Origin: a phage
DNA: 64,000 nucleotides
Sequence record: PZ091942.1
Strand: one strand, 5' to 3'
Shown: positions 1 through 64,000 of the stretch, piece after piece
Position numbering within the stretch: position 1 is the stretch's first letter
Layout of the letters: each line of letters starts with the position of its first letter
Position numbers and translations under genes: made by a program
The notes under the pieces: model-generated
What the model was told of the DNA's origin: nothing
The model's input: the letters and a program-made list of their open reading frames with translations, nothing else
The model's database searches: none

Positions 1-56
1 TTTATGCCCGTAAAACAAGGGGGTAGTAAGTTCTGATAACGACAGCCCAGCTACTT

Positions 57-443
57 TTGACATTGACTATTTATTATGAGGCAGGGAATCAGCCAACCGC
101 TTGCAAAGCATTAGTAGCGGATACCGTAATAAACAGAATGTCACAACGAAAACTGACTGCCGAGCAGGTTATAAAACAACGAAACCAGTTCGAGTGGATA
201 CCCGTCTTATTAAAGAAGGAGAAGCCTTTTAAACGTTATGTAAAGCTAATTCGTGATGATAATCCTCTGACGAAGAAGTCAATCAGAGAGAGCGAGCGGC
301 TTGCAAGGCGTGCACTGAAGAAAGATTATGTGCCTTTATACAGTGGTACATACTTTCAGAGTAAGAGCGAAGGGGTGCCAAAGTGGTATACCAATCCTAT
401 GTATTGTGGTGATTTAGTGTTCAATAATAGTGCCCGTGACTGA
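57..443 (+). CDS. SleB/CwlJ-like cell-wall hydrolase domain protein
   Basis: TIYYEA..VINR..QFEW pattern resembles SleB-type hydrolase family; in-frame stop at 27-29 so gene begins in window; start uncertain (TTG 57 or ATG 138). Confidence 0.45.
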   Translation: MTLTIYYEAGNQPTACKALVADTVINRMSQRKLTAEQVIKQRNQFEWIPVLLKKEKPFKRYVKLIRDDNPLTKKSIRESERLARRALKKDYVPLYSGTYFQSKSEGVPKWYTNPMYCGDLVFNNSARD

Positions 444-644
444 TTCATAGGTGCCAAGATTGACAAACTAAATTCCCTTATAAATCACCTACTTATGATT
501 TTCTCTGCAAAAAGTGGTAGTGATTCGGAACCAGAGGTAATGACTGTATATAGACCTCTGAAAATTATTGATAGAAATTAAGTTTAGAAATAATAAATTC
601 TAAATAATATTTCTTATAATATCTTACTTTAAGAGGATAAAGAT

Positions 645-950
645 ATGACTTTAGAGGTTTATAAGTTCCTTTTCGTACTCACTGTAACGATTTCTACTCT
701 AGGATTTATTATTTTAAGAAATAAATCAGCAAGCTGGAAGCGTCGTTACGAGTTCCTTCTTAAGCTAGAGGAAGACTTTAATGATGCTACTCGACTTAAG
801 CTGGCAAAGATGCAGGAGCAAATCGAAGCACGTAATGATCGTTTGGCTTCTTTGGGTTGGGAGATTAAGCGTATTCAAGATCTCAATAAGCAACTCACTG
901 AAGAAATTAAACGCCAGAATGAGGAAACAGGAGATGCGCTCAAAGGTTAA
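645..950 (+). CDS. membrane-anchored coiled-coil protein (hypothetical)
   Basis: ATG with AAGAGGA RBS after AT-rich region containing TATAAT (615-620); N-terminal hydrophobic helix then charged coiled-coil. Confidence 0.55.
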   Translation: MTLEVYKFLFVLTVTISTLGFIILRNKSASWKRRYEFLLKLEEDFNDATRLKLAKMQEQIEARNDRLASLGWEIKRIQDLNKQLTEEIKRQNEETGDALKG

Positions 951-1110
951 AATTACCATTGGCGACACCGTTCGCCTTGTTGGTGGAACTATTACAGGTG
1001 TTATTCGTCAGAGAACAATAATTGATGGTGTTCTCTGTTATCTTGTTCAGTGGAATGGTGAATCCTCTCCTTCCTTCGAACGTCGTACTGATTTGGTGTT
1101 AATCAAATGA
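934..1110 (+). CDS. small hypothetical protein
   Basis: In-frame ATG inside track ORF 781-1110, chosen to limit overlap with 645-950; product has GDTVRLVGG..CYLVQW small-domain pattern. Confidence 0.4.
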   Translation: MRSKVKITIGDTVRLVGGTITGVIRQRTIIDGVLCYLVQWNGESSPSFERRTDLVLIK

Positions 1111-1349
1111 AAGTGAATTTCGAAATCGTCCCAAAGACTAAACAAAAGACGTTAACTTTCGGTGATTTATCTAATGGGGACATCTTCAAGTTTAAAAATC
1201 CCGACGATGACACTTTTTTCTTGATGAAGGTGACATCTACATTTTCGTCGGCTATGAAGTTAAGCAGCACCTCTGACATACTCAAGGTTTCTGCGAACGC
1301 TGAAGTTGAAAAGTATGAATACAAAATTCTTATTGAGGGTAAGCAATGA
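1107..1349 (+). CDS. small hypothetical protein, GD-x-F paralog family
   Basis: ATGA overlap with upstream stop; shares L..GD(I/V)F(K/R) N-terminal motif with ORFs at 1346, 2596, 5174, 6816. Confidence 0.5.
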   Translation: MKVNFEIVPKTKQKTLTFGDLSNGDIFKFKNPDDDTFFLMKVTSTFSSAMKLSSTSDILKVSANAEVEKYEYKILIEGKQ

Positions 1350-1576
1350 AAATTAATCTCCCATCTTTAGTTGTTACTAAAAAGCTCAGCGATCTACGTC
1401 CGGGTGATGTATTCCGTCTACCAACTAATTCTGAACACCTCTATCTAAAGACAGACACCTGCCTGAATGATATGCATCGTGTGGTTGGTCTTCGTCAGGG
1501 AACACTATTCCAGTTACAGGAACATCATGAAGTTATCCCTGTATTTGATGTTCAAGTGACTAATATTGGTGGTTAA
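1346..1576 (+). CDS. small hypothetical protein, GD-x-F paralog family
   Basis: DLRPGDVFRLP ... LFQL..VIPV closely parallels ORF 6816-7067 (DMSPGDVFRATEYP ... LFRLEIDMVVIPV). Confidence 0.5.
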   Translation: MKINLPSLVVTKKLSDLRPGDVFRLPTNSEHLYLKTDTCLNDMHRVVGLRQGTLFQLQEHHEVIPVFDVQVTNIGG

Positions 1577-1885
1577 ATGATAAATCTCAATATCCGTAGA
1601 GGTTTTTACCCTAAAGTCTCCTTCCGTGCTCAACTGGAGCAGCTTTCTGGTGTAACTTTCTTAGAGTTTACTTACAGCTGTGGTCGAGACAATCCCGGTT
1701 TCACTGTCACAATTGAATCTGGTTGGTTTAATATGACCATTATGCCAGAGGATGTTAACAATGCCCTTCGTGGTATTAAGTCCGGCGGCCTAAACCTTTT
1801 AGCTCCCAAGGTGGGTGATGAACTTCTTGCTGTGATTCGTAATGGTGTGGATAAAACAGCTAAGATGGTTGAAGCCCTTAAGTAA
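1577..1885 (+). CDS. hypothetical protein
   Basis: ORF abutting previous stop, same strand and codon style as neighbours; followed by repeat element A. Confidence 0.5.
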   Translation: MINLNIRRGFYPKVSFRAQLEQLSGVTFLEFTYSCGRDNPGFTVTIESGWFNMTIMPEDVNNALRGIKSGGLNLLAPKVGDELLAVIRNGVDKTAKMVEALK

Positions 1886-1893
1886 CATCGACT

Positions 1894-2004
1894 TATAGCC
1901 CTTGTGCTTATCAGAGGGCTATGTGAGGATGTTCCTCAATTAACTATAATCTCAATGCCATATGGCTCACCGCTAGGGAGAGACTTGTCTCAAACATCCG
2001 GTGA
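1894..2004. repeat. conserved intergenic element, copy A
   Basis: TATAGCCCTTGTGCTTATCAGAGGGCTATGTGAG (31/33 identical to copy at 7072) plus downstream block with GCTAGGGAGAG and AACATCCG..GATAGA shared with copy B. Confidence 0.6.
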
Positions 2005-2188
2005 TAGACTAAAACCTGTTTAATTTTCGAATGGCATTCCGATATGTAGGGGTATGTATCGGTTTGGGATAGAGAACAATCTAGGGGTAGAGAGTTCTCG
2101 ACAGTTTGTACAAGCGGAAGCCTTAACGTGTAGGGCTTCCCTTTATATTAACTGGCAATCCTGCCTCCATTAACAAAGAGAGAACGTT

Positions 2189-2329
2189 ATGAAAAAGACA
2201 ACCAAACGTATGAACCGTCCTGAACGTATGGATGCAGTAGCAAATGGTGCTCTGAAGATTGAGTCTGCTATGCTTCGTCTGACAACTAACATCCGTAAAC
2301 GTCAAGGTGATTGGTTCTATGGCGGCTGA
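2189..2329 (+). CDS. small basic hypothetical protein (46 aa)
   Basis: ATG preceded by purine-rich AAAGAGAGAA; below 60-aa track cutoff; MKKTTKRMNRPERMDAV... Confidence 0.3.
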   Translation: MKKTTKRMNRPERMDAVANGALKIESAMLRLTTNIRKRQGDWFYGG

Positions 2330-2516
2330 GCATGATGTTGGTATTCGTGAGATTATTCGTCTTGCGATAATTGATCATCCTAACAGTCGCAATGGTCTGT
2401 TGTTACAGATCTCTAAATGTCTTAATTGCGATCGAGATGTAGCGAAAGAGCTGTTCTTTGCATTCCTTTATAATGCAGATGATCGCTTCTTGAATAACAA
2501 GTTGCGTAGTGCTTAA
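2319..2516 (+). CDS. hypothetical protein
   Basis: In-frame ATG of track ORF 2307-2516 (track start is GTG); followed by terminator. Confidence 0.4.
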   Translation: MAAEHDVGIREIIRLAIIDHPNSRNGLLLQISKCLNCDRDVAKELFFAFLYNADDRFLNNKLRSA

Positions 2517-2521
2517 TAAGA

Positions 2522-2552
2522 GGCTGCCCTTCGGGGTGGCCTTTGTTGTTTT
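2522..2552 (+). terminator. rho-independent terminator
   Basis: GGCTGCCC-TTCG-GGGTGGCC hairpin followed by TTTGTTGTTTT. Confidence 0.6.
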
Positions 2553-2595
2553 AATTAAGGGACAACTCTTACTTAAACTAACAAGAGAGGTTGAT

Positions 2596-2847
2596 ATGTT
2601 CAATCGTTTATTTGACCGTAAAGGTCGCACTGACATACTGATACCCTCTATCGGTGTGCCAGCTAAGTTCGGTGAGATACGTGCTGGTGATTTCTTCATG
2701 GAATCGGGGCGTCTTCATCTGAAGATCAACCTTGAACACGCCGTAGAAATCCTCAGTGATGATAAGCCAATCATCGGCACTTCGGTGTACAGTGCAAACC
2801 ATACTGTATTTGTTGTCAATGTTCAGATTGAGATTAAATCGCCATGA
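2596..2847 (+). CDS. small hypothetical protein, GD-x-F paralog family
   Basis: ATG with AGAGAGG RBS 5 nt upstream (track start 2509 rejected); GEIRAGDFFMESGRLHL motif. Confidence 0.5.
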   Translation: MFNRLFDRKGRTDILIPSIGVPAKFGEIRAGDFFMESGRLHLKINLEHAVEILSDDKPIIGTSVYSANHTVFVVNVQIEIKSP

Positions 2848-3101
2848 AGACAAACTTCCGAGCAGCAGTTATTACGAAAGTAATAGCAGTTGGTGATGTG
2901 ATGATGCAGGTTCCTCTGAACACTCGTTACATTGCCATTGATCGAATGGGTTACGTGTGGGCTTGGAAGTGGAAGCCTATCTATAATGAACTGTTCGATG
3001 AATACCAGTGCGCTGGGCCTTACATGCCAACGTTGGTTGGTGTGTATGAAGACGGTCCTTGTCGTACTCCTCAGTTAATTGAACTACCGGCGTGTGTTTA
3101 A
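2844..3101 (+). CDS. hypothetical protein
   Basis: ATGA start/stop overlap with upstream gene; 85-aa ORF. Confidence 0.5.
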   Translation: MKTNFRAAVITKVIAVGDVMMQVPLNTRYIAIDRMGYVWAWKWKPIYNELFDEYQCAGPYMPTLVGVYEDGPCRTPQLIELPACV

Positions 3102-3102
3102 T

Positions 3103-3264
3103 ATGATTAAGTGGCTAAAACGTGTCTTCCATTGTCATGATTGGAAGATTATTAACACCCGTCCTCTGGTCTATACAGATTCAGATGGGAACAATGACAA
3201 GGGCACACGTTACGTTATTCAGTGTAAGGTGTGTGGTGATGTTAGTCATCGTGATGTAATCTAA
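3103..3264 (+). CDS. small Cys/His-motif protein, tandem paralog 1
   Basis: ATG 3103 (track start 3079 is TTG); KWLKRVFHCHDW ... QCKVCG shared with next two ORFs. Confidence 0.45.
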   Translation: MIKWLKRVFHCHDWKIINTRPLVYTDSDGNNDKGTRYVIQCKVCGDVSHRDVI

Positions 3265-3273
3265 GGAATCATT

Positions 3274-3438
3274 ATGATTAAATGGTTCAAACGTCTATTT
3301 CATTTCCATGAGTGGGAAGATCTTCATACTTATGAACTGACGATCACAAATAAACTTACTGACAGAGAGCGACAAGGGTTGCGTATCTACTCTCGCTGTA
3401 AAGTGTGTGGTCTGCACAAGAAAACAGACCTGATTTAA
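3274..3438 (+). CDS. small Cys/His-motif protein, tandem paralog 2 (54 aa, not in ORF track)
   Basis: ATG after AAGGAA; MIKWFKRLFHFHEW ... RCKVCGLHKK; below track length cutoff. Confidence 0.45.
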   Translation: MIKWFKRLFHFHEWEDLHTYELTITNKLTDRERQGLRIYSRCKVCGLHKKTDLI

Positions 3439-3447
3439 GGGGGTGTT

Positions 3448-3657
3448 ATGTTCTTTCGTAAGAAAAAGCCCGAAGATTCTGGATGTAAACATGAGTGGGT
3501 GATCACTGAAAACTTACATATCACTCACGCTAAAGACACTCCAGCTGAAGCGAAAGAGTCTCGTGTATCTCGTGTCTGTAAACGCTGTTTGAAAATAGAA
3601 CAGCACAAAGTCCCCGGTCATATCTATCACGATGTGGCCTTGCGTATCTTCAGTTAA
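3448..3657 (+). CDS. small Cys/His-motif protein, tandem paralog 3
   Basis: ATG after GGGGG; CKHEW ... VCKRCLK motif. Confidence 0.45.
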   Translation: MFFRKKKPEDSGCKHEWVITENLHITHAKDTPAEAKESRVSRVCKRCLKIEQHKVPGHIYHDVALRIFS

Positions 3658-3675
3658 ATAAATCCAGAGGTTAAT

Positions 3676-3984
3676 GTGAAACAAAAGCATTTTATCATCT
3701 CAACCTTACTACTAATGACAACCATTGGTATCATCTCTGTTAATAGTGCAGAGATTGGAGTTAAGTATCAGAGTGTTCAGCAATGCACTCTTAAAGAGCA
3801 TAGCTTAACTGGTATCAAAGAATCTCATGGTATGGTAAGAGATGGGCTTCTGTTTGTAGAAACAACTTCTGGTAATCGTGTCATGGCTATTGATGGCAAA
3901 GAAACAAAGTATGCCTACTTCCCTGATACAACAGGCTATTACACTTTTGAAGATAAGGATTGTAAGAAGTCTTTCTCTTTATAA
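3676..3984 (+). CDS. secreted hypothetical protein (signal peptide)
   Basis: GTG start with GAGG RBS; N-terminal hydrophobic signal-like segment LLLMTTIGIISVNSA. Confidence 0.45.
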   Translation: MKQKHFIISTLLLMTTIGIISVNSAEIGVKYQSVQQCTLKEHSLTGIKESHGMVRDGLLFVETTSGNRVMAIDGKETKYAYFPDTTGYYTFEDKDCKKSFSL

Positions 3985-3993
3985 ACAATTCAA

Positions 3994-4069
3994 GCACCCT
4001 TAGCTCAATGGATAGAGCAGCGACCTTCTAAGTCGTTGGTTACAGGTTCGAGTCCTGTAGGGTGCACCA
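3994..4069 (+). tRNA. tRNA-Arg (anticodon UCU)
   Basis: Cloverleaf read by eye: acceptor GCACCCT/AGGGTGC, D-arm GCTC-AATGGATA-GAGC, anticodon stem GCGAC/GTCGT with loop CTTCTAA, T-arm ACAGG-TTCGAGT-CCTGT, encoded CCA. Confidence 0.85.
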
Positions 4070-4087
4070 ATCAACGTAGGAGGGATC

Positions 4088-4414
4088 ATGAGCTGGGGTG
4101 GTGTAATTACCTTAACCTGTATCTTTATCGCCTGTGTAGCTCTTACAGGCTGCGTACAGCATCGTCCTGATGGATGGTGTGCATTATCGGTAGAAGGTGT
4201 CTGTGTTTCCCGTTGGCATAGCGGGGAGAAGATTCCTAGTGGTGAAATTGATATGCGTTATGCTGGTGCTTCTTGTTCCAATGGCGGTGCTGTTGACGAG
4301 AAGGCTTATGCAAAGCGTGATATGGCTACCCAAGGTGATTGGTCACGTTATGACTTCATCTCCCGTGGTGAGCTGTGTGGTGGTTCTGTGACAACAACAG
4401 GTAAGGAGTGGTGA
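4088..4414 (+). CDS. lipoprotein (signal peptide with lipobox LTGC)
   Basis: AGGAGG RBS 5 nt upstream of ATG; hydrophobic N-terminus ending VALTGC; Cys-rich mature region. Confidence 0.65.
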   Translation: MSWGGVITLTCIFIACVALTGCVQHRPDGWCALSVEGVCVSRWHSGEKIPSGEIDMRYAGASCSNGGAVDEKAYAKRDMATQGDWSRYDFISRGELCGGSVTTTGKEW

Positions 4415-4415
4415 T

Positions 4416-4670
4416 ATGTCTGGTCATTATTCTGATACGAAATCTCTGATTGAAACAGCGGCTCAGACTTCATGCCAACAGCAAGTAAGTATGTTGTTGG
4501 TTGATATTCGCAATCTACGCTGGCTTATCAAAGAAGGTCATCTTGGAAACGCTGCCTATTACAACGTTAAAGATATCCTTCGCCGCCAGCACTTTCTTAT
4601 CCACGGAAACGTGGTCACTCGCAACTATCAATGGAACGGTCAATGGTTACAGCAGCGTATGTCCTCCTGA
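4416..4670 (+). CDS. hypothetical protein
   Basis: ATG 2 nt after upstream stop; 84-aa ORF. Confidence 0.45.
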   Translation: MSGHYSDTKSLIETAAQTSCQQQVSMLLVDIRNLRWLIKEGHLGNAAYYNVKDILRRQHFLIHGNVVTRNYQWNGQWLQQRMSS

Positions 4671-4897
4671 TTTATGTTATAGGTTGGTGGTTAGCAGCCA
4701 TCGCAGTTAAGTGGTGCTTCAAAACCCATACATTCTACAACTTCTTCCATTCCTCATGGAGCGGTAAGCCTGATGAATATTCTATTTGGATGGTGATATT
4801 CTTCTGGCCTTTTATTCTGATCACTATCTTACTATTACCTTTCTTTATGTTAATAGGCTGGTTGTTGGATAAGGTGACAGCCTTTGTTACTAAGTAA
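4631..4897 (+). CDS. small membrane protein (2 predicted TM helices)
   Basis: Hydrophobic segments AAYVLLIYVIGWWLAAIAV and MVIFFWPFILITILLLPFFMLIGWLL; start may be the downstream ATG at 4643. Confidence 0.45.
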   Translation: MERSMVTAAYVLLIYVIGWWLAAIAVKWCFKTHTFYNFFHSSWSGKPDEYSIWMVIFFWPFILITILLLPFFMLIGWLLDKVTAFVTK

Positions 4898-4906
4898 TAT
4901 CGTGAA

Positions 4907-4930
4907 GGATTCTTACGAGAGTCCTTTGAG
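4907..4930 (+). terminator. terminator-like hairpin
   Basis: GGATTCT-TACG-AGAGTCC hairpin then TTTGAG directly after stop of 4631-4897. Confidence 0.4.
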
Positions 4931-5173
4931 ATAGGACTTCAGATCTCCTATCAACTAACCGCTCAATGTTGAGCATTTTAATCACATAAGCCCCTTAAGG
5001 GCTGGGTTTAATGCCGGTAAGCGTTTTACGCTATCCACTACAGCATCGGATTGTTAGGTCTTACATGCAATATTAATCAATAGGATATGGGAGGATTCGT
5101 CCCCTCCCCCTATTTATGAAAGCATTCTTCCGAGAGTTCTCTCATAAATTGGTCCATAACTAAAGGTGGTTAA

Positions 5174-5428
5174 ATGAAAGTTAACAAACCAGCAGGTAAG
5201 AGTGCAATACCTCTCAGTGCTTTGCGACTTGGGGATTGCTTCATGTACCCTAACAGTGAAGATGGTGATTTGTACATCTTATTATCTACCGAGTTCTCCA
5301 CTCGACTGTGCATCAAGGGCGCGGACGAGCACAGACTTGTAGCCTGTCTTAACACAGGCCGAGCGACAGCGCCTCGTAAAGATGTTGCTGTTATTCCTAT
5401 CAAAGCTGAAGCAACTATTAAGGAGTAA
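5174..5428 (+). CDS. small hypothetical protein, GD-x-F paralog family
   Basis: LSALRLGDCFMYPNSEDGDLY motif; first gene after a 270-nt structured intergenic region. Confidence 0.5.
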   Translation: MKVNKPAGKSAIPLSALRLGDCFMYPNSEDGDLYILLSTEFSTRLCIKGADEHRLVACLNTGRATAPRKDVAVIPIKAEATIKE

Positions 5429-5431
5429 GCA

Positions 5432-5695
5432 ATGGCTCTGACCATTAACAAAACTCGTATTGCGGATATTCCTCTAATGGTGGCAGGTGTTTCTATCGGC
5501 TCTTTCTTTACTTTGAAAGAAGATAAAGAACAAACCATTTACATGAAAGTAAACAAAAGCTCTAATGGTTGTGAATACCACCGAGCTGTGTCGATGCAGA
5601 GTGGATATGTTCGTAATATGGCATCCAATATGCCAGTTGGTGTTGTGTTTGAATCGGCAACTCTGGATTTAGTGGAGAAGATTAGTGAGACGTAA
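5432..5695 (+). CDS. small hypothetical protein
   Basis: Tightly coupled to 5174-5428; similar size and layout to the paralog family. Confidence 0.45.
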   Translation: MALTINKTRIADIPLMVAGVSIGSFFTLKEDKEQTIYMKVNKSSNGCEYHRAVSMQSGYVRNMASNMPVGVVFESATLDLVEKISET

Positions 5696-5942
5696 AGATC
5701 ATCCGAAGTATGTATCACTACTGGATGCAGTCCTTCTCTGCACATATTGGCTCCTCATTGTCGTTGGGGCTGTGCTGATGGTATGTGGTGTCGTACAGTT
5801 CTTTATGTATCTGCAAAGCGTGTTAGATATCACATTAGCTAACACTATAATCCTTGCAACTCTCGGTATTATTGCTTTCTGTGTGATTGTCTTCTTCGTT
5901 TGGTTATCTATGAACGACGACTCTACACACACCTTCTATTGA
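5685..5942 (+). CDS. small membrane protein
   Basis: Two long hydrophobic helices (LLDAVLLCTYWLLIVVGAVLMVCGVV; IILATLGIIAFCVIVFFVWL). Confidence 0.45.
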   Translation: MRRKDHPKYVSLLDAVLLCTYWLLIVVGAVLMVCGVVQFFMYLQSVLDITLANTIILATLGIIAFCVIVFFVWLSMNDDSTHTFY

Positions 5943-6140
5943 CAGGAGAAAATCAGTGAGAAAACGTGCCTACTCTGAAGAAGAAATGGTTAACTTGAAA
6001 GGCTTCGGTCAACGACAGCCTGACGGTTCAGTTATCTGGTACATTAACGGACAGAAAAAGGCAAGTAAATAAGCCCTCTTCTCTCCTCCCTTTAGCTACT
6101 ATGACGCCTCTCTTTTCGGCGCTGTTTTGGAGCTTCAAAA

Positions 6141-6554
6141 ATGTCTGGGAAATTCCCCAACGTAAGCAAGAAATTGGCTTACCTCACGTATAAAGAAAAC
6201 ATTGATCTTCTGGTCAAACTTTATCCGGCTTCATTCAACAAGCAATTCCCTCTTCCTTTGGAGCTTAACATCCATAAGGAGATCGCCCGTAAGACCGGTT
6301 GGTCAGCGGAGAAAACAAGCATGGTGCTCAACATCTGGACTACTCGTATGGAGTATGTGATGATGGCCTGTAGCACTGGTAAACGCTTCAAGCTGCACTC
6401 TGTAGCTATGAAGATCCGTAGTCCTATTGACCCTGAGCCAATGGCTGGGTTCAGCAGCCGTCTGAAATCTTTCCGTGATCGTGGTCGTGTAGTGAAGTTT
6501 AAGCACGACTTCTCTTATAAGTTTGGATACGAAGCGTTCCAATTCGTTGTTTAA
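6141..6554 (+). CDS. ProQ/FinO-domain-like RNA-binding protein (putative)
   Basis: LYPASFNKQFPLPLELNIHKEIARKTG...MVLNIWTTRMEYVMMACSTGKRFKLHS resembles the ProQ/FinO fold signature. Confidence 0.45.
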   Translation: MSGKFPNVSKKLAYLTYKENIDLLVKLYPASFNKQFPLPLELNIHKEIARKTGWSAEKTSMVLNIWTTRMEYVMMACSTGKRFKLHSVAMKIRSPIDPEPMAGFSSRLKSFRDRGRVVKFKHDFSYKFGYEAFQFVV

Positions 6555-6582
6555 TCTCTCTTTAATATAAGGTAATAAAAAC

Positions 6583-6816
6583 ATGTCTAAAGTTAGCGCA
6601 ATTGATGCCATCCGTCAGCCGTTCCAGTTTCAGTCCAAGTCAACTCAGACCCAAAGTGAACCGCGTCAGATTCGTCTGGGTGGTACAGAGAAGTCTGTGT
6701 TTGATATTGCGAAAAACAAAAGCGTAACCATCGTCGAAGGTGGTGAGCTGGTTAATGTTTCCCATCGTATCCGCACTGGCAAAACTGCCAAAGATCGTGC
6801 TAAGAAAGGTCTGTAA
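6583..6816 (+). CDS. hypothetical protein
   Basis: ATG preceded by AAGGTAATAAA, the same leader seen upstream of 28774. Confidence 0.45.
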   Translation: MSKVSAIDAIRQPFQFQSKSTQTQSEPRQIRLGGTEKSVFDIAKNKSVTIVEGGELVNVSHRIRTGKTAKDRAKKGL

Positions 6817-7067
6817 TGCAAATTGCTAATAAAACCCCTCCTGAATCAATTACCCAAGTAAAGGATATGTCACCGGGAGATGTATTTCGTGCAACGGAAT
6901 ATCCGGGGGATTTCTTTATTCGAATCCCCTCAGCATCTGTTGGTGGCATCGCTAAACCGGTAACAGCAGTTCAGCTAAGTACGGGTCATCTCTTCCGTTT
7001 AGAGATTGATATGGTTGTGATTCCTGTTCCAACAGCAATCCTCCGCTTCGACGGAGCCACAGAGTAA
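6816..7067 (+). CDS. small hypothetical protein, GD-x-F paralog family
   Basis: Paralog of 1346-1576; followed by repeat element B. Confidence 0.5.
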   Translation: MQIANKTPPESITQVKDMSPGDVFRATEYPGDFFIRIPSASVGGIAKPVTAVQLSTGHLFRLEIDMVVIPVPTAILRFDGATE

Positions 7068-7071
7068 CATC

Positions 7072-7200
7072 TATAGCCCTTGTGAGTATCAGAGGGCTAT
7101 GTGAGCTATTCTGGCTCAACTAACCTAAACTTAATTTAATCTTACCCGTATGGGGCCGATGCTAGGGAGAGGAACAGTCCTCGAACATCCGTCGGATAGA
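7072..7200. repeat. conserved intergenic element, copy B
   Basis: TATAGCCCTTGTGAGTATCAGAGGGCTATGTGAG plus GCTAGGGAGAG block; internal hairpin GAGGA-ACAG-TCCTC covaries with GAGAC-TT-GTCTC in copy A. Confidence 0.6.
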
Positions 7201-7308
7201 ATATTTTAAGAGCAGGTTATCCACAGATATTGGGTGATATCTATTTAATTGGCCTTAAAGCTTGGCTCTCTTAGGAGAGTCCTTTTTTAAGTTCAAAGAA
7301 GAGGTTGT

Positions 7309-7476
7309 ATGGATAATAAGTTGAAAGTTAAGTTCTTATTGGCAGCAATCTTTATTTGCTTAGCCACCGTGGGGTTTGCCCGTGTGACTTCCTTTGTATC
7401 TTGTGAATTAAGCAAGAACAACAGAGGGTCTTATAACTGGCTTACCAATCAATGTGATAAACAGGAGAAGTTATGA
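7309..7476 (+). CDS. small secreted/membrane protein (55 aa, not in ORF track)
   Basis: ATG after GAAGAGG; hydrophobic N-terminus KFLLAAIFICLATVGFA; stop overlaps ATG of next gene (ATGA). Confidence 0.35.
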   Translation: MDNKLKVKFLLAAIFICLATVGFARVTSFVSCELSKNNRGSYNWLTNQCDKQEKL

Positions 7477-7835
7477 ACCTACGCCCCATCAAAGGCCATG
7501 TGAACCTGTCTACGCTGCATAAAGTAGCAAATGATCTGGGTGGCATGGACGAGAATGATTTGGAGCAGCAATTGCTCTGGATTGCTCATGGCATCAAGGC
7601 GGCAAAGGCCAAAATGGCTCGTGCACAAAGCAAGTTAAAGGCGAATAAATATCTTATTCGTCGTCGTAATACCTTACCTCAGGATGTGGTGAGTTTGGCT
7701 GTGGCAGGATACAATGCAGCAGAGGTAGAACTTCAGGAAGCAGAATTCGAAAAAATGCGCTTCCAAGAAAACTACCGAAACTTCCGTAGCATTGCCTACA
7801 TTCGCAAATCTCTGGGCCTTCTGGTAGCAGAGTAA
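7473..7835 (+). CDS. hypothetical protein
   Basis: 120-aa ORF, translationally coupled to upstream small ORF. Confidence 0.5.
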   Translation: MNLRPIKGHVNLSTLHKVANDLGGMDENDLEQQLLWIAHGIKAAKAKMARAQSKLKANKYLIRRRNTLPQDVVSLAVAGYNAAEVELQEAEFEKMRFQENYRNFRSIAYIRKSLGLLVAE

Positions 7836-7846
7836 AGAGGTAAAAG

Positions 7847-9067
7847 ATGTTCCCTGTAACACTTCAAAGCTGGAAAGAATCAGAAGATGTTGTAACCGTC
7901 TGGCCTCCTTGTTATGGTTTCCTTAAAGCAGGTTACTATCAGGGTGGTGATTATGATGAAGATGATGAAGACGATGATCCTGACTACTACAACACGTATG
8001 ACAGCAACTACGGCTGGAATATCCGCATCAAGGTGTGGAGTAAAAATATGATGGTTCGTCAAGGCACTGCTGAAGAGAACGTTCTTGAGAATATGTTGCC
8101 TATGTCTGAAATCAAGTATATCTGGAACTCCGGAACACATCTTCCAGCTTACGGTGTAAGACGTTATGGTGATACTGAATATATCGCTACTCAGTATTTC
8201 CGTGAAGGGTTAGAAAATGAAGACCCTCGTCCTCCTTCTCATGTGGAAACATGGGCAGAAGAAAACAACCGTCCTGATATCACTGATCGTGTTGTTATGG
8301 AAACCTTTGCAGCATTCATGGATAAAGATCTTGACTCATGTCTGGTGTGGCATGAAGTAGGGTTCATGGGTGTTTGCACTGATGGCTGTCCCGCTGATCG
8401 TGCTCTGTTCTATCTGATGTTGAATCGCACATTCTATACAGATGATGAAAAATCTGCTGTGTATGAAATGTTGAACAAGATGTATAAGAAGGGCTGGTCT
8501 CCTTTAGCCTCTCTTGCATTCAGCCGACTTATCAACTCTTCAGTGGATGTATTCGGTAACGAACGTGTTGCTTTAACAGGGAATGATTACGATTCCTGTA
8601 TCTTCCAAGCATCTCTGTATACAGTGGGTGTTGGTAGTACGATGATTGAGCCTCGCCAGACCAAATGGCGACAGTGTGAATACACTGAAGGTGAAGGCCA
8701 CCTGCGTGATGAAGACTTCTCCAGTCTGATCTATCGCAGTGAAGGTGTTCGTGATTGTCGAGTGAACAACTCGATGTTCTTGCCAATCCTTTTGCCTCAA
8801 TATTGCCATCTGTCAGAAGATACCCGCCCAATCATCACAGAAAAGTCACTCTTGGTTGAATTTATCCGAGAGGTGACTGAATCTGAAACATCTTTTGCTA
8901 AAATTGTGTTCGGTTATAACTGGAACAATGAAACAGCTTCAGCTCGAAGCTACAACATGTATAACATTATCAGTAGTATGTCCAATGGACTAACAGGTAG
9001 TAATTATACAGTACGTCCCTCAGAAGAGTGGGAAAACATTTTGGAAAAATTATTCTTCAATAAATAG
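7847..9067 (+). CDS. hypothetical protein (first gene of candidate modification operon)
   Basis: ATG with AAAGAGG RBS; 406 aa with acidic DYDEDDEDDDPDYY stretch; no recognisable motif. Confidence 0.55.
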   Translation: MFPVTLQSWKESEDVVTVWPPCYGFLKAGYYQGGDYDEDDEDDDPDYYNTYDSNYGWNIRIKVWSKNMMVRQGTAEENVLENMLPMSEIKYIWNSGTHLPAYGVRRYGDTEYIATQYFREGLENEDPRPPSHVETWAEENNRPDITDRVVMETFAAFMDKDLDSCLVWHEVGFMGVCTDGCPADRALFYLMLNRTFYTDDEKSAVYEMLNKMYKKGWSPLASLAFSRLINSSVDVFGNERVALTGNDYDSCIFQASLYTVGVGSTMIEPRQTKWRQCEYTEGEGHLRDEDFSSLIYRSEGVRDCRVNNSMFLPILLPQYCHLSEDTRPIITEKSLLVEFIREVTESETSFAKIVFGYNWNNETASARSYNMYNIISSMSNGLTGSNYTVRPSEEWENILEKLFFNK

Positions 9068-9075
9068 AGGCGAAT

Positions 9076-10026
9076 ATGTCAATCTCCGCATCGACTGCTC
9101 CGGTAACACCATCAGAGGATTTTGGTGAGTCAGTGTTCAGAGGGCGAGCTTGTTTTGGTACTTTCAACTGTCAGCATATGTATTCTGTTACAGACATTAA
9201 CGGCGACAGTATCAATCGCTCAAACCTTCGTGACAGAACTTCAGAAATTGGAGTTATCAACTTCTGGCCTCACAACTTTTATGGCACACCAGCTAAAGAT
9301 ATCGAAAGAGCTTTAGTTGAAGCAACAGACATTTTTAACTCAATGTCTTGCTATAAAAACATGTTCTCTGTCACTTCGGTGAACTCAGTTGCCGTGAACC
9401 TTCGAGACCACCCAGCAGACAAGGTGTTTACTGGATTAATGACCCTCCGGAGTTATCTGGATGGGGATTTTATGGGAATGGAGTTCCTTCAGGAAGGCGT
9501 TCAAGACAAGGAAGAGTTACTCAAGCGACAACGAATCGGCTTAGCTTTACGCTTAGCTGGTTTAAGTCGTAACTTCTTTGGTCGTTGGGATTATTCACAC
9601 GATGTGGATACTGATGATGAATCAGCAGCGACCTATTTTAATGGTGACATGAGTGCAATTGCATTCTTGCCACTAGTCTGTACCACTGATGAATTTTCTG
9701 AAAACGTATGGGTTCAGAATGTGTTCGGTATTGACGATAACAGAGATGGTTATGTACGAAACCACAATGACGGAGTTCTCCGCAGTATGGCTCGTCGTCG
9801 TGACCAAGACCCTGACTATTACGAAAGTATGAGTGAGTGGTTACGTCTCTGGTCAATGTGTGCAGGCCACAAACGTGAAGTATTAGATCAGCGTATGGAC
9901 AGAATTACTGTTCAAAGTTTTATTGAACGTCTGATGCAAGCAGTACCTTCCTCAATGACACCAGAAGAAGCTGGTGCCCGTGTTGTTTCCCTTTTTGATG
10001 AACTCGTGGAGTATTACAATGACTAA
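9076..10026 (+). CDS. hypothetical protein (operon member)
   Basis: ATG with AGAGG RBS; 316 aa; no recognisable motif. Confidence 0.55.
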   Translation: MSISASTAPVTPSEDFGESVFRGRACFGTFNCQHMYSVTDINGDSINRSNLRDRTSEIGVINFWPHNFYGTPAKDIERALVEATDIFNSMSCYKNMFSVTSVNSVAVNLRDHPADKVFTGLMTLRSYLDGDFMGMEFLQEGVQDKEELLKRQRIGLALRLAGLSRNFFGRWDYSHDVDTDDESAATYFNGDMSAIAFLPLVCTTDEFSENVWVQNVFGIDDNRDGYVRNHNDGVLRSMARRRDQDPDYYESMSEWLRLWSMCAGHKREVLDQRMDRITVQSFIERLMQAVPSSMTPEEAGARVVSLFDELVEYYND

Positions 10027-10825
10027 GCGTGCTTTCCTTATTGGTTCTGACCCTGAAATGTTTGTTCGTACCGCTTCTGGTATTATCACCTCTGTGGCTG
10101 GTAAGCTGGGCTGTTCCAAAGATAACAAAATCGATCTGGCCCCTGATGTTCGTCTTCAAGAAGACAACGTTCTGGCTGAGTTCGATATTAACCCACAGAA
10201 AGGGTTTGAAGCGTTTGATGATAACATCCAGCGTGGTATTGATCTGACCAACAAAGTTCTCCATGAACGTGGTATGGAAGCTGCACTTGGGATTAGCTCC
10301 CATGTGTACACTTCTGAAGAGCTGGAATCATTCCACCCGTCAGCCTTCGTATTTGGCTGTACTCCTGATTTCAACGCCTTCACTGGTCAGAAAAACCCAT
10401 CTCCGGTAGCGACAGACAAAGGTCTGCGTACCGCTGGAGGTCACGTTCACCTCGGTGTTACTGGTACACTGGAAATTAGTCGTCAGACTCAGATGATGCT
10501 GGGTGTGCTGTGCGATTACTTCCTGTCACTTCCAGCGGTTGTGATGGACAAGGACACTCGTCGTAAAGAGCTTTACGGCAAGGCATCTGCGATTCGTTAT
10601 AAAGATTACGGTATTGAATATCGTTCTCTGTCAAACTTCTGGATTGGTGAACAGTCCACTCGTAAGTTTGTTTACGATCAAGTTGATAAGGTTATTCAGG
10701 GCTGTGACATGGAAACCCTCATGTCTCTGCATTCCCGTTTGCCTATCGAAAAGCTTCACAACATCATCAACAGCAACGATGTTAAAGAAGCGGATAAGTT
10801 CTCCTCTCAACTTCAGATTATCTAA
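10019..10825 (+). CDS. hypothetical protein, possible carboxylate-amine ligase-like (weak)
   Basis: ATG 10019 overlaps upstream stop (ATGACTAA); track start 9974 rejected; GSDPEMF..GCTPDF..GGHVHLG motifs. Confidence 0.5.
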   Translation: MTKRAFLIGSDPEMFVRTASGIITSVAGKLGCSKDNKIDLAPDVRLQEDNVLAEFDINPQKGFEAFDDNIQRGIDLTNKVLHERGMEAALGISSHVYTSEELESFHPSAFVFGCTPDFNAFTGQKNPSPVATDKGLRTAGGHVHLGVTGTLEISRQTQMMLGVLCDYFLSLPAVVMDKDTRRKELYGKASAIRYKDYGIEYRSLSNFWIGEQSTRKFVYDQVDKVIQGCDMETLMSLHSRLPIEKLHNIINSNDVKEADKFSSQLQII

Positions 10826-10834
10826 GGTGTTATC

Positions 10835-11461
10835 GTGAGCCTGTTAAGAGATTTTCAGCATTATTATTGCGGAACATGGATTGCCCAACGTGCAGAACGA
10901 GGGATTAATCTCCCTCTGTATGTACTCAACGTAAGCCAACCAAGCCGCTTTGGGGAAGATGACTTCTCCCACGAAGCCGAAATGGCCTTGACCTTTGAAG
11001 TTGAACGCTGGTCTAAGAACTCCGAAGGGCAGTTTGAGCGACAAGTTGTTCAGGGTATCCCTGTGTTTGATCAGAGTCTGATTCTGGAATCTCCAGATGT
11101 GGGCTATCTACAACATGGTAACAACATGGTAAGCTGGACTCATATCAACCCTGTTCGTCAGCGAGCTAAAGGTCTGATGGGGAACAAGCTGCGTGGTGCA
11201 CCTCCTTCAATGGGACGTTCAATTCCGGGAGAGCTGGTGTATAACCTGTTCAACCCTGACTTTGAAGGTCTGGTTACTCGCTTCATCTACATTAACCCTG
11301 TTGATGGTAAAGTTTATTACAAAGGGGCGCTTGTAGGTCAAGTTGATCTTTCTGCTGGTTACGGCGACAACGGTCGTCAATCTTTAAATCTTCTGGAGAA
11401 GTTCAAGCATATTTCTTCAGACCTGTCATCATATAATGTAGAGTTGGTGGAAACGTTATGA
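10835..11461 (+). CDS. hypothetical protein (operon member)
   Basis: GTG start after AAGG; ends in ATGA overlap with next gene. Confidence 0.45.
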   Translation: MSLLRDFQHYYCGTWIAQRAERGINLPLYVLNVSQPSRFGEDDFSHEAEMALTFEVERWSKNSEGQFERQVVQGIPVFDQSLILESPDVGYLQHGNNMVSWTHINPVRQRAKGLMGNKLRGAPPSMGRSIPGELVYNLFNPDFEGLVTRFIYINPVDGKVYYKGALVGQVDLSAGYGDNGRQSLNLLEKFKHISSDLSSYNVELVETL

Positions 11462-12558
11462 CAACCGTAGCACAAGTTTTTGGATACCGTAATGCTCGTC
11501 TGGCTGAGCCGCACCCAAGCATCGCTTTTCAGTGTGGTATTGGCATCGAGCTGGAAGTTGAAGGAACCTCTGAAATTGATGCAGACCTTTGGGTTTGTAC
11601 TGAAGATGGTTCACTTCGTGATGGCTGTGAGATGGTTTGCGCACGGCCTTACAACGGTGTAGAATTGCTTCGTGCTATTAACAATCTGAGTGAAGCAGTA
11701 CAAGACTCTGAAGCTGAAGGGACTTGGCGCTGCTCTACTCATGTTCATATGGATATGCGTGACGCTGATAGTAACATCCTGAAGAAAGTAATTCTTGGAT
11801 GGACGTTCTATGAAAAGATGATGTTCAAATGTTCTGGATACCATCGCTATCGTAGCAACTTCTGTCCTGCCTTTGCTGTTGTTCAAGCACAGGTAATGAA
11901 TGCTTCCGCAGCGTTCAACCGAGATGGTGAAGCCTTCTTCAACACTCTTGTTAATAGCTGGGACAAGTACACCTCCCTTAACCTATTACCTCTGGCTCAG
12001 TTTGGTTCTGTTGAGTTTCGTATCTCAGAGCCGAAGTGGAAGAAAAGCCAACTCCTGAATCTGGTCAACCGCTTCTTGGTTCTCAAGAAACTGGCTGTTG
12101 AATATGCAGATTTGGACAATGAAGCATACGTTGAGAAACTGAATGAGCTTCGCTTCGCTCCTATGATTCAGTATCTACCTCTGGACTACACGCCTAATGA
12201 TAATGATCTTACTGAAGGTTATCGTTTGGCTCGTGACATTCTGTTCTGTCGTGAACGTTCGGTTACTCTGGTTGGTCGTGTTCGTGTACAACAGACTGGC
12301 CCTGATGGTGAAGTCCTTATCAACTTGCGTGATATGGGTGACTTCTATGGTTTCTTGGGATATGTACGGGGTAATGCCAACTCTGTTTACGAAGAGATCA
12401 TGACATATTACACCCCTCAGATTGAAAACACTCGAATCGCAACGGTTCGTGAAATTCGTCACATGTTTACTTTGATGCGTGAATCAGGTAGCAGTGATGA
12501 TAACGTCACTGGTTATATTCCAGACCATCTGGAAATGCAATTAGAACGACTGCTGTAA
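11458..12558 (+). CDS. GS-like amidoligase (carboxylate-amine ligase family, putative)
   Basis: GIGIELEVEG ... TEDGSLRDGCE ... STHVHMDMRD pattern resembles glutamine-synthetase-fold amidoligases. Confidence 0.5.
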   Translation: MTTVAQVFGYRNARLAEPHPSIAFQCGIGIELEVEGTSEIDADLWVCTEDGSLRDGCEMVCARPYNGVELLRAINNLSEAVQDSEAEGTWRCSTHVHMDMRDADSNILKKVILGWTFYEKMMFKCSGYHRYRSNFCPAFAVVQAQVMNASAAFNRDGEAFFNTLVNSWDKYTSLNLLPLAQFGSVEFRISEPKWKKSQLLNLVNRFLVLKKLAVEYADLDNEAYVEKLNELRFAPMIQYLPLDYTPNDNDLTEGYRLARDILFCRERSVTLVGRVRVQQTGPDGEVLINLRDMGDFYGFLGYVRGNANSVYEEIMTYYTPQIENTRIATVREIRHMFTLMRESGSSDDNVTGYIPDHLEMQLERLL

Positions 12559-12635
12559 CACAATGGGCGCTCTGATAAAGGGCGCATTTAAAGGTTAATT
12601 AGATGAAAGGGTTTACCCTTCAGGTGGATTAGAAA

Positions 12636-14669
12636 ATTTGTGGTATCGTATTAGCTGGGGGCAACATGACCTCCACAGACTTAGACGTATTCAACCAGCT
12701 TCTGTATGCCGGAGTCTTCCGTGGTCAGCACTCAACTGGTGTGTTCGGTCAGCGTAAAAGTGATGCAAGAGTGTTTTCTTATAAAGAAGCACTTCCTTCT
12801 TATGCTTTCATGCTTCAGACAGAGTACACGAATATTACTAAGGGGCTTACGAACTATGTAGTTCCTCCAGCGTGGATTGTTGGTCATAGCCGACATGCCA
12901 CTCGTGGCGCTGTCAATGCTCGAAATGCTCACCCGTTCTCTCATGGTGACATTACTCTGGTTCACAATGGTACATTGATGGACCAAGAGCTGTTACCTGA
13001 CCATAAGAACTTCGAAGTTGATAGCGAAAACATCTGTCATTCAATCAACACCATTGGTGCAGCAGAGACTATCCAGAAGTTGGATGGTGCGTTCACTTTA
13101 ATCTGGCATGATGCCAAAGACAATACTCTGCATATCATTCGTAACGATGAACGTCCTTTCCATCTGGCCCGTTGTGGTCTGGATTGGTTTGGTGCTTCTG
13201 AAGAAGATATGTTGATGTGGATTCTTAATCGTTCCAAGTCACACAAGAACCGTATCAATGATCACTTTGAATGTAAAGTGGGAACTGAATACATCTTTGA
13301 TTTGTCTGGCAACCGTATGACTCTGACTCAAGAGGTGGAGCACAAGCTTCCGGTTTTTACGGTAACGAGTCGCTGGGGCGGCTATTACTCGAACTCCTCT
13401 CTATATCAGAACCAACAGACAAACAAATCAAGCAGCAGCACAAGCGACATTTACGGAAACAAAGACGACAAGCCCGGCGTGACAAGCGGGGACATTCGCC
13501 GTCGTAAAGCGATTGAAGATCAGAATAAACTGGCTGCCGATCGTGGTCTTCCATATCGTCGTGATGGTCGTGTGGATATCATCCCTCACGAGTTCCATGC
13601 TTACAACAACACTGACCGTGGTAAGATGGTTGGTTATATTTATGATGATGCTGCTCAAGAATATGTTGAGGGTGATGTTCATAATGTAGCCAAGAGTGAG
13701 TACTTGAAGGCTCTCGAAAACCCAAAGGTAGTGTATCGCGGGACAGTTGCTTGTATCTCCGAAGTGGACAGTATGATTCGCCTCGTACTCACTTCAGGGC
13801 TGTTTGTTGATGCTACCGATAAGGAGCCTCAAAGCACTACCGCTGATTTTGATGATGATATCCCTTTTGATTTAGAAGACTCCTTCATCACTAAGAATGG
13901 TGTGGAAGTCACTCGTAAGTTCTGGGAATCTCATTCTCATGGTGATTGTGGCGGTTGTGACAAGCACATTGAATGGAAAGATGCTAAGAAAGCTGTGTTC
14001 GCTTACCAAGCATATTGGCATCCGGCCTGTTTCGAAGCATTGTCCAAACCATCGGAAGAAGATGAAGACATCCCTTTAGGTGTCTGTGCTGTGTGTGGCA
14101 ATGTTAAAACTGATTTCGAGTTTGATAACGAAATGAGTAAACTTCGTGGTGAAGATATTTGTTATGTCTGTGCCAAAGAAATCAAAGACAAAGTGACTAA
14201 CACTACATTGTCTGAAGGTTACATTTGGACTAAAGCAGTTGACACAACTAACCCACGCCGCCCTGAAGTAGCAGTTCGTGTTGATCAGCGTATGCTTAGC
14301 CGGATGATCGTAATGGTTAGCTCAGCTAAGCGTTCTGGAGACATTGAACTGTCTGATGTTCCTAATTCTTATTTGGAGAAACGTGGTGGTGATACTTATG
14401 CCATCTCTGTTTATGGTCCAAAGAATGCCCCAAAGGAGGTGCCCGCTGAGAAAGCGGAAACATTTCCAGAAAAACAAACAACTCTCCGAAAAACAGTTGT
14501 CAGTTACGATGGACAGCGAACAGCTGAGTTCACAAAAGCCCTCTGGACTTCAATTGGGTTTTGTGCAGTCTGTTATAAACAAATTCCGTGGCGTGATGCA
14601 GAAGTTTGCTCACTAAACAAAGAAAACAGGGTGATCTGTAATTCAGATTACTGTAAAGGTAAACATTAA
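12636..14669 (+). CDS. class II (Ntn) glutamine amidotransferase domain protein with Cys-rich C-terminal domain; probable AUU start
   Basis: GHSRHATRG..NAHPF..HNG motifs; in-frame CGIV lies upstream of track ATG 12666 with no stop between; AGGTGG 8 nt upstream of ATT 12636; C-terminal CxxC pairs. Confidence 0.6.
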   Translation: MCGIVLAGGNMTSTDLDVFNQLLYAGVFRGQHSTGVFGQRKSDARVFSYKEALPSYAFMLQTEYTNITKGLTNYVVPPAWIVGHSRHATRGAVNARNAHPFSHGDITLVHNGTLMDQELLPDHKNFEVDSENICHSINTIGAAETIQKLDGAFTLIWHDAKDNTLHIIRNDERPFHLARCGLDWFGASEEDMLMWILNRSKSHKNRINDHFECKVGTEYIFDLSGNRMTLTQEVEHKLPVFTVTSRWGGYYSNSSLYQNQQTNKSSSSTSDIYGNKDDKPGVTSGDIRRRKAIEDQNKLAADRGLPYRRDGRVDIIPHEFHAYNNTDRGKMVGYIYDDAAQEYVEGDVHNVAKSEYLKALENPKVVYRGTVACISEVDSMIRLVLTSGLFVDATDKEPQSTTADFDDDIPFDLEDSFITKNGVEVTRKFWESHSHGDCGGCDKHIEWKDAKKAVFAYQAYWHPACFEALSKPSEEDEDIPLGVCAVCGNVKTDFEFDNEMSKLRGEDICYVCAKEIKDKVTNTTLSEGYIWTKAVDTTNPRRPEVAVRVDQRMLSRMIVMVSSAKRSGDIELSDVPNSYLEKRGGDTYAISVYGPKNAPKEVPAEKAETFPEKQTTLRKTVVSYDGQRTAEFTKALWTSIGFCAVCYKQIPWRDAEVCSLNKENRVICNSDYCKGKH

Positions 14670-14680
14670 GAGGTGAAGTT

Positions 14681-14914
14681 ATGGAAGTTCGTAAATTGAT
14701 GTTGGATAACGTTGTAACCACTCGACGTATCCCAATGACAAGCACAGGATGTGACAACCTTCGAGCTATTCAGAAATGGATGCAAGAGGGTATTGGGGGA
14801 CTGGTTAACTCTCCAGTTGAAATTCCTTTCCCAACCGTTATCAACAACGTGTTGGCTGACTATGTGAAATTGAAGGGGATTAAAGTTGAGCCTCATGTCA
14901 AGCAAGGGAGCTAA
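14681..14914 (+). CDS. hypothetical protein
   Basis: ATG with AAGAGG RBS; 77 aa. Confidence 0.45.
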   Translation: MEVRKLMLDNVVTTRRIPMTSTGCDNLRAIQKWMQEGIGGLVNSPVEIPFPTVINNVLADYVKLKGIKVEPHVKQGS

Positions 14915-15116
14915 GCCTCACCTGACAATGCTGGAGTATCAACAACTCCGACTTCAACAACTGGTAACGGAGCAGCGAAAGCTGTATCCGTTTGCTTTTA
15001 ACCTAATTGATTCACCAAGCGATGACCAAGAAGACGAGATGTTCGCCAAGTATTGGGAAATCGAAGTTAAAATTCAATCCTGTCGTAACGAAATTCTTAA
15101 ACTAAAAGGTATCTAA
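14886..15116 (+). CDS. hypothetical protein (start uncertain)
   Basis: Track start is TTG; in-frame ATGs at 14895 and 14928; no clear RBS. Confidence 0.35.
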   Translation: MSLMSSKGAKPHLTMLEYQQLRLQQLVTEQRKLYPFAFNLIDSPSDDQEDEMFAKYWEIEVKIQSCRNEILKLKGI

Positions 15117-15118
15117 AA

Positions 15119-16366
15119 ATGACTACTCGTATCCGTGTTCTTCCGTATGGCCCTTCTGATTCTGTTAACGCTCTGGTAACTGCCATTAATGATACTATCC
15201 GTGATGAACGTATCAACGCTAACGTAATGGGTCTTCTTTCAGAGAACAGCCGCTGGCGTTCTCGTGAAGGTGATGTGGTTGTGAACTACGGGAACCGTCG
15301 CTATCCTGAATCATTCTTTGGTTCTGCAACTGTTCTGAACAGCACAGCATCTCTGCATATGGCAGCGAACAAGCGTCGTGCTTTTAGCGTGATGGACCAA
15401 GCAGGTGTTAAAACAGTTGAATATACAGATGTTCAATCAACTGCTCAAGAGTGGTCAAACTCTGGCAATATTGTGTATGAGCGTCATGAACTGACTGGTC
15501 ACTCTGGTTCAGGCATTGTTGTTGTAGAGCCTCGTGATTCGGTTGGTCAAGCTGAACTGTACACCAAAGGTATCCTAGGCCCACGTCGTGAATGGCGTGT
15601 CCATGTGTTCAAAGGTGCTATCACCTATGTTCAGAAAAAGATTCGTCGTAACGGTTATCGTGAAGACCCTAACTATCGTGAAGATGTTCGTAACCATCAC
15701 ACTGGTTGGGTTTACTCAAGTTCCTTCACAGACGTTCCGAACGACACCTCTCTGATCAACGCAGTGAAAGCTGTTGAATCAATGGGTCTGGATTTCGGTG
15801 CAGTTGATATCATCACCAAAGGTCAAGAAGCATGGGTACTGGAAGTTAATACAGCACCGGGCCTAACTGGCACAACTCTGGATATCTACCGTCATAATAT
15901 CCTTGAGTTTGTTAAAGCTCAAAACCCTCTTTATACTCCTCAGTATAAAGTAGTTTACCAGACTCCTGTTGAAGCTCCAATCGAAGACGGAGACGGTGAG
16001 TTGGTTGCTGACAGTGAAAGTGCTGACGATGAAAACTTTGCACTGGAAGGCCAAGTAGCACAACCGGTTGATTCAGTTGATGTGGTTCCTGAAGAAATGC
16101 AACTGGAAGGTCAGATGAATACTCAAACTATTCGTAATGCACCTACTGGTTATGTGTTGTCTCGTGGTTATTGGATTGCCAACATCCGTCATGTTCATAA
16201 CAACCTGCAACCAAATGCAATGGCTGCCAATGTCATTCTGTTCTGTGATGGTCGTAACTTCTACCGCTCTGGTTGGAACGTTCCGGTCAATCCAGTCCAG
16301 ATTCATAACCCTCGCAAGTTAGAATCTGTCAATGTTGAAGGTAGTGAAGTAGCAGTAACTCTGTAA
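15119..16366 (+). CDS. ATP-grasp ligase (RimK-like)
   Basis: GHSGSGIVVVE and GAVDIIT..EAWVLEVNTAPGL match ATP-grasp nucleotide-binding motifs. Confidence 0.65.
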   Translation: MTTRIRVLPYGPSDSVNALVTAINDTIRDERINANVMGLLSENSRWRSREGDVVVNYGNRRYPESFFGSATVLNSTASLHMAANKRRAFSVMDQAGVKTVEYTDVQSTAQEWSNSGNIVYERHELTGHSGSGIVVVEPRDSVGQAELYTKGILGPRREWRVHVFKGAITYVQKKIRRNGYREDPNYREDVRNHHTGWVYSSSFTDVPNDTSLINAVKAVESMGLDFGAVDIITKGQEAWVLEVNTAPGLTGTTLDIYRHNILEFVKAQNPLYTPQYKVVYQTPVEAPIEDGDGELVADSESADDENFALEGQVAQPVDSVDVVPEEMQLEGQMNTQTIRNAPTGYVLSRGYWIANIRHVHNNLQPNAMAANVILFCDGRNFYRSGWNVPVNPVQIHNPRKLESVNVEGSEVAVTL

Positions 16367-16392
16367 TTAAATTAAACAAAAAGGAATTTGTA

Positions 16393-16635
16393 ATGTTGTC
16401 TATCGAAGATTTGATCAGCCGTGGAATGACCGAAGAAAAAGAGCCTCTGATTGTAGGCTCTCGTAAAGCTATTAACCAACTCTGTGAAGAGTTTGGCATC
16501 ACAAACAAGAGAATGATTGGTAATCAGTTCTCTGCAATCATCACCTTCCTCAAACGAGGTGATAAATATTCAATGGAATGTGTTGAGCGTATCATCGCAA
16601 TTGCACAAGAAGATAAGGGAGTAACAACTCTGTGA
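16393..16635 (+). CDS. hypothetical protein
   Basis: 80-aa ORF with ATG after AAAAGGAA. Confidence 0.45.
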   Translation: MLSIEDLISRGMTEEKEPLIVGSRKAINQLCEEFGITNKRMIGNQFSAIITFLKRGDKYSMECVERIIAIAQEDKGVTTL

Positions 16636-16817
16636 ATAAATATACAATCATGTTTCGTACAGTATCAGCAGAAGGGAATATTCAATCTCTGGACATTCAA
16701 GCAGACCGCTTTGAATCACTTGGAACAAATGTTAATTTCTTCCGAGGTGCAGAGCTAGTAGGTATGTTCCAATCTGATGTATTGACTGGTGTGATCAAAC
16801 ACTTCGAAGTAGAATAA
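16632..16817 (+). CDS. hypothetical protein
   Basis: 61-aa ORF coupled to upstream gene; followed by TAGCC..GGGCTA-type hairpin at about 16825-16848. Confidence 0.4.
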   Translation: MNKYTIMFRTVSAEGNIQSLDIQADRFESLGTNVNFFRGAELVGMFQSDVLTGVIKHFEVE

Positions 16818-16874
16818 TTTGCTTTAGCCTCTTCGAAAGAGGGGGCTAGTTCGAATTTAACTGGAGGTTGTAAA

Positions 16875-17291
16875 ATGGTTGATAATAAACTGGATATGTT
16901 TAAAAGTCGTATCTTAGATGTAGAGTATTCCAAAAACCTCTTTGAGAAACATAAGAAAGAGGCAAAGGAAGAATTAGAAAGTCTTCTGAAAGATGAAGAG
17001 ATTCCACTCTTTAATCGCTGGTGCCTGTTTATGGAGCACAGCTCCCTTTTCCCTGTGGCTTCTAGCTCTATCAGCAGAGCTGTTAACTATGCAGTAGACC
17101 GTTATTATGACTTGGAGAGATATCGAACCTACACCCTCTCTGATATTTTTGAAGAGTATTGGTTCAAGGAAAAAGAATTGTCGAACAGTGATCTTGTGGA
17201 AGCTGTTAAGGAGAGTTTTGAACTAATCTCTGAAAAAGATGTTCGATCAATCATCTTCTCCGGATATTCTGGTTTCCTATACGATTGGTAG
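16875..17291 (+). CDS. hypothetical protein
   Basis: ATG with GGAGG RBS; 138 aa. Confidence 0.5.
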   Translation: MVDNKLDMFKSRILDVEYSKNLFEKHKKEAKEELESLLKDEEIPLFNRWCLFMEHSSLFPVASSSISRAVNYAVDRYYDLERYRTYTLSDIFEEYWFKEKELSNSDLVEAVKESFELISEKDVRSIIFSGYSGFLYDW

Positions 17292-17297
17292 ACAGTC

Positions 17298-17495
17298 ATG
17301 AAAAAGATTTTACTCCTCCTCTCCTTATTCAGCGTATCAGCAATCGCCGCTGATGAATGCATCTCTAAAGATTCAGGGAGAGGTCAAATCGTAACTCAAT
17401 GTGGCAGCCATGTAACGGTTGTCGATTCTATAACTCAAACAATTCTCGTGTGTAACGGGACTTCTTGTACAAAAGAAATTCTAAACAAAAGGTAA
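17298..17495 (+). CDS. small secreted Cys-rich protein
   Basis: Signal-peptide-like MKKILLLLSLFSVSAIA then six Cys in about 45 residues. Confidence 0.45.
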   Translation: MKKILLLLSLFSVSAIAADECISKDSGRGQIVTQCGSHVTVVDSITQTILVCNGTSCTKEILNKR

Positions 17496-17499
17496 TGTA

Positions 17500-17931
17500 A
17501 TGTCTGATAAAGTATTAGTTGCAACGTATGGTTCTCTTCGTAAAGGTCAACACAACCACGCTATCAATGCTCGTGCCGGTGGTGTGTCTATTGGTGAAGG
17601 GTGGACAGTAAACAACTGTAACCTGTATCAGTATTGCACAGCATACTTCCCAAGTGTATCTCTGGTGCATGACAGCAATGGCAAGCCTGTTCGTGTAGAA
17701 GTCTTTGAAACAACCCAAGCTGGTCTGGAAGGTCCGTATGACGGTCTGGAAGGTTATCGTGGTAAAGACAATCCGTACACCTTCTATAATCGTACACTGA
17801 TTCCAGTAGTGCTGGATAATGGTGAAACTGTGGAAGCATGGATTTATCATATCGACGAAGAACAAGATGTTCTGGTTGAATCTGGTGACTGGACAGCGTA
17901 TCTGGCAGGTGAACAGGATGACAGTAACTGA
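17500..17931 (+). CDS. gamma-glutamyl cyclotransferase-like (GGCT/AIG2 family)
   Basis: N-terminal YGSLRKG motif and downstream VEVFE acidic residue typical of the GGCT fold; AAGG RBS. Confidence 0.6.
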   Translation: MSDKVLVATYGSLRKGQHNHAINARAGGVSIGEGWTVNNCNLYQYCTAYFPSVSLVHDSNGKPVRVEVFETTQAGLEGPYDGLEGYRGKDNPYTFYNRTLIPVVLDNGETVEAWIYHIDEEQDVLVESGDWTAYLAGEQDDSN

Positions 17932-18124
17932 GCGACAGAAGCTGAGAAAGCTTGAGTCTGATTACTTAAAGTTACGGTGGAAGATTAACCGTTATGATAA
18001 GTTTGTCAGTATGCTTGACCGCAATAAACATTCTGAAGATTTTATCATGAGAACCCAATCAGCTTTACAGGGTTTTAAAAGTCTTCAAGATGATGTGTGG
18101 GAAGAAATACGTTCGTTTTATTGA
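17918..18124 (+). CDS. hypothetical protein
   Basis: In-frame ATG of track ORF 17819-18124 chosen to minimise overlap with GGCT gene. Confidence 0.35.
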   Translation: MTVTERQKLRKLESDYLKLRWKINRYDKFVSMLDRNKHSEDFIMRTQSALQGFKSLQDDVWEEIRSFY

Positions 18125-18160
18125 AGAAGTCTGCTCAAGGAATTCCAAGGAGGATAGAGC

Positions 18161-19951
18161 ATGTCAAAGATCATCCTAGGAGATACAGGTTGTAAAGAAT
18201 GTATCTCTCATGGTCGTGATAAGACCCACAATCACATGATTCTCTTCCGAAATGAAGAGTCCGGTGAAGAGTGGGGCAGTTGTAATCGTTGTGGTAGTTA
18301 TGAAGTTTTCGAAAAGGGAACAACTCCTACACCGAATGAGAAGAAAGAACTATCCCCTGAAGAACTCCGAGAGATCTTAGACGATTGCTTAGAGCTACCT
18401 CAGGGTGAGCTTACTCGTCGTTTGATTCCTAAAGCTGTCTCTGAACGGTATGAATGTCGTATTGGTTTAAGTCAGACAGATGGGCAAACTCCTGACAGTT
18501 ATTTCTTCCCTCGTGAACGTGATGGAAACATTGTTGGTTATGAAGTTAAGCTTCTGGACAGCAAGAAGTTCTATTACATTGGCAGTGTTAAAGAAGCCGA
18601 CTTGTTCGGCATGGCTCAAGCACAGCGTGGTGATGTATACAACAAGAAGCTCTTCATCTTTGAAGACCCACTTTCTTGTATGTCTGGTTTCCATGTGCTC
18701 ACTGCGTTCACGAACGCTACAAACATCAAACCTGCTTGTGTATCTCTACCGTTCGGTGCAGGTTCAATCTCTTCCGTTCTATCACGTAACCGTGACTTCT
18801 TGAACGGTTTTGAGGAGATTGTACTCTGCATGGACAATGATGATGCGGGTGAGATTGCATTAACTAAAGGTCGTGCATTATATCCACATGTTAAGTTTGC
18901 TCGTATTCCGAAAGGAACCTTCACTTATAATGGTCAAGAGAAGGAGATCAAAGATGCGAACGACATGTTACTCGCTGGTCGAGGTCAAGAGCTATTCAAC
19001 AATCTGAAATACTCAGCGAAGCGGGAATCGCCTGCTGGTGCTGTTACTGTCTTTGATTGCTTAGAAGATGCTCTGAAGAAAGCGGAATGGGGTATTCCTT
19101 ATCCGTGGAAAACTCTGAATGAGATGACCTTCGGCATTCGTTGGGGAGAGATGGTTGCTATCGGTGGTGGTGTTGGTTCAGGTAAAACCTTAATCGCACA
19201 CGAACTGGTAGCATGGCTTTGCCTTGAACATGGTTTTAATGGTGGTGGCTTCTTCTTGGAAGAGAAGGTAGGCATGTCTGTTAAGAACATTGCAGGTAAG
19301 TCAGCATCTGTACCTTTCCACCGACCTGATGTTGAGTATGAGGAAGCTCAGTTACGTGACGAAGCACTTCGTTACGCTGATAAGTTCTTCTTGTATGACA
19401 ACTTCGGACAGAACGAGTGGGATGATATTAAGCAGTGTATTCGCTTCTGGGTAGTCGAGAATCAGTGTAAGTTTATCATTCTTGATAACATTACTGCGCT
19501 AGTCTCTCACCTAACTCCGTCTGAGGTGAATACAGAAATCAGTAAGATTGCTTCAGAGCTTGCTGGTATGTGTAAGGAATTAGACTTCACTGCTTTTGTA
19601 TTATCTCACTTGAATGCTCCGGCAGGTGGTGCTCCTCACGAAGAAGGTGGACAGGTGAAAGAAGTTCAGTTCACTGGTTCACGTTCACTAATGCGTTGGT
19701 GTCAGTGCATCATCGGTTTTGAGCGAGATAAGCAAGCTGATGGGTTAGGCAAGAACTTGTCAATCATACGACTCCTCAAAGAGCGTAACTATGGTCAGAC
19801 AGGTGTTTGCTACACCAAGTACATCAATGAAACAGGTCGACTTGTAGAACGAGAAGATCATGAAGTTGATGAAGCTAATCCGTTTGTCTTGACCAATGGT
19901 GAGGATGCAGCTTCTCTGCTCACACAAGACGGGGAGGCACGACCTTGGTAA
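18161..19951 (+). CDS. DNA primase-helicase (T7 gp4-like)
   Basis: AAGGAGG RBS; N-terminal zinc ribbon CKEC..CNRC, Walker [10 protein letters not shown], Walker B FIILDNIT. Confidence 0.85.
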
Positions 19952-20493
19952 AGAAAATATTCGCCTTCGATATCGAGGGTGATAATCTTTATGAGGGCAT
20001 CCAAAATGTCTGGTGTATCTGGATATTTGATGCTCTTACAGGTGAACGGTGGGGGTATCGCCCTCACCAAATTGAAGAAGCTCTTCACAAACTGAAAGAA
20101 GCTGATGTAGTTGTAGGTCATAACATTATCGACTTCGACCTTCCAGCTCTCTTTAAATTCTACTCTCATGTAATACCTTTCCACTTCAATGTCTTCGATA
20201 CACTTTGCCTGAGTCGTTATCTCAAGCCTGACCGTATTGGAGACAATCCAGAATACCCCAAAGGCGACCCTAGACATGGCCCTCGTGGTCATGGCCTCAA
20301 GCAATGGGGCGAATTCCTGGGTGAGCTGAAGGGTGATTATGGTGAGCAGGAAGAAGCATGGGATGCATTCACTGAAGACATGTTCACATATTGTGAGCAA
20401 GACGTTAACTTAACAGTTAAGGTTTACATGTGTCTTTGCCAAATGGCAGGATTTGATTATAAGAATCCCCCATCTCTCAACTGGAAAATGTAG
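19945..20493 (+). CDS. 3'-5' proofreading exonuclease (DEDDy, DNA polymerase exonuclease domain as separate gene)
   Basis: Exo I FDIEGD, Exo [13 protein letters not shown], Exo III YCEQD; TTG start with GGGGAGG RBS, overlapping helicase stop. Confidence 0.75.
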
Positions 20494-20495
20494 AA

Positions 20496-21944
20496 ATGAT
20501 TAAGATTCCATTGTCTGAATTGAACCTTCAAGAAGGAGAAGCCCTCAGTGTAGGGCTTGACCTAATTCGTAATTTGATCAGAGATAACGTAGTCCCTGAT
20601 GGTATCTATCCTGTCATTGCAGGTGGTGCTATCCGTGATACGTTCTTCCAAAATCGAACTCCGAATGATGTTGATATCTTCCTAGTTCAAGGAGGGCTTC
20701 GTTGGAACACTCGTCAGGAAAACAGCCCTGCTAACGTAGGTAATGCTGCACTTTTCCTTGACAACTTCTTATCTTGGACAGAAAGTAAGGGGCTTCAGGT
20801 TACATCTCGACTAATTCAGCCTGTTAACGGGACAACCTATGCTGAAGCGCTTTTCACTTTCCAAGAGATTCTGGAAATTGAGATTGATCAAGTTAAAATC
20901 CAGATGATGATTAATCTACCTTTGGATATGGATACTTTAAGCCGTCGCTTCCCTATGATCTGTCAAGGGTTTATGACTCTTGGTAATCTGTATGTGTCAA
21001 ACGAAGGTTTGTTTGCAATGTCATACACTCGTGACATTCCTGTGGTATCTAGTCGTGAAATGAAGTACGTTCACAAGAAGTGGCCTGAAGCAACTGTTGC
21101 AGTTTATAGCAGTTCTACCGAATATATGCACCTTGCAATGGGAGCTTTCGGTGAGCCAGAAGTTCACCTGATTAGTGATTTAGTTGGACCTATGGCTGGT
21201 GTAAATTTATATCAGAATCAGCGTCGTCATTATACCCTGAAGATGATGGAAACTATATTAAACATTCCTCAGGAAAGGGGTCGTAGTTATCTGGACGAGG
21301 AAGTTAACCTACAGACAGAATGGTCTAGTGGATTAACCACTATCGGTGCTGAAGCAATCACACAACCTTGGACTCCGGGAACCAACAGACGTGACTCTTG
21401 GCAACAGGAAGTCCCAAGATTCGCAGCCCCTTCTACAATGGACCCTCGTAATACTTTTAATGGCAGTTTTGGTAGTGCACGTTCTTCTGGGACGGACACC
21501 CACAACCGTACATGGCATGTTCAAGGGGGAACTGCTCGTCCTATTCCTTCTCCGTCAATGGGTGATTTACAGCGTTCTCGTCGTTCATGGGAAACAGTAA
21601 GCTCAGTTGTTCAGGGTCTACGTGCTGGTGATATAGAACGTGTAGAAGTTGGTGATTTGCCAACCCCTATGGAAGATCGAGTGTCAACTATAGCGGCTCG
21701 TGAAGCTGCTCGTGTTGGTTTTCCATCTTTAGCTAATGATGCTAACAATACTCCTCGACCTGTCGGTCGTCGTAACGGTCTGGCTCACTCTGACACTGCA
21801 CTTGGTGCAGAACTTCGAGCTGCTGCTCGTGAACTATCTGGTGAGCTTCATAACAACTTAGCAGGTGTTACACTATCTCGTGAAACAGCTCGCAACATGA
21901 TTAACAATTTGGCATCATCTGTACAAGGAAATAGAAACTCATGA
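20496..21944 (+). CDS. nucleotidyltransferase (Pol-beta superfamily, CCA-adding/poly(A) polymerase-like head motif)
   Basis: VIAGGAIRDTFFQNRTPNDVDIFLV matches GGxVRD...DxD head-domain motif; C-terminal 200 aa low-complexity. Confidence 0.45.
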   Translation: MIKIPLSELNLQEGEALSVGLDLIRNLIRDNVVPDGIYPVIAGGAIRDTFFQNRTPNDVDIFLVQGGLRWNTRQENSPANVGNAALFLDNFLSWTESKGLQVTSRLIQPVNGTTYAEALFTFQEILEIEIDQVKIQMMINLPLDMDTLSRRFPMICQGFMTLGNLYVSNEGLFAMSYTRDIPVVSSREMKYVHKKWPEATVAVYSSSTEYMHLAMGAFGEPEVHLISDLVGPMAGVNLYQNQRRHYTLKMMETILNIPQERGRSYLDEEVNLQTEWSSGLTTIGAEAITQPWTPGTNRRDSWQQEVPRFAAPSTMDPRNTFNGSFGSARSSGTDTHNRTWHVQGGTARPIPSPSMGDLQRSRRSWETVSSVVQGLRAGDIERVEVGDLPTPMEDRVSTIAAREAARVGFPSLANDANNTPRPVGRRNGLAHSDTALGAELRAAARELSGELHNNLAGVTLSRETARNMINNLASSVQGNRNS

Positions 21945-22474
21945 GTCTTTTAGGTTCTCAAGAATTACACAGCGTTATTGATAATGGCTTTTTAGATGCG
22001 GAGCATAAATATGTTAACGCTGCTAGCGTGGATATCCGTATTGGTGATACTATCCTTGTTGAAGAACAGGCTGACGGCATTGTTGACATTGATGCTAAAG
22101 AAAACCTCAAGTGGAAAGAAGTAAAAATCCCTGAAGATGGTATCGTTATCACTCCGGGACAGTTCTTCTTAGCTCACTCGATGGAAGAGTTTAACCTTCC
22201 AGATAATATCTCAAGCCTGTTTGTACTCCGCTCCTCAATGGCTCGTTGTGGTTTAAACCACCTCCATGCTGGTTGGGCTGATGCAGGGTTTAACAGCAGT
22301 AAACTAACCTTTGAATTTCATAACGTTACCCATAATCATAGCTTACGAGTTCGTGCTGGGATGCGTGTTGGTCAAATGGTTATGTTCGAACACTCTCACG
22401 CTGGTGATGACTCTTATGCAGTGAAGGGTCGATACAACGGCAGTAATGGTGTAGTTGCATCTAAGGGTGTATAA
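21941..22474 (+). CDS. dcd: dCTP deaminase
   Basis: ASVDIRIGD and LRSSMARCGLNHLHAGWADAGFNS..LTFEFHN match dCTP deaminase/dUTPase-fold signatures. Confidence 0.75.
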   Translation: MSLLGSQELHSVIDNGFLDAEHKYVNAASVDIRIGDTILVEEQADGIVDIDAKENLKWKEVKIPEDGIVITPGQFFLAHSMEEFNLPDNISSLFVLRSSMARCGLNHLHAGWADAGFNSSKLTFEFHNVTHNHSLRVRAGMRVGQMVMFEHSHAGDDSYAVKGRYNGSNGVVASKGV

Positions 22475-22479
22475 CCAAG

Positions 22480-22671
22480 ATGAAAGAGGAAAAAGCTACT
22501 TACTTAGCTGTTGGTTTTATAGTTGGGGCATTTGCTATGGGAGTATTTATATCTAACGTTGGTCCAGATTCTAGCGTTAAGATTGAGACGAGAAGAGCTG
22601 CTTGTGAAATAAATCTCCCTCGTAGTCAGGTCTGTGTAATGCAGTTTGTCCCTAAATCGGTTGACAGATAA
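22480..22671 (+). CDS. small membrane protein (1 TM)
   Basis: Hydrophobic YLAVGFIVGAFAMGVFISNV segment. Confidence 0.4.
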   Translation: MKEEKATYLAVGFIVGAFAMGVFISNVGPDSSVKIETRRAACEINLPRSQVCVMQFVPKSVDR

Positions 22672-22883
22672 TGGAGTTTGGAACAATGAAAAGACGTTGG
22701 GTAGTTCGTATTCACTGGAGTAGTGGTACAGAGTCAATGGGTATTAGGAATACCCGTCAAGAAGCTCGCGCTCATAAGAAGTTCTTGTTAAGTTGTGAAA
22801 GCACAATTAATAAGATCACTATCCACAAAGCTCAAGACTTTAAATCAGGTCGTTTCTATATCAGCGGAAAGGTACATTACTAA
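22671..22883 (+). CDS. hypothetical protein, tandem paralog a
   Basis: NTRQEAR..KK ... I.IHK ... SGRFYISGKVHY shared with next ORF. Confidence 0.45.
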   Translation: MEFGTMKRRWVVRIHWSSGTESMGIRNTRQEARAHKKFLLSCESTINKITIHKAQDFKSGRFYISGKVHY

Positions 22884-23098
22884 TGGATAAATTATGGGCA
22901 GTTCGTACTAAATGGGCTAACAAAGCTCTTGGTGGTGATTGTATTCAATTATTCAACACAAGACAAGAGGCTCGTCTTGCTAAGAAAACTATAAAAGCTA
23001 CAAAAGCTTTAGGAATCGCTGAAAAGGTGGAGATTCATCGTTGGATTGAAAATATCCATAACAGTGCTGGATTCATATCCAGCAAGGTTTATTACTAG
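22883..23098 (+). CDS. hypothetical protein, tandem paralog b
   Basis: NTRQEARLAKK ... AGFISSKVYY; ATGA-coupled to paralog a. Confidence 0.45.
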   Translation: MDKLWAVRTKWANKALGGDCIQLFNTRQEARLAKKTIKATKALGIAEKVEIHRWIENIHNSAGFISSKVYY

Positions 23099-23122
23099 TT
23101 GGTAGTAGATATGATAACTCTC

Positions 23123-23131
23123 AAATGTATA
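23123..23131 (+). promoter_or_regulatory. AAATGTATA promoter-like motif
   Basis: Near-copy of TAATGTATA motif, 37 nt upstream of ATG 23169. Confidence 0.3.
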
Positions 23132-23168
23132 TACAGTATAAGAATATTGTATGAAACAGGAGAGAGTT

Positions 23169-23498
23169 ATGTTAGATTTGAGTAAAGTGGCCCCGCCATC
23201 TGAAGAGATTAGCAAAGCTAAAGTTATGCAGCAGTTCTACCATCGGGATATGCTTGGTCGTTATATCAAGAATCGTGATGTTGTTGCATGGTCTATTGGA
23301 AATCAAGGTTATCTTCTCAAAGTGTTGCAAGTTACTGGCTCAACAGCCAAGCGTGTTAAGGTGTATGACCCTGAAATGGGGCGTTCTAAGTCTGTAGACC
23401 CACAGAACTGCATCGTTATTACCCAGCAAGTAATGGATAATATTGAACGCAATGTAGCGAACTCAACTAACTTAGAGGGAGAATCTCCAAATGCATAA
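23169..23498 (+). CDS. hypothetical protein
   Basis: ATG with AGGAG RBS (track start 23151 lacks RBS). Confidence 0.5.
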   Translation: MLDLSKVAPPSEEISKAKVMQQFYHRDMLGRYIKNRDVVAWSIGNQGYLLKVLQVTGSTAKRVKVYDPEMGRSKSVDPQNCIVITQQVMDNIERNVANSTNLEGESPNA

Positions 23499-24057
23499 TA
23501 ATGTCTTCGACTTACCAGAACTGACACGAGTGGGTTCTAGCAACCCATTCTCTACAACTGACTCTTCTATCTCTCGTCTAGAGGGAATGAATAAACTGAT
23601 CAGTGGTAACAGTCTAGAGCACATCCTATGCGGTGTGCAGGCTAACCTTGAGCTTCTACACATCAAAGCAAAGAATTATCACTGGAACGTCTCTGGAGCT
23701 GGTTTCCAAGGTGTTCATGGTATGTTCGATGAATTAGAAGACTATGCTCGTGAAACTGGTGATCGGGTAGCAGAGCGAATGCGTTATCACTGTATTAAAG
23801 TGGATGCAACAGCTAGTAGCTATCTTGGTTGTGCTTGGTTCCGAGAAGGTAACGCTGATCTCGACATGGACGGTATGCTTTCCGACATGTGCATGACTCT
23901 TATGTGTATGATTGAGAAGATGGATGAGTTTGATTCAGACTTGTGCACCTATCCAGTAGACCAGAGTATGCTTCAAGAAATTAATGAAGGTCTTGGCAAG
24001 TTCTGTTACTTCGTCAAGAGCAACATGTCCCACTCTAGTGGCGATGTGTCTTACTAA
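23491..24057 (+). CDS. Dps-like ferritin-family protein (putative)
   Basis: LCGVQANLELLHIKAKNYHWNVSGAGFQGVHGMFDELEDYARETGDRVAERM matches the Dps signature. Confidence 0.5.
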   Translation: MHNNVFDLPELTRVGSSNPFSTTDSSISRLEGMNKLISGNSLEHILCGVQANLELLHIKAKNYHWNVSGAGFQGVHGMFDELEDYARETGDRVAERMRYHCIKVDATASSYLGCAWFREGNADLDMDGMLSDMCMTLMCMIEKMDEFDSDLCTYPVDQSMLQEINEGLGKFCYFVKSNMSHSSGDVSY

Positions 24058-24078
24058 TCAAACCTCCGCCCTGTCTCT

Positions 24079-24300
24079 TTGTTTAAGAGGTGGGGCGAAC
24101 TTCTTTATAAGGATATGAATATGTTTTCAGCAATCGTATGGTCTGTGTGGGCAATTTTTGTTGGTGGTATCGTTTATCTGGCTCAGAAGCAGATGCTTAA
24201 AGAGAATCCAAATGATGCTAAACCTATTAAACATGGTAGCATTGCTCTGGTAGTTTTCTCTGTTGTCATTCCTTTCCTTCTCCACCTGTTGACTGCATAA
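24079..24300 (+). CDS. small two-TM membrane protein, tandem paralog 1
   Basis: IVWSVWAIFVGGIVYLA ... IALVVFSVVIPFLLHLL; likely start at internal ATG (MNMFSAIVW). Confidence 0.45.
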   Translation: MFKRWGELLYKDMNMFSAIVWSVWAIFVGGIVYLAQKQMLKENPNDAKPIKHGSIALVVFSVVIPFLLHLLTA

Positions 24301-24309
24301 GGGTTTGAT

Positions 24310-24495
24310 ATGATTTCACTGATTGTGTGGGCCGTGTGGTCATTAATAGTTGGTACTGTTATATATAAAGCTCGAAATTTAGCAATTAAAGAAAACCCAG
24401 CAGAAGAGGATGTTAAAGCTATCAAGCTGGGTAGTGTTGTTCTGGTACATTTTGCTATAACACTACCTCTTGTTATTATTCTTTGTATGCTATAA
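24310..24495 (+). CDS. small two-TM membrane protein, tandem paralog 2
   Basis: IVWAVWSLIVGTVIY ... KENP ... VVLVHFAITLPLVIIL parallels previous ORF. Confidence 0.45.
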   Translation: MISLIVWAVWSLIVGTVIYKARNLAIKENPAEEDVKAIKLGSVVLVHFAITLPLVIILCML

Positions 24496-24507
24496 GGAAT
24501 CCAAAGA

Positions 24508-24684
24508 GTGAAACTAAACCTACCTGAAGAATTACAAGCACATGCCATTATCGTTAGTGGCTGTGTGATGGGTCTTGGTCAAACAAAGAAGATTGCTCAC
24601 GACTTAGCAAAAGGTCAGTATAAATCTTTTATTGTTGTTCCTGCTACCCAGCGTCATATCAACCTGTTTATTAACAAGGAATAG
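24508..24684 (+). CDS. small hypothetical protein (58 aa, not in ORF track)
   Basis: GTG after AAGGAA; third-codon positions A/T-biased like confirmed genes. Confidence 0.3.
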   Translation: MKLNLPEELQAHAIIVSGCVMGLGQTKKIAHDLAKGQYKSFIVVPATQRHINLFINKE

Positions 24685-24685
24685 A

Positions 24686-24964
24686 ATGAGTAAAGTAATT
24701 AAGTTTTATAGTAATTCATGTGCTCCATGTGCAGCTATGGCTCCTGTGTTTAAGAAGGTTGTAGCTGATTACAACGTAGAGGTTGAAGAAGTAAATATCT
24801 CTGAAGGTGATGGTCGAGAGCGAGCCATTGAATACGGTGTTCGCAGTATCCCAGCCTTTGTTGTCCCTGACCGTAATAGTGGTGCACATTATAGTTTATC
24901 AGGTATGCAGACCGAAGCAAACCTGAAAGCATTTTTGGATACAGCTCTGAATGGTAATCGATGA
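24686..24964 (+). CDS. thioredoxin/glutaredoxin-like protein
   Basis: ATG with AAGGAA RBS (track start 24632 rejected); CAPC active-site-like motif and RSIPAF cis-Pro region. Confidence 0.55.
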   Translation: MSKVIKFYSNSCAPCAAMAPVFKKVVADYNVEVEEVNISEGDGRERAIEYGVRSIPAFVVPDRNSGAHYSLSGMQTEANLKAFLDTALNGNR

Positions 24965-25421
24965 TTTAGAGTATATCCCCGAAACTGGAGAGTTCTTCCG
25001 AAATGGTAAGAAGTTAGGAGGAACTCGAAGTAAGTACATAACCCTACGGTTTAAAGGGAAGGTACACAAAGCTCATAAAGTGGCATGGTTCTTTTATTAT
25101 GGAGAATGGCCTTCTTCTCAGATAGATCATATCGACAGAAACAAGAAGAACAACTCAATACAGAACTTAAGACTGGTAGACACTTCGACAAACTGCCACA
25201 ACCAGTTCGGGGCTAGAGTATCAAACAAGGAAACAGGGCTTCAAGGTGTTAAGGTTGTCAAATATAGATCAGGGACTATTAGATATAGAGCTGTTATCTG
25301 TATTGATAAAGTAGACATACATCTAGGTATGTATGGCACTGCCGAAGAAGCCCATCAAGTTTACATGAATCGAAAAAAGGAACTTTTAATTGAACGAACA
25401 ACTACAAGCAACACTGATTGA
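24951..25421 (+). CDS. HNH homing endonuclease (HNH_3/AP2-type)
   Basis: IDHIDRNKKNNSIQNLRLVDTSTNCHN HNH motif. Confidence 0.7.
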   Translation: MVIDDLEYIPETGEFFRNGKKLGGTRSKYITLRFKGKVHKAHKVAWFFYYGEWPSSQIDHIDRNKKNNSIQNLRLVDTSTNCHNQFGARVSNKETGLQGVKVVKYRSGTIRYRAVICIDKVDIHLGMYGTAEEAHQVYMNRKKELLIERTTTSNTD

Positions 25422-26043
25422 AGCAATGGGTAGTGACAAATCTGTAGTCAACGCAGCTAGGGTATCTTTCGGTGTTGTTCGAGAAGGTGACTTAAATGAG
25501 AGAGACACAAAACTTATCAATTTCCTTGCACGGGAAAAACACTGCACGCCTTTCCGTCATCCGACAATTAGCTTCCGATGCAAAGCGCCAATCGCAATTG
25601 CGAGACAGTTGGGCAAGCATCAAGTTGGATTCTCGTGGAACGAAATGTCCCGGAGGTATAAAGATGGAGCAGTTGAATGCTTTGTCCCTGAAGAGATTTT
25701 TGAAAGACCTTCAGACCTCCATGCAGGTTCGGGGAGCCTCCTTATCGGAGCCAATGGTGAAGCAGCAAAAGTAGCCTTTGAACGTGCTTATACTTTAGCT
25801 GTTCAGACATACGAAGGGTTGTTATCAGAAGGTGTTGCACCAGAACAAGCTCGATTCGTATTGCCTCAGGGCATGATCACTGAGTGGGTCTGGACAGGTT
25901 CTTTATTCGGTTGGTCAGAGTTATGTCGTCAGCGACTGTCAGACCACGCTCAGTATGAAGTACGAGTGTTTGCATCAACTATTGATGAAGAGCTTCGTAA
26001 AATCTACCCAATCTCTTGGGATGCATTACGTGAAGCCCACTAA
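25390..26043 (+). CDS. thyX: ThyX-like flavin-dependent thymidylate synthase family protein with non-canonical RHR motif
   Basis: AARVSF, HCTPFRH, KAPIAIARQ, SWNEMSRRY, SDHAQYE align with ThyX; RHR position reads KHQ; start TTG 25390 or ATG 25426. Confidence 0.7.
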   Translation: MNEQLQATLIEAMGSDKSVVNAARVSFGVVREGDLNERDTKLINFLAREKHCTPFRHPTISFRCKAPIAIARQLGKHQVGFSWNEMSRRYKDGAVECFVPEEIFERPSDLHAGSGSLLIGANGEAAKVAFERAYTLAVQTYEGLLSEGVAPEQARFVLPQGMITEWVWTGSLFGWSELCRQRLSDHAQYEVRVFASTIDEELRKIYPISWDALREAH

Positions 26044-26215
26044 AGCATGTAGCTTCTGTCGAAAGCAGAAGCTTCTTATCAATTTCAAGCTGAACGAGGA
26101 AACAGGTTTGGGTCATGCTTTTTGTCATGATTGCAGGCACTACCTCGAACAGAAGCAATACATAAACTGGTTGCATTACTGCAACCCTAACATCTATAAG
26201 CACAAGGTTATCTAA
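26021..26215 (+). CDS. small Cys/His-rich protein
   Basis: In-frame ATG of track ORF 25955-26215; CSFC ... CHDC ... HYC. Confidence 0.35.
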   Translation: MHYVKPTKACSFCRKQKLLINFKLNEETGLGHAFCHDCRHYLEQKQYINWLHYCNPNIYKHKVI

Positions 26216-26695
26216 ATGAAAGCTATTTTTGAAGGAAGGGAGTATGATGTTCCTGATTGGGTTAAATACATAGCTCGTGACTATGATAATCTGGTTTGGG
26301 CATATGGAGACGTAAGACCTGTGTTTAATGAAAACACTGGTAGTTGGTCTAACATGTCAAAATTACCAGGATTTATTCGGGCACTTGGCTCTTCTAGTCG
26401 TCCTGTAGGTTTCGCTGCTGACTCACTTGTTGAGGTTGGTGTTGAAAAGGAAATAGACAAGCCAGAAACGATTTGGGTTTTATCTTCAAGCACACCAATC
26501 AAGGGAAGTCGTGGGATTTCCTTCTATGTTGAGCCTGTCGCTTACTTCAAAAACAAGCCGACCATTAATGCTCTTATGTTAAAGAATATCCCTTATTCGC
26601 AAGTTACCACCCTGTTAGACAATGGGACAGTGCTTGTTGAGAATAACGGGACAAATCAAATCTTTTATGATTTAGAAGAAAGGGTTTTAGAATGA
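26216..26695 (+). CDS. hypothetical protein
   Basis: 159-aa ORF, ATG abutting upstream stop. Confidence 0.5.
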   Translation: MKAIFEGREYDVPDWVKYIARDYDNLVWAYGDVRPVFNENTGSWSNMSKLPGFIRALGSSSRPVGFAADSLVEVGVEKEIDKPETIWVLSSSTPIKGSRGISFYVEPVAYFKNKPTINALMLKNIPYSQVTTLLDNGTVLVENNGTNQIFYDLEERVLE

Positions 26696-26904
26696 AAGGT
26701 TTAGGATTAGGAAAGCACCGTTTTACTTTCCGCATCTCCGACAGGAACCCATACCCAACGAAGATTGAACCTTACGAGATCATCTCTGAGGTGTTTATCT
26801 GGCCTTGGCAGAGTATCTATGATGTTGCTCTTAAGTCCAAGAAGAAGCTGATACCTGTTGGTATTTGGGCTGATGTTGATTTAATTAAAATCGAAAAGGT
26901 TTAA
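26692..26904 (+). CDS. hypothetical protein
   Basis: ATGA-coupled 70-aa ORF. Confidence 0.4.
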   Translation: MKGLGLGKHRFTFRISDRNPYPTKIEPYEIISEVFIWPWQSIYDVALKSKKKLIPVGIWADVDLIKIEKV

Positions 26905-26905
26905 A

Positions 26906-27226
26906 ATGATTAATGATAATACATTTAGGACTGGTAACGGAAACGAGATTAGTCCTGCTGAAGTGATTAAACGACACAGAACACAGATGCTTATCCACTC
27001 CTATTTGTATTATTGGTTGGATGACCCAATCTGGTCTGACGATAAGTGGCAACAAGTGGCTGATGACTTAACCACCTTGCAGGAGATGTATCCCGAACCT
27101 ATTGGATTCTTTGATTCAGAGTTTGAAGGATGGAACGGTTCTACTGGTATGCATCTCCCACATGACGAGCGTATTGCTTGTATGGCTACTGAAGTATATC
27201 GTTTACATAAGGACAAATCAATCTGA
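26906..27226 (+). CDS. hypothetical protein
   Basis: 106-aa ORF; HSYLYYWLDDPIWSDDKW region of unknown significance. Confidence 0.45.
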   Translation: MINDNTFRTGNGNEISPAEVIKRHRTQMLIHSYLYYWLDDPIWSDDKWQQVADDLTTLQEMYPEPIGFFDSEFEGWNGSTGMHLPHDERIACMATEVYRLHKDKSI

Positions 27227-27404
27227 AATGTTTTAAATGTGAATCAACTCTTCTCCATTTGAACTCGAAAGTAATACGGGAGCTTGCCAAAGGCTCCCCG
27301 ACTAAAGGGAAGAATAAGAAGTTTGTCGAAATTAAGGTTATAGGTATACATTGTTCAGAGTGTAAATCCTGTAGCTTCTTATATGAAGAACACGGAGGTA
27401 GGAA

Positions 27405-28145
27405 ATGAGTCGTAGAGAATCTCGGAAAGCATCACGGAGAGAATTACGTCGTGAAGCTCTCGTCACCAAGAAAGGAAAGCGGGAATTTGAAGAAGTAGTT
27501 CTTGCTAAGCCGGTAGTACCTCAGAACCAATTCCAGAGTGAGCTACTCAATGCTATCAAGACTAAACAAGTGGTGTTCACAGACGCTCCTGCGGGCTGTG
27601 GTAAGACGTTCGTCATCACCTCTACTGTCATTGATGCACTGAAGAGTGGTAAGATTCAAAAGATTATCATTAGCCGACCCTCTGTTGGCATGGGTAATTC
27701 TCTTGGATTACTTCCGGGCGGGCTTCGTGATAAGTTCGAACCATACCTAATGCCTATTGTTGATGTGATTACTCAGCGATACGGTAAAGGTTTCTATGAA
27801 TGTCAGCTTGGTAATGGGAACATTGAGTTTGTACCTCTGGAATATCTCCGTGGTCGATCTTTCAATGATGCCATTGTTATTGTGGATGAGTTCCAGAATA
27901 CAACCAAAGATGAGGCATTCTCTATCATGACCCGCTTGGGTGAAACATCCCAGCTGTTCTGTATGGGTGACACAAACCAGCACGATATGAAAGGTCGAGA
28001 GAGTGGTCTTACTTGGGCTACCGAGTTTATTGATGAGCACGACCTGTATGAGTTCGCTGATATTGTTGATGGCGACTCAGGTGATATTGTTCGTTCTGGT
28101 TTCTGTAAAGCAATTGTTAAAGCTATGGAAAAGGATGGTAATTAA
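27405..28145 (+). CDS. phoH: PhoH-like ATPase
   Basis: GGAGG RBS; P-loop APAGCGKTF and ISRPSVGMGNSLGLLPGGLRDKFEPYLMP. Confidence 0.8.
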   Translation: MSRRESRKASRRELRREALVTKKGKREFEEVVLAKPVVPQNQFQSELLNAIKTKQVVFTDAPAGCGKTFVITSTVIDALKSGKIQKIIISRPSVGMGNSLGLLPGGLRDKFEPYLMPIVDVITQRYGKGFYECQLGNGNIEFVPLEYLRGRSFNDAIVIVDEFQNTTKDEAFSIMTRLGETSQLFCMGDTNQHDMKGRESGLTWATEFIDEHDLYEFADIVDGDSGDIVRSGFCKAIVKAMEKDGN

Positions 28146-28331
28146 ATGCAAGTTGCCCTAGTTATCCGAGACTGTGGTGATGGTACTTCTACCATTGACT
28201 TCTACAAAAACATTGAACAAGCATGTTTTGAGTGTGAAGAATTTAATGAAGATACCTGTGTAAATGATGGTGAACCAACTATTATTGATGTTCCTGACAC
28301 TTTTGTACCACCTACAGGGTGGTGTGACTAG
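28146..28331 (+). CDS. small acidic hypothetical protein
   Basis: 61-aa ORF directly after PhoH stop. Confidence 0.4.
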   Translation: MQVALVIRDCGDGTSTIDFYKNIEQACFECEEFNEDTCVNDGEPTIIDVPDTFVPPTGWCD

Positions 28332-28402
28332 GGCTGGCAACTAAAGCCACCCTCTCATAATGTATACTCCTTAGTGTACACTGATATGTTAAGGAGTTGT
28401 AA

Positions 28403-28717
28403 ATGACTGATAAGGCTAAAAGAGATTATGCACAAGAACGAAGAACTGCAATCGCAAGGGGTGAGACCGGCGTTGGTAGCAAGAGCGGAGATGCTCAGCG
28501 CCACCGTGCACGTCGCATCGTTGAAAAGCGCGATGGAAAAGCTGCTGTCCGAGGTAAAGATGTTGGACACAAACGATCAATCAAGTCGGGAGGTTCTAAT
28601 GCGTCAAGTAACTTACGTGTTGAATCAATCTCTGGAAATCGCTCGAACGGCGGCAAAAGTGGAGATCGTGCTGGAAAATCAGCAGGCGGTCGCAAAGGAG
28701 CTTTAAGCTCAAGTTAA
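28403..28717 (+). CDS. basic Gly/Ser/Lys/Arg-rich protein
   Basis: AAGGAG RBS; A/T-biased third positions (unlike overlapping frame 28428-28706); terminator immediately downstream. Confidence 0.45.
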   Translation: MTDKAKRDYAQERRTAIARGETGVGSKSGDAQRHRARRIVEKRDGKAAVRGKDVGHKRSIKSGGSNASSNLRVESISGNRSNGGKSGDRAGKSAGGRKGALSSS

Positions 28718-28722
28718 TATAA

Positions 28723-28756
28723 GGCTACCCATTTCGGGTGGCCTTTTCTTTTATAT
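28723..28756 (+). terminator. rho-independent terminator
   Basis: GGCTACCC-ATTTC-GGGTGGCC hairpin then TTTTCTTTT. Confidence 0.6.
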
Positions 28757-28773
28757 AACCTAAGGTAATAAAT

Positions 28774-29025
28774 ATGTCTAAAGTAACTTATATCACTGTA
28801 ACTGATTTCTTTCCTTTTCTGGATGTAACTGAAAGCTACACCTTCCCCGTGAGCAATGTTACAAGCTCTGTTGAGATGATTCAATTTAACCCAACAACAG
28901 CTCGTACTAACGTGGCTCTTCGTGGTCCTGATGGCAAGTTCATCTCCTTCCGTGATAAGAGTGTTCCTAAGCGTATTGCTAAGTCTATTGAAAACTTGAA
29001 ACCTTTCCCTAACTTTGGTGCATAA
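28774..29025 (+). CDS. hypothetical protein, tandem paralog a
   Basis: TARTNVALRGPDGKFISFRD ... NLKPFP shared with next ORF; leader AAGGTAATAAATATG. Confidence 0.5.
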   Translation: MSKVTYITVTDFFPFLDVTESYTFPVSNVTSSVEMIQFNPTTARTNVALRGPDGKFISFRDKSVPKRIAKSIENLKPFPNFGA

Positions 29026-29026
29026 T

Positions 29027-29284
29027 ATGAAGATCAGCTTAATCCAAATCCGTGATCATCTCTTTAATGGTGATGCTCAGACTCATGATTACAAGGTTAA
29101 TCAAGGACAACACCCTACCAATCATCTTATTGGAGGGATTTCTCTATTACCTAATAAAACAGCACGGACGAATGTAATGATTCGTGGTAAGGATGGTAAA
29201 TTCCTCTCTTATCGTGACCCTGAAATCTGTGATGATGTTCGTACAGCTATGAACAATCTGAAACCTTTCCCGACAGTGGAGTAA
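29027..29284 (+). CDS. hypothetical protein, tandem paralog b
   Basis: ATG 29027 (track start 29015 is TTG); TARTNVMIRGKDGKFLSYRD ... NLKPFP. Confidence 0.5.
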   Translation: MKISLIQIRDHLFNGDAQTHDYKVNQGQHPTNHLIGGISLLPNKTARTNVMIRGKDGKFLSYRDPEICDDVRTAMNNLKPFPTVE

Positions 29285-29287
29285 GTT

Positions 29288-29641
29288 ATGCCAGTACCTC
29301 AACGCCTAGAACGTCACTGCGTTCTCAAATGGGACAATATTCATGACAACCTCTCCATTCAAGAGTTTCGTCAGTTTATTGAATTAACAGCGAAGATTAA
29401 CCGAAACCAACCAGCTCGAAACTTTGTAGTGGTTAGTGATAAGTATCCTGAGTTGTATGAGCAGGTGTGGGGTATGAAACTTGCACAGGTTCAGAGGAAC
29501 AGTAATGAACGGAGAGAAGCTCGTAGGCAGCGAGCAGAAGATATTCCAGCAGTCTTTTATGTGGATGAATTGACGGAATCCTATGAACAGTTAGATATCG
29601 TTGAGGATAACCAAGCGTTCACTGATTTAATATACCAATAA
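29288..29641 (+). CDS. hypothetical protein
   Basis: 117-aa ORF. Confidence 0.5.
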   Translation: MPVPQRLERHCVLKWDNIHDNLSIQEFRQFIELTAKINRNQPARNFVVVSDKYPELYEQVWGMKLAQVQRNSNERREARRQRAEDIPAVFYVDELTESYEQLDIVEDNQAFTDLIYQ

Positions 29642-29657
29642 TTATAAGGAGTGGGTG

Positions 29658-31502
29658 ATGGATAACCCTGATAAGTTACCTTTCATAACGGAGATGACAG
29701 TCGCTGATATAATCTCAAAGCAGGCGAAGCATGGCGTCAACTTCCACAGAAGAAACGCTCGGTGGTTTGTTCACCTTCTCAAAGAGATTATTGTCAATAT
29801 TGATAAAGAACTGATTCCTCTCCTCCCCAAAATGCGGGTGGATGGTTCAACTTATTCGAAACCTTTTAAGAAGTCAGGTGCTTTGCAAAAGTGGCCTCAG
29901 CTCTATTGTGACAGAGTTGGTCTTAAAAGAGAAGATATCGGTGGGGCGTTTACTTGCGTTGAGTATGTAGACTTTGACCCATCGAAAGATGCACGTATTA
30001 AAGAAGCCTTGATGGATGAAGGCTTCATTCCTCCAGAGTGGAATACATCCAAGAAACCTTGGAATACTTATGAAATCCGTAAAGCGATGAAGAAGTATGG
30101 CACATATGCTGCTTGGTATTCTGCTTGGATGCGAGGAAACGCTAAAGAAAAACAGACAGCTGAGATGATTGATGCTGACATTCGTCGGTTCTTGGATAAA
30201 CACTTCCGTTATCACACTGTCAACTACATGAAAGCCTACGTCAGCGGTTTAGGTTTGAATCCTAATAGGAAGAAGCCTGTAACCTTTGATGAAATCAAGA
30301 AAGCTTTAGCCATGTCAAACAAGTGGCCTACAGCTCCTACAAACCTTGAGGAGACACTTGAAGAAGGTCTTGGTGGTGATCTAGGAGGTGTGGGAAGTCT
30401 GCTTAAGAGACGCGTTGTAGCGGCTCACAGACTTGGTTTGATTAGCGGGCTTATCGACAAGGAACGTAAAGATGGTAAGTTGTCCGCCGAAGCTAATAGC
30501 TGCGCTACTCCGACATTTCGTTTTAAACATCGCATTGTTGTTAATATTCCTTCTCGCGGTTTGTTTGGTCACGAGTGCCGCAGTCTTTTTCAATCTGACT
30601 ATTCCTCAGACGATAGTCATAACTATCCTTTCATCATTACCAACCATATCCCTGATGGGTGTTACGTACGAAAAGGTACTAACATTATCTACGAAGTGGG
30701 AAAACCGGGCAAGAAAGACAAACCTGTAGGTGCCTATAAATTCTATGTACCTGCTGGTCGTGAAATCTTCTTAGGTTACGATGGCTCTGGTCTTGAGCTG
30801 AGGATGCTAGCTCACTACCTTATTAAAGAATGTCGTGAGATGCTCGCTGAAGCAGAGCGAGAAAACAACCCAGCTAAGAAACGAGAAGCTGAACGTGGTC
30901 TAGCTTCTGCTGTTATGTACAGAGATATTCTTTTAGAAGGAGATATTCACTCACATAACCAAAAACTTGCTGGTCTTCCTACTCGCGATAACGCTAAGAC
31001 GTTTATATATGCCTTTAACTATGGGGCAGGTGACGCTAAGCTAGGAAGTATCGTAGGTGGTGGCTCTGACGAAGGGGCTATTATGAGAGCAAGATTCTTA
31101 GCAGAGAATCCTTGTATTGCAATCCTTATTGAACGTATGACCGAGAAAGCACAAAGTGGATACATCTACGGTGTGGATGGACGTCGTATTACAATGAGAA
31201 GGGATGCAACTGGAAAGGTTATGGTTCATAAAGCCTTAAATACGCTCTTACAGAGCGCTGGGGCGATTGTTATGAAGTATGCAATGCTATTCCTCAATAA
31301 ATGGATTGAGCGTGATGGTGTTCGTTGTGCGAAGGTTATCGACATGCATGATGAAGGCCAGTTCACTGTACATCGTGAAGATGTTAACAAACTTCGTACT
31401 CTCACTGAAGAGTGTGTTCGTAAAGCGGGTGAATACCTCAAGATGGAATGCCCTCTTGCATCAGATTGTAAGATTGGGCTTAACTGGAATCATACTCACT
31501 AA
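29658..31502 (+). CDS. DNA polymerase, family A polymerase domain (T7 gp5-like, lacks exonuclease domain)
   Basis: AAGGAG RBS; motif A DGSGLELRMLAHY, motif B RDNAKTFIYAFNYGAG, motif C MHDEGQ. Confidence 0.85.
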   Translation: MDNPDKLPFITEMTVADIISKQAKHGVNFHRRNARWFVHLLKEIIVNIDKELIPLLPKMRVDGSTYSKPFKKSGALQKWPQLYCDRVGLKREDIGGAFTCVEYVDFDPSKDARIKEALMDEGFIPPEWNTSKKPWNTYEIRKAMKKYGTYAAWYSAWMRGNAKEKQTAEMIDADIRRFLDKHFRYHTVNYMKAYVSGLGLNPNRKKPVTFDEIKKALAMSNKWPTAPTNLEETLEEGLGGDLGGVGSLLKRRVVAAHRLGLISGLIDKERKDGKLSAEANSCATPTFRFKHRIVVNIPSRGLFGHECRSLFQSDYSSDDSHNYPFIITNHIPDGCYVRKGTNIIYEVGKPGKKDKPVGAYKFYVPAGREIFLGYDGSGLELRMLAHYLIKECREMLAEAERENNPAKKREAERGLASAVMYRDILLEGDIHSHNQKLAGLPTRDNAKTFIYAFNYGAGDAKLGSIVGGGSDEGAIMRARFLAENPCIAILIERMTEKAQSGYIYGVDGRRITMRRDATGKVMVHKALNTLLQSAGAIVMKYAMLFLNKWIERDGVRCAKVIDMHDEGQFTVHREDVNKLRTLTEECVRKAGEYLKMECPLASDCKIGLNWNHTH

Positions 31503-31813
31503 TGATTGATATCAAAACTGAAGTTAAATATAATCCCAAGCTCAATTTTGATGCTTGGGCAAAACTGATTCTTAATATACCTCTCCAAGATGTGGGTTAC
31601 ACACAAGTAACCTGCACAGCAGAACTTCCTACTTATGGGTTACGTCCGTGGAAAGGCGAATCAGTTGTAGATGTGATAAAAGAGATGGTTAAAAGATGTG
31701 CCACTCAGTACGGAGGTGCATTAGAAGGTCGTCATTTCTACTACACCCGTAAGCAGGAATCAACACAATACGAAACTTTCATTGAAGTTAACCTCTTTGT
31801 GGTGGAGAAGTAG
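31502..31813 (+). CDS. hypothetical protein
   Basis: 103-aa ORF, start overlaps polymerase stop. Confidence 0.5.
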   Translation: MIDIKTEVKYNPKLNFDAWAKLILNIPLQDVGYTQVTCTAELPTYGLRPWKGESVVDVIKEMVKRCATQYGGALEGRHFYYTRKQESTQYETFIEVNLFVVEK

Positions 31814-32025
31814 TGATTAGTTCAGTGGAAGAGTTGAATGGTATTACGAAATGAACTAGTCATATTGATTAGTTCTTTTTAAGGAGACAAGGAAGTGGAA
31901 GAAGTGAAAAGTTCTGAATGGTGCTTGAATCAACAGAAGCTCGCACAGGATGAAGGGCGTTTTGAAGACGCTAAAGATTACGGTGAATTATTTCAAACAT
32001 GGGTAGAACGAGAGGAGAAAGCCAA

Positions 32026-32193
32026 ATGATGGACCTGATTCGTAAACCTGCTCCAAAGTGGAATATCTATTATCAAGACTCCACTGGTAAATTTCATAAC
32101 CAACTCGTTTACTCTGATGAAGAACGCGATGAAGTCGTTGCTCAGATTGAAGCAGACGGTGGTACAGTTCTCAAAATCTACGAAAGGAATTAA
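32026..32193 (+). CDS. hypothetical protein
   Basis: ATG with AGAGGAG RBS (track start 31999 rejected). Confidence 0.4.
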   Translation: MMDLIRKPAPKWNIYYQDSTGKFHNQLVYSDEERDEVVAQIEADGGTVLKIYERN

Positions 32194-32195
32194 TA

Positions 32196-32438
32196 GTGAC
32201 TCTAACCTCTAAAGAATTAAAAGAAACTCTGGAAACATCTGAAGGTAAACAACACCTCCTTGCACAGATTCACTCAATGAGTAAAGATACCTTACGTCAG
32301 GCTCTATATGAGCTGACCACTGCTGTTATCCAGATTGAAGCTAACGCTGAAGAAAGTTTGATTAAATTAGAAGCTGCTGATGCAGAAATCAATGGATTGA
32401 AGGTTCGTATTGCCGAGCTGGAAACACAAAATAAATAA
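32196..32438 (+). CDS. coiled-coil hypothetical protein
   Basis: 80-aa helical ORF ending at terminator. Confidence 0.45.
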   Translation: MTLTSKELKETLETSEGKQHLLAQIHSMSKDTLRQALYELTTAVIQIEANAEESLIKLEAADAEINGLKVRIAELETQNK

Positions 32439-32464
32439 GCTACCTTCGGGTGGCTTTTCTTGTC
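32438..32464 (+). terminator. rho-independent terminator
   Basis: AGCTACC-TTCG-GGTGGCT hairpin then TTTCTTG. Confidence 0.6.
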
Positions 32465-32476
32465 TAAGGAGCTGGT

Positions 32477-32869
32477 ATGAAGATTGGCTTAGATTATGAC
32501 GACACTTTTACAGCGGACAAAGAGATGTGGACACATATCGTAGGACTTATGAAGTCTAGAGGTCATGATGTTCGTATCGTGACTTACCGATTCGCTGAAC
32601 CTAATGGGTACACAAACGATGAATTGCTGGCAGATGCAGCTGTTCTAGATATCCCTGTTATCTTTTGCAATGGTGTTCAGAAGGATTCTGTCACTCAGAG
32701 CTTAGGTTTCTTTGTGGATGTTTGGATTGATGACTTCCCTGTTGGTATCCCTAAAATGGACCACCTAGAAGGTATGCTGAAGGGCGTAAGGCTTAATGAC
32801 CTTAGAGCAGCACCTCCAGTAGAAATAGCCTCTCCTAAGTATTCTGAAGAGCCTTTGGTGATACGATGA
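32477..32869 (+). CDS. HAD-like phosphatase (putative)
   Basis: N-terminal IGLDYDDTFT resembles HAD motif I (DxDxT). Confidence 0.4.
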   Translation: MKIGLDYDDTFTADKEMWTHIVGLMKSRGHDVRIVTYRFAEPNGYTNDELLADAAVLDIPVIFCNGVQKDSVTQSLGFFVDVWIDDFPVGIPKMDHLEGMLKGVRLNDLRAAPPVEIASPKYSEEPLVIR

Positions 32870-33048
32870 AGAAATTCCTAATCTGGTCTATTATCATTGC
32901 TCTATTTCTTTGGGTGATGGATGCTCTTGGGGATGCTAGCAAAGAAGACTGTGAGACCCGAATCTCAAGAGAGTTTAATGCACCTACCAAGTTTGTGGGT
33001 GGTCGCTGTTATGTTGAAGGTTGGAGTCGCACCAACACTCGTTACTAA
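32866..33048 (+). CDS. small membrane/secreted protein
   Basis: Hydrophobic LIWSIIIALFLWVMDALG N-terminus. Confidence 0.4.
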   Translation: MKKFLIWSIIIALFLWVMDALGDASKEDCETRISREFNAPTKFVGGRCYVEGWSRTNTRY

Positions 33049-33056
33049 GGATTAAA

Positions 33057-33281
33057 ATGATTTACGTTCACACTTACACGATTGGAAAGAAAGTAGTTGA
33101 CCGAGTTCATACTGATGAAGCAGAAGCTCAGGCTTCTCTAGCAGTTCTAGGTGGAAAGGTTAAGAATTACGTGGAGGCTGGTAAACCAGTTAGTAGTCCA
33201 CCTGTTCTAGAGTATCTTGGAACAAACAACCCAATCACAGCAATGTCAGTCATTAACGCTAAACAAAGGGAGATCTTATAA
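33057..33281 (+). CDS. hypothetical protein
   Basis: ATG with AAGGA RBS (track start 33021 is TTG). Confidence 0.4.
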   Translation: MIYVHTYTIGKKVVDRVHTDEAEAQASLAVLGGKVKNYVEAGKPVSSPPVLEYLGTNNPITAMSVINAKQREIL

Positions 33282-33484
33282 TGTCTAATATTTACGTCGT
33301 ACAAAGCGCACCACATATTAATGACTACAAATACCAAGTGATTGCTGACCGACACGAGCTACTAACCTTTGTTGACCTTATGGCTCTGAAAGAAGAGGTT
33401 GACAAGTTGGTATCAGATGAACAATCCCGGCTCTTGCAAGAGTCTCTAAGCGGAGATTACATCTGCGATGGTTGCACTATCTAA
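33281..33484 (+). CDS. hypothetical protein
   Basis: 67-aa ORF coupled to upstream gene. Confidence 0.4.
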   Translation: MSNIYVVQSAPHINDYKYQVIADRHELLTFVDLMALKEEVDKLVSDEQSRLLQESLSGDYICDGCTI

Positions 33485-33627
33485 ACGATATAAAGTCTGG
33501 CTAGACGAAGGAGCTGAGTATCCTGATGGTTCTGGCTGGAAAGTGATTCTGGAAACAGACGACATGGAGGAGGCTGAAACGAAAGCTGAATCCTTCAACT
33601 ACTCATATTATGAGGACACATACGAGA

Positions 33628-34206
33628 ATGGCTGAAGTTTATTTTGCAGGTGATGGTCACCTAGGCCATCGTAACATCTGTAACTTTAGGAAGAAGTTTA
33701 GTAGTATTGAAGAACACGACAAAGCTATCTTAGCAGCGTTTGACCATGTTACTAAACGTGATAAAACTTTCTTTACAGGTGATTGGGTGTTTGAGAAATA
33801 TGCACTTGATATTATCGCTGAAGTAAAAGGAGAGAAGCATCTTGTCTTAGGAAATCATGACAGATTAGAACTTCTCCCTGATATGATGAAAGTCTTTAGA
33901 CACATCAGTGGTGATTATAAGTACAAAGAGTTTTGGGTAACTCATATTCCTATTCACTCTGATGAAATGAGAGGAAAGTATAATATCTATGCTCATACTC
34001 ATAACTCTACTATCAAAGATTGGAGATACTTTTGTACTTCTATGGAACAAATTGATTACAGAGCTGTGTCTCTGCAAGAGATTAGAAAAGAGTTTGATAA
34101 AAGAAAGGAAGATGAACTTAATCTTCTTACTAAACAGAGAGAATCTAATCTTCAGTTTCAGAGAGAAGTTAAGTATACTAATCTAAATCAGTTTATTGAA
34201 TGGTAA
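33628..34206 (+). CDS. calcineurin-like metallophosphoesterase (Ser/Thr phosphatase-like)
   Basis: GDGHLGH, GDWVF, GNHDR, AHTH metal-binding motifs; start at second ATG of track ORF. Confidence 0.65.
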   Translation: MAEVYFAGDGHLGHRNICNFRKKFSSIEEHDKAILAAFDHVTKRDKTFFTGDWVFEKYALDIIAEVKGEKHLVLGNHDRLELLPDMMKVFRHISGDYKYKEFWVTHIPIHSDEMRGKYNIYAHTHNSTIKDWRYFCTSMEQIDYRAVSLQEIRKEFDKRKEDELNLLTKQRESNLQFQREVKYTNLNQFIEW

Positions 34207-34415
34207 GTTAATTAGTTTTCTTTTGATTTTAATAGAGAATCAAAGTCCTAGGAGTCCTCAACCTAAATCAAGGATTTCCTTAATTCTCTATTTTTATCTC
34301 GCAGGTGTCTCCTGCCCTTCCGGTAGTCTCTCAATTTCTAACAAACTTATGAGAGGTGGTTGTCCGCGCCTTATAGTCGTCGGTCCCGTGCAATAGTTTT
34401 ACTAGCTATACCATA

Positions 34416-34424
34416 TATACATTA
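34416..34424 (-). promoter_or_regulatory. TAATGTATA promoter-like motif (minus strand)
   Basis: Exact reverse-complement copy of the motif in the 34207-34554 intergenic region; no ORF start downstream. Confidence 0.25.
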
Positions 34425-34486
34425 CTGTTTGTTATTATCTACTACCAAAAAGGTTATAGTATAATAGAACCTTATCTGTATAGGTG

Positions 34487-34495
34487 TAATGTATA
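34487..34495 (+). promoter_or_regulatory. TAATGTATA promoter-like motif
   Basis: Exact motif 59 nt upstream of SSB ATG; TATAAT at about 34460-34465 nearby. Confidence 0.35.
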
Positions 34496-34554
34496 TAGTA
34501 TACCAACCGCTCAAAGAGAGCAACAATCTTAAATTTATATAAGGAAATATTAAT

Positions 34555-35295
34555 ATGTCTATGATCCCTGAACTGTCTGTATCCCGTAAATCCAACTACG
34601 ATGTAATCCCTGATGGCGAGTACGAAGCACGCATTGTTCGTGTAGTAGGTTTAGGTGTTCACAATCGTGACCCTTGGATTGACCCTAAGACCAAAGCAGT
34701 TACTCCTAAGAACCCAGCTTTCCGTATGGACTTGGCTTTTGAACTGATTGGCGTGGATGCAACAGGGATTGATAATGAAGGCAAACCTCTGGACCCTCGT
34801 CCTGCTTGCCAGTTTAAAACTTTCGATGTAAACCCACGAGCTAAGAATTCTGGTATTCTGAATTTGATTAAAATGATCGACCCAAGTGTTCAAGCACTGA
34901 AAGGTGATTTGGGTTGGTTTAAAGATATGCTGTTAGGTCAGCCTGTTAACATTCTGGTTAACTCCTATGTAAACAAAGCTGGGGAGAAGAAAAATTCTAT
35001 TAAGAGTATTACTCCAATCCCGACCAAGTATCGTGATGCAGTAGGTGCTCCTCGTAGCGACCTTATCTTCTTCGAACCGTATGCTGAGACTGATGCTAAC
35101 TTAACCGCTTATCAAGCTATGTTCCCATTCCAACGTAACCTTCTGACCCAAGCTAATGATGCTAAGAACATTCCTCTGGCTGGTCGTGAAGTTACTCGCG
35201 CTTCTGATACTGAACAGAAAGATGCGACTCCTAGTATCCCTACTATTAATGAAGAGCCGCAGTCTACCTTTGAAGAAGATGATAGCCCTTTCTAA
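34555..35295 (+). CDS. single-stranded DNA-binding protein (putative, acidic C-terminal tail)
   Basis: AAGGAA RBS; C-terminus ...TFEEDDSPF resembles the conserved acidic SSB tail ending in Phe. Confidence 0.55.
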   Translation: MSMIPELSVSRKSNYDVIPDGEYEARIVRVVGLGVHNRDPWIDPKTKAVTPKNPAFRMDLAFELIGVDATGIDNEGKPLDPRPACQFKTFDVNPRAKNSGILNLIKMIDPSVQALKGDLGWFKDMLLGQPVNILVNSYVNKAGEKKNSIKSITPIPTKYRDAVGAPRSDLIFFEPYAETDANLTAYQAMFPFQRNLLTQANDAKNIPLAGREVTRASDTEQKDATPSIPTINEEPQSTFEEDDSPF

Positions 35296-35318
35296 TGAAT
35301 CTCTCCTTGTAATAGCTT

Positions 35319-35346
35319 AGCCACCTTCGGGTGGCTTTTTTCGTTG
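35319..35346 (+). terminator. rho-independent terminator
   Basis: AGCCACC-TTCG-GGTGGCT perfect hairpin then TTTTTTCGTT. Confidence 0.65.
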
Positions 35347-35354
35347 GGGTTAAA

Positions 35355-35702
35355 ATGGAAAAGCTTCAAAACAATATAGGTTTCTTAGTCTTTACAGCTC
35401 TGGTTTTCTTTGGTGGTATGAAGTTTGAGCAATATCGAAATGATAGTAATGCTCTTGACCAAGAGAAGAAACAGCAAGAGATAGAGATAGAGAGAGCTAA
35501 GGCTGCTGATGAAGTAGCTCAGAAAGTTCTGACTGGTTTAACTAACTGGAAGAAGAACACAGAAACTATTTACAAAGAGATGCATTATGAAAAGACTAAG
35601 CCAGTTTTTTACAATGTGTGTGCTAGCGATGAATTTGTCAGCTTGTTCAACGAGCGACAACAGCAGGCAGCTAGTGCCCTTACCAACAAACCTAAAAGCT
35701 GA
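35355..35702 (+). CDS. i-spanin (Rz-like)
   Basis: ATG after GGGG; N-terminal TM helix IGFLVFTALVFFGG then charged coiled-coil; track GTG 35331 lies inside the terminator and was rejected. Confidence 0.6.
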   Translation: MEKLQNNIGFLVFTALVFFGGMKFEQYRNDSNALDQEKKQQEIEIERAKAADEVAQKVLTGLTNWKKNTETIYKEMHYEKTKPVFYNVCASDEFVSLFNERQQQAASALTNKPKS

Positions 35703-35847
35703 ATGCGATATAGACCTCCCTTTACTTCAGAGTGGACAAGGAGTAGCATTTGCAACAACACTTGAGTGGTATCAGGATAACTACACAATCTGTGCTGCTA
35801 ACCACAATGGTTTACTTAAAGCTCTCAAAGAGAGAGGAATACAATGA
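35587..35847 (+). CDS. o-spanin (Rz1-like lipoprotein), overlapping i-spanin
   Basis: Signal peptide ending in lipobox LSAC; begins inside the i-spanin gene in another frame and extends beyond it. Confidence 0.6.
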   Translation: MKRLSQFFTMCVLAMNLSACSTSDNSRQLVPLPTNLKAECDIDLPLLQSGQGVAFATTLEWYQDNYTICAANHNGLLKALKERGIQ

Positions 35848-36068
35848 TCAGAGCAGAACTTACAATACCAGAAGGCGTTACTCAGCTTCATGCAGTATGG
35901 GAGTATAACAACCAGATTTGGGGACGAACCTTTAAGTTCTTTGTCGATGGAGATCAATCCTATTGGGCCTATTATGACTCTGAAGAGGATATGTGGATTA
36001 AAGTGAGTGGCATTCAGACAGCCATCCCTTGCCCTGAAACGGCTATGTATTTATTCTGCGTAGTTTAA
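35844..36068 (+). CDS. hypothetical protein
   Basis: ATGA-coupled 74-aa ORF. Confidence 0.45.
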   Translation: MIRAELTIPEGVTQLHAVWEYNNQIWGRTFKFFVDGDQSYWAYYDSEEDMWIKVSGIQTAIPCPETAMYLFCVV

Positions 36069-36092
36069 TGTAAAGTAAGTTAAGGATGACTT

Positions 36093-36743
36093 ATGAAGAA
36101 AAAGACAACACCTACACGCTATCGTATTCATGGCATTCCTATTAAGTATTATCCAACCTTCGATGAATTCTATCGAGAGAACTGGAAAGTTGTGCATAAG
36201 TATTTTATGTATGACATTAAAGATTATCACGAAGCAGAGGATGTTGCTCAGGAAGTGTTACTAAACGCTTGGCGTTTTGTGTTTGCAAAGCAAGAAGAAC
36301 TTCTGCTCACTGATGAAAAAGATATTGAGCACATGACTTATCGTGTCAAGAATATCATCTGGTCGATTCGTTCTAATCGCCAGACAGTTGGAGACCGACG
36401 TATCTACTCTATTCCAGAGGCTGATATGTTTAGACCTCCTGAGATGAATTCATGGGAAAGCCCTTTAGAGATTGCAATGGATAAGCATGACTCTACTGGA
36501 GACCCATTCTTGGAATCTAGAATCTTTTTCTTCTTCCAAGACTTAAGTGATATTATGGATACCAAGAAAATGGCAAGCATGTTCTCTATGCTCTTCCTTG
36601 GAATACCTCATGATCACATCCAGCAGGAGCTGGGAATTTCACACGGAACTTTCTATCGCCGTTATGCAGAGAATCGTGATCTATATGAAGCGGTAGTAGA
36701 GAAGCACTTTGATAAAGAAGATCTTCAAGGGATGATTCAATAA
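36093..36743 (+). CDS. sigma-70/ECF-family sigma factor (putative phage sigma factor)
   Basis: TTAAGGA RBS; region-2-like [13 protein letters not shown] and C-terminal [23 protein letters not shown]. Confidence 0.55.
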
Positions 36744-37339
36744 TGAGTAAACCATTAGTAGTAATTCTGAATGGACCACCGGGTTGTGGTAAAGATACAA
36801 TCGCTAATTCTTGGTTAGAGAAGACACTCGGTAACGATGAGTTTAGACCGCATGTAAAGGCTTTTAAGGAGCCTATGCATCGAGTGGCTGCTGCTGCATT
36901 AGGTCTCCCTCTTCATGAGTTCATGGAGCTGTACAACGACCGTGAGTGGAAAGAACATAACCGTCCTGAATGGGGCGGTAAGTCAGTTCGAGACTTGATG
37001 ATTGTAACTAGTGAGAGCTATCTGAAGCCTATGTTTGGTGAGACCTGCATGGGTAAACTTGCTGTTAGTAGTATTCAACAACGCATCCCATCACAGAATG
37101 ATGTTATCGTCTTCTCTGATGGTGGGTTTAAAGCAGAAGTTGAAGAACTAGAGAAGCATTTCCATGTTCGAGTAGTTCAGATTCTCCGAGATGGCTGCTC
37201 CTTTGAAGGAGATTCCCGTTCTTATATTGAAGGAACAAACCTACCAACCTACCTCCTATTTAATGACCGTTCTGTAGAAGAGGCAGTGGAGGATTTGGAG
37301 TGGATTATTGAAGGGACACGGAGAGGTCTCTATGTCTGA
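36743..37339 (+). CDS. P-loop nucleotide kinase (deoxynucleoside monophosphate kinase-like)
   Basis: Walker A GPPGCGKDT at N-terminus; size typical of dNMP kinases. Confidence 0.55.
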   Translation: MSKPLVVILNGPPGCGKDTIANSWLEKTLGNDEFRPHVKAFKEPMHRVAAAALGLPLHEFMELYNDREWKEHNRPEWGGKSVRDLMIVTSESYLKPMFGETCMGKLAVSSIQQRIPSQNDVIVFSDGGFKAEVEELEKHFHVRVVQILRDGCSFEGDSRSYIEGTNLPTYLLFNDRSVEEAVEDLEWIIEGTRRGLYV

Positions 37340-38153
37340 TGTAATCTATCCTGAAGTAGCAATTGTGGATGCAGATGTTCTACGGTATGAGGTTGGTGCT
37401 CTTACACAAGAGCATCCTTTCCTAGACACAGGTCGTGTTCCAGTTGATTATGGATTTCTGATTGAACGTCTCCAACATAAGATTGATGTAATCATCTCAA
37501 GAGCTGGTTGTGAAAGAACAATCTTTTATTTCAGCGAAGGTGGAAACTTCCGCTTCGATGTTGCCAAGCAGCAAGGTTATAAAGCTAACCGACCTCCGGG
37601 AGAAAGGCCACATCACTGGCAGAACGTTAGTGATTACATCAAAGAACATTATCAGTACGTTGAAGTGTTTGGTAGAGAAGCAGATGATGCACTCGCTGAA
37701 CGGCAGCGTATAGAGAAGAACACTATCATCTGTACTCGTGATAAAGATTTGTTAATCACTCCCGGATGGCATTATCGCTGGGCTTGTGGTGAACGACAGA
37801 AAGAAGTACCACCTCATTATGTATCAGAGGAAGTAGCATGGCAGAACTTCTTCTATCAGATGTTGATTGGGGATAGTACAGATAACATCCCCGGATGTGG
37901 TGAGAAAGTTGAAATGATGTGGGGCGGTAATTTAGTTATGCGTCGTAAGGGTATTGGTAGCAAAGCTGCTATCAAACTTATTGAGAAGGTATTCGATAAG
38001 TGGACTCTTTATCATATTATACGAATGGAATACTATAAGAGGTTCGAGGAAGAAGCAGAAGCTAAGATGTTAGAAAATGCTCGATTGCTCTTCGTTGGAC
38101 AAGCTGAAGGCGACCTGTTCGATTGGTCGTGGTTAGATAAAACTTGGGAATAA
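37332..38153 (+). CDS. 5'-3' exonuclease / flap endonuclease (T7 gp6-like)
   Basis: ATG with GAGAGG RBS (track start 37308 is TTG); IVDADVLRY, GYKANR, GDSTDNIPGCGEK, GIGSKAAIKLI. Confidence 0.8.
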   Translation: MSDVIYPEVAIVDADVLRYEVGALTQEHPFLDTGRVPVDYGFLIERLQHKIDVIISRAGCERTIFYFSEGGNFRFDVAKQQGYKANRPPGERPHHWQNVSDYIKEHYQYVEVFGREADDALAERQRIEKNTIICTRDKDLLITPGWHYRWACGERQKEVPPHYVSEEVAWQNFFYQMLIGDSTDNIPGCGEKVEMMWGGNLVMRRKGIGSKAAIKLIEKVFDKWTLYHIIRMEYYKRFEEEAEAKMLENARLLFVGQAEGDLFDWSWLDKTWE

Positions 38154-38163
38154 GGATATTATA

Positions 38164-38355
38164 ATGGGTAAATTTGACTATCGTTCGTATGATGAAAATT
38201 CCTCTAATCGTGAGTCTCGCAAAGACCAGAAGATTAAACATCAAGCATTTGATCGTCGTACTGGACGTATCCCTCGTGCTGAAAAAGAATCACATCGTAT
38301 TAACAAACGTATTTGGGAAGACGCTGATATGGATGTAGGTTATGGCGAAGGCTGA
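38164..38355 (+). CDS. small basic hypothetical protein
   Basis: 63-aa ORF. Confidence 0.4.
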   Translation: MGKFDYRSYDENSSNRESRKDQKIKHQAFDRRTGRIPRAEKESHRINKRIWEDADMDVGYGEG

Positions 38356-38746
38356 GAAAACAAGATGTTCAAACCAGTGGACTGAAGCACGTTACAATTC
38401 CTTCATCAAGTCAGGGATTCGTTCTCTGACTAGAAAGTGGAAGCCTATGTTTGATGCTCTCAAAGAAGCTCAGACAGAACGTAAGACCAACCCTAAGACT
38501 GGCAAGCTGGCAATGCACTACAAGTGTGCCATGTGTGGTAATGACTCTCCTCTTAAGGAAGTAGCTGTTGACCACATTAATCCTATTGTTCCAGTGGACC
38601 ATGAAGCATCTTGGGATGAAATCATTGAGAGAGCTTTGGTTGAGGTAGATGGCTTTCAAGTCTTGTGTAAAGAACCTTGCCATAAGATTAAAACTAAGGA
38701 AGAGAATGATGCAAGACGCGAATTTAAAAAATCTAGAGACTCCTGA
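38342..38746 (+). CDS. HNH endonuclease
   Basis: CAMCG ... VDHINPIV ... CKEPCHKIKT HNH/zinc motif. Confidence 0.6.
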   Translation: MAKAEKTRCSNQWTEARYNSFIKSGIRSLTRKWKPMFDALKEAQTERKTNPKTGKLAMHYKCAMCGNDSPLKEVAVDHINPIVPVDHEASWDEIIERALVEVDGFQVLCKEPCHKIKTKEENDARREFKKSRDS

Positions 38747-39008
38747 AGAGAAGGAAGTCTTTGAATCTATGAACAAGGAAAATACAAATGATCAAGTATC
38801 TACGACACAAACTCTTCGCTTTAGCTATCGTAATTGGAGAGGCGAAGTTGCAGACCGCTCCGTTATTCCTTTACGAACCTCAGTTGCTTCTTCCCGTTAT
38901 CATAATGGGGGCAAACCTTGTTGGATAATGACCGCTTGGGACAATGACAAGAATGACATTCGAGAGTTTAAGCTCTCTGATATTATTAAGTATTATGATT
39001 TAATCTAG
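38706..39008 (+). CDS. hypothetical protein
   Basis: In-frame ATG with AAGGAAG RBS inside track ORF 38649-39008; last plus-strand gene. Confidence 0.35.
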   Translation: MMQDANLKNLETPEEKEVFESMNKENTNDQVSTTQTLRFSYRNWRGEVADRSVIPLRTSVASSRYHNGGKPCWIMTAWDNDKNDIREFKLSDIIKYYDLI

Positions 39009-39206
39009 GAGGTCTTATGATTGACTTCGAAGAAGAAAATTGGGATGTATGATGAATTCGATGGATTCTAATAGCCTTGGGTTTTCTCTTTGTTCTAATG
39101 GTTTCTATTAAGAGCAAGGACACACCCCTACTGTATAGTAGATATGGCAAGAGAAGTGATAAAGGTTTGATATCAAAATGTCGAATCTATATCTAGAAAT
39201 AAAGAA

Positions 39207-39245
39207 GCCCCCTTCCTTTTTACAGGTTGGGGGCTTTTCTTGTTT
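39207..39245. terminator. bidirectional terminator at convergence of the two modules
   Basis: GCCCCC / GGGGGC stem with 16-nt loop; T-rich on plus side and A-rich upstream, so U-tracts on both strands. Confidence 0.5.
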
Positions 39246-42200
39246 ACTCCTTAGCTCGAACTCTAACACGGAGTTTAGCTTGACGCTTACCTCTCTCCAA
39301 CTTGTCAGACAGAGAACCACGTTTGACTTTCAACTCTCCCTCGTCATTATACTTCTCCAAGAACTGTAAATACTCTTGTCGAGTAGTTGTCTTGTAAGAA
39401 GGAATCTTAACATCAGGATTCTCTTCAATCACACGTCTAATCTTCGCTACATCATCTCGCCCTAAAAGTTTCCCTTTAGCTTGTTCAGCAGTAGAACCAA
39501 AGATTTTCTCCAGTGCTCTAGATTTGTTACCACCCGCTGAAGCAGCACCAAGTTTCGCAATAGCAGAGTAATCGTCAGCACTAAACCAAGCCACTGGATT
39601 ATCTCCATATTGTTTCTTGTTCTCCGCAGCAGTTTGTAAAGCACGCACAAAGCGACGGTTATTACCAGCTTTGTCAGCACCATGAACCCTATCTAGAACC
39701 TCCGCTACACTAGCCAGCTCCTGCAAGTCTTTCCCTTCGATAAAAGCTTTCTCTGCTTTGTTAGCAAAGTCATCTTCCTGCTTCTTAATACTTTCCAGTA
39801 TATCAGAGGAGGCTTGAGATCTTTCATCTTCCGGCAACGCCGAACGAACTTTCTCCATTTCCAACTCTTCATCCTGAAGTTTCTTCAACCCAGAATCTAC
39901 CTTCTTCGCATCTTCGATAGCTTTCGAAGTGTCTGCATCCACCTCTACCTTTCCATCCATATCACCAGTTGCCTTAGCAATATCTTTCTCGATTGGTGTC
40001 ATCTTCTCAAAATCCTTAGCAAACTTAGAGATATCAGATTCAATACGAGAGCGAGCATTCTGGTGCTCAGTAGGAGTCATGGGTTTCTCCAGAAGAGAGT
40101 AACGGTTATCCATATAAGAACCTGCAAAGATTTCTGCATCTTCCTTAGGAATGCCCTTATCCTCCATAGAACGCATCAGGCGCTTGTGAATGTCATCACG
40201 TTGACGTTGTACTGCCATACGATCATTCTCTGCTTCCTGAGCTTCCTTGAGCTTCTTATCACGCTGTACACGAGAGTCAATGTCGAATTTACGGTTCATC
40301 TCTTCCGCTTGCTCATACATCTTATTCCACTTAGCTTCACGAGCATCTTCTTCCGCTTCAGTGAGTCGACGTTTACGGTCGATGTAATCACTCTCTGCGT
40401 TGTGGATACGTTCAATGATACTACGGAAACGCTCTGGTGGTACAGGAGAGTTCTTCTCATGGTGAGCTGCTAACTGTTTCAGCGTACGACCTTCCTGAGC
40501 TTCACGTACTGACTCTGGCAGATCTTTCATCAGTTTCTCCATCTCCGATTTCTGAGCCGCTATAGCTTCGAGAGACTGCCTTTCTGTCTCTACCGCTGCC
40601 TTGGCATCACTACGAGCCTTAGCCCTGTTACGGAGCGTATCAAGACGTTCCTGACGTGCTTGCAGGTGTTTAGCTGCTGCTTCGTACTGAGAGTTCTTAT
40701 TAGCTTTGTTGAACATGTTAACTTCACGGTTATAGGTGTTGATAAAGCCATCCCATATATCCTTCATCTGTCCCACTTCCAAAGCATCTTCCCTTCCAGC
40801 CCTCTCTGAAGCTTTAAACTTCCCATCTACAAAATCTTCCATCATCTTACGCATAGCATCTTTCTGAGCTGGACGTAATGGCTCTGCATCAAGAAGTGTA
40901 TTGATTTCACTGTGTAACTCTTTCTTCTGGTCAACCAGTTTAGGGGCATCAGCTTTGTCAATCTTCTTATTCTCTGCAAGAGCTTCCTCATACAGCTTGT
41001 TAAATTCATCATCACGTTGTTTCTGATACAGACGTTCAGACCTACGCTTCAGTGAATCCAAACTAGTCACGTTCCCACCAATACCTTTCTCCTCAGCACG
41101 TAATGCCTTGGTAGCAATATCAGAAGGCAGACCACGTTCCTTAACCCAATCAGCAAACGAAGAACGAACACGTTGTGACTTAGCAGCAGCAATACCCTGT
41201 TGAGAAGCAAGCTGGTTACGAGCCATCTCAGCATGACGTTCAGAGTTGTTCGCTTGGTCTTCCTGACGAATACGACGCATCAACTCTTTCGGGTCACCTT
41301 TATAAGAAAGGAAGTTCTCAGCTGTAGCTTTAGCCTTCGCACTTGCCGTATACAGAGAACGAGCAAAGCGATCTGCACGGTCTTTAGTAGCTTGACGAGC
41401 AGCACTTGACATAGCAGCCAGACGTTCGATTCCAGTAGCCGGTTTAACAGGCTCAGCCTCAACCTCAGGAGCTTTAGGAGCACGGGTAGGCAATGGCTCT
41501 GCTTGAACAGTTGGCTCCTCAGGGGCGCTCTCAGCAGCCTTGCTGGCCTCTTCTGCTTCTTGACGTTTACGAGCTTCTGAAACAGCACGACGTTGAGCAA
41601 CTAAATCTCTCGCTGTAGTAACTGGTTCTTGTGGCTCTGGCTCGGGAGTTGGCTCTTCCTGAATCTTACTAGCTTCGGCTTCCTGACGTCTAGCTTGAGC
41701 TTCCTTCAAAGCACGTCTTTGTGCGACCAAATCACGAGCAGTTAAAGGAGAGGTTTGAGGAGAGGAAATTTCTTCCGTCACAGTAGTAGCAGAAGGCTCC
41801 CGAACCGGTTCGATTTCCGGGTCATTTTGAGTTCTAAATTTAATGTCATCAACTTCAGGTTCTTTCTCCATCGCAGCACGAGCTTCATCAGCCTGAGCAC
41901 GAGCACGAGTTACTTCCATATCACTACGAGCAAGAGAACGAATAGCTTCGCTGTTAGCCGCCTGTTGACCTTCACGTTGAGAGCGAGCACGGTCAGAACG
42001 GAAACGGTTGAGAACATGTTTAGCAGCACCAAGTGGATTCTTAATCAGAACCGGAGGAGCAGCTTCTTTGAAACCGTCAGCAGTTAGAGAGGTCCAACCA
42101 CGGTCTTGGTTACTCATTAACTTAGCTGTGTTATTCAGAGTGAAAGCATCTTGGATTGGGTTGAAACCTTCAGGCATACCTTTGAGTTTCTTCAAACCAC

Positions 42201-43662
42201 CAATAGCAGTTTTCATCTCTGGAGATACATTATCAGAAAGCTTCTGTAGTTCAGTAGCTTTCTCAATGAAGTTATTGAAGTCTTCACCATCACGAGCTTT
42301 GAATCGGTTAGCTTCATTATAGAAAGTTTTGTAAGCATCAATGAAGTCACGGTCAGCTTGAGTACGGTTCTTAATATCCATAGCACTACCGGTAAAGTCA
42401 CCACTAGCACGAGCAGATGTTAATTCACGGTCAAGATTATCTAGTACGTCAGATAGAGACTTAGTGTTGTCTTTCGTATAGTCAGCCATTGCATCTTTCA
42501 TTGCTACAGCTTGTTTCTGGTTATGTTCGTTATCAGCGTTCGCTTTACCTTGACGCTTATTAGGAGCAGCAAGAGGATTCAAACCCGGAACATTAGAACG
42601 ATCTTCCAGAATAGTAGCAGCCTTCTCAGCACGACCTTGGTCAGTGTTCAGGATACGCTGAGCAGCAGGAGAATCCATAGCCACAGCATCAGTAACACGG
42701 AAACCATTCTCGTCCAGAAGGTTAAGGGCAGAAGCAGTGTTAGCATTGTCAGCTTTAGAATACGCTTCACGTAATTCATCAGCATTAGTAGCACTACGTA
42801 TCGCTTCATCTTCAGCAGCAATATCTGTCTTCACATGATCAGGAGTACGGTCAAAGACTTGAGGACTAGGACGACTTATCAATCCATGAACCCCACCGAT
42901 AGCCCCACCGTAAGCAGCACCCATCGCACCTTCTTCTACAGCACCTTCAATAATATTAGCAAGAGTAGTGTCATCACTATATTTGTTCTGTGCTTCAGCA
43001 GCACCTACAAGAGCACCACCTTTAGCACCAGCCACTGCGTTAGATGCTACACTCTGACCAACACGACCTAGAGTAGTAGAAGCAGTGCCTGTCATCCCCG
43101 GAAGAATCTTCTGAGCTGCAAAGTTAGCACCACCAACTAAACCAGCATCAAGAACAGACTTCTCTTCACCCTCTTCTGGAGTTTGGTCTGCATAAGCTCT
43201 ACCTGTCTCACGAGCTGCAATAACAGCAGCAGCTACAGCAGGGTTAGCAACTGTCAAACCGATATCAGCAGCGACACCAGCATACTGACCAGCTGACTTC
43301 CCAATCCCATCTTCAATCTTAGAGAGACGTTCTTCTAATAAATTCTTAGAGTTCTCTTGAATACGCTTACCATAGCTTGTCTGTGAACTAGTTAGATTCT
43401 CTCCAATCTCAACTAATCCACCAATACCTCTAGCAGCACTAGCTGCAATATTAGCACCACCTGATTGAATAGCATTGGACACACCTTGAGCAAAGTCACC
43501 AATTAATCCCGGTTGTTCTTCTTGTTTCAGAGCTGGAGCCGCCTCAGGAATTGTTCCACCTGCTGCTTTATATTGTTCTCGCATCTGAGACTGTTGCTCA
43601 GGGGAGGCATTCAAATACGCAGGGCTTTTAGAAGCTTCTTCCCACGGTTTTAAGTTAGCCAT
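39244..43662 (-). CDS. large virion protein (1472 aa; internal/ejection or tape-measure-like, function unassigned)
   Basis: AAGGAG RBS and TAATGTATA motif upstream; Gly/Ala-rich N-terminal segments then very long charged coiled-coil. Confidence 0.6.
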   Translation of the reverse strand: MANLKPWEEASKSPAYLNASPEQQSQMREQYKAAGGTIPEAAPALKQEEQPGLIGDFAQGVSNAIQSGGANIAASAARGIGGLVEIGENLTSSQTSYGKRIQENSKNLLEERLSKIEDGIGKSAGQYAGVAADIGLTVANPAVAAAVIAARETGRAYADQTPEEGEEKSVLDAGLVGGANFAAQKILPGMTGTASTTLGRVGQSVASNAVAGAKGGALVGAAEAQNKYSDDTTLANIIEGAVEEGAMGAAYGGAIGGVHGLISRPSPQVFDRTPDHVKTDIAAEDEAIRSATNADELREAYSKADNANTASALNLLDENGFRVTDAVAMDSPAAQRILNTDQGRAEKAATILEDRSNVPGLNPLAAPNKRQGKANADNEHNQKQAVAMKDAMADYTKDNTKSLSDVLDNLDRELTSARASGDFTGSAMDIKNRTQADRDFIDAYKTFYNEANRFKARDGEDFNNFIEKATELQKLSDNVSPEMKTAIGGLKKLKGMPEGFNPIQDAFTLNNTAKLMSNQDRGWTSLTADGFKEAAPPVLIKNPLGAAKHVLNRFRSDRARSQREGQQAANSEAIRSLARSDMEVTRARAQADEARAAMEKEPEVDDIKFRTQNDPEIEPVREPSATTVTEEISSPQTSPLTARDLVAQRRALKEAQARRQEAEASKIQEEPTPEPEPQEPVTTARDLVAQRRAVSEARKRQEAEEASKAAESAPEEPTVQAEPLPTRAPKAPEVEAEPVKPATGIERLAAMSSAARQATKDRADRFARSLYTASAKAKATAENFLSYKGDPKELMRRIRQEDQANNSERHAEMARNQLASQQGIAAAKSQRVRSSFADWVKERGLPSDIATKALRAEEKGIGGNVTSLDSLKRRSERLYQKQRDDEFNKLYEEALAENKKIDKADAPKLVDQKKELHSEINTLLDAEPLRPAQKDAMRKMMEDFVDGKFKASERAGREDALEVGQMKDIWDGFINTYNREVNMFNKANKNSQYEAAAKHLQARQERLDTLRNRAKARSDAKAAVETERQSLEAIAAQKSEMEKLMKDLPESVREAQEGRTLKQLAAHHEKNSPVPPERFRSIIERIHNAESDYIDRKRRLTEAEEDAREAKWNKMYEQAEEMNRKFDIDSRVQRDKKLKEAQEAENDRMAVQRQRDDIHKRLMRSMEDKGIPKEDAEIFAGSYMDNRYSLLEKPMTPTEHQNARSRIESDISKFAKDFEKMTPIEKDIAKATGDMDGKVEVDADTSKAIEDAKKVDSGLKKLQDEELEMEKVRSALPEDERSQASSDILESIKKQEDDFANKAEKAFIEGKDLQELASVAEVLDRVHGADKAGNNRRFVRALQTAAENKKQYGDNPVAWFSADDYSAIAKLGAASAGGNKSRALEKIFGSTAEQAKGKLLGRDDVAKIRRVIEENPDVKIPSYKTTTRQEYLQFLEKYNDEGELKVKRGSLSDKLERGKRQAKLRVRVRAKE

Positions 43663-43698
43663 AATTTCTCCTTATAAATAAAAATGTCCTACCTCCTA

Positions 43699-43707
43699 TA
43701 TACATTA
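43699..43707 (-). promoter_or_regulatory. TAATGTATA promoter-like motif (minus strand)
   Basis: Exact motif 36 nt upstream of ATG at 43662. Confidence 0.3.
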
Positions 43708-43727
43708 TAAGAGATAGGACTTAGGTC

Positions 43728-45359
43728 TTACTGAATCATCCAATCAACATTAGAAGACAGAGCACCATTAAGTTTGGGATTAGTTGCTGCACCACCAACA
43801 GCTTCATCAGCTTCTGCATCAAAAGTCTTGTATGGGTCATAGAAACCACCAGAAGGGATACCACGGTTAACCACAGCAGTTGCACGCTTCTTATCCATGC
43901 CAGAACCAATATAAGCATCAATTGTAGCTTTCTTAGATTCCAGAACACCCTTATCAGCGGAAGAAGCACCAACTGTTGCCTGCTTACGAGCATAAGACAG
44001 AGCTGCATCAGAAGGACGATAACCAGCTTTGAGAGACCAAGTGTTACCAGTCTTAACAAAGATTGACGGGTCTTCTGCAAAGTGGGATAAGTCATCTGCT
44101 TGCAGAGAGCGGTTAGCACCAATTTCAGCCCTTGCGGAGTTCATGATAGCCTGCATGTAAGCGGTACGAGCAGATTGATAATCACCATCTTTAATGGCTT
44201 TGTCTGCCAAATCCAAGTCTTTGTGAGACTGTTTAAACAGAGCTGCTTTTTCTGCCCACTGTTTAGCAACAGAGCCTTCAGCAGTATTCTGAACGTTACG
44301 AAGCTCTTTCGTACTGAAGTTGAAGCTCTGAGCAGCTTGTTCTGCACGGTCTGCTTTAACCTGATCACGATAGCCAATAAGCTCTTTCTGTTTAGCAAAC
44401 TGTGCATCGGCACGTTCTTCAGCAGCACGACGAGTTTCAGCAGCACGTTCACGAACCGACTGGTCTTGAATCTGTTGACGTCTATCCCACTCTCGATTAG
44501 CACGAGCTTCATCCTGAGCAGCAAGAGCCATCTTCTCCTGAGGACTAATCTGACGCATCTTCAACATCGAAGGATCACCAGAAGCTATAGCAGCAGCTAC
44601 AGAATCTTGAGAGTAACCTTGTTCAATCAGGTTATCACGGTTCAACTCCAACTGTTGTTTAGCTTCATCCTGAGATGCCATACCAGAACCAATCTGGAAT
44701 GCTTCAATCGGAGACTTACCAGACATAATAGAAAGACCTACACCCATCAAACCAGTATAGAAACTAGAGTTCTGATAGAAAGGTTGTTTCTGCATAGTCT
44801 TCCAAGCTTCTGCTGGATTCTTAGATTGAGCAACTTTAAGAATATCTTGGTTAACTCTTTCTTGGTCAGCAGCACGAGTAGCACCACCCATACCTTCACC
44901 TTGAGGAACTCCAGAAGCGATAGTGTTCATTACACCTTGTGCCTGCTGTACTTGTTCAGGGGCAAACTCTTTATCTGACTCTTCAATCGGTTTAGCAGGA
45001 GCAGTAACCGGAAGAGGACTAGAAGCAGGAGCTGCATCAGGAGGAATCATAGAACCTTCATCACCCGGATTAATACCAGCATCAACACCAGCCAAACTAG
45101 CAGGAGCAGTGACACCTTGTTGTTCATACAGACGTTGCTTGAATCCTGGATTAACCATAGCTTGCTGGTCAGCCTGAGCTTGTTGTACTTGTTCTTCTAA
45201 ACTAGCCGGTACAGCAGGACGCTGATACATAGAAAGGTCAGCAGCTGGGCCAGCAGGTCTAGACATGTAAGGAGAGGCCGTAACCCCTCTCTGACGATCA
45301 CCATAAATCTGATTTCGCGGGTCTTGACTACGAAGATACGCGTAAGATGTTTGTTGCAT
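43728..45359 (-). CDS. virion protein (hypothetical, 543 aa)
   Basis: AGGAG RBS; Pro/Ala/Gln-rich N-terminus then helical charged region. Confidence 0.55.
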   Translation of the reverse strand: MQQTSYAYLRSQDPRNQIYGDRQRGVTASPYMSRPAGPAADLSMYQRPAVPASLEEQVQQAQADQQAMVNPGFKQRLYEQQGVTAPASLAGVDAGINPGDEGSMIPPDAAPASSPLPVTAPAKPIEESDKEFAPEQVQQAQGVMNTIASGVPQGEGMGGATRAADQERVNQDILKVAQSKNPAEAWKTMQKQPFYQNSSFYTGLMGVGLSIMSGKSPIEAFQIGSGMASQDEAKQQLELNRDNLIEQGYSQDSVAAAIASGDPSMLKMRQISPQEKMALAAQDEARANREWDRRQQIQDQSVRERAAETRRAAEERADAQFAKQKELIGYRDQVKADRAEQAAQSFNFSTKELRNVQNTAEGSVAKQWAEKAALFKQSHKDLDLADKAIKDGDYQSARTAYMQAIMNSARAEIGANRSLQADDLSHFAEDPSIFVKTGNTWSLKAGYRPSDAALSYARKQATVGASSADKGVLESKKATIDAYIGSGMDKKRATAVVNRGIPSGGFYDPYKTFDAEADEAVGGAATNPKLNGALSSNVDWMIQ

Positions 45360-45373
45360 AATTAATCTCCTAA

Positions 45374-46342
45374 TTAAGAACTAGCCAACCCACCGATAAC
45401 CCCACCTGCTAACGCACCCCAAGGTCCGAAGGAAGAGCCTGCTGCTGCGCCACTCATAGCACCACCTAAGAAACCACTCCCACCACCTGAAACTTTATTA
45501 GTAGTCGTTGTTCCTAGAGCACCATTAAGTACACCTGCTGCACCGAGTTGGTTGTTGATATCTTGCCAGCCCCAATTGGCTGCGTTCTGAGCATTGGTAT
45601 AAGCATTGTCCAAATCAGACTGTTGCTGTTGTTGCTGTTGCAAACCAGCTGCCCATTGATTCTGCATCTGCTGTTGAGAAAGTTGACCTGCCTGAGTACC
45701 AAGGTTAGACATAGTGTTACCGATACCAGAGAGACCACTTAGAGCAGAAGCCTGAGATTGTCTATTACCAGACAGGATACTCTGAGCCTGATTAACAGCA
45801 GAGTCATAAGCACTGTTAGTAATGTTGGTTGCTGTATTCTGCATCTGATTCAGAGCATCACCCTGAGCAAAAGATTTAGCCATACGTGCACCTGAACCTT
45901 GCTGACCAGCATATTGCTGAGCCAATTGAGGAAGAGCATTACGAGCCAAGTCTTGCTGAGTTTGTTCATTGTTTGCTGTAATAGCAGCCTGAACAGCATC
46001 GTCATCATAGAGCTGACCAGCCAGAGCACCAATCTGTTCTCCAGTGATTTGACCAGAGTTAGCCAAGTTATTATAACCAGCATTAGCTTGGTTGAGATAA
46101 CCTAAACCAGATTGAGCAGCATCCATATACTGAGAAGAGAGAGCACCTAGTGCCCCTGATTGAGAAAGGTTATTCAGAGCCTCAGTTTGGTTCTGATTAA
46201 AACCTACATTGTCTTTATAAACATAATCGCCTGAACTTGTGTTATTCACCTGATTGACTAGTTGGTCAATATAATTTTGAATATATTCAGGTCTTGTCAT
46301 TTTGGAAGTAGACGTGCTACCCCCTCCACCAAATAAACCCAT
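45374..46342 (-). CDS. Q/N/G-rich virion protein with Gly-rich hydrophobic C-terminus, paralog 1
   Basis: AAGGAGG RBS; low-complexity Q/N/A/S sequence; C-terminal GAMSGAAAGSSFGPWGALAGGVIGGLASS. Confidence 0.55.
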   Translation of the reverse strand: MGLFGGGGSTSTSKMTRPEYIQNYIDQLVNQVNNTSSGDYVYKDNVGFNQNQTEALNNLSQSGALGALSSQYMDAAQSGLGYLNQANAGYNNLANSGQITGEQIGALAGQLYDDDAVQAAITANNEQTQQDLARNALPQLAQQYAGQQGSGARMAKSFAQGDALNQMQNTATNITNSAYDSAVNQAQSILSGNRQSQASALSGLSGIGNTMSNLGTQAGQLSQQQMQNQWAAGLQQQQQQQSDLDNAYTNAQNAANWGWQDINNQLGAAGVLNGALGTTTTNKVSGGGSGFLGGAMSGAAAGSSFGPWGALAGGVIGGLASS

Positions 46343-46351
46343 AACTCCTCC

Positions 46352-47401
46352 TTAGTTCGCCCCGAAGGCTCCGAGAACACCACCTAAAATATTACTCCCA
46401 GCTGTAGACAACCAGTTACTCTGACCAGAAGAGTTGGAAAGGTTAGACCCACCAATCATAGGACCAGCCATACCAGATTGACCACCAGAAGCATTGTAGG
46501 AGTTCCAAGCATTCGTAGTTTGTTGACTAGGAGTGAATGCACCTAACCGACCTGCAATACCTAGACCAGTGACACCAGCTCCAAGAAGCTGTTGAGTTGT
46601 ATTAGGAGCGGCTCCTTTGTTAGTAATTGTGTAACCAGCCATAGGACTTACTGAGTTTAATACATTCAGTTGGTTGTTGAGTTGATTCCACCCATATTGT
46701 TGACTACCAATAGCGTTCTGCCAATTAAGGTCAGCTTGTGCTTGATCTTGCTGTTGCTGTAGATTGCCAGCAGTAAGTTGGTTCTGAATAGCCTGTTGAG
46801 CAGCTTGTGTACCTTGAGCACCAAGATTCAAATTCTGTCCAGCTAATCCAGTCTGAGCATTAAGCAACCCTTGTTGGAAAGAGTTATTAGACTGGAGCGC
46901 ATTAACACCCAAGTTCTTGCCAGAGATGCTACGAGACAGATTAGTATTAGCAGAGTTCAAAGCAGCACCTTGAGCAGAAGCACGACGGAGAGAACCTGAG
47001 TCAGAGCCATTACCGAGAGATACATTAGAAGCTGCTTTACCAGTTGACTGAGCAAGAGCTGAGTTATTAAGTCCAGAACTGAAGTTATTAACATCGTCAG
47101 CACTGATAGAGTTATTACCTAGGGCAGAGTATTTCTGAGCTAGAGTATTCATCTGATCTAAACCTTGCTGTGTACGAGGAGTGTACATACCACTCAACTG
47201 ATTCAAGGTAGAAGAGTTAGCTAGGTTAGAAAGAGCAGCTTGTTGGTTAGGATTGAGACCAGCCAGTTGCTGAGAGATGAAACCAGCATCATTGCTATTC
47301 ATATTCTGAGCATTAGCTACAATCTGTTTTAACAGAGCATCAACCTGAGAAGATGGAGCCACTGTAGTTTTAGTCTTAGAAGCAGACCCGAATAAAGACA
47401 T
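46352..47401 (-). CDS. Q/N/G-rich virion protein, paralog 2
   Basis: AAGGAGG RBS; same composition and C-terminal GGVLGAFGAN tail as 45374-46342. Confidence 0.55.
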   Translation of the reverse strand: MSLFGSASKTKTTVAPSSQVDALLKQIVANAQNMNSNDAGFISQQLAGLNPNQQAALSNLANSSTLNQLSGMYTPRTQQGLDQMNTLAQKYSALGNNSISADDVNNFSSGLNNSALAQSTGKAASNVSLGNGSDSGSLRRASAQGAALNSANTNLSRSISGKNLGVNALQSNNSFQQGLLNAQTGLAGQNLNLGAQGTQAAQQAIQNQLTAGNLQQQQDQAQADLNWQNAIGSQQYGWNQLNNQLNVLNSVSPMAGYTITNKGAAPNTTQQLLGAGVTGLGIAGRLGAFTPSQQTTNAWNSYNASGGQSGMAGPMIGGSNLSNSSGQSNWLSTAGSNILGGVLGAFGAN

Positions 47402-47413
47402 ACGTCCTCCTTA

Positions 47414-48208
47414 TTATTTAGTAACACCAACACTTGCCAGACGTCTAAGAACGGCTTGTGTCTGTGGGCTGTATTGAGAACCTGCTTGAGTTGGTGCATG
47501 TGCTCTTTGAACTGTTTGAGACTTAGGAGCCTTGCCTGCTAACATTGCAGCAGCAGCTAGTGCAGCATTACCAAAGTTCTGTTGTGGCTTCTGGTCTTCC
47601 CCAGCTTCTTCTACATCATCAGAATAGAACTCAGTAGGAGAACCACCAAGAGCACCTGTTTTAGCAGCAGCAATCTCAGCTTGAGTAGGAGCATTAGCAG
47701 CACCTTCCCTAGTAACCAATTCAGGAGAGAACTGATTCACTGGCTGTACTGACTGTAAAGCACCTATTGGGTTAGCAACCTGACCAGCAGCATCGTTAGC
47801 TGTATAGAAAGGAAGGAAGTTCTTATTGTTCATAGAGTCCAAAGCCTGAGGTGTGAATCCTTTCTTACCAGCGAACATTTGTTTTGCTCCACCCGTCCCT
47901 TCAGAATATCCCACCATAGCTTTCTTCACATCACCATTAAAAGCTTTCAAGTTATCTCGAATGTACCTAGCACCCATGTCAATGTTTTTGGCTGGGTCTA
48001 AACGATCTTCTAGTTTGTATCCATAGTCTTTAGCCAACCCTTTACTGATTTGCATTAAACCTACTGGCCCTGTACCTGATGCAACAGAAGGTCTACCACT
48101 AGACTCCCTCTGAATGACTGCATGGATAAGAGCAGCAGGAATGCCATACTTCTTAGAAGCTTGCTGGACCATAGGGTCAAGCTCAGACACTCCCATGCGA
48201 ATTGTCAT
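47414..48208 (-). CDS. lytic transglycosylase (SLT domain)
   Basis: AAGGAGG RBS before ATG 48208 (track start 48250 rejected); QRESSGRPSVASGTGPVGLMQI SLT motif. Confidence 0.8.
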   Translation of the reverse strand: MTIRMGVSELDPMVQQASKKYGIPAALIHAVIQRESSGRPSVASGTGPVGLMQISKGLAKDYGYKLEDRLDPAKNIDMGARYIRDNLKAFNGDVKKAMVGYSEGTGGAKQMFAGKKGFTPQALDSMNNKNFLPFYTANDAAGQVANPIGALQSVQPVNQFSPELVTREGAANAPTQAEIAAAKTGALGGSPTEFYSDDVEEAGEDQKPQQNFGNAALAAAAMLAGKAPKSQTVQRAHAPTQAGSQYSPQTQAVLRRLASVGVTK

Positions 48209-48221
48209 AAAATCCTCCTTA

Positions 48222-49253
48222 TTATAGACCCGCAAAAACTTTAGCCGCATTTATTACCGGAATTGATATGTTAATGGCAGAGTTAGAACCTAGGTCATAG
48301 TTGGTAGACCACTGGAACATATACCTACCATAGCCAGTACCTATAGAAGATCCTGTCATTACATGAGATCTCATTTGCTGATAGTACCAACCACTACCAC
48401 TACCCCGAATAGCACCTACACCAGAGGAGAGTGGTATCATTGGGTATGCCATACCAGTATCACCTCCAGCAGAACCTACAAAATTATCAACAGTAAAAGG
48501 TGTTCTATTAGTAGAGAACACACACTGAGTTGTTCCGGGAGAATAAATATTTAATCCACCATTGTGCTCAGGAACTCCTGCTCCATTACAGAATACTGCG
48601 ACCCTAGCAAATACAGAACCGCCTTCGTTAGAGTTTCCGTTATTATAAGATCTGTTCTGATATACACGGATCACTCTATCTCCAGATGTATAAGAAAGGC
48701 CAACCCCTCCGTCAGACCAGTTAGCAAAGACTACAGCATTAGGCATATAAAACCCACCAATGTCAGGAATCTGTAAAGCGCCGTTTATAGTCCCTTGCCA
48801 AGCCCAAATACACTGACCAACAACACCAGCATCAGAGATAGAGAAGTAATCAGCTGTATTAGAGAAGGTAATACCATAATTTCTGTCAGCTCTTGGGTAG
48901 ATTTGGTAAACGTTAAACCCACAATCAAACAGGGGGTTACTTCCGGGATTCTGGTTTAAGTTAACTCTGAAAGAGGAGTTATTCTCTACATAAATGTTAT
49001 TAACACAATAAACATCAGGAACCAAGTTAGGAGGAACTTCCCACTGCCAGCACAGAGATCCAGTAGGGACGATAATTATCTGACCGCTACCATCCCAACC
49101 ATTAATAGGGAAAGATCTCCCACCCCCATTAAAGTTGAAACTTCCACTAATAGAGTTCTTAATCTGAGGGAATGTACTCCCACTATCAATAAACAAAGGA
49201 GCCGGAGAGGCTGGCCCCGGTCCTACAGGTTGACACCATATTCCATATGCCAT
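48222..49253 (-). CDS. virion structural protein (hypothetical)
   Basis: 343-aa Gly/Asn/Ser-rich beta-type sequence within structural operon. Confidence 0.55.
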   Translation of the reverse strand: MAYGIWCQPVGPGPASPAPLFIDSGSTFPQIKNSISGSFNFNGGGRSFPINGWDGSGQIIIVPTGSLCWQWEVPPNLVPDVYCVNNIYVENNSSFRVNLNQNPGSNPLFDCGFNVYQIYPRADRNYGITFSNTADYFSISDAGVVGQCIWAWQGTINGALQIPDIGGFYMPNAVVFANWSDGGVGLSYTSGDRVIRVYQNRSYNNGNSNEGGSVFARVAVFCNGAGVPEHNGGLNIYSPGTTQCVFSTNRTPFTVDNFVGSAGGDTGMAYPMIPLSSGVGAIRGSGSGWYYQQMRSHVMTGSSIGTGYGRYMFQWSTNYDLGSNSAINISIPVINAAKVFAGL

Positions 49254-49254
49254 A

Positions 49255-50265
49255 TTACCAACTCCCTATTCTAATTCTCAAAGCACCACCACCATCGTAG
49301 AAATCAATCCTGTTACCATTCATCCACAGCTGTGCCCCACCTGTACCACCCATAACAAAATCCCCACCAACCGTAAGTCTCCAGTTAGAACCACTCATAG
49401 AGCCAGCAGTAATCTTGTTAGCAGTAAGGTTAGCAATCTGTCCATCTTGAATCCACACGTTATCAATCTGAGCAAATTGGATTCGAGCATTAGCAATCTG
49501 AGCAGTTGTAATGTTGACATTCTTGATATCAGCGAATTCCATTCTAGCTCTACCACCTTCAAAAACAAAAGGAGTGTTACCAGAGTTACCATCACCGACA
49601 ATAAACTTGTTAGCTGTTACTTGGAATTGACTATTCGTACCGTTGTTAGTAAGTTTAACTCCAGCATACTGACCGTTAACAGAAGAGTTGACACCCCATG
49701 TAGCTTCATAGCTGTCTAATCTCATGTATTGAGAAAGAGAGTTCTGTACGGTAGTAACCTTACCATCCACTTCAGCAATCTGAGTACCCTGAGCAGTAAG
49801 TTCTGTTTGAACTAAAGCAATCTCCTCTCCCTGTTCGTTCACAATCCCTTGTACTGTCTGAATCTTTAAGTCATTACCTTCAATAGAAGTTTTGAAACCT
49901 GCAACTGTACCATCCAATTTAGTAGGAGGATTAGTGCTTCTATCCCAAATATCTTCAGTGGATAGATTACCCATCTGTGTTTGGATATCAGCAATTGCTG
50001 TTTCAATCTCTGTAGTAATTCGGTTCTCAAGTTCATCGAATTGTAGATTCATTGCATGAAGAGCTTTAATACGAACATCTATCTCATCATGAATCTCGTC
50101 GATTGCTTGGAACATTTGATTGGTTGCTGTACTGACTTTCTGTAATTCGTCATAAACTGCAACGTTATATTTATCCGTATCCTCTACATTGTTTAGAAAC
50201 CCAACGTTGTAGGGAAGTGTGGTGTTGTTTCTTCCAGTATTCTTACGAAAACCTCCAGCACCCAT
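49255..50265 (-). CDS. tail-associated structural protein (hypothetical)
   Basis: ATG 50265 with GGAGG RBS (track start 50277 is TTG); coiled-coil N-terminal half, beta-rich C-terminal half. Confidence 0.5.
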   Translation of the reverse strand: MGAGGFRKNTGRNNTTLPYNVGFLNNVEDTDKYNVAVYDELQKVSTATNQMFQAIDEIHDEIDVRIKALHAMNLQFDELENRITTEIETAIADIQTQMGNLSTEDIWDRSTNPPTKLDGTVAGFKTSIEGNDLKIQTVQGIVNEQGEEIALVQTELTAQGTQIAEVDGKVTTVQNSLSQYMRLDSYEATWGVNSSVNGQYAGVKLTNNGTNSQFQVTANKFIVGDGNSGNTPFVFEGGRARMEFADIKNVNITTAQIANARIQFAQIDNVWIQDGQIANLTANKITAGSMSGSNWRLTVGGDFVMGGTGGAQLWMNGNRIDFYDGGGALRIRIGSW

Positions 50266-50280
50266 AAGTACCTCCAATTA

Positions 50281-50310
50281 TAAACAATAAAAGGGAGCCG
50301 AAGCTCCCTA
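50281..50310 (-). terminator. rho-independent terminator
   Basis: Minus strand AGGGAGC-UUCG-GCUCCCU then UUUAUUGUUUA. Confidence 0.55.
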
Positions 50311-50314
50311 TTTG

Positions 50315-53300
50315 TTATCTTCGACCGCCAACAGCAAACTCTATGGTTAGACCATTCATAGACGCATTACTGTTAACATCATTATCTATAACATTATAGA
50401 ATAGGTATGGATGGTTCAGTCTGACTGCTACGTGACGATCTACACCAACCCTATACTCTTTAGTAGAGTGATTATGCCCATACTCGTTAGAGAACTGACT
50501 ACCACCTGCTTCAAAAGTATAAGTCCCCGTTCCTGTTACTTGAGGTCTGAATCGGTTAATGTGTTTCTGATTCCATTCGTTAGTAATGTTATCAAAATCA
50601 ATCCCCGTTCTCTCTAGTCTCATTTCCAGAGGTTTCTCTATAACCACATCATTAGTTCTGTCATAGATGTAATCTAAAGCTCCTATATCAACTTGATAGA
50701 ATCCTTTCAAGAAAGAACCTATGATTGTAACTCGCTGACGGAAGTTAGTTGCATCTTTTCTCCACACCAGTTTGTCAATCGAAGGGTCATCCCAAGTGAT
50801 CTCTTGGAAGTCAGCCCAGATAGGACCACGTTCCAGAACCGGAGGATCAACAAGACCAATACAATAAGAATAAGGAATCGTACGGAAAGACCAAGTATCA
50901 AACTCGTAGTTCCATACAGCTGCCTTAGTACAAGCAAAGCTTTCTTTAGGTTCACCCGGACCTACATAAAGAACCCACACTTCTTTCTTGTCCTGATGAA
51001 GATGAACTCGTGTAGCAATTGGGTTCACTAAACAAATCTCATTAATGAGCATGTTCTTCACTCGGTTAGAAGCAATAGATTTCTTAGAAGCACCATTATG
51101 TAGAATGACGTCGTTCTGAGTTACTACAAAGTGACCACCCTCAACTTCCACCACACATTCAGGAGCAAGGATACCTGAATCGTTAAACAGCTTCTTAAAC
51201 ATCAAAGGCTGATAGGTGTTGTTAGTAGGAGAACCAATGTAGGTTTCAAACTCAGTATACACGAACAGGTAATCTTTCAGAGGAAGAACCTCTAACAAAC
51301 TACCGTTAGAGTCAGCCAAGTCAATATACCCTGCGTAACCATTCTCAAGAGCTTCTGTCTGTCCTACGATGTTAGCTGCTAGGTCAGAAGTTACTGCTCG
51401 GTCGTATGCATAATCATCCCAAAGCTCAGGAGCCTTGTTTTCCTCTGCAAAGTTAGACCAACGTAAACGAAGAGGATAATGAGTAGTAACACCAGAAGCG
51501 TTAGACTCTCTCATATTCAGAGCAAACAACCTATTATTAAAAGCCCTTACTCGTTCACACTTCCAGTTATACTTCTTAACAGAAGGGTTGCCATCTGCAT
51601 CAACAACTGTCTGTTCACCCCATCCCGGAAGATCAGTGAAGTATTCAGAATCGAATTCCTTAACCTGAGGAGTTTCGTAGTGAGTAGTTGCTACTGCACA
51701 GTTAGAAATGATTGCATGATACCAAGGGTAATCATCAAACGCATCGTAATCTTTCTGGACCATCTGGCTTACAGTACAAGTCACCTTAATCTCACCCTTA
51801 CGAATAGCAGTAAGTTTCAAAGTAGGGTTAGTTGTAGAGGTAGTAGAAACATAACCACTCTTATCAACCGTCCACTTGTAAGTGTAACTTCCAGTAGGAG
51901 ATGCTGTAGCTGTGATAACAATTTCTTCACCTACATCAAGAGAAGCATCAATAACATCAAGAGTAACTCCAGTGAGAGGAGGATCATTAGCAAGCATTGC
52001 TGCTCTACCAAATCCTTCCAAATCCATAACGTTGGAGTAGTCGTAGAAGTTATTCCCTTCTGACATCCCTGACGTATCAATACCAATTGTATCAGTGTCA
52101 AAATAAGTAACTTCTTCTGACTCAACAACCGGTTCTTCTACAGGAGCTTCTGTAGTGATAGCCATTGCTGACATAGCCCTACTTGCCAAACGAGAGGATA
52201 GGTCAACTCGAACAGTACAAACTGCTGAACGACTTCCCTCTGCTGTCACTGCTGTAATCTCCGTATAACCTGCAAGCAAACCAGTGATGGTAGCTTCTGT
52301 TCCTGTGCCAGATACTGTAGCAATATTTGGATTAGAAGAAGTCCAAGTGATTGCTTGGTTAGGAGCATTAGCTGGGCTAACAGTTGCTGTCAAGATATAC
52401 TGAGTACCACGACTCATTTGAACATCTGTCTGGCTTAATGAGATACTATCAATCTGAGGAATCGCTGTTACTACACAAGATGCAGTCTTTGTCCCATTGT
52501 CAGCGGTGATAGTTGCCTGTCCTTCTCCAAGAGCTGTAAGAACAACCGTCTTAGTGTTAGCATTAGGAGAAACCGAAATCAAAGATGGGTTAGAAGAAGT
52601 CCAAGTTACAGAAGGTTTACCTGTGATAGCCGTAAGAGTAGAAGTACCACCTTTACGCATAGTCAGTGTATCTTGACTCAGATAAATACCAGAATCACCA
52701 TCAATAATGTTAACTGCAATCTGAGCTGAGATGGATTCATCAGCTGTGCTCACTGTCACAACTAGGTTACCTTCAACTGCTTTAGAAGTTAGTGTAGCTT
52801 TCTTAGAATCAGTAGGATCAACCTCAATACTACCATAAGAAGAGTTACTCACTACCCAAACTAGGTTAGCATTCTGTGCATCTACTGGTTTAACTTCAAC
52901 TTCAAGAATCTTGGTCTGGTTAAAGTTCATGGATACAGAAGTCTCTTTAGGGGAAATGCTAGAGACCACTGGATAAATCTTAATTGTCGCTGATGCTTTC
53001 TTCGTAGCTGTAGCAACCTTACGGCTGATATCAGTTAAACTTTCATCGGTAAGTTTATACAGTTTCTTATCTGTACCTACCACAAGGAAGCTAGTACCTG
53101 CGCTATAATAATCGAAAGGCATTGAAAGGAACGAGAGAGGAGTCAGATCTTTATCTTCGTCTACATAAGAAAGAGGGGCATTGCCCCCCGTCTTAAAGAC
53201 TCTCTGCTCAACAAACCGAGCATTAATAGCGTTAGTGAAAGCATTTGGTGCTAAGTCAGTAGGTGCTTGGTCAGCGATAACCCCAACTGCGCCTAATGAT

Positions 53301-53320
53301 TTAATCGGATAGAGAGCCAT
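50315..53320 (-). CDS. large tail protein with Ig-like (Big_2-type) repeats
   Basis: AAGGAGG RBS; several tandem Ig-like segments (e.g. TLTAITGKPSVTWTSSNPSL..., TVSPANAPNQAITWTSSNPNIATV). Confidence 0.6.
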   Translation of the reverse strand: MALYPIKSLGAVGVIADQAPTDLAPNAFTNAINARFVEQRVFKTGGNAPLSYVDEDKDLTPLSFLSMPFDYYSAGTSFLVVGTDKKLYKLTDESLTDISRKVATATKKASATIKIYPVVSSISPKETSVSMNFNQTKILEVEVKPVDAQNANLVWVVSNSSYGSIEVDPTDSKKATLTSKAVEGNLVVTVSTADESISAQIAVNIIDGDSGIYLSQDTLTMRKGGTSTLTAITGKPSVTWTSSNPSLISVSPNANTKTVVLTALGEGQATITADNGTKTASCVVTAIPQIDSISLSQTDVQMSRGTQYILTATVSPANAPNQAITWTSSNPNIATVSGTGTEATITGLLAGYTEITAVTAEGSRSAVCTVRVDLSSRLASRAMSAMAITTEAPVEEPVVESEEVTYFDTDTIGIDTSGMSEGNNFYDYSNVMDLEGFGRAAMLANDPPLTGVTLDVIDASLDVGEEIVITATASPTGSYTYKWTVDKSGYVSTTSTTNPTLKLTAIRKGEIKVTCTVSQMVQKDYDAFDDYPWYHAIISNCAVATTHYETPQVKEFDSEYFTDLPGWGEQTVVDADGNPSVKKYNWKCERVRAFNNRLFALNMRESNASGVTTHYPLRLRWSNFAEENKAPELWDDYAYDRAVTSDLAANIVGQTEALENGYAGYIDLADSNGSLLEVLPLKDYLFVYTEFETYIGSPTNNTYQPLMFKKLFNDSGILAPECVVEVEGGHFVVTQNDVILHNGASKKSIASNRVKNMLINEICLVNPIATRVHLHQDKKEVWVLYVGPGEPKESFACTKAAVWNYEFDTWSFRTIPYSYCIGLVDPPVLERGPIWADFQEITWDDPSIDKLVWRKDATNFRQRVTIIGSFLKGFYQVDIGALDYIYDRTNDVVIEKPLEMRLERTGIDFDNITNEWNQKHINRFRPQVTGTGTYTFEAGGSQFSNEYGHNHSTKEYRVGVDRHVAVRLNHPYLFYNVIDNDVNSNASMNGLTIEFAVGGRR

Positions 53321-53329
53321 GCTACCTCC

Positions 53330-54133
53330 TTAGCTAATACGTCTCCAAATGTGTGCTGCTCGGAACGGTGGTAAAGTGTTAATAGGCTGACGAGAGATAT
53401 CATCATAACCAAAACTAACAGAACCTGAGATTGAGTGTGAGTGAGTGTTTGTGTCAGTTACTTGAGTATAACCACCACCCGGACTATACCAGTTAGGGCT
53501 GCTGTTATGACCACTAGCATCCCCTCGGCCCATCGTAATGTTATGTGCGTGAGAGTAGGAGCTAACTTGGAAACTAGAACCGTTGATTGTCGTCAGAGGT
53601 ATGTTATCAGCACGAACTGTATTGAACACACGACCACCTGTACCACCTGCTTGGAACTCAACACGTTGTGCGTTAGGAACAGAGCCATCAGGGTTAACAA
53701 CACCAGTACCCATGACAACACCAGTTACTTTAGCCCAAGAGCCGAAACCAAGAGAACTAGAATCACCGGGGTTGATATCTTCTTCAGTGATATAGTAAGC
53801 ACCAATACGATAAAGTTTATTCTGCATCCAATTCAACATGAAAGCTTCCATCTGACCTTTGGTTACAGCATCTTTATCACCAGTGCCCGGAGTCAGGTTT
53901 TTAATCATCAGATTACCAACATCCATAGCATCGCCAGTAAAGGTGATTTTCTCTGACAAAGCCTTGAAGGATTCAGAAGAAAGGTTCACTGGTTCAGTAA
54001 TGTTAGGGAATGTGTTAATCAAGACTTGCTTGATAAGGCGGAGTTGAGCCGCCCCTTCATAAATATAATCCCTGTCACGAGGGTACAGGGGGTTTAAATC
54101 GGTAGTAACTACCGCTGTAGTTTCAATAGCCAA
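53330..54133 (-). CDS. tail fiber-like protein with HxH motifs
   Basis: TTG start with GGAGG RBS; SYSHAHNIT and THSHSISGS HxH motifs like those in fiber tips. Confidence 0.5.
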   Translation of the reverse strand: MAIETTAVVTTDLNPLYPRDRDYIYEGAAQLRLIKQVLINTFPNITEPVNLSSESFKALSEKITFTGDAMDVGNLMIKNLTPGTGDKDAVTKGQMEAFMLNWMQNKLYRIGAYYITEEDINPGDSSSLGFGSWAKVTGVVMGTGVVNPDGSVPNAQRVEFQAGGTGGRVFNTVRADNIPLTTINGSSFQVSSYSHAHNITMGRGDASGHNSSPNWYSPGGGYTQVTDTNTHSHSISGSVSFGYDDISRQPINTLPPFRAAHIWRRIS

Positions 54134-54145
54134 AAGGCACCTCCA

Positions 54146-54637
54146 TTAGTATTTACCTGTGGTGTATAGGTCTGCTTCTGCAACCCTTCGGTTGTGAAGT
54201 CCCGGACTCTGCTGTTTTACACCTCTGACTGTTATCTTATCCCAACGTAAGAACTCTGAGTAAATATCACCCTTAGCATCTCCGTTGATCACTTTCCTAA
54301 GTTTAGAAGTTGATAAGGCCCCACCACCAACGTTAAAGTTGAAAGAGGTGAGAGCATCAAACTCGTGGGTTAACAAAGGAACCCTAATATTTTTCTGAGT
54401 AGCACGAACAGAGTCTTGTGTGTCTCTATCTAGCAGAGCTAGACAATCCTCTATAGAATACGTTAATCCTTGTCTAACCGGATAACCATTCATATCGCGC
54501 GTAGCCCCTACACATATAGTCCAGATACCTGCGGAATCTTTATAAGCCTTGGTTCTCATACCCTCATGCTTCATGATGAATTCCATTCCAGCTGGGCTTA
54601 AGTTTAGTTGTACAGGTGGCAATGCGGCGTTATCCAT
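54146..54637 (-). CDS. lysozyme (glycoside hydrolase family 24, T4/P22 type)
   Basis: AGGAGG RBS; catalytic region KHEGMRTKAYKDSAGIWTICVG (Glu...Asp...Thr spacing). Confidence 0.8.
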   Translation of the reverse strand: MDNAALPPVQLNLSPAGMEFIMKHEGMRTKAYKDSAGIWTICVGATRDMNGYPVRQGLTYSIEDCLALLDRDTQDSVRATQKNIRVPLLTHEFDALTSFNFNVGGGALSTSKLRKVINGDAKGDIYSEFLRWDKITVRGVKQQSPGLHNRRVAEADLYTTGKY

Positions 54638-54666
54638 TTCTAACCTCCTTTTGTGGTCCCTTTAAA

Positions 54667-54885
54667 TTAAGGTAGTATCTTTCTCAGAGCGTTAGATTCA
54701 GCATCAGGACAAATAACAACTAGATTATTTTGAATGGTTCGCTGCTTACATTGAGAACTAAGTTTCTCTACTGGAGCAGGTGCTGTAACTAATGGATGAA
54801 CTGCGCTTACAGGGATTGCAGTAGATACCACGACTCCTGCACCTAAACAAACTAAACCATATACAGCTTGTTTCATCATTTTCAT
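54667..54885 (-). CDS. small signal-peptide protein adjacent to lysozyme
   Basis: AGGAGA RBS; MKMMKQ then hydrophobic AVYGLVCLGAGVVVSTAIPVSA; two Cys in mature part. Confidence 0.45.
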   Translation of the reverse strand: MKMMKQAVYGLVCLGAGVVVSTAIPVSAVHPLVTAPAPVEKLSSQCKQRTIQNNLVVICPDAESNALRKILP

Positions 54886-54949
54886 TTGAGTGTCTCCTAT
54901 AAATTAACCTCTTGGGATATATTAGTTTCATTACCTATTCACTAGTTTA

Positions 54950-54973
54950 ACTTCTAAAAGCCCCCGAAGGGGC
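54950..54973 (-). terminator. rho-independent terminator
   Basis: Minus strand GCCCC-UUCG-GGGGC then UUUUAGAAGUU directly after tailspike stop. Confidence 0.55.
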
Positions 54974-54979
54974 AATCCT

Positions 54980-57169
54980 TTACTTAGCAGCCAGTTGAGC
55001 TTCTAACTCTTCTACACGCTTCAGCAAATTCTGAACAACCTGCATAGTGTCAAGTAGCATAGGAGTTGTGTCTAACTCTTTCTGCTCTTTCAAAGGTTCA
55101 CCCTTTTCAAGTCCGGGATACTTACGAGTTTTGACATATAAAGGTTCTACAGTCTCTGCTTGCTGTGCAATGATACCACGACGAGAGCGATTTTCTTCGT
55201 CATTGTTGTAAACAAAAGATTTGAACTTCAGTCCTTTTATTACTTCAATAGCTCTTTCTGCATCAATATCAACAATGCTGTGTTTCAGCTTTTCATCTGA
55301 CACACCATTCCTTGTGTAACTAAATTCCCCCGAGTTAGTGCTGCCGTAAATCTGTCCTTTAGTGTCGAAGAAGTATCTACACCAAACACCGTTATCACCA
55401 GCAACCGAAATCAAAGCTTCCCCAAAACTATTACCACCCGGCAACCACTGATGGAAGCCCACTTTGGTAGGATATCCAATCGGTTTGATCGCATAAATAG
55501 ACATTCCCGGAATGATAGCATCTTGAAGTGTTGTGTTGACAGTGACGTTATAGCCAGTAATACCATCGGCATTATCAGCACTTGTTACATCTGCCCAACC
55601 TTGACCGCCAACAAAAGAGTAGATAGTGTTGAATTTACCATTGTTACGGAAATTGATTTTCCCATTCTCAGAGAAACTGTACTGAGTGGTAGTAGACCCC
55701 TGAGCTTCTAGTATCGCAGAACAAGCACTTCCCCAAGAAGAGGAAACATACATACGAGCATATTGGGAAGAGGTTGGGTTAGTATATTTAGATTCTACCT
55801 TACCACCAACCACAGAAGTATTTAAAGCCGGAGCTGCGCTATCACTGTTGATAACAGACCAAGAAGTGTTAGCTGCTACAAAACCACCATGAGCACGGAT
55901 AGTCCAAACACCAACAAAGTTACGACCCATGATTTCTGTGTTACTACGACCATAAACTCCATTATATCTGGAAGCCTTAAACTCAATAGTGTTATATCGA
56001 CCATCGACTGGCCCAGACCCCGGAGGTATTGTATCCCCTGTACCTTGAGGAAAGAAGGCATTGCTAGATTCAAATGCATTGGTAGCTACTCCAAAAAGCT
56101 GGGCATAAGTTCCAGCAGAATATGCTGCAACAGAGCCAATAATGTCAGGGGCCGCAGAATCAAATACTTGACCATTAGCTGCGGAAGCACCACCATCACC
56201 TCGTCCATAAAGAGCCGGAAGGGAATTAGGCTGAATACCGTTTCGGTCTGGAACACGGAAAGTGGTGGAGCCGTCCCCTGTGGAGTACCTACCTCTCTGG
56301 TAAGGGTCTTCTAGCCAAAGAGAGTCACTGATTGGAGATAGTAATTGTGCATAAGCCCATAGGTCTGGATAATCAGCACGATTTAAAAGTTGACCATCAG
56401 AAAAAACTTCAAAAGCTGGGATAAAAGCACGACTATCACGAAGATGGAAATCACCAATACCAAAGTTGGAGATACCACTCATGGTAGGACCACCAGAACC
56501 ACCACCCTGATTCTTAAGCTGACGGTAGGTAACTGCATCATAATCTCCTACAGCATCTGCAACAGTTACTGGTTGTGTAAAGGTTACTTTCTGGGTCATC
56601 TGAGTTATATCAGAGTTAATACCAGTACGATTTACACCAATGGTGCGACCCTTAGAGTCCTTAACATATGAACCAATCGCTGCAAAGGGAAGTTCATCAA
56701 TCTCAGGACGATAACGTTTTGAGTAGATAGGATACTTGGTTTCTACACCACCATCATTTAAATCTACAACTTGAAGACGACCAGCAGTGTGGACTTCTAC
56801 ACCTTGAACAGAAGAAGCATAACTGCCAATCTTGATAGTATTCTCTGGTGTTACTTTAATCATGTCAACAGATTCTACACCATTAGAACCAGCAGCACGG
56901 AAAGGTACATCATTAGCTACAAAAGGATCAGCTTTAAACAAAGCACCCTCCATGATAGGAGAGATTGAATCTGCAACATAAACTTTAGTAGCACCTTCAG
57001 CTTTAGTTAGATACATATTCTCAGCGTCAGTTTTCTGTAAATACTTATTAGTTAGGTTAATAGCGCCAGCAGCTCCATCAACAGTAGAGACACCAACAAC
57101 AGCAGCATCTCTAGTTACAACTACGTGAGGCATCATTATGCCAGATTTGGGCATTAATTCTCTAGACAT
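54980..57169 (-). CDS. tailspike/tail fiber with C-terminal intramolecular chaperone (peptidase S74-like)
   Basis: AAGGAG RBS; C-terminal SDEKLKHSIVDID...coiled-coil resembles the auto-cleaving chaperone domain. Confidence 0.65.
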   Translation of the reverse strand: MSRELMPKSGIMMPHVVVTRDAAVVGVSTVDGAAGAINLTNKYLQKTDAENMYLTKAEGATKVYVADSISPIMEGALFKADPFVANDVPFRAAGSNGVESVDMIKVTPENTIKIGSYASSVQGVEVHTAGRLQVVDLNDGGVETKYPIYSKRYRPEIDELPFAAIGSYVKDSKGRTIGVNRTGINSDITQMTQKVTFTQPVTVADAVGDYDAVTYRQLKNQGGGSGGPTMSGISNFGIGDFHLRDSRAFIPAFEVFSDGQLLNRADYPDLWAYAQLLSPISDSLWLEDPYQRGRYSTGDGSTTFRVPDRNGIQPNSLPALYGRGDGGASAANGQVFDSAAPDIIGSVAAYSAGTYAQLFGVATNAFESSNAFFPQGTGDTIPPGSGPVDGRYNTIEFKASRYNGVYGRSNTEIMGRNFVGVWTIRAHGGFVAANTSWSVINSDSAAPALNTSVVGGKVESKYTNPTSSQYARMYVSSSWGSACSAILEAQGSTTTQYSFSENGKINFRNNGKFNTIYSFVGGQGWADVTSADNADGITGYNVTVNTTLQDAIIPGMSIYAIKPIGYPTKVGFHQWLPGGNSFGEALISVAGDNGVWCRYFFDTKGQIYGSTNSGEFSYTRNGVSDEKLKHSIVDIDAERAIEVIKGLKFKSFVYNNDEENRSRRGIIAQQAETVEPLYVKTRKYPGLEKGEPLKEQKELDTTPMLLDTMQVVQNLLKRVEELEAQLAAK

Positions 57170-57180
57170 TTAAATCTCCT

Positions 57181-57200
57181 TAAAGCTCCCCGAAGGGAGC
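57181..57200 (-). terminator. hairpin (attenuator-like) between fiber and tailspike genes
   Basis: Minus strand GCUCCC-UUCG-GGGAGC followed by UUUAAGGAG (weak U-tract, overlaps RBS). Confidence 0.35.
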
Positions 57201-57209
57201 GTTATTGTT

Positions 57210-59768
57210 TTACTCAGAAGGCATCTCAACACGAACCGAAATGAACGCATCCTTAGGAATATCAATAGGATCTCCGTCAGAAAAACCTTCCAGCTCGTTT
57301 CTAGCAAAAGCTGGAGATGTTGAATGGGTTCTATGATAGGTTTTAACTAAAATAGAACCATCCTCTTTAACCTCATAATCAAGCCAAACCCTAGGCTGTT
57401 TGTTGCGGTCAATAGGGATTTCAAAGCCTCCGTCGATACCTCCCCATTTTGCATCTGCGTTTAAACCAAGGCAACCAGTAATCAGATATTCACCAATACC
57501 CTTCCGGATGACACTAACCCCATCAGATTCATCATTCGTTTCATATCGACCATCGGTATAAATATTAACTACTGGAGATGCCGCTTTGATAAATCCACCT
57601 GTATCAATAATGGTATTTTTGTTTGTAAGACAATGGACATATTTTGTTGTTCCATCTGCAACCTTTATTGCGTAAGATACACGACCGTAACCTGAGGCTT
57701 CTCCACCAGCTCCTGCATATGACACACCGTGGGCAACCCAGAAGTTAGTATCCTCTGGCTGCATATACCAGTAACAGTTAAACATGTCTAAAGTAAACAG
57801 ACCACTTCCGGCGGCATGTTGGACTCGCGCACCAGTACCGCCCGTACCTGTGTTTGCTGGAGTGTTACTCAGCGCCCCAATGTTGCTTCGGGCACCAGCA
57901 GCATCACTAGCACCTGTACCACCACTGGAGATTGGTACATTACTAAGAGTAGCAACAGAACCTAAACCCAAGTTAGACCTAGCCTCCGCAGCATCACTAG
58001 CACCTGTCCCGCCTTTTGCTACTGGAACAATATCTAATGTAGAAAGAGATTTAAGTCCTAGATTATCTCTTGCACTAGCAACATCTGTTGCTCCAGTGCC
58101 CCCTCTCTCAACTGACAAAGCTACAGTACCGACCAACCCAGCCGTGGTACGGTAACAACCCCATCCGTTATTATCAACAAACATGTAGGTTTCTTTATTT
58201 GGAGATAAGATCTTAGTCTCCCCAGAACCTTGCTCTATTCTGTCTAAATCTAAATTTACCTTAGCATCATTGGGATTCTTTGCACCTGTTCCACCCTGAG
58301 TGACAGAAAGCGCTGTTGTAAGCCCTGCGAGAGATGTTATATCAGAGTTTGCACCAGAAGCGGCAGCACCTAAAATAGACCTAGAGATATTTACGTTGCC
58401 TGTAATCTCATCAGGAGCTTGATTATTTACCGTGACAACATAAGGTCTCTGAGCTTGTACAGACCCGTCATACTGAGAATCTTTATCAGAATCCGGTGCT
58501 CTTATTGCCTCCCCTCCAGTCCAATCAGGAAGTCGAATGTTAATGAAATTAGTAGAATCTGCATCGGTAATCCCATCTGCTAACTTACCCCAAGAGAAGT
58601 ATTGTTTAGCTCCTGCTTGCCATTCAGTTTCAGAAACAACAGGAAGTTGTCCGCTGACAAGAGATGGACCTAAATCTGAAGCAGACTCTTTTGATACCAA
58701 ACGACCATCAGCAGGAAGAACCCCTGGGTAGGAGATATTCTTAGCTGGGTCATAAGGGAACATTACCATCTCACCAAGATACAGAGAAGGGTTCCCTGTT
58801 GGAATCGTGATATCAATGTTACCACTTGAGTCTGGAGAGCGAGAGTTAACAGTTAGGATACGGCCTTCTGTTTTAACTGGAGTAAGGGTCTTATCAGCCG
58901 CAACAGTATAGAATTCATACTTCGTTGAGTCCCACACCAAAACCTTTTCTCCTACCTGTCGGTATTGGGCATCTAAATCAGCTTCAGCTTTCGATTGGTA
59001 TGTTTTAGTTGTTTTATCAAACTTATCGTTAATCTCTTGGCGACTATATTGAGCAACGTTCAAAACATTATCTAAGCCAACCGTGTTTTTATTAAGAGTG
59101 AGAGCTACATCTCCAGTTTGTTCTGGACCATCATTAACTTTGATAGAACGAACAGAGGGGATCAGGTTAGCAATATCACTAAGAGTAGTTTTGTAAACTT
59201 TATTATCATCCGCATCTACATAGAAACCAATATCACCAAGAACAGGAGTTCCAGATGGTGCTGTATTTAAATCAGTAACGGAGCCATCACGACCCGGCTC
59301 ACCTTCAGGAATCCCAAGCTTGATTTCGCCAGTCTGGTTGTTGAAAGAGCCAGTAGCTTCAGAACCCGGAGGAAGTGTAGTCACTGTAACTTTCATAGCC
59401 AACAGAATGTCAAGCTGCTGATCAACTTCGATTAGTTTTTGGTTAATCAAAGCAATAGAGTTGTTAGCATTAGCAACAGCTGCGTTAGTCTGTGCAATCA
59501 ATTGCATCAGTCGAGCATCTTGATCTTTAAAGTCCTGTTTCAGATCTTCAATATCTTGCTGTAACAGAATACCCTGCTTATAAAGTTTCTCTACTTCAGC
59601 AATAAGATCATCAACTGTACCAAACTTAGACTCAGCTAAAAGTGCCCAATATTTAGAATCAGCAGCATACTCAGCTGCTTGTTTGTAAGCTCCAATAGAG
59701 CCTTCTGTTGCACCAAATTGACCTACGTTATTTACTACGTTAGGTTCTTGGTTGTTATAAACGATCAT
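57210..59768 (-). CDS. tail fiber protein with phage tail-fibre repeats
   Basis: AAGGAGA RBS; N-terminal YKQAAEYAADSKYWALLAESKF; four GGTGA(x)D..AR.NLGL repeats. Confidence 0.65.
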   Translation of the reverse strand: MIVYNNQEPNVVNNVGQFGATEGSIGAYKQAAEYAADSKYWALLAESKFGTVDDLIAEVEKLYKQGILLQQDIEDLKQDFKDQDARLMQLIAQTNAAVANANNSIALINQKLIEVDQQLDILLAMKVTVTTLPPGSEATGSFNNQTGEIKLGIPEGEPGRDGSVTDLNTAPSGTPVLGDIGFYVDADDNKVYKTTLSDIANLIPSVRSIKVNDGPEQTGDVALTLNKNTVGLDNVLNVAQYSRQEINDKFDKTTKTYQSKAEADLDAQYRQVGEKVLVWDSTKYEFYTVAADKTLTPVKTEGRILTVNSRSPDSSGNIDITIPTGNPSLYLGEMVMFPYDPAKNISYPGVLPADGRLVSKESASDLGPSLVSGQLPVVSETEWQAGAKQYFSWGKLADGITDADSTNFINIRLPDWTGGEAIRAPDSDKDSQYDGSVQAQRPYVVTVNNQAPDEITGNVNISRSILGAAASGANSDITSLAGLTTALSVTQGGTGAKNPNDAKVNLDLDRIEQGSGETKILSPNKETYMFVDNNGWGCYRTTAGLVGTVALSVERGGTGATDVASARDNLGLKSLSTLDIVPVAKGGTGASDAAEARSNLGLGSVATLSNVPISSGGTGASDAAGARSNIGALSNTPANTGTGGTGARVQHAAGSGLFTLDMFNCYWYMQPEDTNFWVAHGVSYAGAGGEASGYGRVSYAIKVADGTTKYVHCLTNKNTIIDTGGFIKAASPVVNIYTDGRYETNDESDGVSVIRKGIGEYLITGCLGLNADAKWGGIDGGFEIPIDRNKQPRVWLDYEVKEDGSILVKTYHRTHSTSPAFARNELEGFSDGDPIDIPKDAFISVRVEMPSE

Positions 59769-59777
59769 AGGTTCTCC

Positions 59778-60524
59778 TTATCTGTTTCTACGAATGCCGT
59801 ACACTTCACGAGAGCTATTAAGACGGCTAATGGTTCGAGGGATTACAAGAGGTGACCCTGAGTATTCTGCTTTCTTACTCTGCTCAACAATTTCATCTAG
59901 AATTGCTTTACCAAGAGCAGACCACTTCTGCACTCCATTATCATCTTGAACAAACAAAGAAGCATGGCGTAGAGTAAAATAGAGAAGCAGTTCAGGAGCA
60001 ATAGTCAGAATAGCACTTGTATCTTCGTCTTCATGGAATTCTGGAGGGTCAGCATAATAACTCAAAACCACAGCATTATCAGCAGGAATCTCAGGTGCTC
60101 CATCATCAGGATAAATAGGAGTGTCTGCATCAATGAGTGGGTAGAACATAAAGCGACTACCTAAACGAGCAAACATCACATCACCTTGATTCCAGTTGGA
60201 TGGGTTAATAGAGTTATTTCTTTTCATCCAATCAAGTTCTTCAGGAGAGGTTGCTCGGAACATCATCCCATTCGAAGCTCTCATAATCCATTGTGCTTCT
60301 AAGAAGTCAGGAGGGATAAAACAGATACCATCCTTAATATCTAAATATACTTCTTTTTCCAGAGGAGGGATTCGTAAGTTACGATAGATTTCTTTCTCTG
60401 CAAAGTTAATAAAGTTTGGAATCTGATTAACAAATTCATCATCATCCCTATCGGCCCAGAGCGACACAGCCTTTTTAAGCCAGCCATAGGTATTGATAGG
60501 GTAAGCCACTTCAGGCATCGCCAT
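59778..60524 (-). CDS. virion structural protein (hypothetical, 248 aa)
   Basis: AGGAGG RBS; translationally coupled to tail fiber gene. Confidence 0.5.
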   Translation of the reverse strand: MAMPEVAYPINTYGWLKKAVSLWADRDDDEFVNQIPNFINFAEKEIYRNLRIPPLEKEVYLDIKDGICFIPPDFLEAQWIMRASNGMMFRATSPEELDWMKRNNSINPSNWNQGDVMFARLGSRFMFYPLIDADTPIYPDDGAPEIPADNAVVLSYYADPPEFHEDEDTSAILTIAPELLLYFTLRHASLFVQDDNGVQKWSALGKAILDEIVEQSKKAEYSGSPLVIPRTISRLNSSREVYGIRRNR

Positions 60525-60588
60525 AATTGTGTCCTCCTAGTTGTGTATAGACAAAGAGAATACATTACACTTGGTCCTGTATAGGTCT

Positions 60589-60618
60589 TAAAACAAGAAA
60601 AGCCACCCGAAGGCAGCT
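60589..60618 (-). terminator. rho-independent terminator
   Basis: Minus strand AGCUGCC-UUCG-GGUGGCU then UUUUCUUGUUUU after collagen-like gene. Confidence 0.65.
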
Positions 60619-60624
60619 TTATTC

Positions 60625-61719
60625 TTAAAGTGACTTAACTGCAATTATAGCCGGAACTTGGGTTGCAGTGGTCTCTGTTCCAGAAGATGGGGTGTATACA
60701 AACCCTTCATAATATTGGCTGTTTGTAACATCATAGATTAGGAATCTAAAAGACCTATTCTGTGCTGATCCCCATGTGTATTGGAATATGCGAGCTGTGG
60801 CGTTGTTCGCATAAGTATTTACACCTGAAACCTTTTTGATAGAAGTAGAGTCAGTGTAAACAGCTTCACTTCTAAGAGTTATTGATTTTCCTGATGTATT
60901 GGAAATCACAATCTCAAAGTTGGCAGAAGTTGTACCCCTCAACCCTATGGAAACTCCCGGAGAATTAGGAAGTAGTGTAGTATGGCTTGTAACATTTACG
61001 CCCGGACACATTCCTTTGGTTGTAAAGACGGATTGACTATTCGCAGCATCCTTCCCAGCAGGACCAGTATCCCCTTTATCCCCTTTCAATCCTTGTGGTC
61101 CAGCAGGGCCTTGACTTCCAGTAGGTCCTTGTTGACCTCTGATACCTTGTGGACCAGCCGGTCCTACCGGACCTTGCGGACCTTCTGCTCCTTGTGATGC
61201 TAAGAGCGCCCAATAGGTTTCATCAGTGGGTAAATTACCTAGGTTATCTCCTTCAAAAACAGAATAATAACTGGCTCCTTGATATCCAACTGAGTTGTTT
61301 TTTGTATAACTGACACTTACATCCCAAGTGCCCATCCATTCTAGCCCAGCTGGTCCTACCGGACCCCGTGGACCTTCCACTCCTTGCGGACCCGCAGGTC
61401 CTTGCTCGCCTTGAACTCCTTGTGGGCCTATTCCTCCGTCAACTCCATCTTTTCCAGCAAGACCTTGTGGACCTTGAGGACCAGCCTCACCTTGAGGGCC
61501 GCGCTCCCCTTGAGGACCAGCGGGACCCGGTTCTCCACCTCCCGGTCCTACCGGACCTTGCGGACCTTCTGGACCTTGTTCCCCTTTAAGTTCTCCGGCT
61601 AGGAATTTCTCGTATGCAATTATTGCTCCACTGAAGGGGATTGTTTTATCGTCATTTACATCGTAAAGCCCGTGACCATAAAACACACCTGCCTTGTGCC
61701 CGTTCTCTATATCAGCCAT
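60625..61719 (-). CDS. collagen-like repeat protein (fiber or decoration)
   Basis: GGAGG RBS; long runs of Gly-X-Y triplets ([16 protein letters not shown]..., [13 protein letters not shown]...) with non-collagen C-terminal domain. Confidence 0.7.
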
Positions 61720-61746
61720 TTAAACCTCCAAAGATTTCAGTATTCC

Positions 61747-61776
61747 ATAAAAAGAAAGCCACCATAAGGCGGCTTT
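61747..61776 (-). terminator. rho-independent terminator
   Basis: Minus strand AAGCCGCC-UUAU-GGUGGCUU then UCUUUUU. Confidence 0.6.
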
Positions 61777-61780
61777 AGTA

Positions 61781-62677
61781 TTAGGCGGCTTTAACACCAG
61801 CAATTGTTGCATAAGCCTTGGATGTAGGATCACTTGCAGCCCAGACTTCTATTGTGAAAGGGGTTTCTATTGTACGAGAAGGGGCTGTGTATAAACCACT
61901 CTTCCCTCCAATTTGACCAAAACCAATAGGAGCTACAAACAATAAGTCAGTATCAGAGCTACCATCAGAATATCCTACAGTTCCTGAAAATTGTACTGTT
62001 TCACCGTAAACCAGAGCAGGAACTTCTGTTGGCTGGATAGTAACACTGGTTACGGTTTTAGGCTTTGGGGTAACACCTGTGAATTCACAAGTAGCTGTCA
62101 CAAGAGGTTTAGTCTTGTGTGTAGCTGCAACAGAGACTGTACCCGTAGCAGTATCAGCAAGAGTCAAAAGACCAGCTGCACTAATAGTACCTGCTTCAGT
62201 AGGGGTTACAACAAAATCGTAATCACCACCAGCAGAATTGGTTACAGTAAACATTGTAGAGAAGGCAGTAGTAGAACCACCGACTTTACCAGCAATAGGA
62301 CCACGACTTACAATTGTAGGTTCAGGGTCAGCAATAGCTGAGATCGTAGATGTACCGGATTTCCCACCTTTAGTAGCTTTCACTGTAATCGGGGTTTCTT
62401 GCGACGCACTCGGTGCAGTGTACAGTCCAGAAGCAGAAATAGCCCCACCACCCTCAACGGACCAAACAAATCCAGTTGTTGATGTGGAGCTATCACTCAT
62501 TTGTGCTGTAGCTGTAAACTGCTGAGTAGCCCCCGTCGGAAGGCTTGCAACCGACGAAGGACTAACAGTTATGGTATCTACTGTTACGCCGCCACTGCCT
62601 TTCCCGCAGCAGTGAACAGAACGCCGGAAGCGTACGGGTTGCGGTGACGCAGACCAACTTCCATCTCGATCATCCAC
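61781..62677 (-). CDS. Ig-like (Big_2-type) domain ORF, probable -1 frameshift extension of major capsid protein
   Basis: Overlaps capsid 3' end in -1 frame; no plausible start/RBS before the first Ig-like strand; two Ig-like repeats (TVDTITVSPSS...QQFTATAQ; TVTSVTIQPTEV...VQFSGTV). Confidence 0.55.
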   Translation of the reverse strand: MDDRDGSWSASPQPVRFRRSVHCCGKGSGGVTVDTITVSPSSVASLPTGATQQFTATAQMSDSSTSTTGFVWSVEGGGAISASGLYTAPSASQETPITVKATKGGKSGTSTISAIADPEPTIVSRGPIAGKVGGSTTAFSTMFTVTNSAGGDYDFVVTPTEAGTISAAGLLTLADTATGTVSVAATHKTKPLVTATCEFTGVTPKPKTVTSVTIQPTEVPALVYGETVQFSGTVGYSDGSSDTDLLFVAPIGFGQIGGKSGLYTAPSRTIETPFTIEVWAASDPTSKAYATIAGVKAA

Positions 62678-63645
62678 TTCTCGTAAGAACCATCTTTAGC
62701 CAGTTCAGTACGCTTCGGAGCACGAAGGACCATCTGAGTCCAGTCAGAGCTGCGGAAGAAGTAAACTGCATCAGCAGGCATCCAACGGTTAACTACGATC
62801 TTGTAGCTCTGGCCCAGCGGGTCAGTGATGCTATTTACTTCGTAGATGAACTGCTTGGTGTTTTCGAAGATACGCTGACGAGAGCCAACGGAGTTTTCTT
62901 GCAGCTTAGCAAAGATTGCTGCATGAGCAGGGTTAATCATGATGATGTCTGCTTCAGAACCTGCGGTATACAGCTGAAGGGTCATATCAAAGATATCTGC
63001 TTCATCAAAGCCGATGTTAGCAACCGGATTAGATGCGTTCTTAGCAACTTTAACAGTTACTGCACCAGTATCCGGGTCAGCCGGGCCATCAACAGTTTTG
63101 TTAACGTTCGTACCAGTCAAACCACCGTGAGCACACAGGAACTGGAAAGCACCAGTCTTACGAGCTGCATGAGTGTCATTCAGGCCACCCTGAGCAGGAT
63201 CAGCTGCTGAGTTAGTCAGATACTGGTCAGCCAGAACGTCGGTACGAGCCTGACCGGACAGCAAGATTTTCTCGAGGTCACGTTTAATCTCTTTACCTTT
63301 CTTCTCCAGCTGATACATCAGTTCACGACCACGACCGTAGTTAGCGGTGGTGTTAGCGGTATCAGATACACGAACTACTTTACGCAGAATCTGAGTAACG
63401 TTAGATTTGATAACGGTCGGTTTCATTTCGCCGTCTTCAGCGCGAGAGCCTTCAACGTGTGCGTTGTTAGCATCAACACTTGCCAGTGCATCGGTCTGCC
63501 AGCTGAAAATAGTCTGGTTGATAGACTCTTTACCAGTCATAGACACAAACGGGGTATCCTGCGGGGACAGAACAGAAATCCAGTTAGCAAAAGAAAGTTT
63601 TTTACCATTCTGGTCGTAAGATACAAATAAAGTTGGATTTGCCAT
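62584..63645 (-). CDS. major capsid protein (putative)
   Basis: 353-aa ORF with AGGAG RBS after a partial upstream gene; followed by frameshift ORF and two terminators; assignment rests on context. Confidence 0.6.
   Translation of the reverse strand: MANPTLFVSYDQNGKKLSFANWISVLSPQDTPFVSMTGKESINQTIFSWQTDALASVDANNAHVEGSRAEDGEMKPTVIKSNVTQILRKVVRVSDTANTTANYGRGRELMYQLEKKGKEIKRDLEKILLSGQARTDVLADQYLTNSAADPAQGGLNDTHAARKTGAFQFLCAHGGLTGTNVNKTVDGPADPDTGAVTVKVAKNASNPVANIGFDEADIFDMTLQLYTAGSEADIIMINPAHAAIFAKLQENSVGSRQRIFENTKQFIYEVNSITDPLGQSYKIVVNRWMPADAVYFFRSSDWTQMVLRAPKRTELAKDGSYEKWMIEMEVGLRHRNPYASGVLFTAAGKAVAA
62599..62605 (-). promoter_or_regulatory. candidate -1 ribosomal slippery heptamer G GGA AAG
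   Basis: X XXY YYZ heptamer 4 codons before capsid stop; -1 shift reads GGG AAA GGC AGT GGC GGC GTA into the Ig-like ORF; coordinates approximate to 1-2 nt. Confidence 0.4.
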
Positions 63646-63685
63646 GTTATGTTAGCTCCTATACTATTAAAAAATAATTTGTCGA

Positions 63686-64000
63686 TTAATCTACGAGATA
63701 CTTAAATGCATCTTCGTGACGAATGCGACCCTCTGAAAATGCCTTGGCAACCTTAGCGTTGTCTGGCGTATTGGAAGAACGAGACTTAGAAGCATCGGAC
63801 TTCACAACCTTACGTGGAGCACCAGGACGTTTAATCTTAGCCATCACCTGCTGCTTACCTTTATCAAATTGGTATGCTTTGTGCAGAGCAAGGAAGATTG
63901 ACGGACGGTTCTCTTTCAAGACTTCTTCTTCAGTAGCACCGAGATCGATTGCATATTGCATCAGATTCTGATAAACGCTGTCATCCCAATTAGGAATCTC
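63686..64000 (-). CDS. virion morphogenesis protein, 5'-truncated at window edge (scaffold or portal C-terminus?)
   Basis: Reading frame stays open upstream of track ATG 63961 to the window end; product unassigned. Confidence 0.4.
   Translation of the reverse strand, partial: EIPNWDDSVYQNLMQYAIDLGATEEEVLKENRPSIFLALHKAYQFDKGKQQVMAKIKRPGAPRKVVKSDASKSRSSNTPDNAKVAKAFSEGRIRHEDAFKYLVD

Follow-up and report, generated by a model that had tools for sequence, protein, structure and literature searches.

The window is the whole 64,000 nt stretch of phage DNA analysed here (record PZ091942.1). A megablast search with nt 22,000–26,000 returned 99 phage records, nearly all of them phiEco32-group Escherichia phages, with nucleotide identities of up to 93%, and on these matches the window can be assigned to a phiEco32-like (Kuravirus-type) coliphage. 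The gene that is the subject of this report (nt 23,491–24,057, + strand) is an ORF running from ATG to TAA and is predicted to specify a Dps-family mini-ferritin of 188 aa (21.1 kDa, pI 4.7). Its position and length are exactly those given in the initial annotation, and the peptide quoted there as a Dps signature, NLELLHIKAKNYHWNVSGAGFQGVHGMFDELEDYARETGDRVAERM, corresponds to residues 52–97 of the product. A Shine‒Dalgarno-like sequence (GAGGGAG) is found 9 nt upstream of the start codon. The protein shares 98–99% amino acid identity with its counterparts in KBNP1711, ECBP2 and Bas88, and 82% with gp67 of phiEco32, of which the gene is the orthologue.

Directly upstream lies a gp68-like gene (nt 23,169–23,498, + strand), which codes for 109 aa from the start annotated in related phages, the longest ORF beginning at nt 23,151. 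Its stop overlaps the start of the Dps gene by 8 nt, an arrangement annotated likewise in phiEco32 and Bas88, and translational coupling of the two genes is possible. The gp68-like protein matched PHROG 10984 (E = 6.6e-63, from residue 7 of the longer ORF) but no Pfam family, and PF23835, one of the precomputed domains given for a few homologs, was not reproduced. The AlphaFold2 model (pLDDT 82) is a small SH3-like beta-barrel followed by a C-terminal helix, for which fold searches returned weak matches of the KOW/PWWP/Tudor type (best E = 5.5e-3, TM 0.4–0.5). Homologs overlap the Dps gene from upstream in Privateer and LAh_8 as well (BLASTp, E = 6e-17 and 5e-19), while the homolog in phage 7-11 adjoins the thioredoxin gene and lies 1.3 kb from the Dps gene (1.1–1.3 kb among 7-11-like phages). 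The idea that gp68-like proteins and Dps form a general functional pair was rejected after 86 loci were searched with HMMs, as the gp68-like gene was present in eight loci of podophages with the C3 morphotype and in none of the 78 other viral Dps loci within 4 kb. In view of this confinement the pairing is best taken as inherited synteny within one lineage.

A putative promoter for the phage sigma factor, AAATGTATATA (nt 23,123–23,133, + strand), lies 18 nt ahead of the longest gp68-like ORF. It matches the published phiEco32/SU10 consensus (tAATGTATAtA), a single-element motif whose role as a promoter for the phage sigma factor (gp36) has been described (PMC4281155, PMC8948821), and in SU10 a promoter was reported upstream of CDS68 (PMC4281155). 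The exact 10-mer AATGTATATA occurs four times in the window, compared with an expected 0.16 copies, and none of 100 shuffled sequences reached this number. A block of 35 nt around the motif is shared at 100% identity with phiEco32 and Bas88, in contrast to its divergent flanks. With this conserved motif standing ahead of the gp68-like gene, Dps probably stands second in a middle transcription unit. Scanning near the Dps gene for the sigma-70 consensus gave fewer sites than in shuffled sequences, and none upstream of the operon, for which the phage-sigma motif is taken to be the signal that matters. At the other end, 10 nt past the Dps stop codon, a terminator-like scan picked out a stem-loop (nt 24,067–24,097, + strand) that has 13 bp in its stem and a weak T-rich tail behind it. 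Its predicted folding energy is −18.6 kcal/mol (z = −2.7; one of 200 shuffled sequences folded as well), and phiEco32 has the same two stem arms around a different loop. The hairpin may serve to attenuate transcription or to stabilise the RNA.

The order of genes in the window is that of phiEco32 and Bas88, in which the genes for primase/helicase, DNA polymerase exonuclease, nucleotidyltransferase and dCTP deaminase, several small ORFs and the gp68-like gene precede Dps, and small ORFs, thioredoxin, ThyX, ligase, PhoH and DNA polymerase follow it. The Kuravirus orthologues (phiEco32 gp67, SU10 CDS67 and those of KBNP1711, ECBP2 and Bas86–89) have the same length as the window protein and occupy the same slot, between the gp68-like gene and the genes for a small membrane protein, thioredoxin and ThyX. 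They differ from it by allelic differences only, although in the window an additional gene, for an HNH endonuclease, lies between those for thioredoxin and ThyX. In Privateer the order is thioredoxin, gp69, Dps and a small NrdD-like gene; in 7-11 the ThyX gene is directly upstream of Dps; and in LAh_8 the genes for the anaerobic ribonucleotide reductase (RNR) large subunit and its activase precede Dps, from which the activase gene is separated by two small ORFs. The Dps gene sits in a module for replication and nucleotide metabolism in all three of these phages, as it does in Kuravirus.

Family Assignment, Fold and Ferroxidase Site

When searched as a single sequence, the protein matched the Pfam Ferritin family (PF00210) with an E-value of 2.4e-7 and a score of 31.2 bits (gathering score 24.5 bits), the match covering residues 56–99 only. 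The match to PHROG 3636 extended over the full length (E = 1.3e-52), and E. coli Dps (E = 3.5e-27) and the distant viral members fall into the same PHROG. When the PDB was searched by phmmer with the single query, 60 rows were listed, of which the first 56 were Dps proteins (best E = 1.9e-9). A profile was then built from a family alignment of 23 members (alignment A1), and its 60 matches in the PDB were all to Dps proteins or Dps chimeras (best E = 7.9e-19), with alignments across all four helices. Taken together, the Pfam, PHROG 3636, phmmer and family-profile scores place the resemblance to Dps far beyond chance. Chains of ferritins or bacterioferritins were absent among the PDB matches of the family profile at E ≤ 1e-3, and the sole ExxH motif (E54-x-x-H57, in helix A) is not conserved, His57 being replaced by Tyr in most relatives. 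Identity as a ferritin or bacterioferritin was rejected, since all significant sequence matches and the listed top fold matches were Dps proteins and the single ExxH is not conserved.

Against the NCBIfam equivalog for E. coli-type Dps (NF006975) the protein scored 34.8 bits, far below the cut-off of 114, and scores with the other NCBIfam Dps equivalog models were likewise far under their cut-offs, which points to a divergent Dps subfamily and not to an equivalent of host Dps. A recent capture of a host dps gene was also rejected, as identity to E. coli Dps is 18% and, among 1.84 billion cluster representatives searched, 12 matched at E ≤ 1e-10 (487 at E ≤ 1e-3). The low identity and the few close representatives indicate an old, divergent clade, and these counts mark the Kuravirus-type proteins as a small, divergent branch. 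Several of the matching representatives are long proteins, but the idea that they are informative fusions was rejected, Pfam giving the ferritin domain alone. One of them, P0133, also matched PHROG 16075 (function unknown) besides its ferritin domain, and another, P0079 (4613 aa), has a short match to Dps and no ferritin-like domain by Pfam.

An AlphaFold2 model of the monomer, built on alignment A1, has a mean pLDDT of 82.9, with values above 90 for residues 41–180. Helices are predicted at residues 42–66, 72–99, 108–113 (the B-C helix), 126–146 and 155–177, and an additional N-terminal helix (26–38) at low confidence. The predicted fold is that of a Dps four-helix bundle with the typical short B-C helix. 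The model lacks a fifth, C-terminal E helix, so that this feature of the 24-meric maxi-ferritins and bacterioferritins is missing along with a conserved ExxH, a motif of their intra-subunit di-iron site. These proteins, and the ferritin-like cargo of encapsulins, belong to the same four-helix-bundle superfamily and share the oxidation and storage of iron; no evidence of an encapsulin-type targeting peptide was seen in the window protein. A Foldseek comparison with the PDB returned only Dps proteins among the best 50 matches, at target-normalised TM-scores of up to 0.92, and the match to Dlp-2 of Bacillus anthracis (1jig) had a score of 0.90 and an RMSD of 1.2 Å. More generally, the bundle and B-C helix of bacterial Dps proteins (Mycobacterium smegmatis Dps2, 2z90/4m35; B. 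anthracis Dlp-2; Staphylococcus aureus Dps, 2d5k; E. coli Dps, 1dps/1f30) are matched at target-normalised TM-scores of 0.8–0.9, although identity to the solved proteins is 18–25%. The window protein also differs from bacterial Dps in being encoded by a phage, apparently under a phage middle promoter, and in having an acidic N-terminal extension of 45 residues instead of a Lys-rich tail.

The ligands of the ferroxidase centre (H64, H76, D80, D91 and E95, with the adjacent W65) are specified by codons 64–95 (nt 23,680–23,775, + strand) and lie in helices A and B. In an alignment (hhalign) of the family profile with E. coli Dps, for which the reference sequence used is identical to that of PDB 1f30, H64, W65, H76, D80, D91 and E95 fall on H51, W52, H63, D67, D78 and E82 at a constant offset of 13. 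In E. coli Dps, H51, H63, D67, D78 and E82 are established as residues of the ferroxidase centre and W52 as the adjacent Trp. The set of ligands and their spacing are the same in the two proteins, and the Trp adjoining the first His is conserved. All six residues are invariant in the 23 members of alignment A1. In a second, broader alignment (A2) of 22 members, which include Privateer, 7-11, LAh_8, distant metagenomic representatives and E. coli Dps itself, H64, W65, H76, D91 and E95 are again invariant, and position 80 is Asp in 19 members, Glu in two and Gln in one. The catalytic ligands are thus kept down to about 25–30% identity, and their conservation in 23 close and 22 distant members argues for selection on catalysis. 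The ferroxidase site of the window protein is predicted to be intact. The initial annotation had proposed a Dps-like ferritin-family protein, which loss of the ferroxidase residues or of a ferritin-like fold would have contradicted; the profile searches (with Dps proteins alone matched by the family profile), the predicted four-helix bundle with its B-C helix and confidently modelled core, and the complete set of ligands aligning with E. coli Dps all bear this proposal out. In our assessment it is very probable that the protein belongs to the Dps family and has kept its ferroxidase site intact.

Distribution among Phages

The identity of the gene is not new, as it has long been annotated in phiEco32-like phages, as gp67. 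In the phiEco32 record (EU330206, a 2008 accession) gp67 (ABY52868) is named ‘DNA-binding protein’ and described in a note as a ‘member of the Dps family’, and elsewhere the product is called ‘DNA binding protein’, ‘integrase’, ‘ferric iron binding protein’, ‘DNA protection during starvation protein’ or ‘hypothetical protein’. None of the results obtained for the Dps gene supports the label ‘integrase’. Relatives were detected by tblastn in 134 of 50,697 GenBank phage records, from phages of Escherichia, Shigella, Salmonella, Cronobacter, Proteus, Aeromonas and Synechococcus, and at a coverage of at least 80% an intact gene is present in 98 phage records. A pattern scan of IMG/VR found at least 352 viral contigs with Dps relatives, and the viral structure library BFVD holds Dps folds from Bacillus phage G, the Lactobacillus phages LP65 and Semele, crAss-like viruses and many uncultured phages.

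Within the podophages of the C3 morphotype, Dps is a core gene of the whole lineage. In SU10, CDS67 was reported to contain a DPS domain and to be among the few middle genes common to all five C3 phages then sequenced (PMC4281155). The description of Privateer reported Dps in CsCl-purified particles and pointed out the homologs in Kuravirus (PMC7881722). Ferritin-like proteins of Lactobacillus phages were described by Kyrkou et al. (PMC6669764), and Benler et al. found DPS genes in the ‘Gratiaviridae’ and in 36 other gut phages, for which they proposed that the proteins guard against oxygen and iron toxicity (PMC8008677). Dps homologs had been called unusual in phages in the initial annotation. 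This holds in so far as they are uncommon (well under 1% of sequenced phages), yet it overstates the case for a documented protein that is a core gene of one lineage and has relatives in so many GenBank records and IMG/VR contigs. The other phage Dps proteins (those of PHROG 3636 from Privateer, 7-11, GAP52 and LAh phages, those of Lactobacillus phages Semele and LP65, and the DPS of ‘Gratiaviridae’) share the fold and family of the window protein, but the additional N-terminal extension is of Kuravirus type and the gp68-like neighbour is restricted to the C3-podophage lineage. A search of the literature found no biochemistry, purification, structure or knockout of any phage Dps. What the present analysis adds is the second place of the gene in a predicted middle operon, the conserved promoter motif, the overlapping, lineage-specific gene for an SH3-like protein and the lack of a Lys-rich tail.

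Proposed Role and Alternatives

By analogy with solved Dps proteins, the window protein would assemble as a hollow dodecamer of 23 symmetry with ferroxidase centres between paired subunits, one subunit supplying H64 and H76 and its partner D91 and E95, with D80 and W65 nearby. Such centres would oxidise Fe(II) with H2O2 or O2, and Fe(III) would be deposited within the shell, so that both Fenton reactants would be removed. The gene would be co-transcribed in the middle operon with the replication/nucleotide module (dCTP deaminase, thioredoxin, ThyX and DNA polymerase), and the benefit would be that replicating phage DNA and redox-sensitive enzymes are shielded in the infected cell. We consider it reasonably likely that the protein is a dodecameric Dps that oxidises and sequesters iron during the replication phase and protects DNA and redox-sensitive enzymes; for the physiological role taken on its own, iron oxidation and sequestration in that phase, our confidence is moderate. 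Support comes from the family membership, the fold, the conserved ligands, the gene context and the expression of the SU10 orthologue, a middle gene product that was detected by mass spectrometry (MS) with six peptides and 35.8% coverage (PMC4281155). Protection from oxidative damage and sequestration of iron, the two functions suggested in the initial annotation, are plausible and were not first raised there, as a rationale of oxidative and iron stress had previously been proposed for phage Dps (PMC8008677, PMC6669764). The explanation leaves two features unaccounted for, the acidic, conserved N-terminal extension and the cysteines, of which there are seven in the window protein and 5–10 among Kuravirus-type proteins, at mostly non-conserved positions, compared with none in E. 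coli Dps.

The N-terminal extension (codons 1–45; nt 23,491–23,625, + strand) lies outside the Dps core and is predicted with low confidence (pLDDT 43–62), and it bears upon the name under which most of the GenBank records list the protein. E. coli Dps binds DNA, and the determinant is its flexible, Lys-rich N-terminal tail. The extension of the window protein carries one Lys, two Arg and five acidic residues (net charge −2, pI 5.4) and the C-terminal tail has a net charge of −1, so neither tail is rich in Lys or Arg. Across alignment A1 the tails of all 22 long-tailed members have a net charge between −3 and 0, and the short-tailed P0032 has +2. Two conserved motifs occur in the extension, MHxNxFDLP at the start and the segment R29-L-D/E-x-M33, and the extension is missing from the Privateer, 7-11 and LAh_8 proteins. 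Binding of DNA through a Lys-rich tail, in the manner of E. coli Dps, is unlikely for a protein of this composition, and with that tail missing the label ‘DNA-binding protein’ is unsupported, although the protein might bind DNA by another route. The protein might still act mainly in binding or condensing DNA, coating that of the phage or the host, with its iron chemistry secondary; the usual record name, the DNA binding of some Dps proteins such as that of E. coli, and the finding of the Privateer orthologue with CsCl-purified, DNA-filled virions (PMC7881722) are in keeping with this. The record name, however, was transferred by homology only, the protein is acidic (pI 4.7), the tails of the Kuravirus-type proteins carry a negative or zero net charge, and a purely architectural role does not need ferroxidase ligands to be so strictly conserved. 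We regard such a function as unlikely.

Detection by MS in CsCl-purified Privateer particles, for which only about ten virion proteins were reported (PMC7881722), raises another alternative, that the protein is associated with the virion, either in or on the elongated capsid or ejected with the DNA, much as ferritin-like cargo is held in HK97-fold encapsulins. The viral structure library also contains several long proteins that include a Dps-fold domain and bear the name ‘Prohead protease’, and the conserved extension could serve as a targeting peptide. Against this, the Privateer protein lacks the extension, the window gene is unfused and lies in the middle/replication module outside the late structural module, and a dense particle of about 250 kDa, loaded with iron, could be carried along with virions during purification. 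The MS data for SU10 were rejected as a sign of virion association; that sample was a PEG-precipitated lysate, explicitly not CsCl-purified, and contained DNA polymerase, thioredoxin and terminase, and with replication enzymes present it demonstrates expression and not packaging. The Privateer result is the sole real hint that a phage Dps associates with particles, and we judge a virion protein to be improbable. An extension of the idea, in which the Kuravirus-type Dps, with its conserved acidic extension and overlapping SH3-like partner gene, would be more than an antioxidant, namely a particle-associated nanocage on or in the extremely elongated C3 capsid, or one delivered with the genome, that protects or organises the genome in the virion or at entry, is more speculative still. 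The nucleotide-metabolism genes around Dps point in a different direction, towards an iron buffer or donor for iron-dependent, oxygen-sensitive enzymes of nucleotide synthesis of the phage or the host, with no part in protecting DNA. The anaerobic RNR genes shortly before Dps in LAh_8, the NrdD-like gene directly after it in Privateer, the ThyX gene next to it in 7-11, and the thioredoxin gene conserved nearby in phiEco32, Bas88, Privateer and 7-11 would all suit such a donor. On the other hand, the 12.5 kb surrounding Dps contain no annotated RNR gene in either phiEco32 or Bas88, and ThyX and thioredoxin, to our knowledge, need no iron. The co-location may also reflect the collinear replication module of one lineage, as the 78 unrelated viral Dps loci are without the lineage-specific neighbour. 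An iron donor seems about as improbable to us as a virion protein. Finally, the protein could be a decayed, non-catalytic remnant with a ferritin fold, co-opted or dispensable, as might be read from the short single-sequence Pfam match, the divergent C-terminal half and the 18–25% identity to solved Dps proteins. A remnant is hard to reconcile with a family profile that aligns over four helices, with the retention of every catalytic ligand at about 25–30% identity, or with a gene that is intact in 98 phage records and is one of the few middle genes common to all C3 phages (PMC4281155), and we consider it highly improbable.

Conclusions

The results confirm the existing annotation of a well-conserved, core auxiliary gene. 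The names ‘DNA binding protein’ and ‘integrase’ carried by GenBank records are unsupported by sequence, and ‘Dps-family ferroxidase / mini-ferritin’ would be more accurate. That the E. coli host has a Dps of its own tempers the case for the proposed benefit, and a lytic coliphage nonetheless keeps a divergent Dps with an apparently intact catalytic site.

In many deposited Kuravirus genomes, including the GenBank records of IME267, MLP3, ES17, EcoN5 and KBNP1711, among others, the Dps gene is labelled 'integrase'. None of the profile and fold results of this analysis support that assignment, and the label appears to have spread by copying between deposited records. The Dps protein of the window (nt 23,491–24,057) contains 13 methionines and seven cysteines (C47, C101, C114, C134, C139, C152 and C172). 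Kuravirus-type Dps proteins carry between 5 and 10 cysteines each, mostly at positions that are not conserved, whereas Dps of E. coli has none. In the neighbourhood of the Dps gene, a phage thioredoxin gene is conserved.

The start codon of Dps is overlapped by the gp68-like gene in Kuravirus, Privateer and LAh_8. This gene (PHROG 10984) lies at nt 23,169–23,498 (plus strand) in the window, and at nt 3139–3423, 3109–3462 and 1894–2160 of the relatives' loci L003, L005 and L004, respectively. Its occurrence is limited to the C3-podophage lineage, within which homologues retain 35–39% amino acid identity. The protein matches no Pfam family, and modelling predicts an SH3-like barrel plus a helix.

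The motif AATGTATATA, which agrees with the published phage-sigma promoter motif of phiEco32, occurs as four exact copies in the window (0.16 expected by chance), at 23,124, 34,414 (minus strand), 34,488 and 43,697 (minus strand). The copies at 34,414 and 34,488 form a divergently oriented pair, and that at 43,697 is a short distance upstream of a minus-strand ORF (nt 39,244–43,662) of 1472 aa. A plus-strand stem-loop with a 13-bp stem (-18.6 kcal/mol, z -2.7) is located 10 nt 3' of the Dps stop codon, at nt 24,067–24,097. phiEco32 has identical stem arms but a different loop. With Dps on one side and the small membrane-protein genes on the other, this hairpin may act as an attenuator or RNA-stability element.

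On either side of the Dps cassette, small genes have been duplicated in tandem. One duplication is an adjacent ORF pair (nt 22,671–22,883 and 22,883–23,098) matching PHROG 4939, the other an adjacent pair of hydrophobic ORFs of 61 aa each (nt 24,115–24,300 and 24,310–24,495) matching PHROG 9296. The thioredoxin and ThyX genes are separated by an HNH homing-endonuclease gene (nt 24,951–25,421, plus strand; PHROG 99, E 4e-41), which overlaps each of them. Since phiEco32 and Bas88 lack an HNH gene at this position, the gene probably arrived as a mobile insertion.

Matches in the viral structure library BFVD included Dps-fold domains within much longer proteins of uncultured phages (A0A6J7XDU5, A0A6J7WPK9 and A0A6J7WIS1; 333–763 aa), all named 'Prohead protease'. 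In P0133, another long protein among the representative hits, a PHROG 16075 part is joined to a C-terminal Dps domain. These proteins hint at a possible association with the capsid for some of the Dps domains found in phages.

Follow-up and report, generated by a model that had tools for sequence, protein, structure and literature searches.

Genes at the thyX locus

The window, i.e. the whole 64,000-nt stretch of phage DNA that was analysed (record PZ091942.1), carries the thyX gene of a phiEco32-like coliphage, preceded by a thioredoxin gene (trx) and by an HNH gene that runs into the thyX start:

24686..24964, plus strand: thioredoxin gene (Pfam Thioredoxin 2.6e-12, PHROG 22), with a probable ATG start within ORF 24632-24964
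24951..25421, plus strand: HNH gene (156 aa; HNH_3 domain and C-terminal AP2-like segment), predicted free-standing homing endonuclease
25377..25382, plus strand: AAGGAA Shine-Dalgarno-like site, 7 nt 5′ of the thyX TTG and within the HNH gene
25390..25421, plus strand: dual-coding overlap of 32 nt, thyX codons 1-11 and the HNH C-terminus (…ERTTTSNTD and stop) in different frames
25390..26043, plus strand: thyX (217 aa, phage-type ThyX branch), TTG start, called from the ORF and family profiles

The ORF at 25390-26043 contains the ThyX-type motifs AARVSF, TPFRH, KAPIAIARQ, SWNEMSRRY and SDHAQYE. It matched the Pfam Thy1 profile PF02511 (E=2.4e-44; 151.9 bits, cut-off 24.8) over profile positions 1-190 of 191, the equivalog model TIGR02170 (131.8 bits, cut-off 87.9) and PHROG 85 (2.2e-62). 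Its best PDB matches, including 6j61 (E=2.5e-30) and Thermotoga maritima ThyX 1kq4 (E=3e-25), were all canonical RHR enzymes, both by sequence and by Foldseek. An AF2 monomer model (pLDDT 88.9, pTM 0.83) retrieved T. maritima ThyX in all of the top 50 Foldseek matches (TM 0.79-0.84, E about 4e-17). Pfam, TIGR02170, PDB and fold thus agree, far beyond chance, with the ThyX-family assignment of the first-pass annotation, and the ORF is a full-length family member. Orthologues lie at the same position in other Gordonclarkvirinae (ES17 gp061, Bas88_0052, Bas87_0055, ECBP2, IME267; 'thymidylate synthase' in GenBank), in the locus order trx … thyX … ligase-Ia … phoH. The query protein is 77-84% identical to the orthologues of the phage collection and 96% identical to a metagenomic protein, with the central helical segment (residues about 120-160) being mosaic and divergent across the group.

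The gene starts with TTG directly downstream of a TAA stop at 25387-25389, and the Shine-Dalgarno/TTG junction is the same in phage ES17 by sequence comparison. In alignment register, the N-terminus falls 4 residues short of that of T. maritima ThyX, whose N-terminal hairpin has a first β-strand that the query lacks; a similarly short N-terminus occurs in the ThyX of cyanophage S-RIM44. The earlier remark that the protein begins short thus holds by these 4 residues only, and the N-terminus is native: the HNH-free thyX of Bas88 (ATG AAT GAA CAA…) encodes the same peptide MNEQLQATLIEAMG from its ATG, with three differences across this stretch, each synonymous in the thyX frame. This rules out truncation of ThyX by HNH insertion. 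The ES17 annotation starts thyX at an internal ATG (25426 here), giving a shorter product. We reject this start, as the 12 upstream codons are conserved, vary only synonymously and encode β-strand 1 of the model.

The HNH gene, described in the first-pass annotation as overlapping the thyX start, is indeed present with an HNH_3 domain (Pfam 1.6e-13; PHROG 99 3.8e-41), and its product is 98% identical in amino acids to ES17 gp062. The order trx-HNH-thyX recurs in ES17, TH38, YW01 and FH3; the gene is absent at this locus in Bas88, IME267 and ECBP2, and a different HNH gene (45% identity) occupies the same site in Bas87 and EK010. No Rfam intron match was found in 23000-28000, and an intron- or intein-borne origin was ruled out on this ground. 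These comparisons identify the gene as a predicted free-standing homing endonuclease of polymorphic presence among kuraviruses. It would have inserted between trx and thyX, changing the thyX start from the ATG of HNH-free Gordonclarkvirinae alleles to TTG and leaving the protein intact. Homing endonucleases of the free-standing HNH/GIY-YIG kind that sit beside phage nucleotide-metabolism genes include T4 mobE at nrdA/nrdB and I-TevI at td. The present gene resembles these in being a small endonuclease ORF wedged beside a conserved dNTP-synthesis gene, in its presence or absence among close relatives and in overlapping its neighbour.

K-H-Q replaces R-H-R, with dUMP and folate residues conserved

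Two stretches of the product were compared with the active site of T. maritima ThyX:

25615..25623, plus strand: K76-H77-Q78 (AAG CAT CAA), aligned with R78-H79-R80 of T. maritima ThyX
25648..25659, plus strand: S87-R88-R89-Y90 (TCC CGG AGG TAT), equivalent to T. maritima S88-G89-R90-Y91

HMMER placed the T. maritima sequence 'ARQWFRHRIA-SYNELSGRY' opposite 'ARQLGKHQVGFSWNEMSRRY' of the query, with a one-residue insertion in the latter, and MAFFT alignments gave the same pairing of K-H-Q with R-H-R. The ThyX signature R-H-R-(X)7-8-S thus reads K-H-Q-(X)8-S, the His and Ser being retained and the arginines replaced by Lys and Gln. The K-H-Q reported by the first-pass annotation is therefore real, and the agreement of three independent alignments rules out a mis-assigned motif. 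As to its function, the annotation had the motif contacting dUMP. Such contacts do exist, but the main role of RHR is to hold the FAD phosphates and ribityl chain and the flavin N1-C2=O (PMC6514825, PMC11940539, PMC3498832). R165 is likewise described as a FAD phosphate/ribityl ligand (PMC6514825), and R78 as the charge partner of the reduced flavin (PMC11940539).

The T. maritima enzyme (TM0449; PDB 1O26, 4GT9, 8REO) has the same fold (TM 0.80-0.84 across about 210 residues) and a similar length at about 31% identity, and shares with the query the residues for dUMP binding and methylene transfer. Specifically, the dUMP-binding/activating residues Q75, E86, S88, R90, Y91, R147 and R174 correspond to query Q73, E85, S87, R89, Y90, R155 and R182; these are invariant in 50 homologues and invariant or nearly so in sets of 120, 124 and 120 sequences. 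The folate/NADPH-site residues H53, which stacks on the folate, and E144 (query H51 and E152) are also invariant or nearly so. In T. maritima numbering, used for active-site positions below, the query keeps H53, R74, Q75, E86, S88, R90, Y91, E144, R147, R174 and H178. In contrast, it has 8 rather than 7 residues between the motif and the Ser, an extra Arg at position 89 (query R88; Gly in T. maritima) and Pro for R143, and R80 and R165, the FAD phosphate ligands of canonical enzymes, together with E58, are replaced by Gln, Phe and Arg, respectively. In PBCV-1 ThyX, the pocket for the dUMP phosphate can be filled by the side chain of residue 89 (PMC3498832).

With two of the three RHR residues replaced, a TTG start codon sitting inside the HNH gene and a shorter product preferred by the ES17 annotators, thyX could be read as a decaying or non-catalytic remnant that lost its motif and had its start disturbed by HNH insertion. 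We regard this as hardly credible: thyX is under purifying selection, dN/dS being 0.07-0.27 among kuravirus orthologues, and 50 homologues, the least similar 52% identical, share 58 invariant positions, every catalytic residue among them. Decay is equally at odds with the conserved N-terminal residues described above and with the good Shine-Dalgarno site ahead of the TTG.

K-H-Q is the signature of a phage ThyX branch

Among the 120 closest homologues, all 116 regex-matched sequences read KHQ, and by alignment K78 and Q80 were present in 120/120. A further set comprised the 124 nearest representatives of 50%-identity clusters (<300 aa). Here, position 78 was Lys in 101 and Arg in 22, and Arg80 was kept in only two (K-S-R, K-H-R). 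Position 80 varies within the branch (Q, K, T, H…). Arg89, giving S-R-R-Y, occurred in 236/244 variant but 0/120 canonical sequences, and R165 in 0/244 and 120/120, respectively. Taking R80, R89 and R165 together, the pattern (+,-,+) held for 120/120 canonical and (-,+,-) for 234/244 variant sequences. In a neighbour-joining tree, the 243 sequences without R80 (242 homologues plus the query) and two K-x-R sequences formed one clade, apart from 121 canonical ones. The branch signature is thus K78, non-Arg80, Arg89, Pro143 in place of K/R143, and non-Arg165. His53, E144, S30 and T/S55, which also line the flavin/folate site, are conserved. In the close clade of the query, E58 is additionally replaced by Arg, and the R…KQGS loop residues, retained by most of the branch, are missing.

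The branch comprises no fewer than 244 sequence clusters, and 434 representatives had scores better than 1e-30. The close clade, searched for with the patterns WNExSRRYK and WTGSL[YF]GW, which cover this clade only, was absent from 185,579 cellular species genomes except for one 526-bp contig, a likely contaminant. On sequence grounds, then, K-H-Q is what a large phage ThyX branch normally carries and no peculiarity of the query gene, and the K/R-H-x branch is apparently virus-only. All Gordonclarkvirinae orthologues carry K-H-Q and S-R-R-Y. The ThyX proteins of PBCV-1 (A674R), cyanophages and mycobacteriophages (PDB 2CFA, 4FZB) are alike in being virus-encoded for a boost of dTMP; unlike the query, they keep R-H-R and R165 and have Q, G or L at position 89, and the match of the query to 2cfa is distant (E=3.6e-9). 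We found neither a description of a K-H-Q ThyX nor a characterised phage ThyX of this type in the literature.

Since R80 and R165, which clamp the pyrophosphate/AMP part of FAD, as well as K/R143 near the folate/NADPH site, are all replaced, the phage-type branch might make dTMP while binding FMN or a loose FAD, or while using another reductant or one-carbon donor. The coordinated nature of these losses, accompanied in the close clade by the change at E58, would fit such altered cofactor use, as would position 80, which varies as though freed from constraint, and the published role of RHR and R165 as FAD phosphate/ribityl ligands (PMC6514825). Moreover, free formaldehyde can serve ThyX as a source of carbon in vitro (PMC8316439). 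However, the conserved His53, E144, S30 and T/S55 of the flavin/folate site oppose this idea, which we consider unlikely.

Genomic context and the question of a modified base

Further genes of nucleotide metabolism lie elsewhere in the window:

21941..22474, plus strand: dCTP deaminase (TIGR02274 107 bits, cut-off 92.8), context for dU nucleotide supply
36743..37339, plus strand: dNMP kinase (PHROG 139 1.5e-38), context for dTMP to dTDP

The best PDB matches of the dCTP deaminase were the Bacillus halodurans and Mycobacterium tuberculosis enzymes (4xjc, 2qxx), which we take to be bifunctional, dUMP-forming dCTP deaminases. The same genome also contains an uncharacterised amidoligase/ATP-grasp/GATase cluster and a 482-aa nucleotidyltransferase for which no Pfam or PDB match was found. 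TIGR02274 and PHROG 139 bear out the deaminase and kinase that the first-pass annotation had listed, and the amidoligase cluster it named is present as well. From these genes and the altered motif it had proposed a non-canonical pyrimidine pathway, possibly yielding a modified base; this proposal fares poorly against the clade-wide K-H-Q and Arg89, the retained dUMP and folate residues, purifying selection and the dNTP-gene context.

Taken further, this reading would have the variant ThyX make a non-canonical 5-substituted pyrimidine nucleotide, e.g. 5-hydroxymethyl-dUMP formed when the exocyclic methylene intermediate captures water, or act on dCMP, with the resulting DNA modification underlying restriction resistance. 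Gordonclarkvirinae reportedly resist restriction-modification with no known DNA modification, and the BASEL authors describe no known pathway (PMC11990801). Site avoidance was ruled out as the source of resistance, given that EcoRI, EcoRV and EcoKI sites occur in the window at about the expected frequency (13 observed vs 20 expected, 30 vs 20 and 6 vs 6, respectively). Together, unexplained resistance and sites that are not avoided keep a DNA modification among the candidate causes. Besides the altered signature motif, the amidoligase/ATP-grasp/GATase cluster and the nucleotidyltransferase would suit such a pathway. In addition, the ThyX family has one specificity-changed member, PolB (PDB 4P5A), presumably the UMP/dUMP C5-methylase of polyoxin biosynthesis, which illustrates that substrate specificity in the family can change. 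PolB comes from a Streptomyces secondary-metabolite cluster and matches the query more weakly than true thymidylate synthases do (E=2.4e-18 vs 2.5e-30).

Several observations argue against a modified base. R174, which reads and activates uracil N3/O4, and S88, R90 and Y91 are invariant, and the substrate should therefore be a uracil nucleotide. Known phage pyrimidine hydroxymethylases and hydroxylases all belong to the ThyA family and none to ThyX (PMC8989533, PMC13326640); a ThyA-family enzyme of this kind was not found among the window proteins scanned, the sole thymidylate-synthase-like gene being of the ThyX family, and only one 'thymidylate synthase' is annotated in a ~32-kb stretch of Bas88. 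None of the 25 window proteins scanned, in a stretch where several large ORFs carry no functional assignment, was a 5-hmdU DNA kinase, an aGPT-Pplase or a DNA glycosyltransferase, nor are a 5-hmdU kinase, an aGPT-Pplase or a glycosyltransferase annotated in the complete relative Bas88. Restriction profiling and sub-cloning served to map the phiEco32 termini, and the YF01 assembly came from Nanopore reads (PMC9965538). In addition, dTMP would still come from Escherichia coli ThyA. No DNA-composition data for kuraviruses were found in the literature.

The neighbours of variant thyX genes in other phages speak in the same direction. These encode RNR, thioredoxin or glutaredoxin, a nucleotide kinase, PhoH, a MazG-like protein, primase/helicase and DNA polymerase, i.e. 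ordinary dNTP-supply genes are found around variant thyX in several unrelated phage groups. In particular, K-H-Q thyX of Chaseviridae and of Pseudomonas, Vibrio and Rheinheimera phages lies beside RNR, thioredoxin and kinase genes with no adjoining modification genes. We thus consider a modified base improbable for the query enzyme. For the K-H-x/S-R-R-Y branch, the use of another flavin or donor, or formation of a 5-substituted dUMP other than dTMP, which could aid restriction resistance in Gordonclarkvirinae, appears quite doubtful.

Probable thymidylate synthesis by a rewired ThyX

As K-H-Q is normal for an apparently phage-only branch, ordinary dTMP synthesis is the likeliest reading, and the product of the query ORF, a member of the phage-type K/R-H-x branch, is probably a functional flavin-dependent thymidylate synthase that converts dUMP to dTMP. 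Like other ThyX enzymes, it would methylate dUMP using methylene-tetrahydrofolate, bound flavin and NADPH. With Lys76, a positive charge stabilising N1-C2=O of the reduced flavin may be preserved, and the arginine gained at position 89 may reach into the dUMP-phosphate pocket and replace R80. With both R80 and R165 gone, the flavin pyrophosphate would have to be held differently. Counting against this reading, three basic cofactor-site residues of canonical enzymes (R80, K/R143, R165) are missing, as are the R…KQGS loop residues in the close clade of the query. Because activity of M. tuberculosis ThyX depends on a number of residues, the conserved ThyX motif among them, according to a passage of PMC2386288 that cites Ulmer et al. 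2008, we infer rather than assert that Arg89 compensates for the loss of R80.

In the infected cell, the phage dCTP deaminase, possibly of the dUMP-forming type, would supply dUMP, from which ThyX would make dTMP and the phage dNMP kinase dTDP. The outcome would be more dTTP for the replication, in E. coli, of a genome with 57% A+T.

For the window, these results are mostly a correction: the gene probably encodes the dTMP synthase of the phage, and the HNH gene is predicted to be a common mobile element. The retention of a constrained thyX also argues against published speculation that these phages contain dU-DNA. At the level of the family, the 'invariant' RHR signature fails for a sizeable ThyX branch, and motif-based annotation rules would miss K/R-H-x enzymes. 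From the loss of R80 and R165 and the gain of R89, one would expect the nucleotide/flavin-phosphate site to be built differently. The point matters for antibacterial work, in which ThyX is a drug target and inhibitor design draws on its RHR contacts. The phage branch may also offer a simple, testable example of how the active site of a mechanistically unusual enzyme is rewired.

Identity of the thyX gene and its start

24951-25421 (+): HNH endonuclease gene (Pfam HNH_3, 1.6e-13; PHROG 99, 3.8e-41)
25390-26043 (+): thyX, a complete ThyX ORF with a TTG start
25615-25623 (+): K76-H77-Q78, aligned by HMMER with R78-H79-R80 of T. maritima ThyX

Profile and structural matches bear out the first-pass assignment of the protein encoded at 25390-26043 to the ThyX family. 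It matched Pfam Thy1 over profile positions 1-190 of 191 (E=2.4e-44), the NCBIfam equivalog TIGR02170 with 131.8 bits (cut-off 87.9) and PHROG 85 'thymidylate synthase' (2.2e-62), its best solved relatives being flavin-dependent thymidylate synthase 6j61 (2.5e-30) and T. maritima TM0449 (3e-25). When an AlphaFold2 model from 50 homologues (pLDDT 88.9, pTM 0.83) was compared with the PDB by Foldseek, the top 50 matches were all T. maritima ThyX chains (TM 0.79-0.84). Orthologues are already named thymidylate synthase in public records. By profile, fold and catalytic residues, the protein is predicted to work like ThyX.

By megablast, window positions 21000-29000 matched 99 phage records with 90-93% identity and a shared gene order. 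Almost all belong to phiEco32-group Escherichia phages (Gordonclarkvirinae/Kuravirus), such as TH34, Bas88, ECBP2, IME267 and ES17. The annotated order in Bas88 is amidoligase cluster, primase/helicase, DNA polymerase exonuclease subunit, nucleotidyltransferase, dCTP deaminase, small ORFs, Dps-like DNA-binding protein, thioredoxin, thymidylate synthase, ligase-Ia, PhoH, DNA polymerase, sigma factor, dNMP kinase and exonuclease.

The proposed overlap of an HNH endonuclease gene with the thyX start was confirmed, the HNH stop (TGA, 25419-25421) lying 32 nt into thyX. HNH-free Bas88 reads '…AAGG ATG AAT GAA CAA TTA CAA GCA ACA CTA ATC GAA GCA ATG GGT', and the window and ES17 '…TTTTAA TTG AAC GAA CAA CTA CAA GCA ACA CTG ATT GAA GCA ATG GGT', with TTG in place of the Bas88 ATG. 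Because the peptide MNEQLQATLIEAMG is identical in all three, with only synonymous differences in the thyX frame, AAGGAA (25377-25382) precedes the TTG, and the model begins its first beta-strand within residues 6-13, we conclude that TTG is the functional start and that the N-terminus is native. The internal ATG annotated as the start in ES17 is probably too short a choice, given the conserved upstream codons and this strand. An earlier description of the N-terminus as short holds in that the first strand of the N-terminal hairpin is missing, as it likewise is in the canonical ThyX of cyanophage S-RIM44, but the start lies only four residues after that of T. maritima.

The window has the thioredoxin-HNH-thyX arrangement in common with ES17, TH38, YW01 and FH3 (86.7% nucleotide identity in one piece), with 98% amino-acid identity for the HNH protein. 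At the HNH position, a 71-aa ORF is present in Bas88, IME267, ECBP2 and others, and an HNH of another type (45% identity) in Bas87 and EK010. An Rfam scan of 23000-28000 returned no group I or II intron and no other Rfam family. The HNH gene is most readily read as a free-standing homing endonuclease gene at a site of repeated insertion; homing-endonuclease insertions are described as the only synteny breaks in the adjoining, otherwise fully syntenic replication-gene locus (BASEL authors, PMC11990801). At the 3′ end, a 61-aa CxxC…CxxC ORF (26030-26215, +; PHROG 15951) overlaps thyX by 14 nt; in ES17 another small ORF, annotated 'anti-restriction nuclease', takes its place.

K-H-Q marks a branch of phage ThyX enzymes

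HMMER placed T. maritima 'ARQWFRHRIA-SYNELSGRY' opposite 'ARQLGKHQVGFSWNEMSRRY', with one additional residue between K-H-Q and the conserved Ser. Three MAFFT alignments gave the same register, so that the first-pass reading of the R-H-R counterpart as K-H-Q survives a check for mis-assignment. The role then ascribed to the motif, contacting dUMP, is part of the picture: direct dUMP contacts include R78 and R80 (PMC3498832), but R-H-R is described chiefly as binding the phosphates and ribityl chain of FAD (PMC6514825), its first Arg additionally facing flavin N1-C2=O and touching dUMP (PMC6514825; PMC11940539). As two of the three R-H-R residues of the classical signature R-H-R-(X)7-8-S differ, and the FAD-phosphate ligand R165 of canonical enzymes is absent, we file the protein in a variant branch of ThyX, not as a textbook member.

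K78 and Q80 (T. maritima numbering) occur in all of the best 120 homologues (96% to 51% identity) from a search of 5.8 billion proteins. For a broader sample, 124 proteins shorter than 300 aa were taken from the best 150 representatives among 1.84 billion 50%-identity clusters. Of these, 101 have K at position 78, 22 have R and one has T; position 80 holds Q in 67, K in 18, T in 16, H in 6 and other residues in the rest, with Arg in only two (K-S-R and K-H-R). R-H-R is present in 120/120 canonical enzymes, drawn from Thermotogae, cyanomyophages and Bxz1-like mycobacteriophages.

Active-site positions in canonical ThyX (n=120) and the variant branch (n=244)
R80 and R165: both in 120/120 canonical; R165 in 0 and R80 in 2 of the variant branch
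Position 89: Q, G or L, no Arg, in canonical; Arg in 236/244 of the variant branch, giving S-R-R-Y
Position 143: K or R in canonical; Pro in the variant branch
Position 58: invariant Glu in canonical; Arg in the close clade (nearest relatives) of the variant branch

Across the close homologues, the broader sample and the canonical enzymes alike, H53, Q75, E86, S88, R90, Y91, E144, R147 and R174 show little or no variation. A neighbour-joining tree was built from 366 sequences; it is a crude distance tree with canonical diversity unevenly sampled. In it, all 243 non-R80 sequences and the two K-x-R sequences formed a single clade apart from the 121 canonical ones. K-H-Q thus looks like the signature of a clade with coordinated residue changes, not a lesion. 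The branch is sizeable, as 434 of 7,601 ThyX-like cluster representatives scored better than 1e-30 against the query. Its named members are all phages: kuraviruses, Salmonella SeKF_80, Chaseviridae (Erwinia Mauresque), Yersinia PYps16N, Pseudomonas HHBS10_2, Vibrio VPp1, Rheinheimera Barba (K-H-K) and Bacillus Taylor (K-Y-V). Two close-clade peptide patterns, scanned against one genome per species (185,579 bacterial/archaeal), hit only a 526-bp Herbiconiux contig. PDB matches by sequence and Foldseek included no solved structure from the branch, and a literature search found no description of the K-H-Q variant, the 'ThyX motif' papers including none on phage variants.

Same-branch representatives of 350-640 aa (P0122, P0129, P0205, P0232, P0264) match in 2-3 stretches, which suggests inteins or other insertions within thyX of other phages. 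The central helical segment is mosaic (25690-25870, residues about 100-160; 5-12 identities per 20 residues against relatives vs 16-20 elsewhere). The flexible active-site loop, W-R…K-Q-G-S in the majority of the branch and in many of the canonical enzymes, reads I-F…H-A-G-S in the close clade.

A putatively rewired phosphate and cofactor site

The query retains R174, which polarises and activates dUMP, the methylene-transfer residues S88, R90 and Y91, dUMP phosphate-binding R147 (with R74 in the variant branch) and folate-stacking H53. Lys76 could give the anionic reduced flavin the positive charge that otherwise comes from R78 (PMC11940539), and the Arg that almost all of the branch has at position 89 may replace R80 in phosphate binding; in PBCV-1 ThyX, the Gln-89 side chain is able to occupy the dUMP-phosphate pocket (PMC3498832). 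Position 80 varies within the branch, as expected if the role of R80 had moved elsewhere. With R165 and K/R143 gone, the flavin pyrophosphate and NADPH/folate tail would have to be held in another way, a change of cofactor preference being a less likely consequence. With dN/dS of 0.07-0.27 among four kuravirus alleles, thyX is under purifying selection, most amino-acid change falling in the surface helical segment (residues about 120-160).

Nucleotide supply versus base modification

21941-22474 (+): dCTP deaminase, above its equivalog cut-off

The best PDB matches of the deaminase, 4xjc and 2qxx/4a6a/2qlp, rank ahead of the monofunctional E. coli Dcd (1xs1); we take them to be the dUMP-forming, bifunctional dCTP deaminase-dUTPases of B. 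halodurans and M. tuberculosis. The phage enzyme may likewise form dUMP directly, handing it to ThyX. Together with the dNMP kinase (PHROG 139) and thioredoxin, it resembles an ordinary dTTP-supply set for a 57% A+T genome. Elsewhere, variant thyX neighbours ribonucleotide reductase, thioredoxin or glutaredoxin, nucleotide kinase, PhoH, MazG-like pyrophosphatase, primase/helicase and DNA polymerase; no base-modification genes lie beside it in the other phages examined.

Nearby, a 106-aa protein (26906-27226, +) holds only the NAD+-binding Ia domain of NAD-dependent DNA ligase (Pfam Nlig-Ia, 8e-34), and relatives annotate its homologue 'DNA ligase' though the catalytic domains are absent. A 188-aa Dps/ferritin-like protein (23491-24057, +; Pfam Ferritin 2.4e-7; PHROG 3636 'DNA binding protein') is named 'integrase' or 'DNA-binding protein' in related records.

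The first-pass annotation took the altered motif to signal a non-canonical pyrimidine or modified base instead of dTMP synthesis. In its favour, relatives are reported resistant to the EcoRI, EcoRV and EcoKI restriction-modification systems (PMC11990801), whose sites are not avoided in 1-64000 (observed vs expected: EcoRI 13 vs 20, EcoRV 30 vs 20, EcoKI 6 vs 6). However, the intact uracil-reading residues argue against dCMP as the substrate, a thyX under constraint speaks against dU-DNA, and this enzyme type recurs in phage groups unrelated to one another, in ordinary nucleotide-metabolism settings. The pyrimidine hydroxymethylases and hydroxylases known from phages are all ThyA homologues (PMC8989533, PMC13326640), and no known hypermodification kinase, pyrophosphorylase or glycosyltransferase was found in the Bas88 annotation or the 25 window proteins scanned. 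Moreover, phiEco32 DNA has been mapped with restriction enzymes and sub-cloned, and the YF01 assembly was made from Nanopore reads (PMC9965538). We consider a modified-base role very improbable: the motif change is real, and the meaning first given to it most likely wrong.

Other sites in 1-64000 deviate strongly in count: CCWGG 5 vs 77 expected, GATC 121 vs 240, GGATCC 0 vs 11, CTGCAG 0 vs 11 and CAGCAG 97 vs 22. A 482-aa ORF (20496-21944, +) between the DNA polymerase exonuclease subunit and dCTP deaminase genes is named 'nucleotidyltransferase' only via PHROG 12715 (6.8e-173), matched no Pfam family or PDB sequence, and was flagged by the BASEL authors as a possible DNA-modification gene (PMC11990801). 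Downstream of ORFs 7847-9067 and 9076-10026, the phiEco32-type amidoligase cluster (9974-17931, +) encodes COOH-NH2 ligase type 2, Amidoligase_2, a class-II glutamine amidotransferase (667 aa), a RimK-like ATP-grasp protein and a gamma-glutamyl cyclotransferase; in Vibrio phage VPp1, genes for an amidoligase and an ATP-grasp protein lie within a few kb of that phage's K-H-Q thyX.

The interest of this gene lies in an unrecognised, apparently virus-only branch of ThyX with a putatively rewired phosphate/cofactor site, which also bears on the restriction resistance of these phages.

Follow-up and report, generated by a model that had tools for sequence, protein, structure and literature searches.

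The gap upstream of gene 40 and its neighbours

The locus is a gap in the phage record PZ091942.1, at positions 34207-34554 of the window, by which we mean the whole 64,000-nt stretch of DNA that was analysed. The 1.7 kb around the gap matched Escherichia phage ECBP2 at 95.8%, and also about 100 other phiEco32-like podophages. The window phage is a phiEco32-like podophage of the Gordonclarkvirinae (Kuravirus, Suseptimavirus and relatives) with ECBP2 as its nearest relative, and the gene order of the window is collinear with that of phiEco32 and ECBP2. Early and middle genes occupy the first 39 kb or so, on the plus strand, and late genes lie on the minus strand. Three genes are of direct concern here.

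33610-34206: calcineurin-like phosphoesterase gene, left of the gap
34555-35295: homolog of phi32_40 (gene 40, SSB-like), right of the gap
36093-36743: gene for the phage sigma factor, homolog of gp36, assigned by PHROG 1740 and by position

The initial annotation, made from the letters of the sequence, had placed the gap between a phosphatase gene and an SSB gene. The former name agreed with matches to PHROG 547 and Pfam Metallophos. The latter held in part: gene 40 is annotated as SSB in some records and its product (gp40) carries an acidic FEEDDSPF C-terminal tail, but gp40 gave no sequence match in Pfam or PDB. An exonuclease gene is found further downstream of gp40, and the ORF at 36093-36743 matched PHROG 1740 (RNA polymerase sigma factor) at 8.8e-45 and, below threshold, Pfam Sigma70_r2. 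The homologous gap of phiEco32 has phi32_41 and phi32_40 as its neighbours. The gene upstream of the gap differs between relatives.

The gap itself had been described as devoid of any credible ORF, and comparison with relatives confirmed this description, since indels of 1 and 2 nt break every frame. Plus-strand ORFs in the gap are limited to one of 66 aa (TTG start) and one of 34 aa, and a 57-aa ORF on the minus strand lies upstream of the antisense start predicted below. On the minus strand 3' of that start, we found no ORF of at least 25 aa and no conserved ORF.

A known and a probable gp36-type promoter, back to back

phiEco32 is a model for the takeover of host RNA polymerase by a phage sigma factor, gp36, together with its co-factor gp79. 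Promoters recognised by E. coli RNA polymerase carrying gp36 share a single consensus element, tAATGTAtA (PMC8948821; also given in PMC12276001), and start 6-8 bp 3' of it (PMC8948821). Six such promoters are listed, for genes 6, 13 and 26 (late) and 40, 58 and 68 (middle) (PMC4331800, PMC4281155), and each of the six serves genes in the transcription map of the literature. A 2025 cryo-EM structure of the open complex formed by gp79, gp36 and RNA polymerase on P68 revealed that the N-terminal domain of gp36 contacts -14A, -13A, -12T and -11G, while its C-terminal domain contacts -37G and -34A (PMC12276001). The following promoter features were located in the gap.

34416-34424, minus strand: -10-like element TAATGTATA of the leftward promoter, an exact match to tAATGTAtA, with -11G at 34420
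34437-34447, minus strand: -35 element TGGTAGTAGAT of the leftward promoter, identical to the P68 region, with -37G at 34446 and -34A at 34443
34425-34486, unstranded: AT-rich spacer between the back-to-back promoters, 27-32% GC
34487-34495, plus strand: TAATGTATA of the P40 ortholog, invariant in relatives and upstream of phi32_40 in phiEco32

Both motifs of the initial annotation, one on each strand, are thus present, and the two copies of TAATGTATA belong to an inverted repeat, GTAATGTATATA, whose 12-nt arms match perfectly and lie 60 nt apart. Exact copies of TAATGTATA number four in the 64-kb window against 0.55 expected, and none of 100 shuffles reached at least four. A second antisense motif, CAATGTATA at 27345 on the minus strand, was dropped as it is not conserved in CHD5UKE1.

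Because the homologous gap of phiEco32 sits between phi32_41 and phi32_40, the plus-strand copy is, on its sequence and position, the ortholog of P40, a mapped gp36-dependent middle promoter that is already known. Its predicted start is at about 34502, giving a 5' UTR of 34502-34554, and it lies upstream of a middle gene like other members of the class; of the two -35 contact bases, -34A alone is present. The plus-strand motif had been counted as part of a small RNA locus, an assignment that we withdraw in favour of the known promoter of the mRNA of gene 40 and downstream genes.

The minus-strand copy is different in its surroundings. With G at -37 and A at -34, the leftward promoter has the bases that gp36 contacts in P68, and its -35 element has the same sequence in the same register as that of the P68 ortholog, which we located at 23100-23131, upstream of 23151-23498, and confirmed against phiEco32. 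The latter reads TGGTAGTAGAT-N12-AAATGTATA, with its -35 region at 23100-23110, and the -10-like element of the leftward promoter matches the consensus better than AAATGTATA does. When the composite TGGTAGTAGAT-N12-WAATGTATA was searched in the 64 kb, only two sites were obtained, the minus-strand site in the gap and the P68 ortholog, against 0.00 expected.

Among about 35 loci, taken from GenBank phages, IMG/VR and metagenomes, the antisense promoter occurs in 22 distinct variants. The part TGGTAGTA of the -35 element is invariant in all relatives examined, and the leftward TAATGTATA is kept in 21 of the 22 variants, the exception being a metagenome contig (L067) with -11G>A. The spacer between the two elements is constantly 12 nt long and near-random in sequence across variants. 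This combination of fixed elements, constant spacing and hypervariable spacer is the pattern typical of a selected promoter. The region between the two promoters is likewise hypervariable, except for the -35 element, and carries a 146-nt insertion in ES17-type phages.

The leftward site has every sequence-level feature of the gp36 class, but no gene lies downstream of it on the minus strand, and it opposes the direction of all neighbouring genes. It is apparently a seventh gp36 promoter, judging from its sequence, and is absent from the six published ones. It may have been missed because the published motif search covered intergenic regions on the gene-sense strand only (PMC4331800). Our full-text searches, which covered literature other than the original phiEco32 papers, returned no antisense transcript, ncRNA or origin for the phiEco32 group. 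By analogy with P68, the antisense start is predicted at the A at 34409, 11 nt downstream of -11G. We consider the leftward promoter to be probably active, with a non-coding transcript as its product.

The conserved block and the predicted minus-strand RNA

Reading leftward from its start, the predicted RNA would comprise a 5' hairpin, a variable module, a GC hairpin and a 62-nt hairpin, with a length of about 180 nt in the window phage and about 155 nt in phiEco32. The elements are as follows.

34393-34409, minus strand: 5'-terminal hairpin AUAGC-loop-(A)CUAU and predicted start, with covariation
34324-34388, minus strand: variable module, version A, with two hairpins, CUCUCA/UGAGAG and a GC-rich one
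34231-34323, unstranded: conserved block of 93 nt, made up of the GC hairpin and the 62-nt hairpin
34301-34315, unstranded: small GC hairpin GCAGG-N5-CCUGC, -7.9 kcal/mol, z about -3 on either strand
34231-34292, minus strand: 62-nt irregular hairpin, on the 3' side of the predicted ncRNA
34231-34300, plus strand: candidate weak terminator for the upstream operon, hairpin followed by UUUUUAUCU

The 5' hairpin, which reads AUAGC-loop-GCUAU in most relatives, is the element with covariation. Pairing is kept in 98% of cells over its 10 distinct variants; compensatory changes affect two of the five pairs, and one pair changes from G-C to G·U. Position 5 is C-G, U-A or A-U, position 2 changes from U-A to G-C, and the phiEco32 group has G·U at position 4, where the plus strand would have A·C. 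The covariation score was 0.351 against 0.152 for shuffles, none of 500 shuffles reaching the former value, and slid controls gave about 0. The hairpin is weak, with a predicted energy of -0.1 kcal/mol in the window phage, where a C·A mismatch leaves it essentially unfolded, and -2.4 in phiEco32.

The variable module exists in two non-homologous versions, both predicted to form hairpins, which are distributed as a mosaic relative to the flanks. Version A is carried by the window phage, ECBP2, MN05 and the ES17 group, and version B by phiEco32, SU7, TH42 and others. In version A, the hairpin written in the initial annotation as TCTCTCA...TGAGAGG was recovered as CTCTCA...TGAGAG at 34328-34355, and one compensatory pair (C-G to U-A) was observed. 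In version B, a 7-bp stem includes two G·U pairs whose plus-strand counterparts would be A·C, and variation is confined to the loop; folding of its alignment gave an energy of -14.5 for the minus strand versus -7.6 for the plus strand. Folding of the whole region gave z-scores of -3.18 (minus) versus -1.68 (plus) in the window and -2.25 (minus) versus -1.19 (plus) in phiEco32. Structure prediction had been proposed as a check on the locus, and the whole-region z-scores, the fold energies of version B and of the 62-nt hairpin, and the G·U pairs favoured the minus strand.

The 93-nt block hardly varies. In pairwise comparison it averages 95.8% identity, and 10 of its 96 alignment columns vary, compared with 90.5% (44 of 170 variable) for the first 170 nt of the gene-40 CDS and 66% for the upstream flank. 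The conservation in related phages that had been named as a further check was thus found both in this block and in the promoter elements (21 of 22 variants). That the block is conserved above the adjacent CDS agrees with constraint on both strands. Because near-zero variation yields no covariation, the structure of the block is unproven and would fit both strands.

Within the block, the 10-bp inverted repeat reported previously was found with AATAGAGAAT at 34231-34240 and ATTCTCTATT at 34283-34292, and it extends to 13-nt arms with 92% complementarity. The inner hairpin AAGGA-TT-TCCTT, however, would have a 2-nt loop and cannot form, and its bases pair elsewhere in the predicted folds. The GCAGG/CCTGC hairpin is present at 34301-34315, but with a loop of 5 nt (TGTCT) instead of the 6 nt given; its stem is invariant, and the centre of its loop is T or G. 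The 62-nt hairpin has a predicted energy of -20.7 kcal/mol on the minus strand, where the MFE and centroid structures coincide, and of -15.2 kcal/mol on the plus strand, with a centroid of -8.8; either strand gives a z-score of about -3 (plus strand: -2.95). On the minus strand, G·U pairing lengthens the outer stem from 10 bp to 15 bp, and an A-to-G change in XT32 keeps the pairing on that strand only.

On the plus strand, the inverted repeat is followed by a T5 run, TTTTTATCTCG at 34292-34300, which is invariant in relatives, and the large hairpin begins 15-25 nt past the upstream stop codon whichever gene is there. The initial annotation had read this arrangement as a likely plus-strand terminator. 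The hairpin, with a predicted energy of -15 to -17 kcal/mol, and the T5 run are indeed present and make a terminator for the upstream middle operon plausible, but a weak one at best: the stem is AU-rich at its base and the "loop" spans 42 nt, for which reasons the consensus terminator scan did not call it. Conservation extends about 30 nt past the T-run. On the minus strand the large hairpin is flanked by A-runs, which rules it out as a terminator of the antisense RNA, and the terminator scan found no intrinsic terminator after it and no conserved one further on.

We suppose that, if both strands of the block are functional, a change would be tolerated only together with a second, simultaneous one. 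This would explain how little the block varies, while the 5' hairpin, under constraint on a single strand, would drift through G·U intermediates.

Searches for known RNA families were negative in the gap. With Rfam 15, used at gathering thresholds and at permissive E-values, no match was obtained in the region, the best score being 19.7 bits for an unrelated snoRNA against a threshold of 40; in the window this pass reported only a tRNA at 3994, and no tRNA or tmRNA was found in the gap region. We also considered a CRISPR-repeat mimic (an RNA anti-CRISPR) for version A and the GC hairpin, and compared them by eye with E. coli type I-E and I-F repeats. This candidate was rejected, as the resemblance was partial (10 of 12) and the second stem arm is missing.

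The distribution of the locus is narrow. Scans of IMG/VR and JGI metagenomes with the block pattern returned phiEco32-like contigs only, and a scan of IMG/VR with the composite promoter returned, apart from unrelated matches in coding sequence, only the P68 and antisense sites of the family itself. More distant relatives that have the gp40-sigma pair (7-11, ECO319P1, Proteus P59 and Aeromonas LAh_8) have just 55-103 bp at this position, and phage 7-11 has the sense promoter P48 only. Because these phages have only this short upstream gap, the module is lineage-specific: the long spacer, the antisense promoter and the block are, in the sequences compared, specific to the phiEco32-like lineage.

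Interpretation and comparison with known systems

Taken together, the sequence features describe a candidate locus for a cis-encoded antisense ncRNA dependent on the phage sigma factor, of which the P40 component is already known. What remains of the "possible small RNA locus" of the initial annotation is a leftward promoter and an ORF-free structured region; a minus-strand terminator was not found, and we infer the discrete RNA, its 3' end and its function. In the same way, the proposal that the minus-strand motif drives leftward transcription gains from the consensus match, the -35 register, the conserved spacing and the strand-specific structure, but that this would produce a discrete small RNA is the part we infer. 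On balance we lean slightly towards reading the gap as a gp36-dependent antisense ncRNA locus beside P40, with a cis-antisense mechanism as the favoured one.

According to this model, E. coli RNA polymerase carrying gp36 would use two back-to-back promoters. P40 would drive the operon that begins with the SSB-like gene 40 and includes the sigma gene, while the leftward promoter would fire in the middle and late phases from about 34409 and produce a non-coding, highly structured minus-strand RNA. Since no intrinsic terminator follows, the 3' end of this RNA would arise by Rho-dependent or collision-dependent termination, followed by trimming back to the large hairpin. The RNA would traverse, and perfectly complement, the terminator-like hairpin at the 3' end of the middle operon that converges on it from upstream; after gp36 activation, the processing or stability of the upstream mRNA 3' end would be altered (in the manner of RNase III), and convergent transcription would limit read-through into the P40 operon. 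Because the upstream gene differs among phages, no particular coding sequence could be the antisense target, which leaves the shared terminator block. As to function, such cis-antisense control is our preferred reading, which we put forward tentatively.

Alternatively, the plus strand alone might matter, the block being a terminator or 3'-end stabiliser of the upstream operon and any RNA being functionless; the reverse TAATGTATA and its -35 element would then be kept for recruitment of the gp36 holoenzyme, for stimulation of P40 by supercoiling or for its insulation by collision. A hairpin with a T5 run does follow the upstream stop codon in every genome, its z-score is as low as -2.95 on the plus strand, and the block offers no covariation with which to decide the strand. 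This reading is nevertheless unlikely, as it leaves unexplained why the hairpin at the antisense +1 has compensatory changes and G·U pairs, why version B is biased to the minus strand and why roughly 30 nt are conserved past the T-run, and the large hairpin was not called by the terminator scan.

Equally improbable is a replication origin, in which the divergent gp36 promoters would unwind the AT-rich spacer, the leftward transcript would serve as an R-loop or leading-strand primer, and the conserved block would be a loading or hybrid-stabilising site. A promoter without a gene here adjoins replication-type genes (the SSB-like gp40, with the exonuclease further downstream), the inter-promoter spacer has only 27-32% GC, the predicted RNA is moderately purine-rich (58%) with reversed local skews, and the literature that could be searched describes no origin for these phages. 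However, there is no compositional signal of an origin: the cumulative GC skew follows the direction of transcription and turns only at the convergence of the gene clusters at about 39 kb, and the purine richness is unexceptional, falling within the top 10% of windows. The sequence downstream of the antisense start is 48-50% GC and structured, hence not easily unwound, and 7-11, ECO319P1, P59 and LAh_8 share the replication genes without the whole element. A structured, partly covarying RNA also fits a riboregulator better than a primer, although RNA II of ColE1 is a counter-example. A bolder version, in which the back-to-back gp36 promoters are the unmapped origin of phiEco32-like phages with the transcript as R-loop or primer, or else the modules are alleles of a riboregulator used in phage competition, we regard as rather unlikely.

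A trans-acting riboregulator or a protein sponge, with the block or the module binding an RNA of host or phage, or a protein such as the GGA-binding CsrA, is quite unlikely. The block is constrained in its primary sequence and contains five GGA motifs on the minus strand (top 1% of windows; seven in the full RNA, top 1.8%), and the two alternative modules resemble a swappable specificity domain. Yet complementarity within the 64-kb window is limited to chance matches of 9-11 nt, Rfam gave no match, most GGA motifs are in predicted stems and not in loops, and the phiEco32 block has just four of them. A search with 201 nt against 5,426 complete E. coli genomes returned no match, although the database is too large for a short seed to be detected. 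A CsrA sponge, given that its enriched GGA motifs lie mostly within stems, and mimicry of the host, given the absence of a match in those E. coli genomes, were both rejected. Finally, it is scarcely credible that the gap encodes an unrecognised small protein: short CDSs are annotated in a few relatives (4E8 g037c and ES17_37, for example), but the 1- and 2-nt indels and the wholesale module swap disrupt all frames across relatives, and neither a start codon nor a Shine-Dalgarno sequence is conserved for any ORF.

The leftward promoter matters for being conserved in the family, for being the best match to both promoter elements and for facing a conserved, structured non-coding region. A seventh gp36 promoter would add a regulatory layer to the phiEco32 model and revise its transcription map, and the RNA would be the first candidate ncRNA of the Gordonclarkvirinae, phages that find use in therapy work. 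The locus might further help to locate the replication origin, or show how the two middle operons could be uncoupled. If instead the RNA proved absent or inert, the region would be an ordinary terminator-plus-promoter spacer. A purified transcription system with gp36 and gp79 exists (PMC12276001).

The gap may be compared with several known systems. Like the experimentally mapped origins of T4, ori(uvsY) and ori(34), and the primary origin of T7, it combines a phage middle-type promoter and a predicted transcript not meant for coding with nearby replication genes and AT-rich DNA. The origin promoters of T7 point with the genes, and those of T4 precede a defined unwinding element, whereas in the gap the sequence downstream is structured and relatively GC-rich, and the AT-rich stretch lies between the promoters.

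Host GadY of E. coli is an Hfq-associated sRNA with a sigma-S promoter that pairs with the 3' UTR of gadX. The gap RNA, for which no similarity to GadY in sequence or structure was found, would likewise be an intergenic cis-antisense RNA on the 3' end of a convergent mRNA and could direct its processing. The OOP RNA of lambda is 77 nt long, has a clear intrinsic terminator, is made by the sigma-70 holoenzyme and overlaps the 3' end of cII. The predicted RNA resembles it in being short and non-coding, with a promoter situated between co-directional genes near replication genes and directed backwards over an upstream 3' end; it differs in the absence of a terminator, in its phage sigma factor and in overlapping a terminator-like non-coding block. 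Compared with cis-antisense sRNAs of the OOP, sar and GadY type in general, the locus has a promoter of its own, no ORF and, from its geometry, a convergent overlap, but not a 3' end defined by an intrinsic terminator.

With respect to the gp36 promoters themselves, the six listed ones serve genes, whereas the leftward site opposes the neighbouring genes and has no ORF downstream. In its elements, however, it shares an identical tAATGTAtA with P68, P58, P40, P26, P13 and P6, the same sigma factor is encoded by the window phage, and its TGGTAGTAGAT agrees exactly with the -35 region of P68, in sequence as well as in register.

Further gp36-type motifs in the window

Motifs of the type recognized by the phage sigma factor gp36 also occur elsewhere in the window, as listed below together with the tRNA gene of the early region.

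gp36-type motifs and tRNA gene (coordinates, strand, feature)
3994-4069, plus strand: tRNA-Arg gene (anticodon UCU), early region
23100-23131, plus strand: TGGTAGTAGAT-N12-AAATGTATA, upstream of 23151-23498; P68 ortholog
27345-27353, minus strand: near-consensus motif CAATGTATA, antisense-oriented, in the intergenic gap 27227-27404, carrying -37G and -34A
28358-28366, plus strand: exact TAATGTATA, upstream of 28403-28717
43699-43707, minus strand: TAATGTATA, upstream of a 1472-aa ORF (39244-43662, minus strand)
60559-60567, minus strand: TAATGTATT, upstream of 59778-60524 (minus strand)

The plus-strand site at 23100-23131 is orthologous to P68, a middle promoter of phiEco32. Its spacer, ATGATAACTCTC, is kept among relatives, while that of the antisense promoter upstream of gene 40 is hypervariable by contrast. 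The motif at 28358-28366 is probably a P58-type middle promoter; TGGCA stands at its -37 register, and its -35 region is overlapped by an imperfect hairpin, GGGCTGGC...GCCACCC. The minus-strand motifs at 43699-43707 and 60559-60567, both of which lack the G at -37, are probably late gp36 promoters. The tRNA-Arg gene was the sole match to Rfam or ARAGORN within the window.

The minus-strand motif at 27345-27353 was considered as a second antisense gp36 promoter and rejected as a probable chance match, because its conservation does not extend to phage CHD5UKE1, whose corresponding gap is an annotated CDS. Near this motif lies a conserved hairpin, GGGGAGCC-TTTGGCAA-GCTCCC (about 27276-27300), with one compensatory change from G-C to A-U.

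Variation flanking the conserved block

The phosphoesterase gene (33610-34206) has a mosaic 3' end across relatives, as seen in the compared loci L001, L002, L005 and L010. Its product has 198 aa in the window, 192 aa in ECBP2 and about 212 aa in Paul, and in most other relatives a 168-aa phosphoesterase is accompanied by one or two very short ORFs homologous to phi32_42 and phi32_41. Whichever gene version is present, the conserved block always starts shortly past the upstream stop codon.

In ES17-type phages (ES17 itself, locus L012 517-693, and loci L042, L067-L071 and L075), a 146-nt insertion separates the antisense promoter from P40, the middle promoter of gene 40. It holds a 47-codon ORF, annotated ES17_37, that has no Shine-Dalgarno sequence, and a palindrome, ACTACC-TTCC-GGTAGT, whose GGTAGT arm falls on the -37 register of P40. 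The antisense -35 element in this group is TGGTAGTATAT.

Gene 40 and its 5' UTR

The predicted P40 5' UTR (34502-34554, plus strand) contains a long invariant stretch, AACCGCTCAAAGAGAGCAACAATCT, and its overall conservation (89%) is about equal to that of the gene-40 coding start (90.5%). Within the block, ATTTCCTTA (34274-34282) is perfectly complementary to the gene-40 Shine-Dalgarno region TAAGGAAAT (34540-34548), with 7 of the 9 nt kept in the phiEco32 clade. Pairing of ATTTCCTTA in plus-strand read-through transcripts could mask the gene-40 ribosome-binding site; given its length, the 9-nt complementarity could have arisen by chance.

The gp40 homolog (34555-35295, plus strand), labelled SSB in some records, has no sequence match in Pfam or PDB and belongs to PHROG 6599, a family without assigned function. 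It ends in an acidic FEEDDSPF, typical of SSB C-terminal tails.

Follow-up and report, generated by a model that had tools for sequence, protein, structure and literature searches.

A gp36-type promoter element at six sites of a phiEco32-like phage and a candidate divergent promoter for a conserved structured RNA

The 9-nt motif TAATGTATA, which recurs on both strands of the 64,000-nt stretch of phage DNA analysed here (sequence record PZ091942.1; hereafter the window), is very probably the core of a promoter type read by RNA polymerase carrying a phage sigma factor of the phiEco32 gp36 type. Judged from the sequence and its relatives, the window holds six such sites (Table 1), and one of them, the minus-strand copy at 34416 (P_anti), would be a seventh promoter in addition to the six described for phiEco32, directing synthesis of a structured RNA. 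A preliminary description of this DNA had noticed the motif upstream of genes on both strands and taken it for a phage-specific promoter element; the observation is confirmed and the interpretation as a phage sigma promoter element is supported. The kind of element and five of the sites are already known from the literature. As a mark of the change from host sigma70 to phage-sigma transcription, the motif can serve to annotate middle and late operons in Kuravirus- and Suseptimavirus-like genomes.

Pieces of the window of 5 kb and 25 kb gave matches in 99 phage records, every one of which belongs to a phiEco32-like coliphage of the Gordonclarkvirinae (Kuravirus and Suseptimavirus), with ECBP2 as the best match (~96% identity across 95% of the 25 kb); identity of the window to ECBP2, TH42 and Bas88 was 92-96%. 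Its place is clearly in the phiEco32 subgroup, outside the 7-11 subgroup. In a BLAST comparison the window was collinear with positions 7.1-69.6 kb of phiEco32 in reversed orientation, so that its plus-strand genes up to ~39.1 kb correspond to the early and middle genes and its minus-strand genes from 39.2 kb on to the late virion genes. A tRNA-Arg gene (anticodon TCT) lies at 3994-4069(+) in the early region, where phiEco32 likewise has an annotated tRNA-Arg gene. The characterization of the genome as AT-rich in the preliminary description was overstated, the G+C content being 39-47%.

The promoter element and its predicted reader

In the passages of PMC8948821 that quote Pavlova et al. 2012, six phiEco32 promoters are given for RNA polymerase carrying the phage sigma factor gp36 (P6, P13, P26, P40, P58 and P68), and the same paper with its Table S3 places the late promoters upstream of genes 6, 13 and 26 and the middle promoters upstream of genes 40, 58 and 68. 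The sequence tAATGTAtA is reported as their single conserved element, with transcription starting 6-8 nt downstream (PMC8948821, PMC4281155, PMC4331800, PMC12276001), and corresponding elements have been tabulated for NJ01, ECBP2, KBNP1711, SU10 and 172-1 (PMC8948821 text and Table S3; PMC4281155; PMC4331800). The phage protein gp79 inhibits sigma70 transcription and co-activates gp36 transcription; P26 was activated 4-fold by gp79 in vitro (PMC12276001). A 2025 cryo-EM study resolved the core-gp36-gp79-P68 open complex, with AATGTA centred at −11.5; gp36 touches −14A, −13A, −12T and −11G through its N-terminal domain and −37G and −34A through its C-terminal domain (PMC12276001).

Exact copies of TAATGTATA occur four times in the window, at 28358(+), 34416(−), 34487(+) and 43699(−), against an expectation of 0.55, and none of 100 shuffled sequences reached four; the relaxed form WAATGTATA occurs five times against 1.39 expected. 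The motif is thus more frequent than chance would give, which the preliminary description had named as one point on which its proposal could fail. All four exact copies are intergenic, intergenic DNA making up ~10% of the window by a crude ORF model (coding fraction 0.90). The sites previously recorded, namely TAATGTATA at 34487-34495(+), 34416-34424(−) and 43699-43707(−) and AAATGTATA at 23123-23131(+), are all real and correctly placed, but the set numbers six in the window, 28358(+) and 60559(−) having been overlooked. A scan of phiEco32 combined with alignment of the flanks put five of the window sites in one-to-one correspondence with P68, P58, P40, P26 and P13, the position of P6 falling outside the window. 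The preliminary description had likened the motif to that of sigma-dependent promoters of phiEco32-like phages, in agreement with the published consensus, and these five sites are syntenic with published promoters.

Table 1. Promoter sites, regulator genes and predicted RNA elements in the window (+1 positions are predicted).
Feature	Coordinates	Strand	Details
P68 homologue (middle)	23101-23131	+	GGTAGTAG at −37 to −30, AAATGTATA at −15 to −7; predicted +1 A23138; ATG 23169; syntenic with phiEco32 46862(−)
P58 homologue (middle)	28358-28366	+	exact TAATGTATA; predicted +1 A28373; ATG 28403
P40 homologue (middle)	34487-34495	+	exact TAATGTATA; predicted +1 A34502; ATG 34555, 59 nt on
P26 homologue (late)	43699-43729	−	AAGACCTA at −37 to −30, TAATGTATA; predicted +1 G43692; ATG of 1472-aa gene 36 nt downstream
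P13 homologue (late)	60559-60589	−	AAGACCTA at −37 to −30, TAATGTATT (one mismatch) at 60559-60567; predicted +1 G60552; ATG 60524, 34 nt on
P_anti, divergent gp36-type candidate promoter	34416-34446	−	GGTAGTAG at −37 to −30, TAATGTATA at −15 to −7
Phage sigma factor, gp36 orthologue	36093-36743	+	81% identity to gp36; PDB 9m7y_F, E = 2e-119
gp79 orthologue	16393-16635	+	77.5% identity; PDB 9m7y_G, E = 5e-38
gp40 orthologue, first gene after P40 homologue	34555-35295	+	probable OB-fold ssDNA-binding protein
5′-terminal hairpin AUAGCU-AGUAA-AACUAU	34393-34409	−	first base = predicted +1 A34409; covariation
Variable middle module	34322-34392	−	alternative long and short versions in relatives, each with hairpins
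Nearly invariant non-coding block	34231-34321	−	large hairpin 34231-34292; GCAGG-N5-CCUGC hairpin 34302-34315

With the motif set at −15 to −7, the predicted +1, which is the seventh nucleotide after the motif, is a purine in all six sites, and AATG as well as −34A are likewise present in six of six; position −37 is G only in the P68 and P58 homologues and P_anti, A in the late sites and T in the P40 homologue. The distance from the motif to the start codon had been described as fixed at 36-37 nt on the basis of 43699 (36 nt) and 23123 (37 nt, counted to the RBS-preceded ATG at 23169). Both values are correct and 28358 provides a third site at 36 nt, but the spacings of 34 nt and 59 nt at the remaining gene-proximal sites make the distance similar rather than fixed.

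The product of 36093-36743, which the preliminary description had named as the possible reader of the motif, turned out to be the gp36 orthologue (Table 1). It has a weak Sigma70_r2 match in Pfam, and all published DNA-contact residues of gp36 are unchanged in it (E79, H80, Y83, R84, W90, S91, S94, N95, Y186 and R187). Owing to this close homology, the published mechanism can be applied to the five homologous sites. TAATGTATA would then act as the −10-like core (−15 to −7) for the E. coli RNA polymerase core associated with this sigma factor, assisted by the gp79 orthologue. By homology with the phiEco32 open complex, the sigma factor is expected to read −14A, −13A and −12T in duplex DNA and to melt the duplex at −11G with its N-terminal domain, and to make contact at −37 and −34 in the −35 region with its C-terminal domain; transcription would start at the purine 7 nt past the motif. 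The five homologues are predicted to switch on replication, nucleotide-metabolism and virion genes in this way after gp79 has shut off sigma70.

The TATA-like sequence inside the motif could also be thought to represent a host sigma70 AT-rich −10 element or a chance word in AT-rich intergenic DNA, and the SU10 genome paper suggests that the sigma70 holoenzyme may also read middle genes (PMC4281155). We give this explanation scarcely any weight: beyond the failure of every shuffle to reach the observed motif count, composite patterns joining the motif to an upstream box were found exactly twice each in the window against 0.00 expected, both for GGTAGTAG-N14-WAATGTATA and for the corresponding −35/−10 pattern with AAGACCTA, a sigma70 scan was not enriched at the region, and published in vitro data on the orthologous promoters contradict it.

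The gp36 promoters of phiEco32 and those of the window are alike in the 9-nt element, in five positions, in the sigma contact residues, in gp79 and in the predicted purine start 7 nt on. They differ from the published six in that the P13 homologue of the window reads TAATGTATT, and in that 34416(−), or 36704(+) in phiEco32, is unlisted, antisense and has no downstream ORF. Among better-known systems, the T4 late promoters (TATAAATA) are served by gp55, a minimal phage sigma factor that recognizes an extended −10-like element with the help of an RNA polymerase-bound co-activator. The gp36 system shares with it the phage sigma factor, the single extended −10-like element and the co-activator, but the proteins are unrelated in sequence, the motif is another one, the −35 region is contacted by the gp36 C-terminal domain, and there are conserved upstream boxes. 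The gp47 late promoters of Salmonella phage 7-11 are similar in depending on a divergent phage sigma factor, in the phiEco32-like layout and in their genome positions, but they are bipartite (GTAAtg-N16-aCTA), their sigma factor is ~15% identical to gp36, and gp79 is missing from that phage (PMC8948821).

The divergent site in the gene-40 spacer

The spacer upstream of gene 40, which contains the P40 homologue on the plus strand and P_anti on the minus strand, was aligned across 19 phages, whose identity here ranges over 72-98%. The motif of the P40 homologue is invariant in these relatives. So is the −10 block of P_anti, TATATACATTA (reverse complement of TAATGTATATA), and its −35 block, ATCTACTACC (reverse complement of GGTAGTAGAT), is invariant but for one position, the nucleotides between the two blocks varying freely. 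At the level of conservation, two fixed blocks separated by a variable spacer are what a bipartite promoter should show. Furthermore, the upstream block is identical at 13 of 13 positions to the P68 box TTGGTAGTAGATA and lies at an equal distance from the motif, both in the window and at the phiEco32 counterpart, and it supplies both bases that gp36 touches upstream in the P68 structure, −37G and −34A.

Outside these 19 phages, relatives whose gp40 is 71-74% identical keep the architecture of P_anti although the sequence has changed: GGTAGT, ~13 nt, TAATGAATA, a 6-nt gap and a hairpin. Where gp40 identity is as low as ~64%, the whole module of P_anti and RNA is missing.

A different reading is that 34416(−) is no promoter, and that the 11-bp inverted repeat it forms with 34487(+) (TATATACATTA ... 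TAATGTATATA), or the adjoining block, acts as DNA, possibly as a site for a dimeric regulator, as iterons (AGTCC(C)T twice) or as an origin beside the SSB-like gene. The two copies are indeed inverted and both invariant, the location is between replication-related genes, and the block 34231-34321 is near-invariant and does not covary, with the copies of its direct repeat changing together (CC to CCC) between lineages. The divergent site is also missing from the published promoter lists as given in PMC8948821, PMC4281155 and PMC4331800; the original article of Pavlova et al. 2012 may mention the site or have found it inactive. The published searches looked upstream of genes and in the direction of the genes, and no ORF lies downstream of P_anti. 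What an action at the DNA level leaves unexplained is the P68-identical 13-nt box at −39 to −27, which is present on the minus strand only, as well as the variable spacer and a covarying hairpin whose first base coincides with the predicted +1 in each of two divergent lineages. In the distant lineage, moreover, the copies differ (TAATGAATA versus TAATGTATT) and the inverted-repeat symmetry is therefore lost. We regard a purely DNA-level function as distinctly improbable, and P_anti appears to be a promoter that depends on gp36 but is not listed, one that would start a structured RNA at the predicted +1.

Structure and strand of the predicted RNA

The minus-strand transcript predicted from P_anti would begin with a 6-bp hairpin whose first base is the predicted +1 (Table 1). 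The stem of the window copy contains one C/A mismatch. Over nine distinct sequence variants of this hairpin, 94% of cells were paired versus 74% in shuffles, with none of 500 shuffles as good and slid controls at 54% at most, and compensatory changes were seen in 4 of the 6 pairs; in one variant a G-C pair changes to G-U, which is valid on the minus strand only. In the relatives with 71-74% identical gp40, the hairpin is ACAUC-AAAC-GAUGU, again starting from the predicted +1, and is followed by a conserved UGCA. Since such a hairpin is strand-symmetric, covariation alone cannot pick the strand, and the minus strand is favoured only by G-U pairs and folding energies. The block 34231-34321 is without covariation because it does not vary, and it may therefore have a role as DNA, improbable as we think this is. 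Relatives show indels of 1-3 nt in this block and no conserved ORF, both of which speak against its being coding. A scan of 33500-35000 against Rfam 15 gave best scores of 12-22 bits, which are snoRNA-type noise compared with gathering scores of 37-60, and a tRNA scan of the window found no tRNA in the structured region.

The structured stretch 34207-34400 might instead belong to the plus strand, as the terminator or 3′-UTR of the upstream middle operon or as a 3′-UTR-derived RNA, with P_anti serving for interference or insulation. The block sits between the stop codon at 34204-34206 and the P40 homologue, directly next to both, where a terminator would not be surprising, and TTTTTAT follows the large hairpin on the plus strand. 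A terminator scan, however, found no plus-strand terminator in 34207-34400, and the block is unlike the compact G+C-rich hairpins with T-runs that are among the plus-strand terminator-like sites elsewhere in the region (for example 35319-35336, 28721-28745 and 32437-32456). Compared with shuffles, the minus-strand fold had z = −3.26, whereas the plus-strand fold was no better than shuffled sequences (z = −1.52, 14 of 200 as good), and the minus-strand fold was the more stable in all four phages tested. The large stem contains two invariant G-U pairs, with a third in one sequence, and these become A-C mismatches on the plus strand. Near-invariance over ~90 nt also exceeds what a terminator needs. 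Assignment to the plus strand is thus unlikely in our judgement, and the structured stretch is treated below as the transcript predicted from P_anti.

No minus-strand intrinsic terminator was found after the conserved block before 34077-34056. The RNA would be roughly 185-200 nt long, with an approximate 3′ end, and consist of the 5′ hairpin, the variable middle and an invariant 3′ domain. It is antisense to the 3′-UTR of upstream middle-gene transcripts, and whether it also overlaps the gene ending at 34206 hinges on the 3′ end. By its position, the RNA could be read as a cis-antisense RNA directed at the 3′ end of middle transcripts from upstream; other candidate roles are origin priming, transcription-coupled insulation and a protein-binding RNA. 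The OOP RNA of phage lambda, a 77-nt product of the host sigma70 holoenzyme, has an intrinsic terminator at its end. As a counterpart, the P_anti RNA would resemble it as a small RNA from a promoter directed against an operon that overlaps or abuts the 3′ end of the operon transcript, but would differ in its length of ~190 nt, in its synthesis by the phage sigma holoenzyme and in lacking a minus-strand terminator; it may or may not overlap the upstream coding sequence.

Two further roles were considered. For a target in trans, RNA duplex folding against the translation-initiation regions of all genes gave a best value of −44.0, within the range of shuffled RNAs (mean −39.3, best −46.0), and so yielded no evidence of a target. 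As for a CsrA sponge, GGA occurs 7 times in the window copy against 3.4 expected (P = 0.02), but this enrichment is missing in phiEco32 (P = 0.35), for which reason the idea was dropped. On the plus strand, the block contains a direct repeat, AGTCCT twice at 34246-34260, which reads AGTCCCT twice in most relatives, both copies differing alike; the repeat could be involved in pairing or form a protein-binding site with two half-sites. Three independent public metagenome assemblies break 35-205 nt upstream of the start codon of the gp40 homologue; the gene-40 spacer may be difficult for assemblers, and the duplicated promoter box or strong structure could be the cause.

If P_anti is real, a phage sigma holoenzyme would be making a conserved non-coding RNA of the phage. 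With a holoenzyme structure, the gp79 activator and in vitro assays already at hand in this system, both the synthesis and the role of the RNA are directly testable. The broadest form of the proposal is that all phages of the phiEco32 subgroup carry an unreported seventh, P68-like gp36 promoter for a conserved structured non-coding RNA of ~190 nt opposite the middle genes, and that the classes of upstream boxes could underlie middle and late timing; as a whole, we give it an even chance.

Upstream boxes, other motif matches and downstream genes

The upstream boxes fall into two classes. AAGACCTA lies at −37 to −30 in the homologues of P26 and P13 (43722-43729(−) and 60582-60589(−)), and GGTAGTAG lies at the same position in the P68 homologue and P_anti (23101-23108(+) and 34439-34446(−)); the same holds for phiEco32. 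Because these boxes recur, the description of these promoters as having a single element is incomplete, which fits the contacts that cryo-EM showed in the −35 region. The difference between the boxes, as a pattern in the sequences, may relate to middle versus late timing, and it offers a concrete hypothesis of how one sigma factor could serve two temporal classes. In a scan of IMG/VR with GGTAGTAG-N14-WAATGTATA, two matches were found in each of four phiEco32-like genomes and one in a fifth; the other matches were in unrelated contigs and were taken as chance. The TAATGTATA elements are not among the promoters annotated in 4E8 and SU7.

Several further motif-like sequences in the window were rejected as promoters. 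TAATGTAAA at 36066-36074(+) lies 18 nt ahead of the sigma gene and overlaps the stop codon of the ORF before it; it is shared only by ECBP2 and absent in phiEco32, and there is therefore probably no conserved autoregulatory promoter. TAATGTAGA at 11434 is within coding sequence and just 15 nt before an ATG, with no motif at the matching position of phiEco32, and TAATTTATA at 54898(−) is without the essential −11G. CAATGTATA at 27345-27353(−) is in a stretch without alignment to phiEco32. This last sequence sits in the gap 27227-27404 between the ORFs 26906-27226 and 27405-28145; no ORF of at least 60 aa is listed in the gap, and the alignment to phiEco32 is lost from ~27318.

The gene starting at 34555, the first after the P40 homologue, had been labelled SSB. 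The label is plausible but weakly supported. The product has no Pfam match and belongs to a PHROG family of no known function. An AF2 model of it (pLDDT 82.7) gave a Foldseek list made up mostly of OB-fold SSB, PriB and RPA chains, of which one matched at E <= 0.001 and the TM-scores were low (0.09-0.27). Its C-terminus is EEDDSPF, within a family consensus of DDDxPF, a tail that we take to resemble the acidic tip of bacterial SSB. From the model and this tail, the protein is probably a phage SSB.

Terminator-like sequences follow the first genes of two middle promoters. The P58 homologue is followed by the gene 28403-28717 and then by a G+C-rich terminator-like hairpin with a T-run at 28721-28745(+), and the P40 homologue by the SSB-like gene and then by a compact terminator-like hairpin with a T-run at 35319-35336(+). 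Behind the P68 homologue, a similar terminator-like hairpin follows the second gene, at 24067-24097(+). The arrangement suggests promoter-gene-terminator cassettes for highly expressed first genes.
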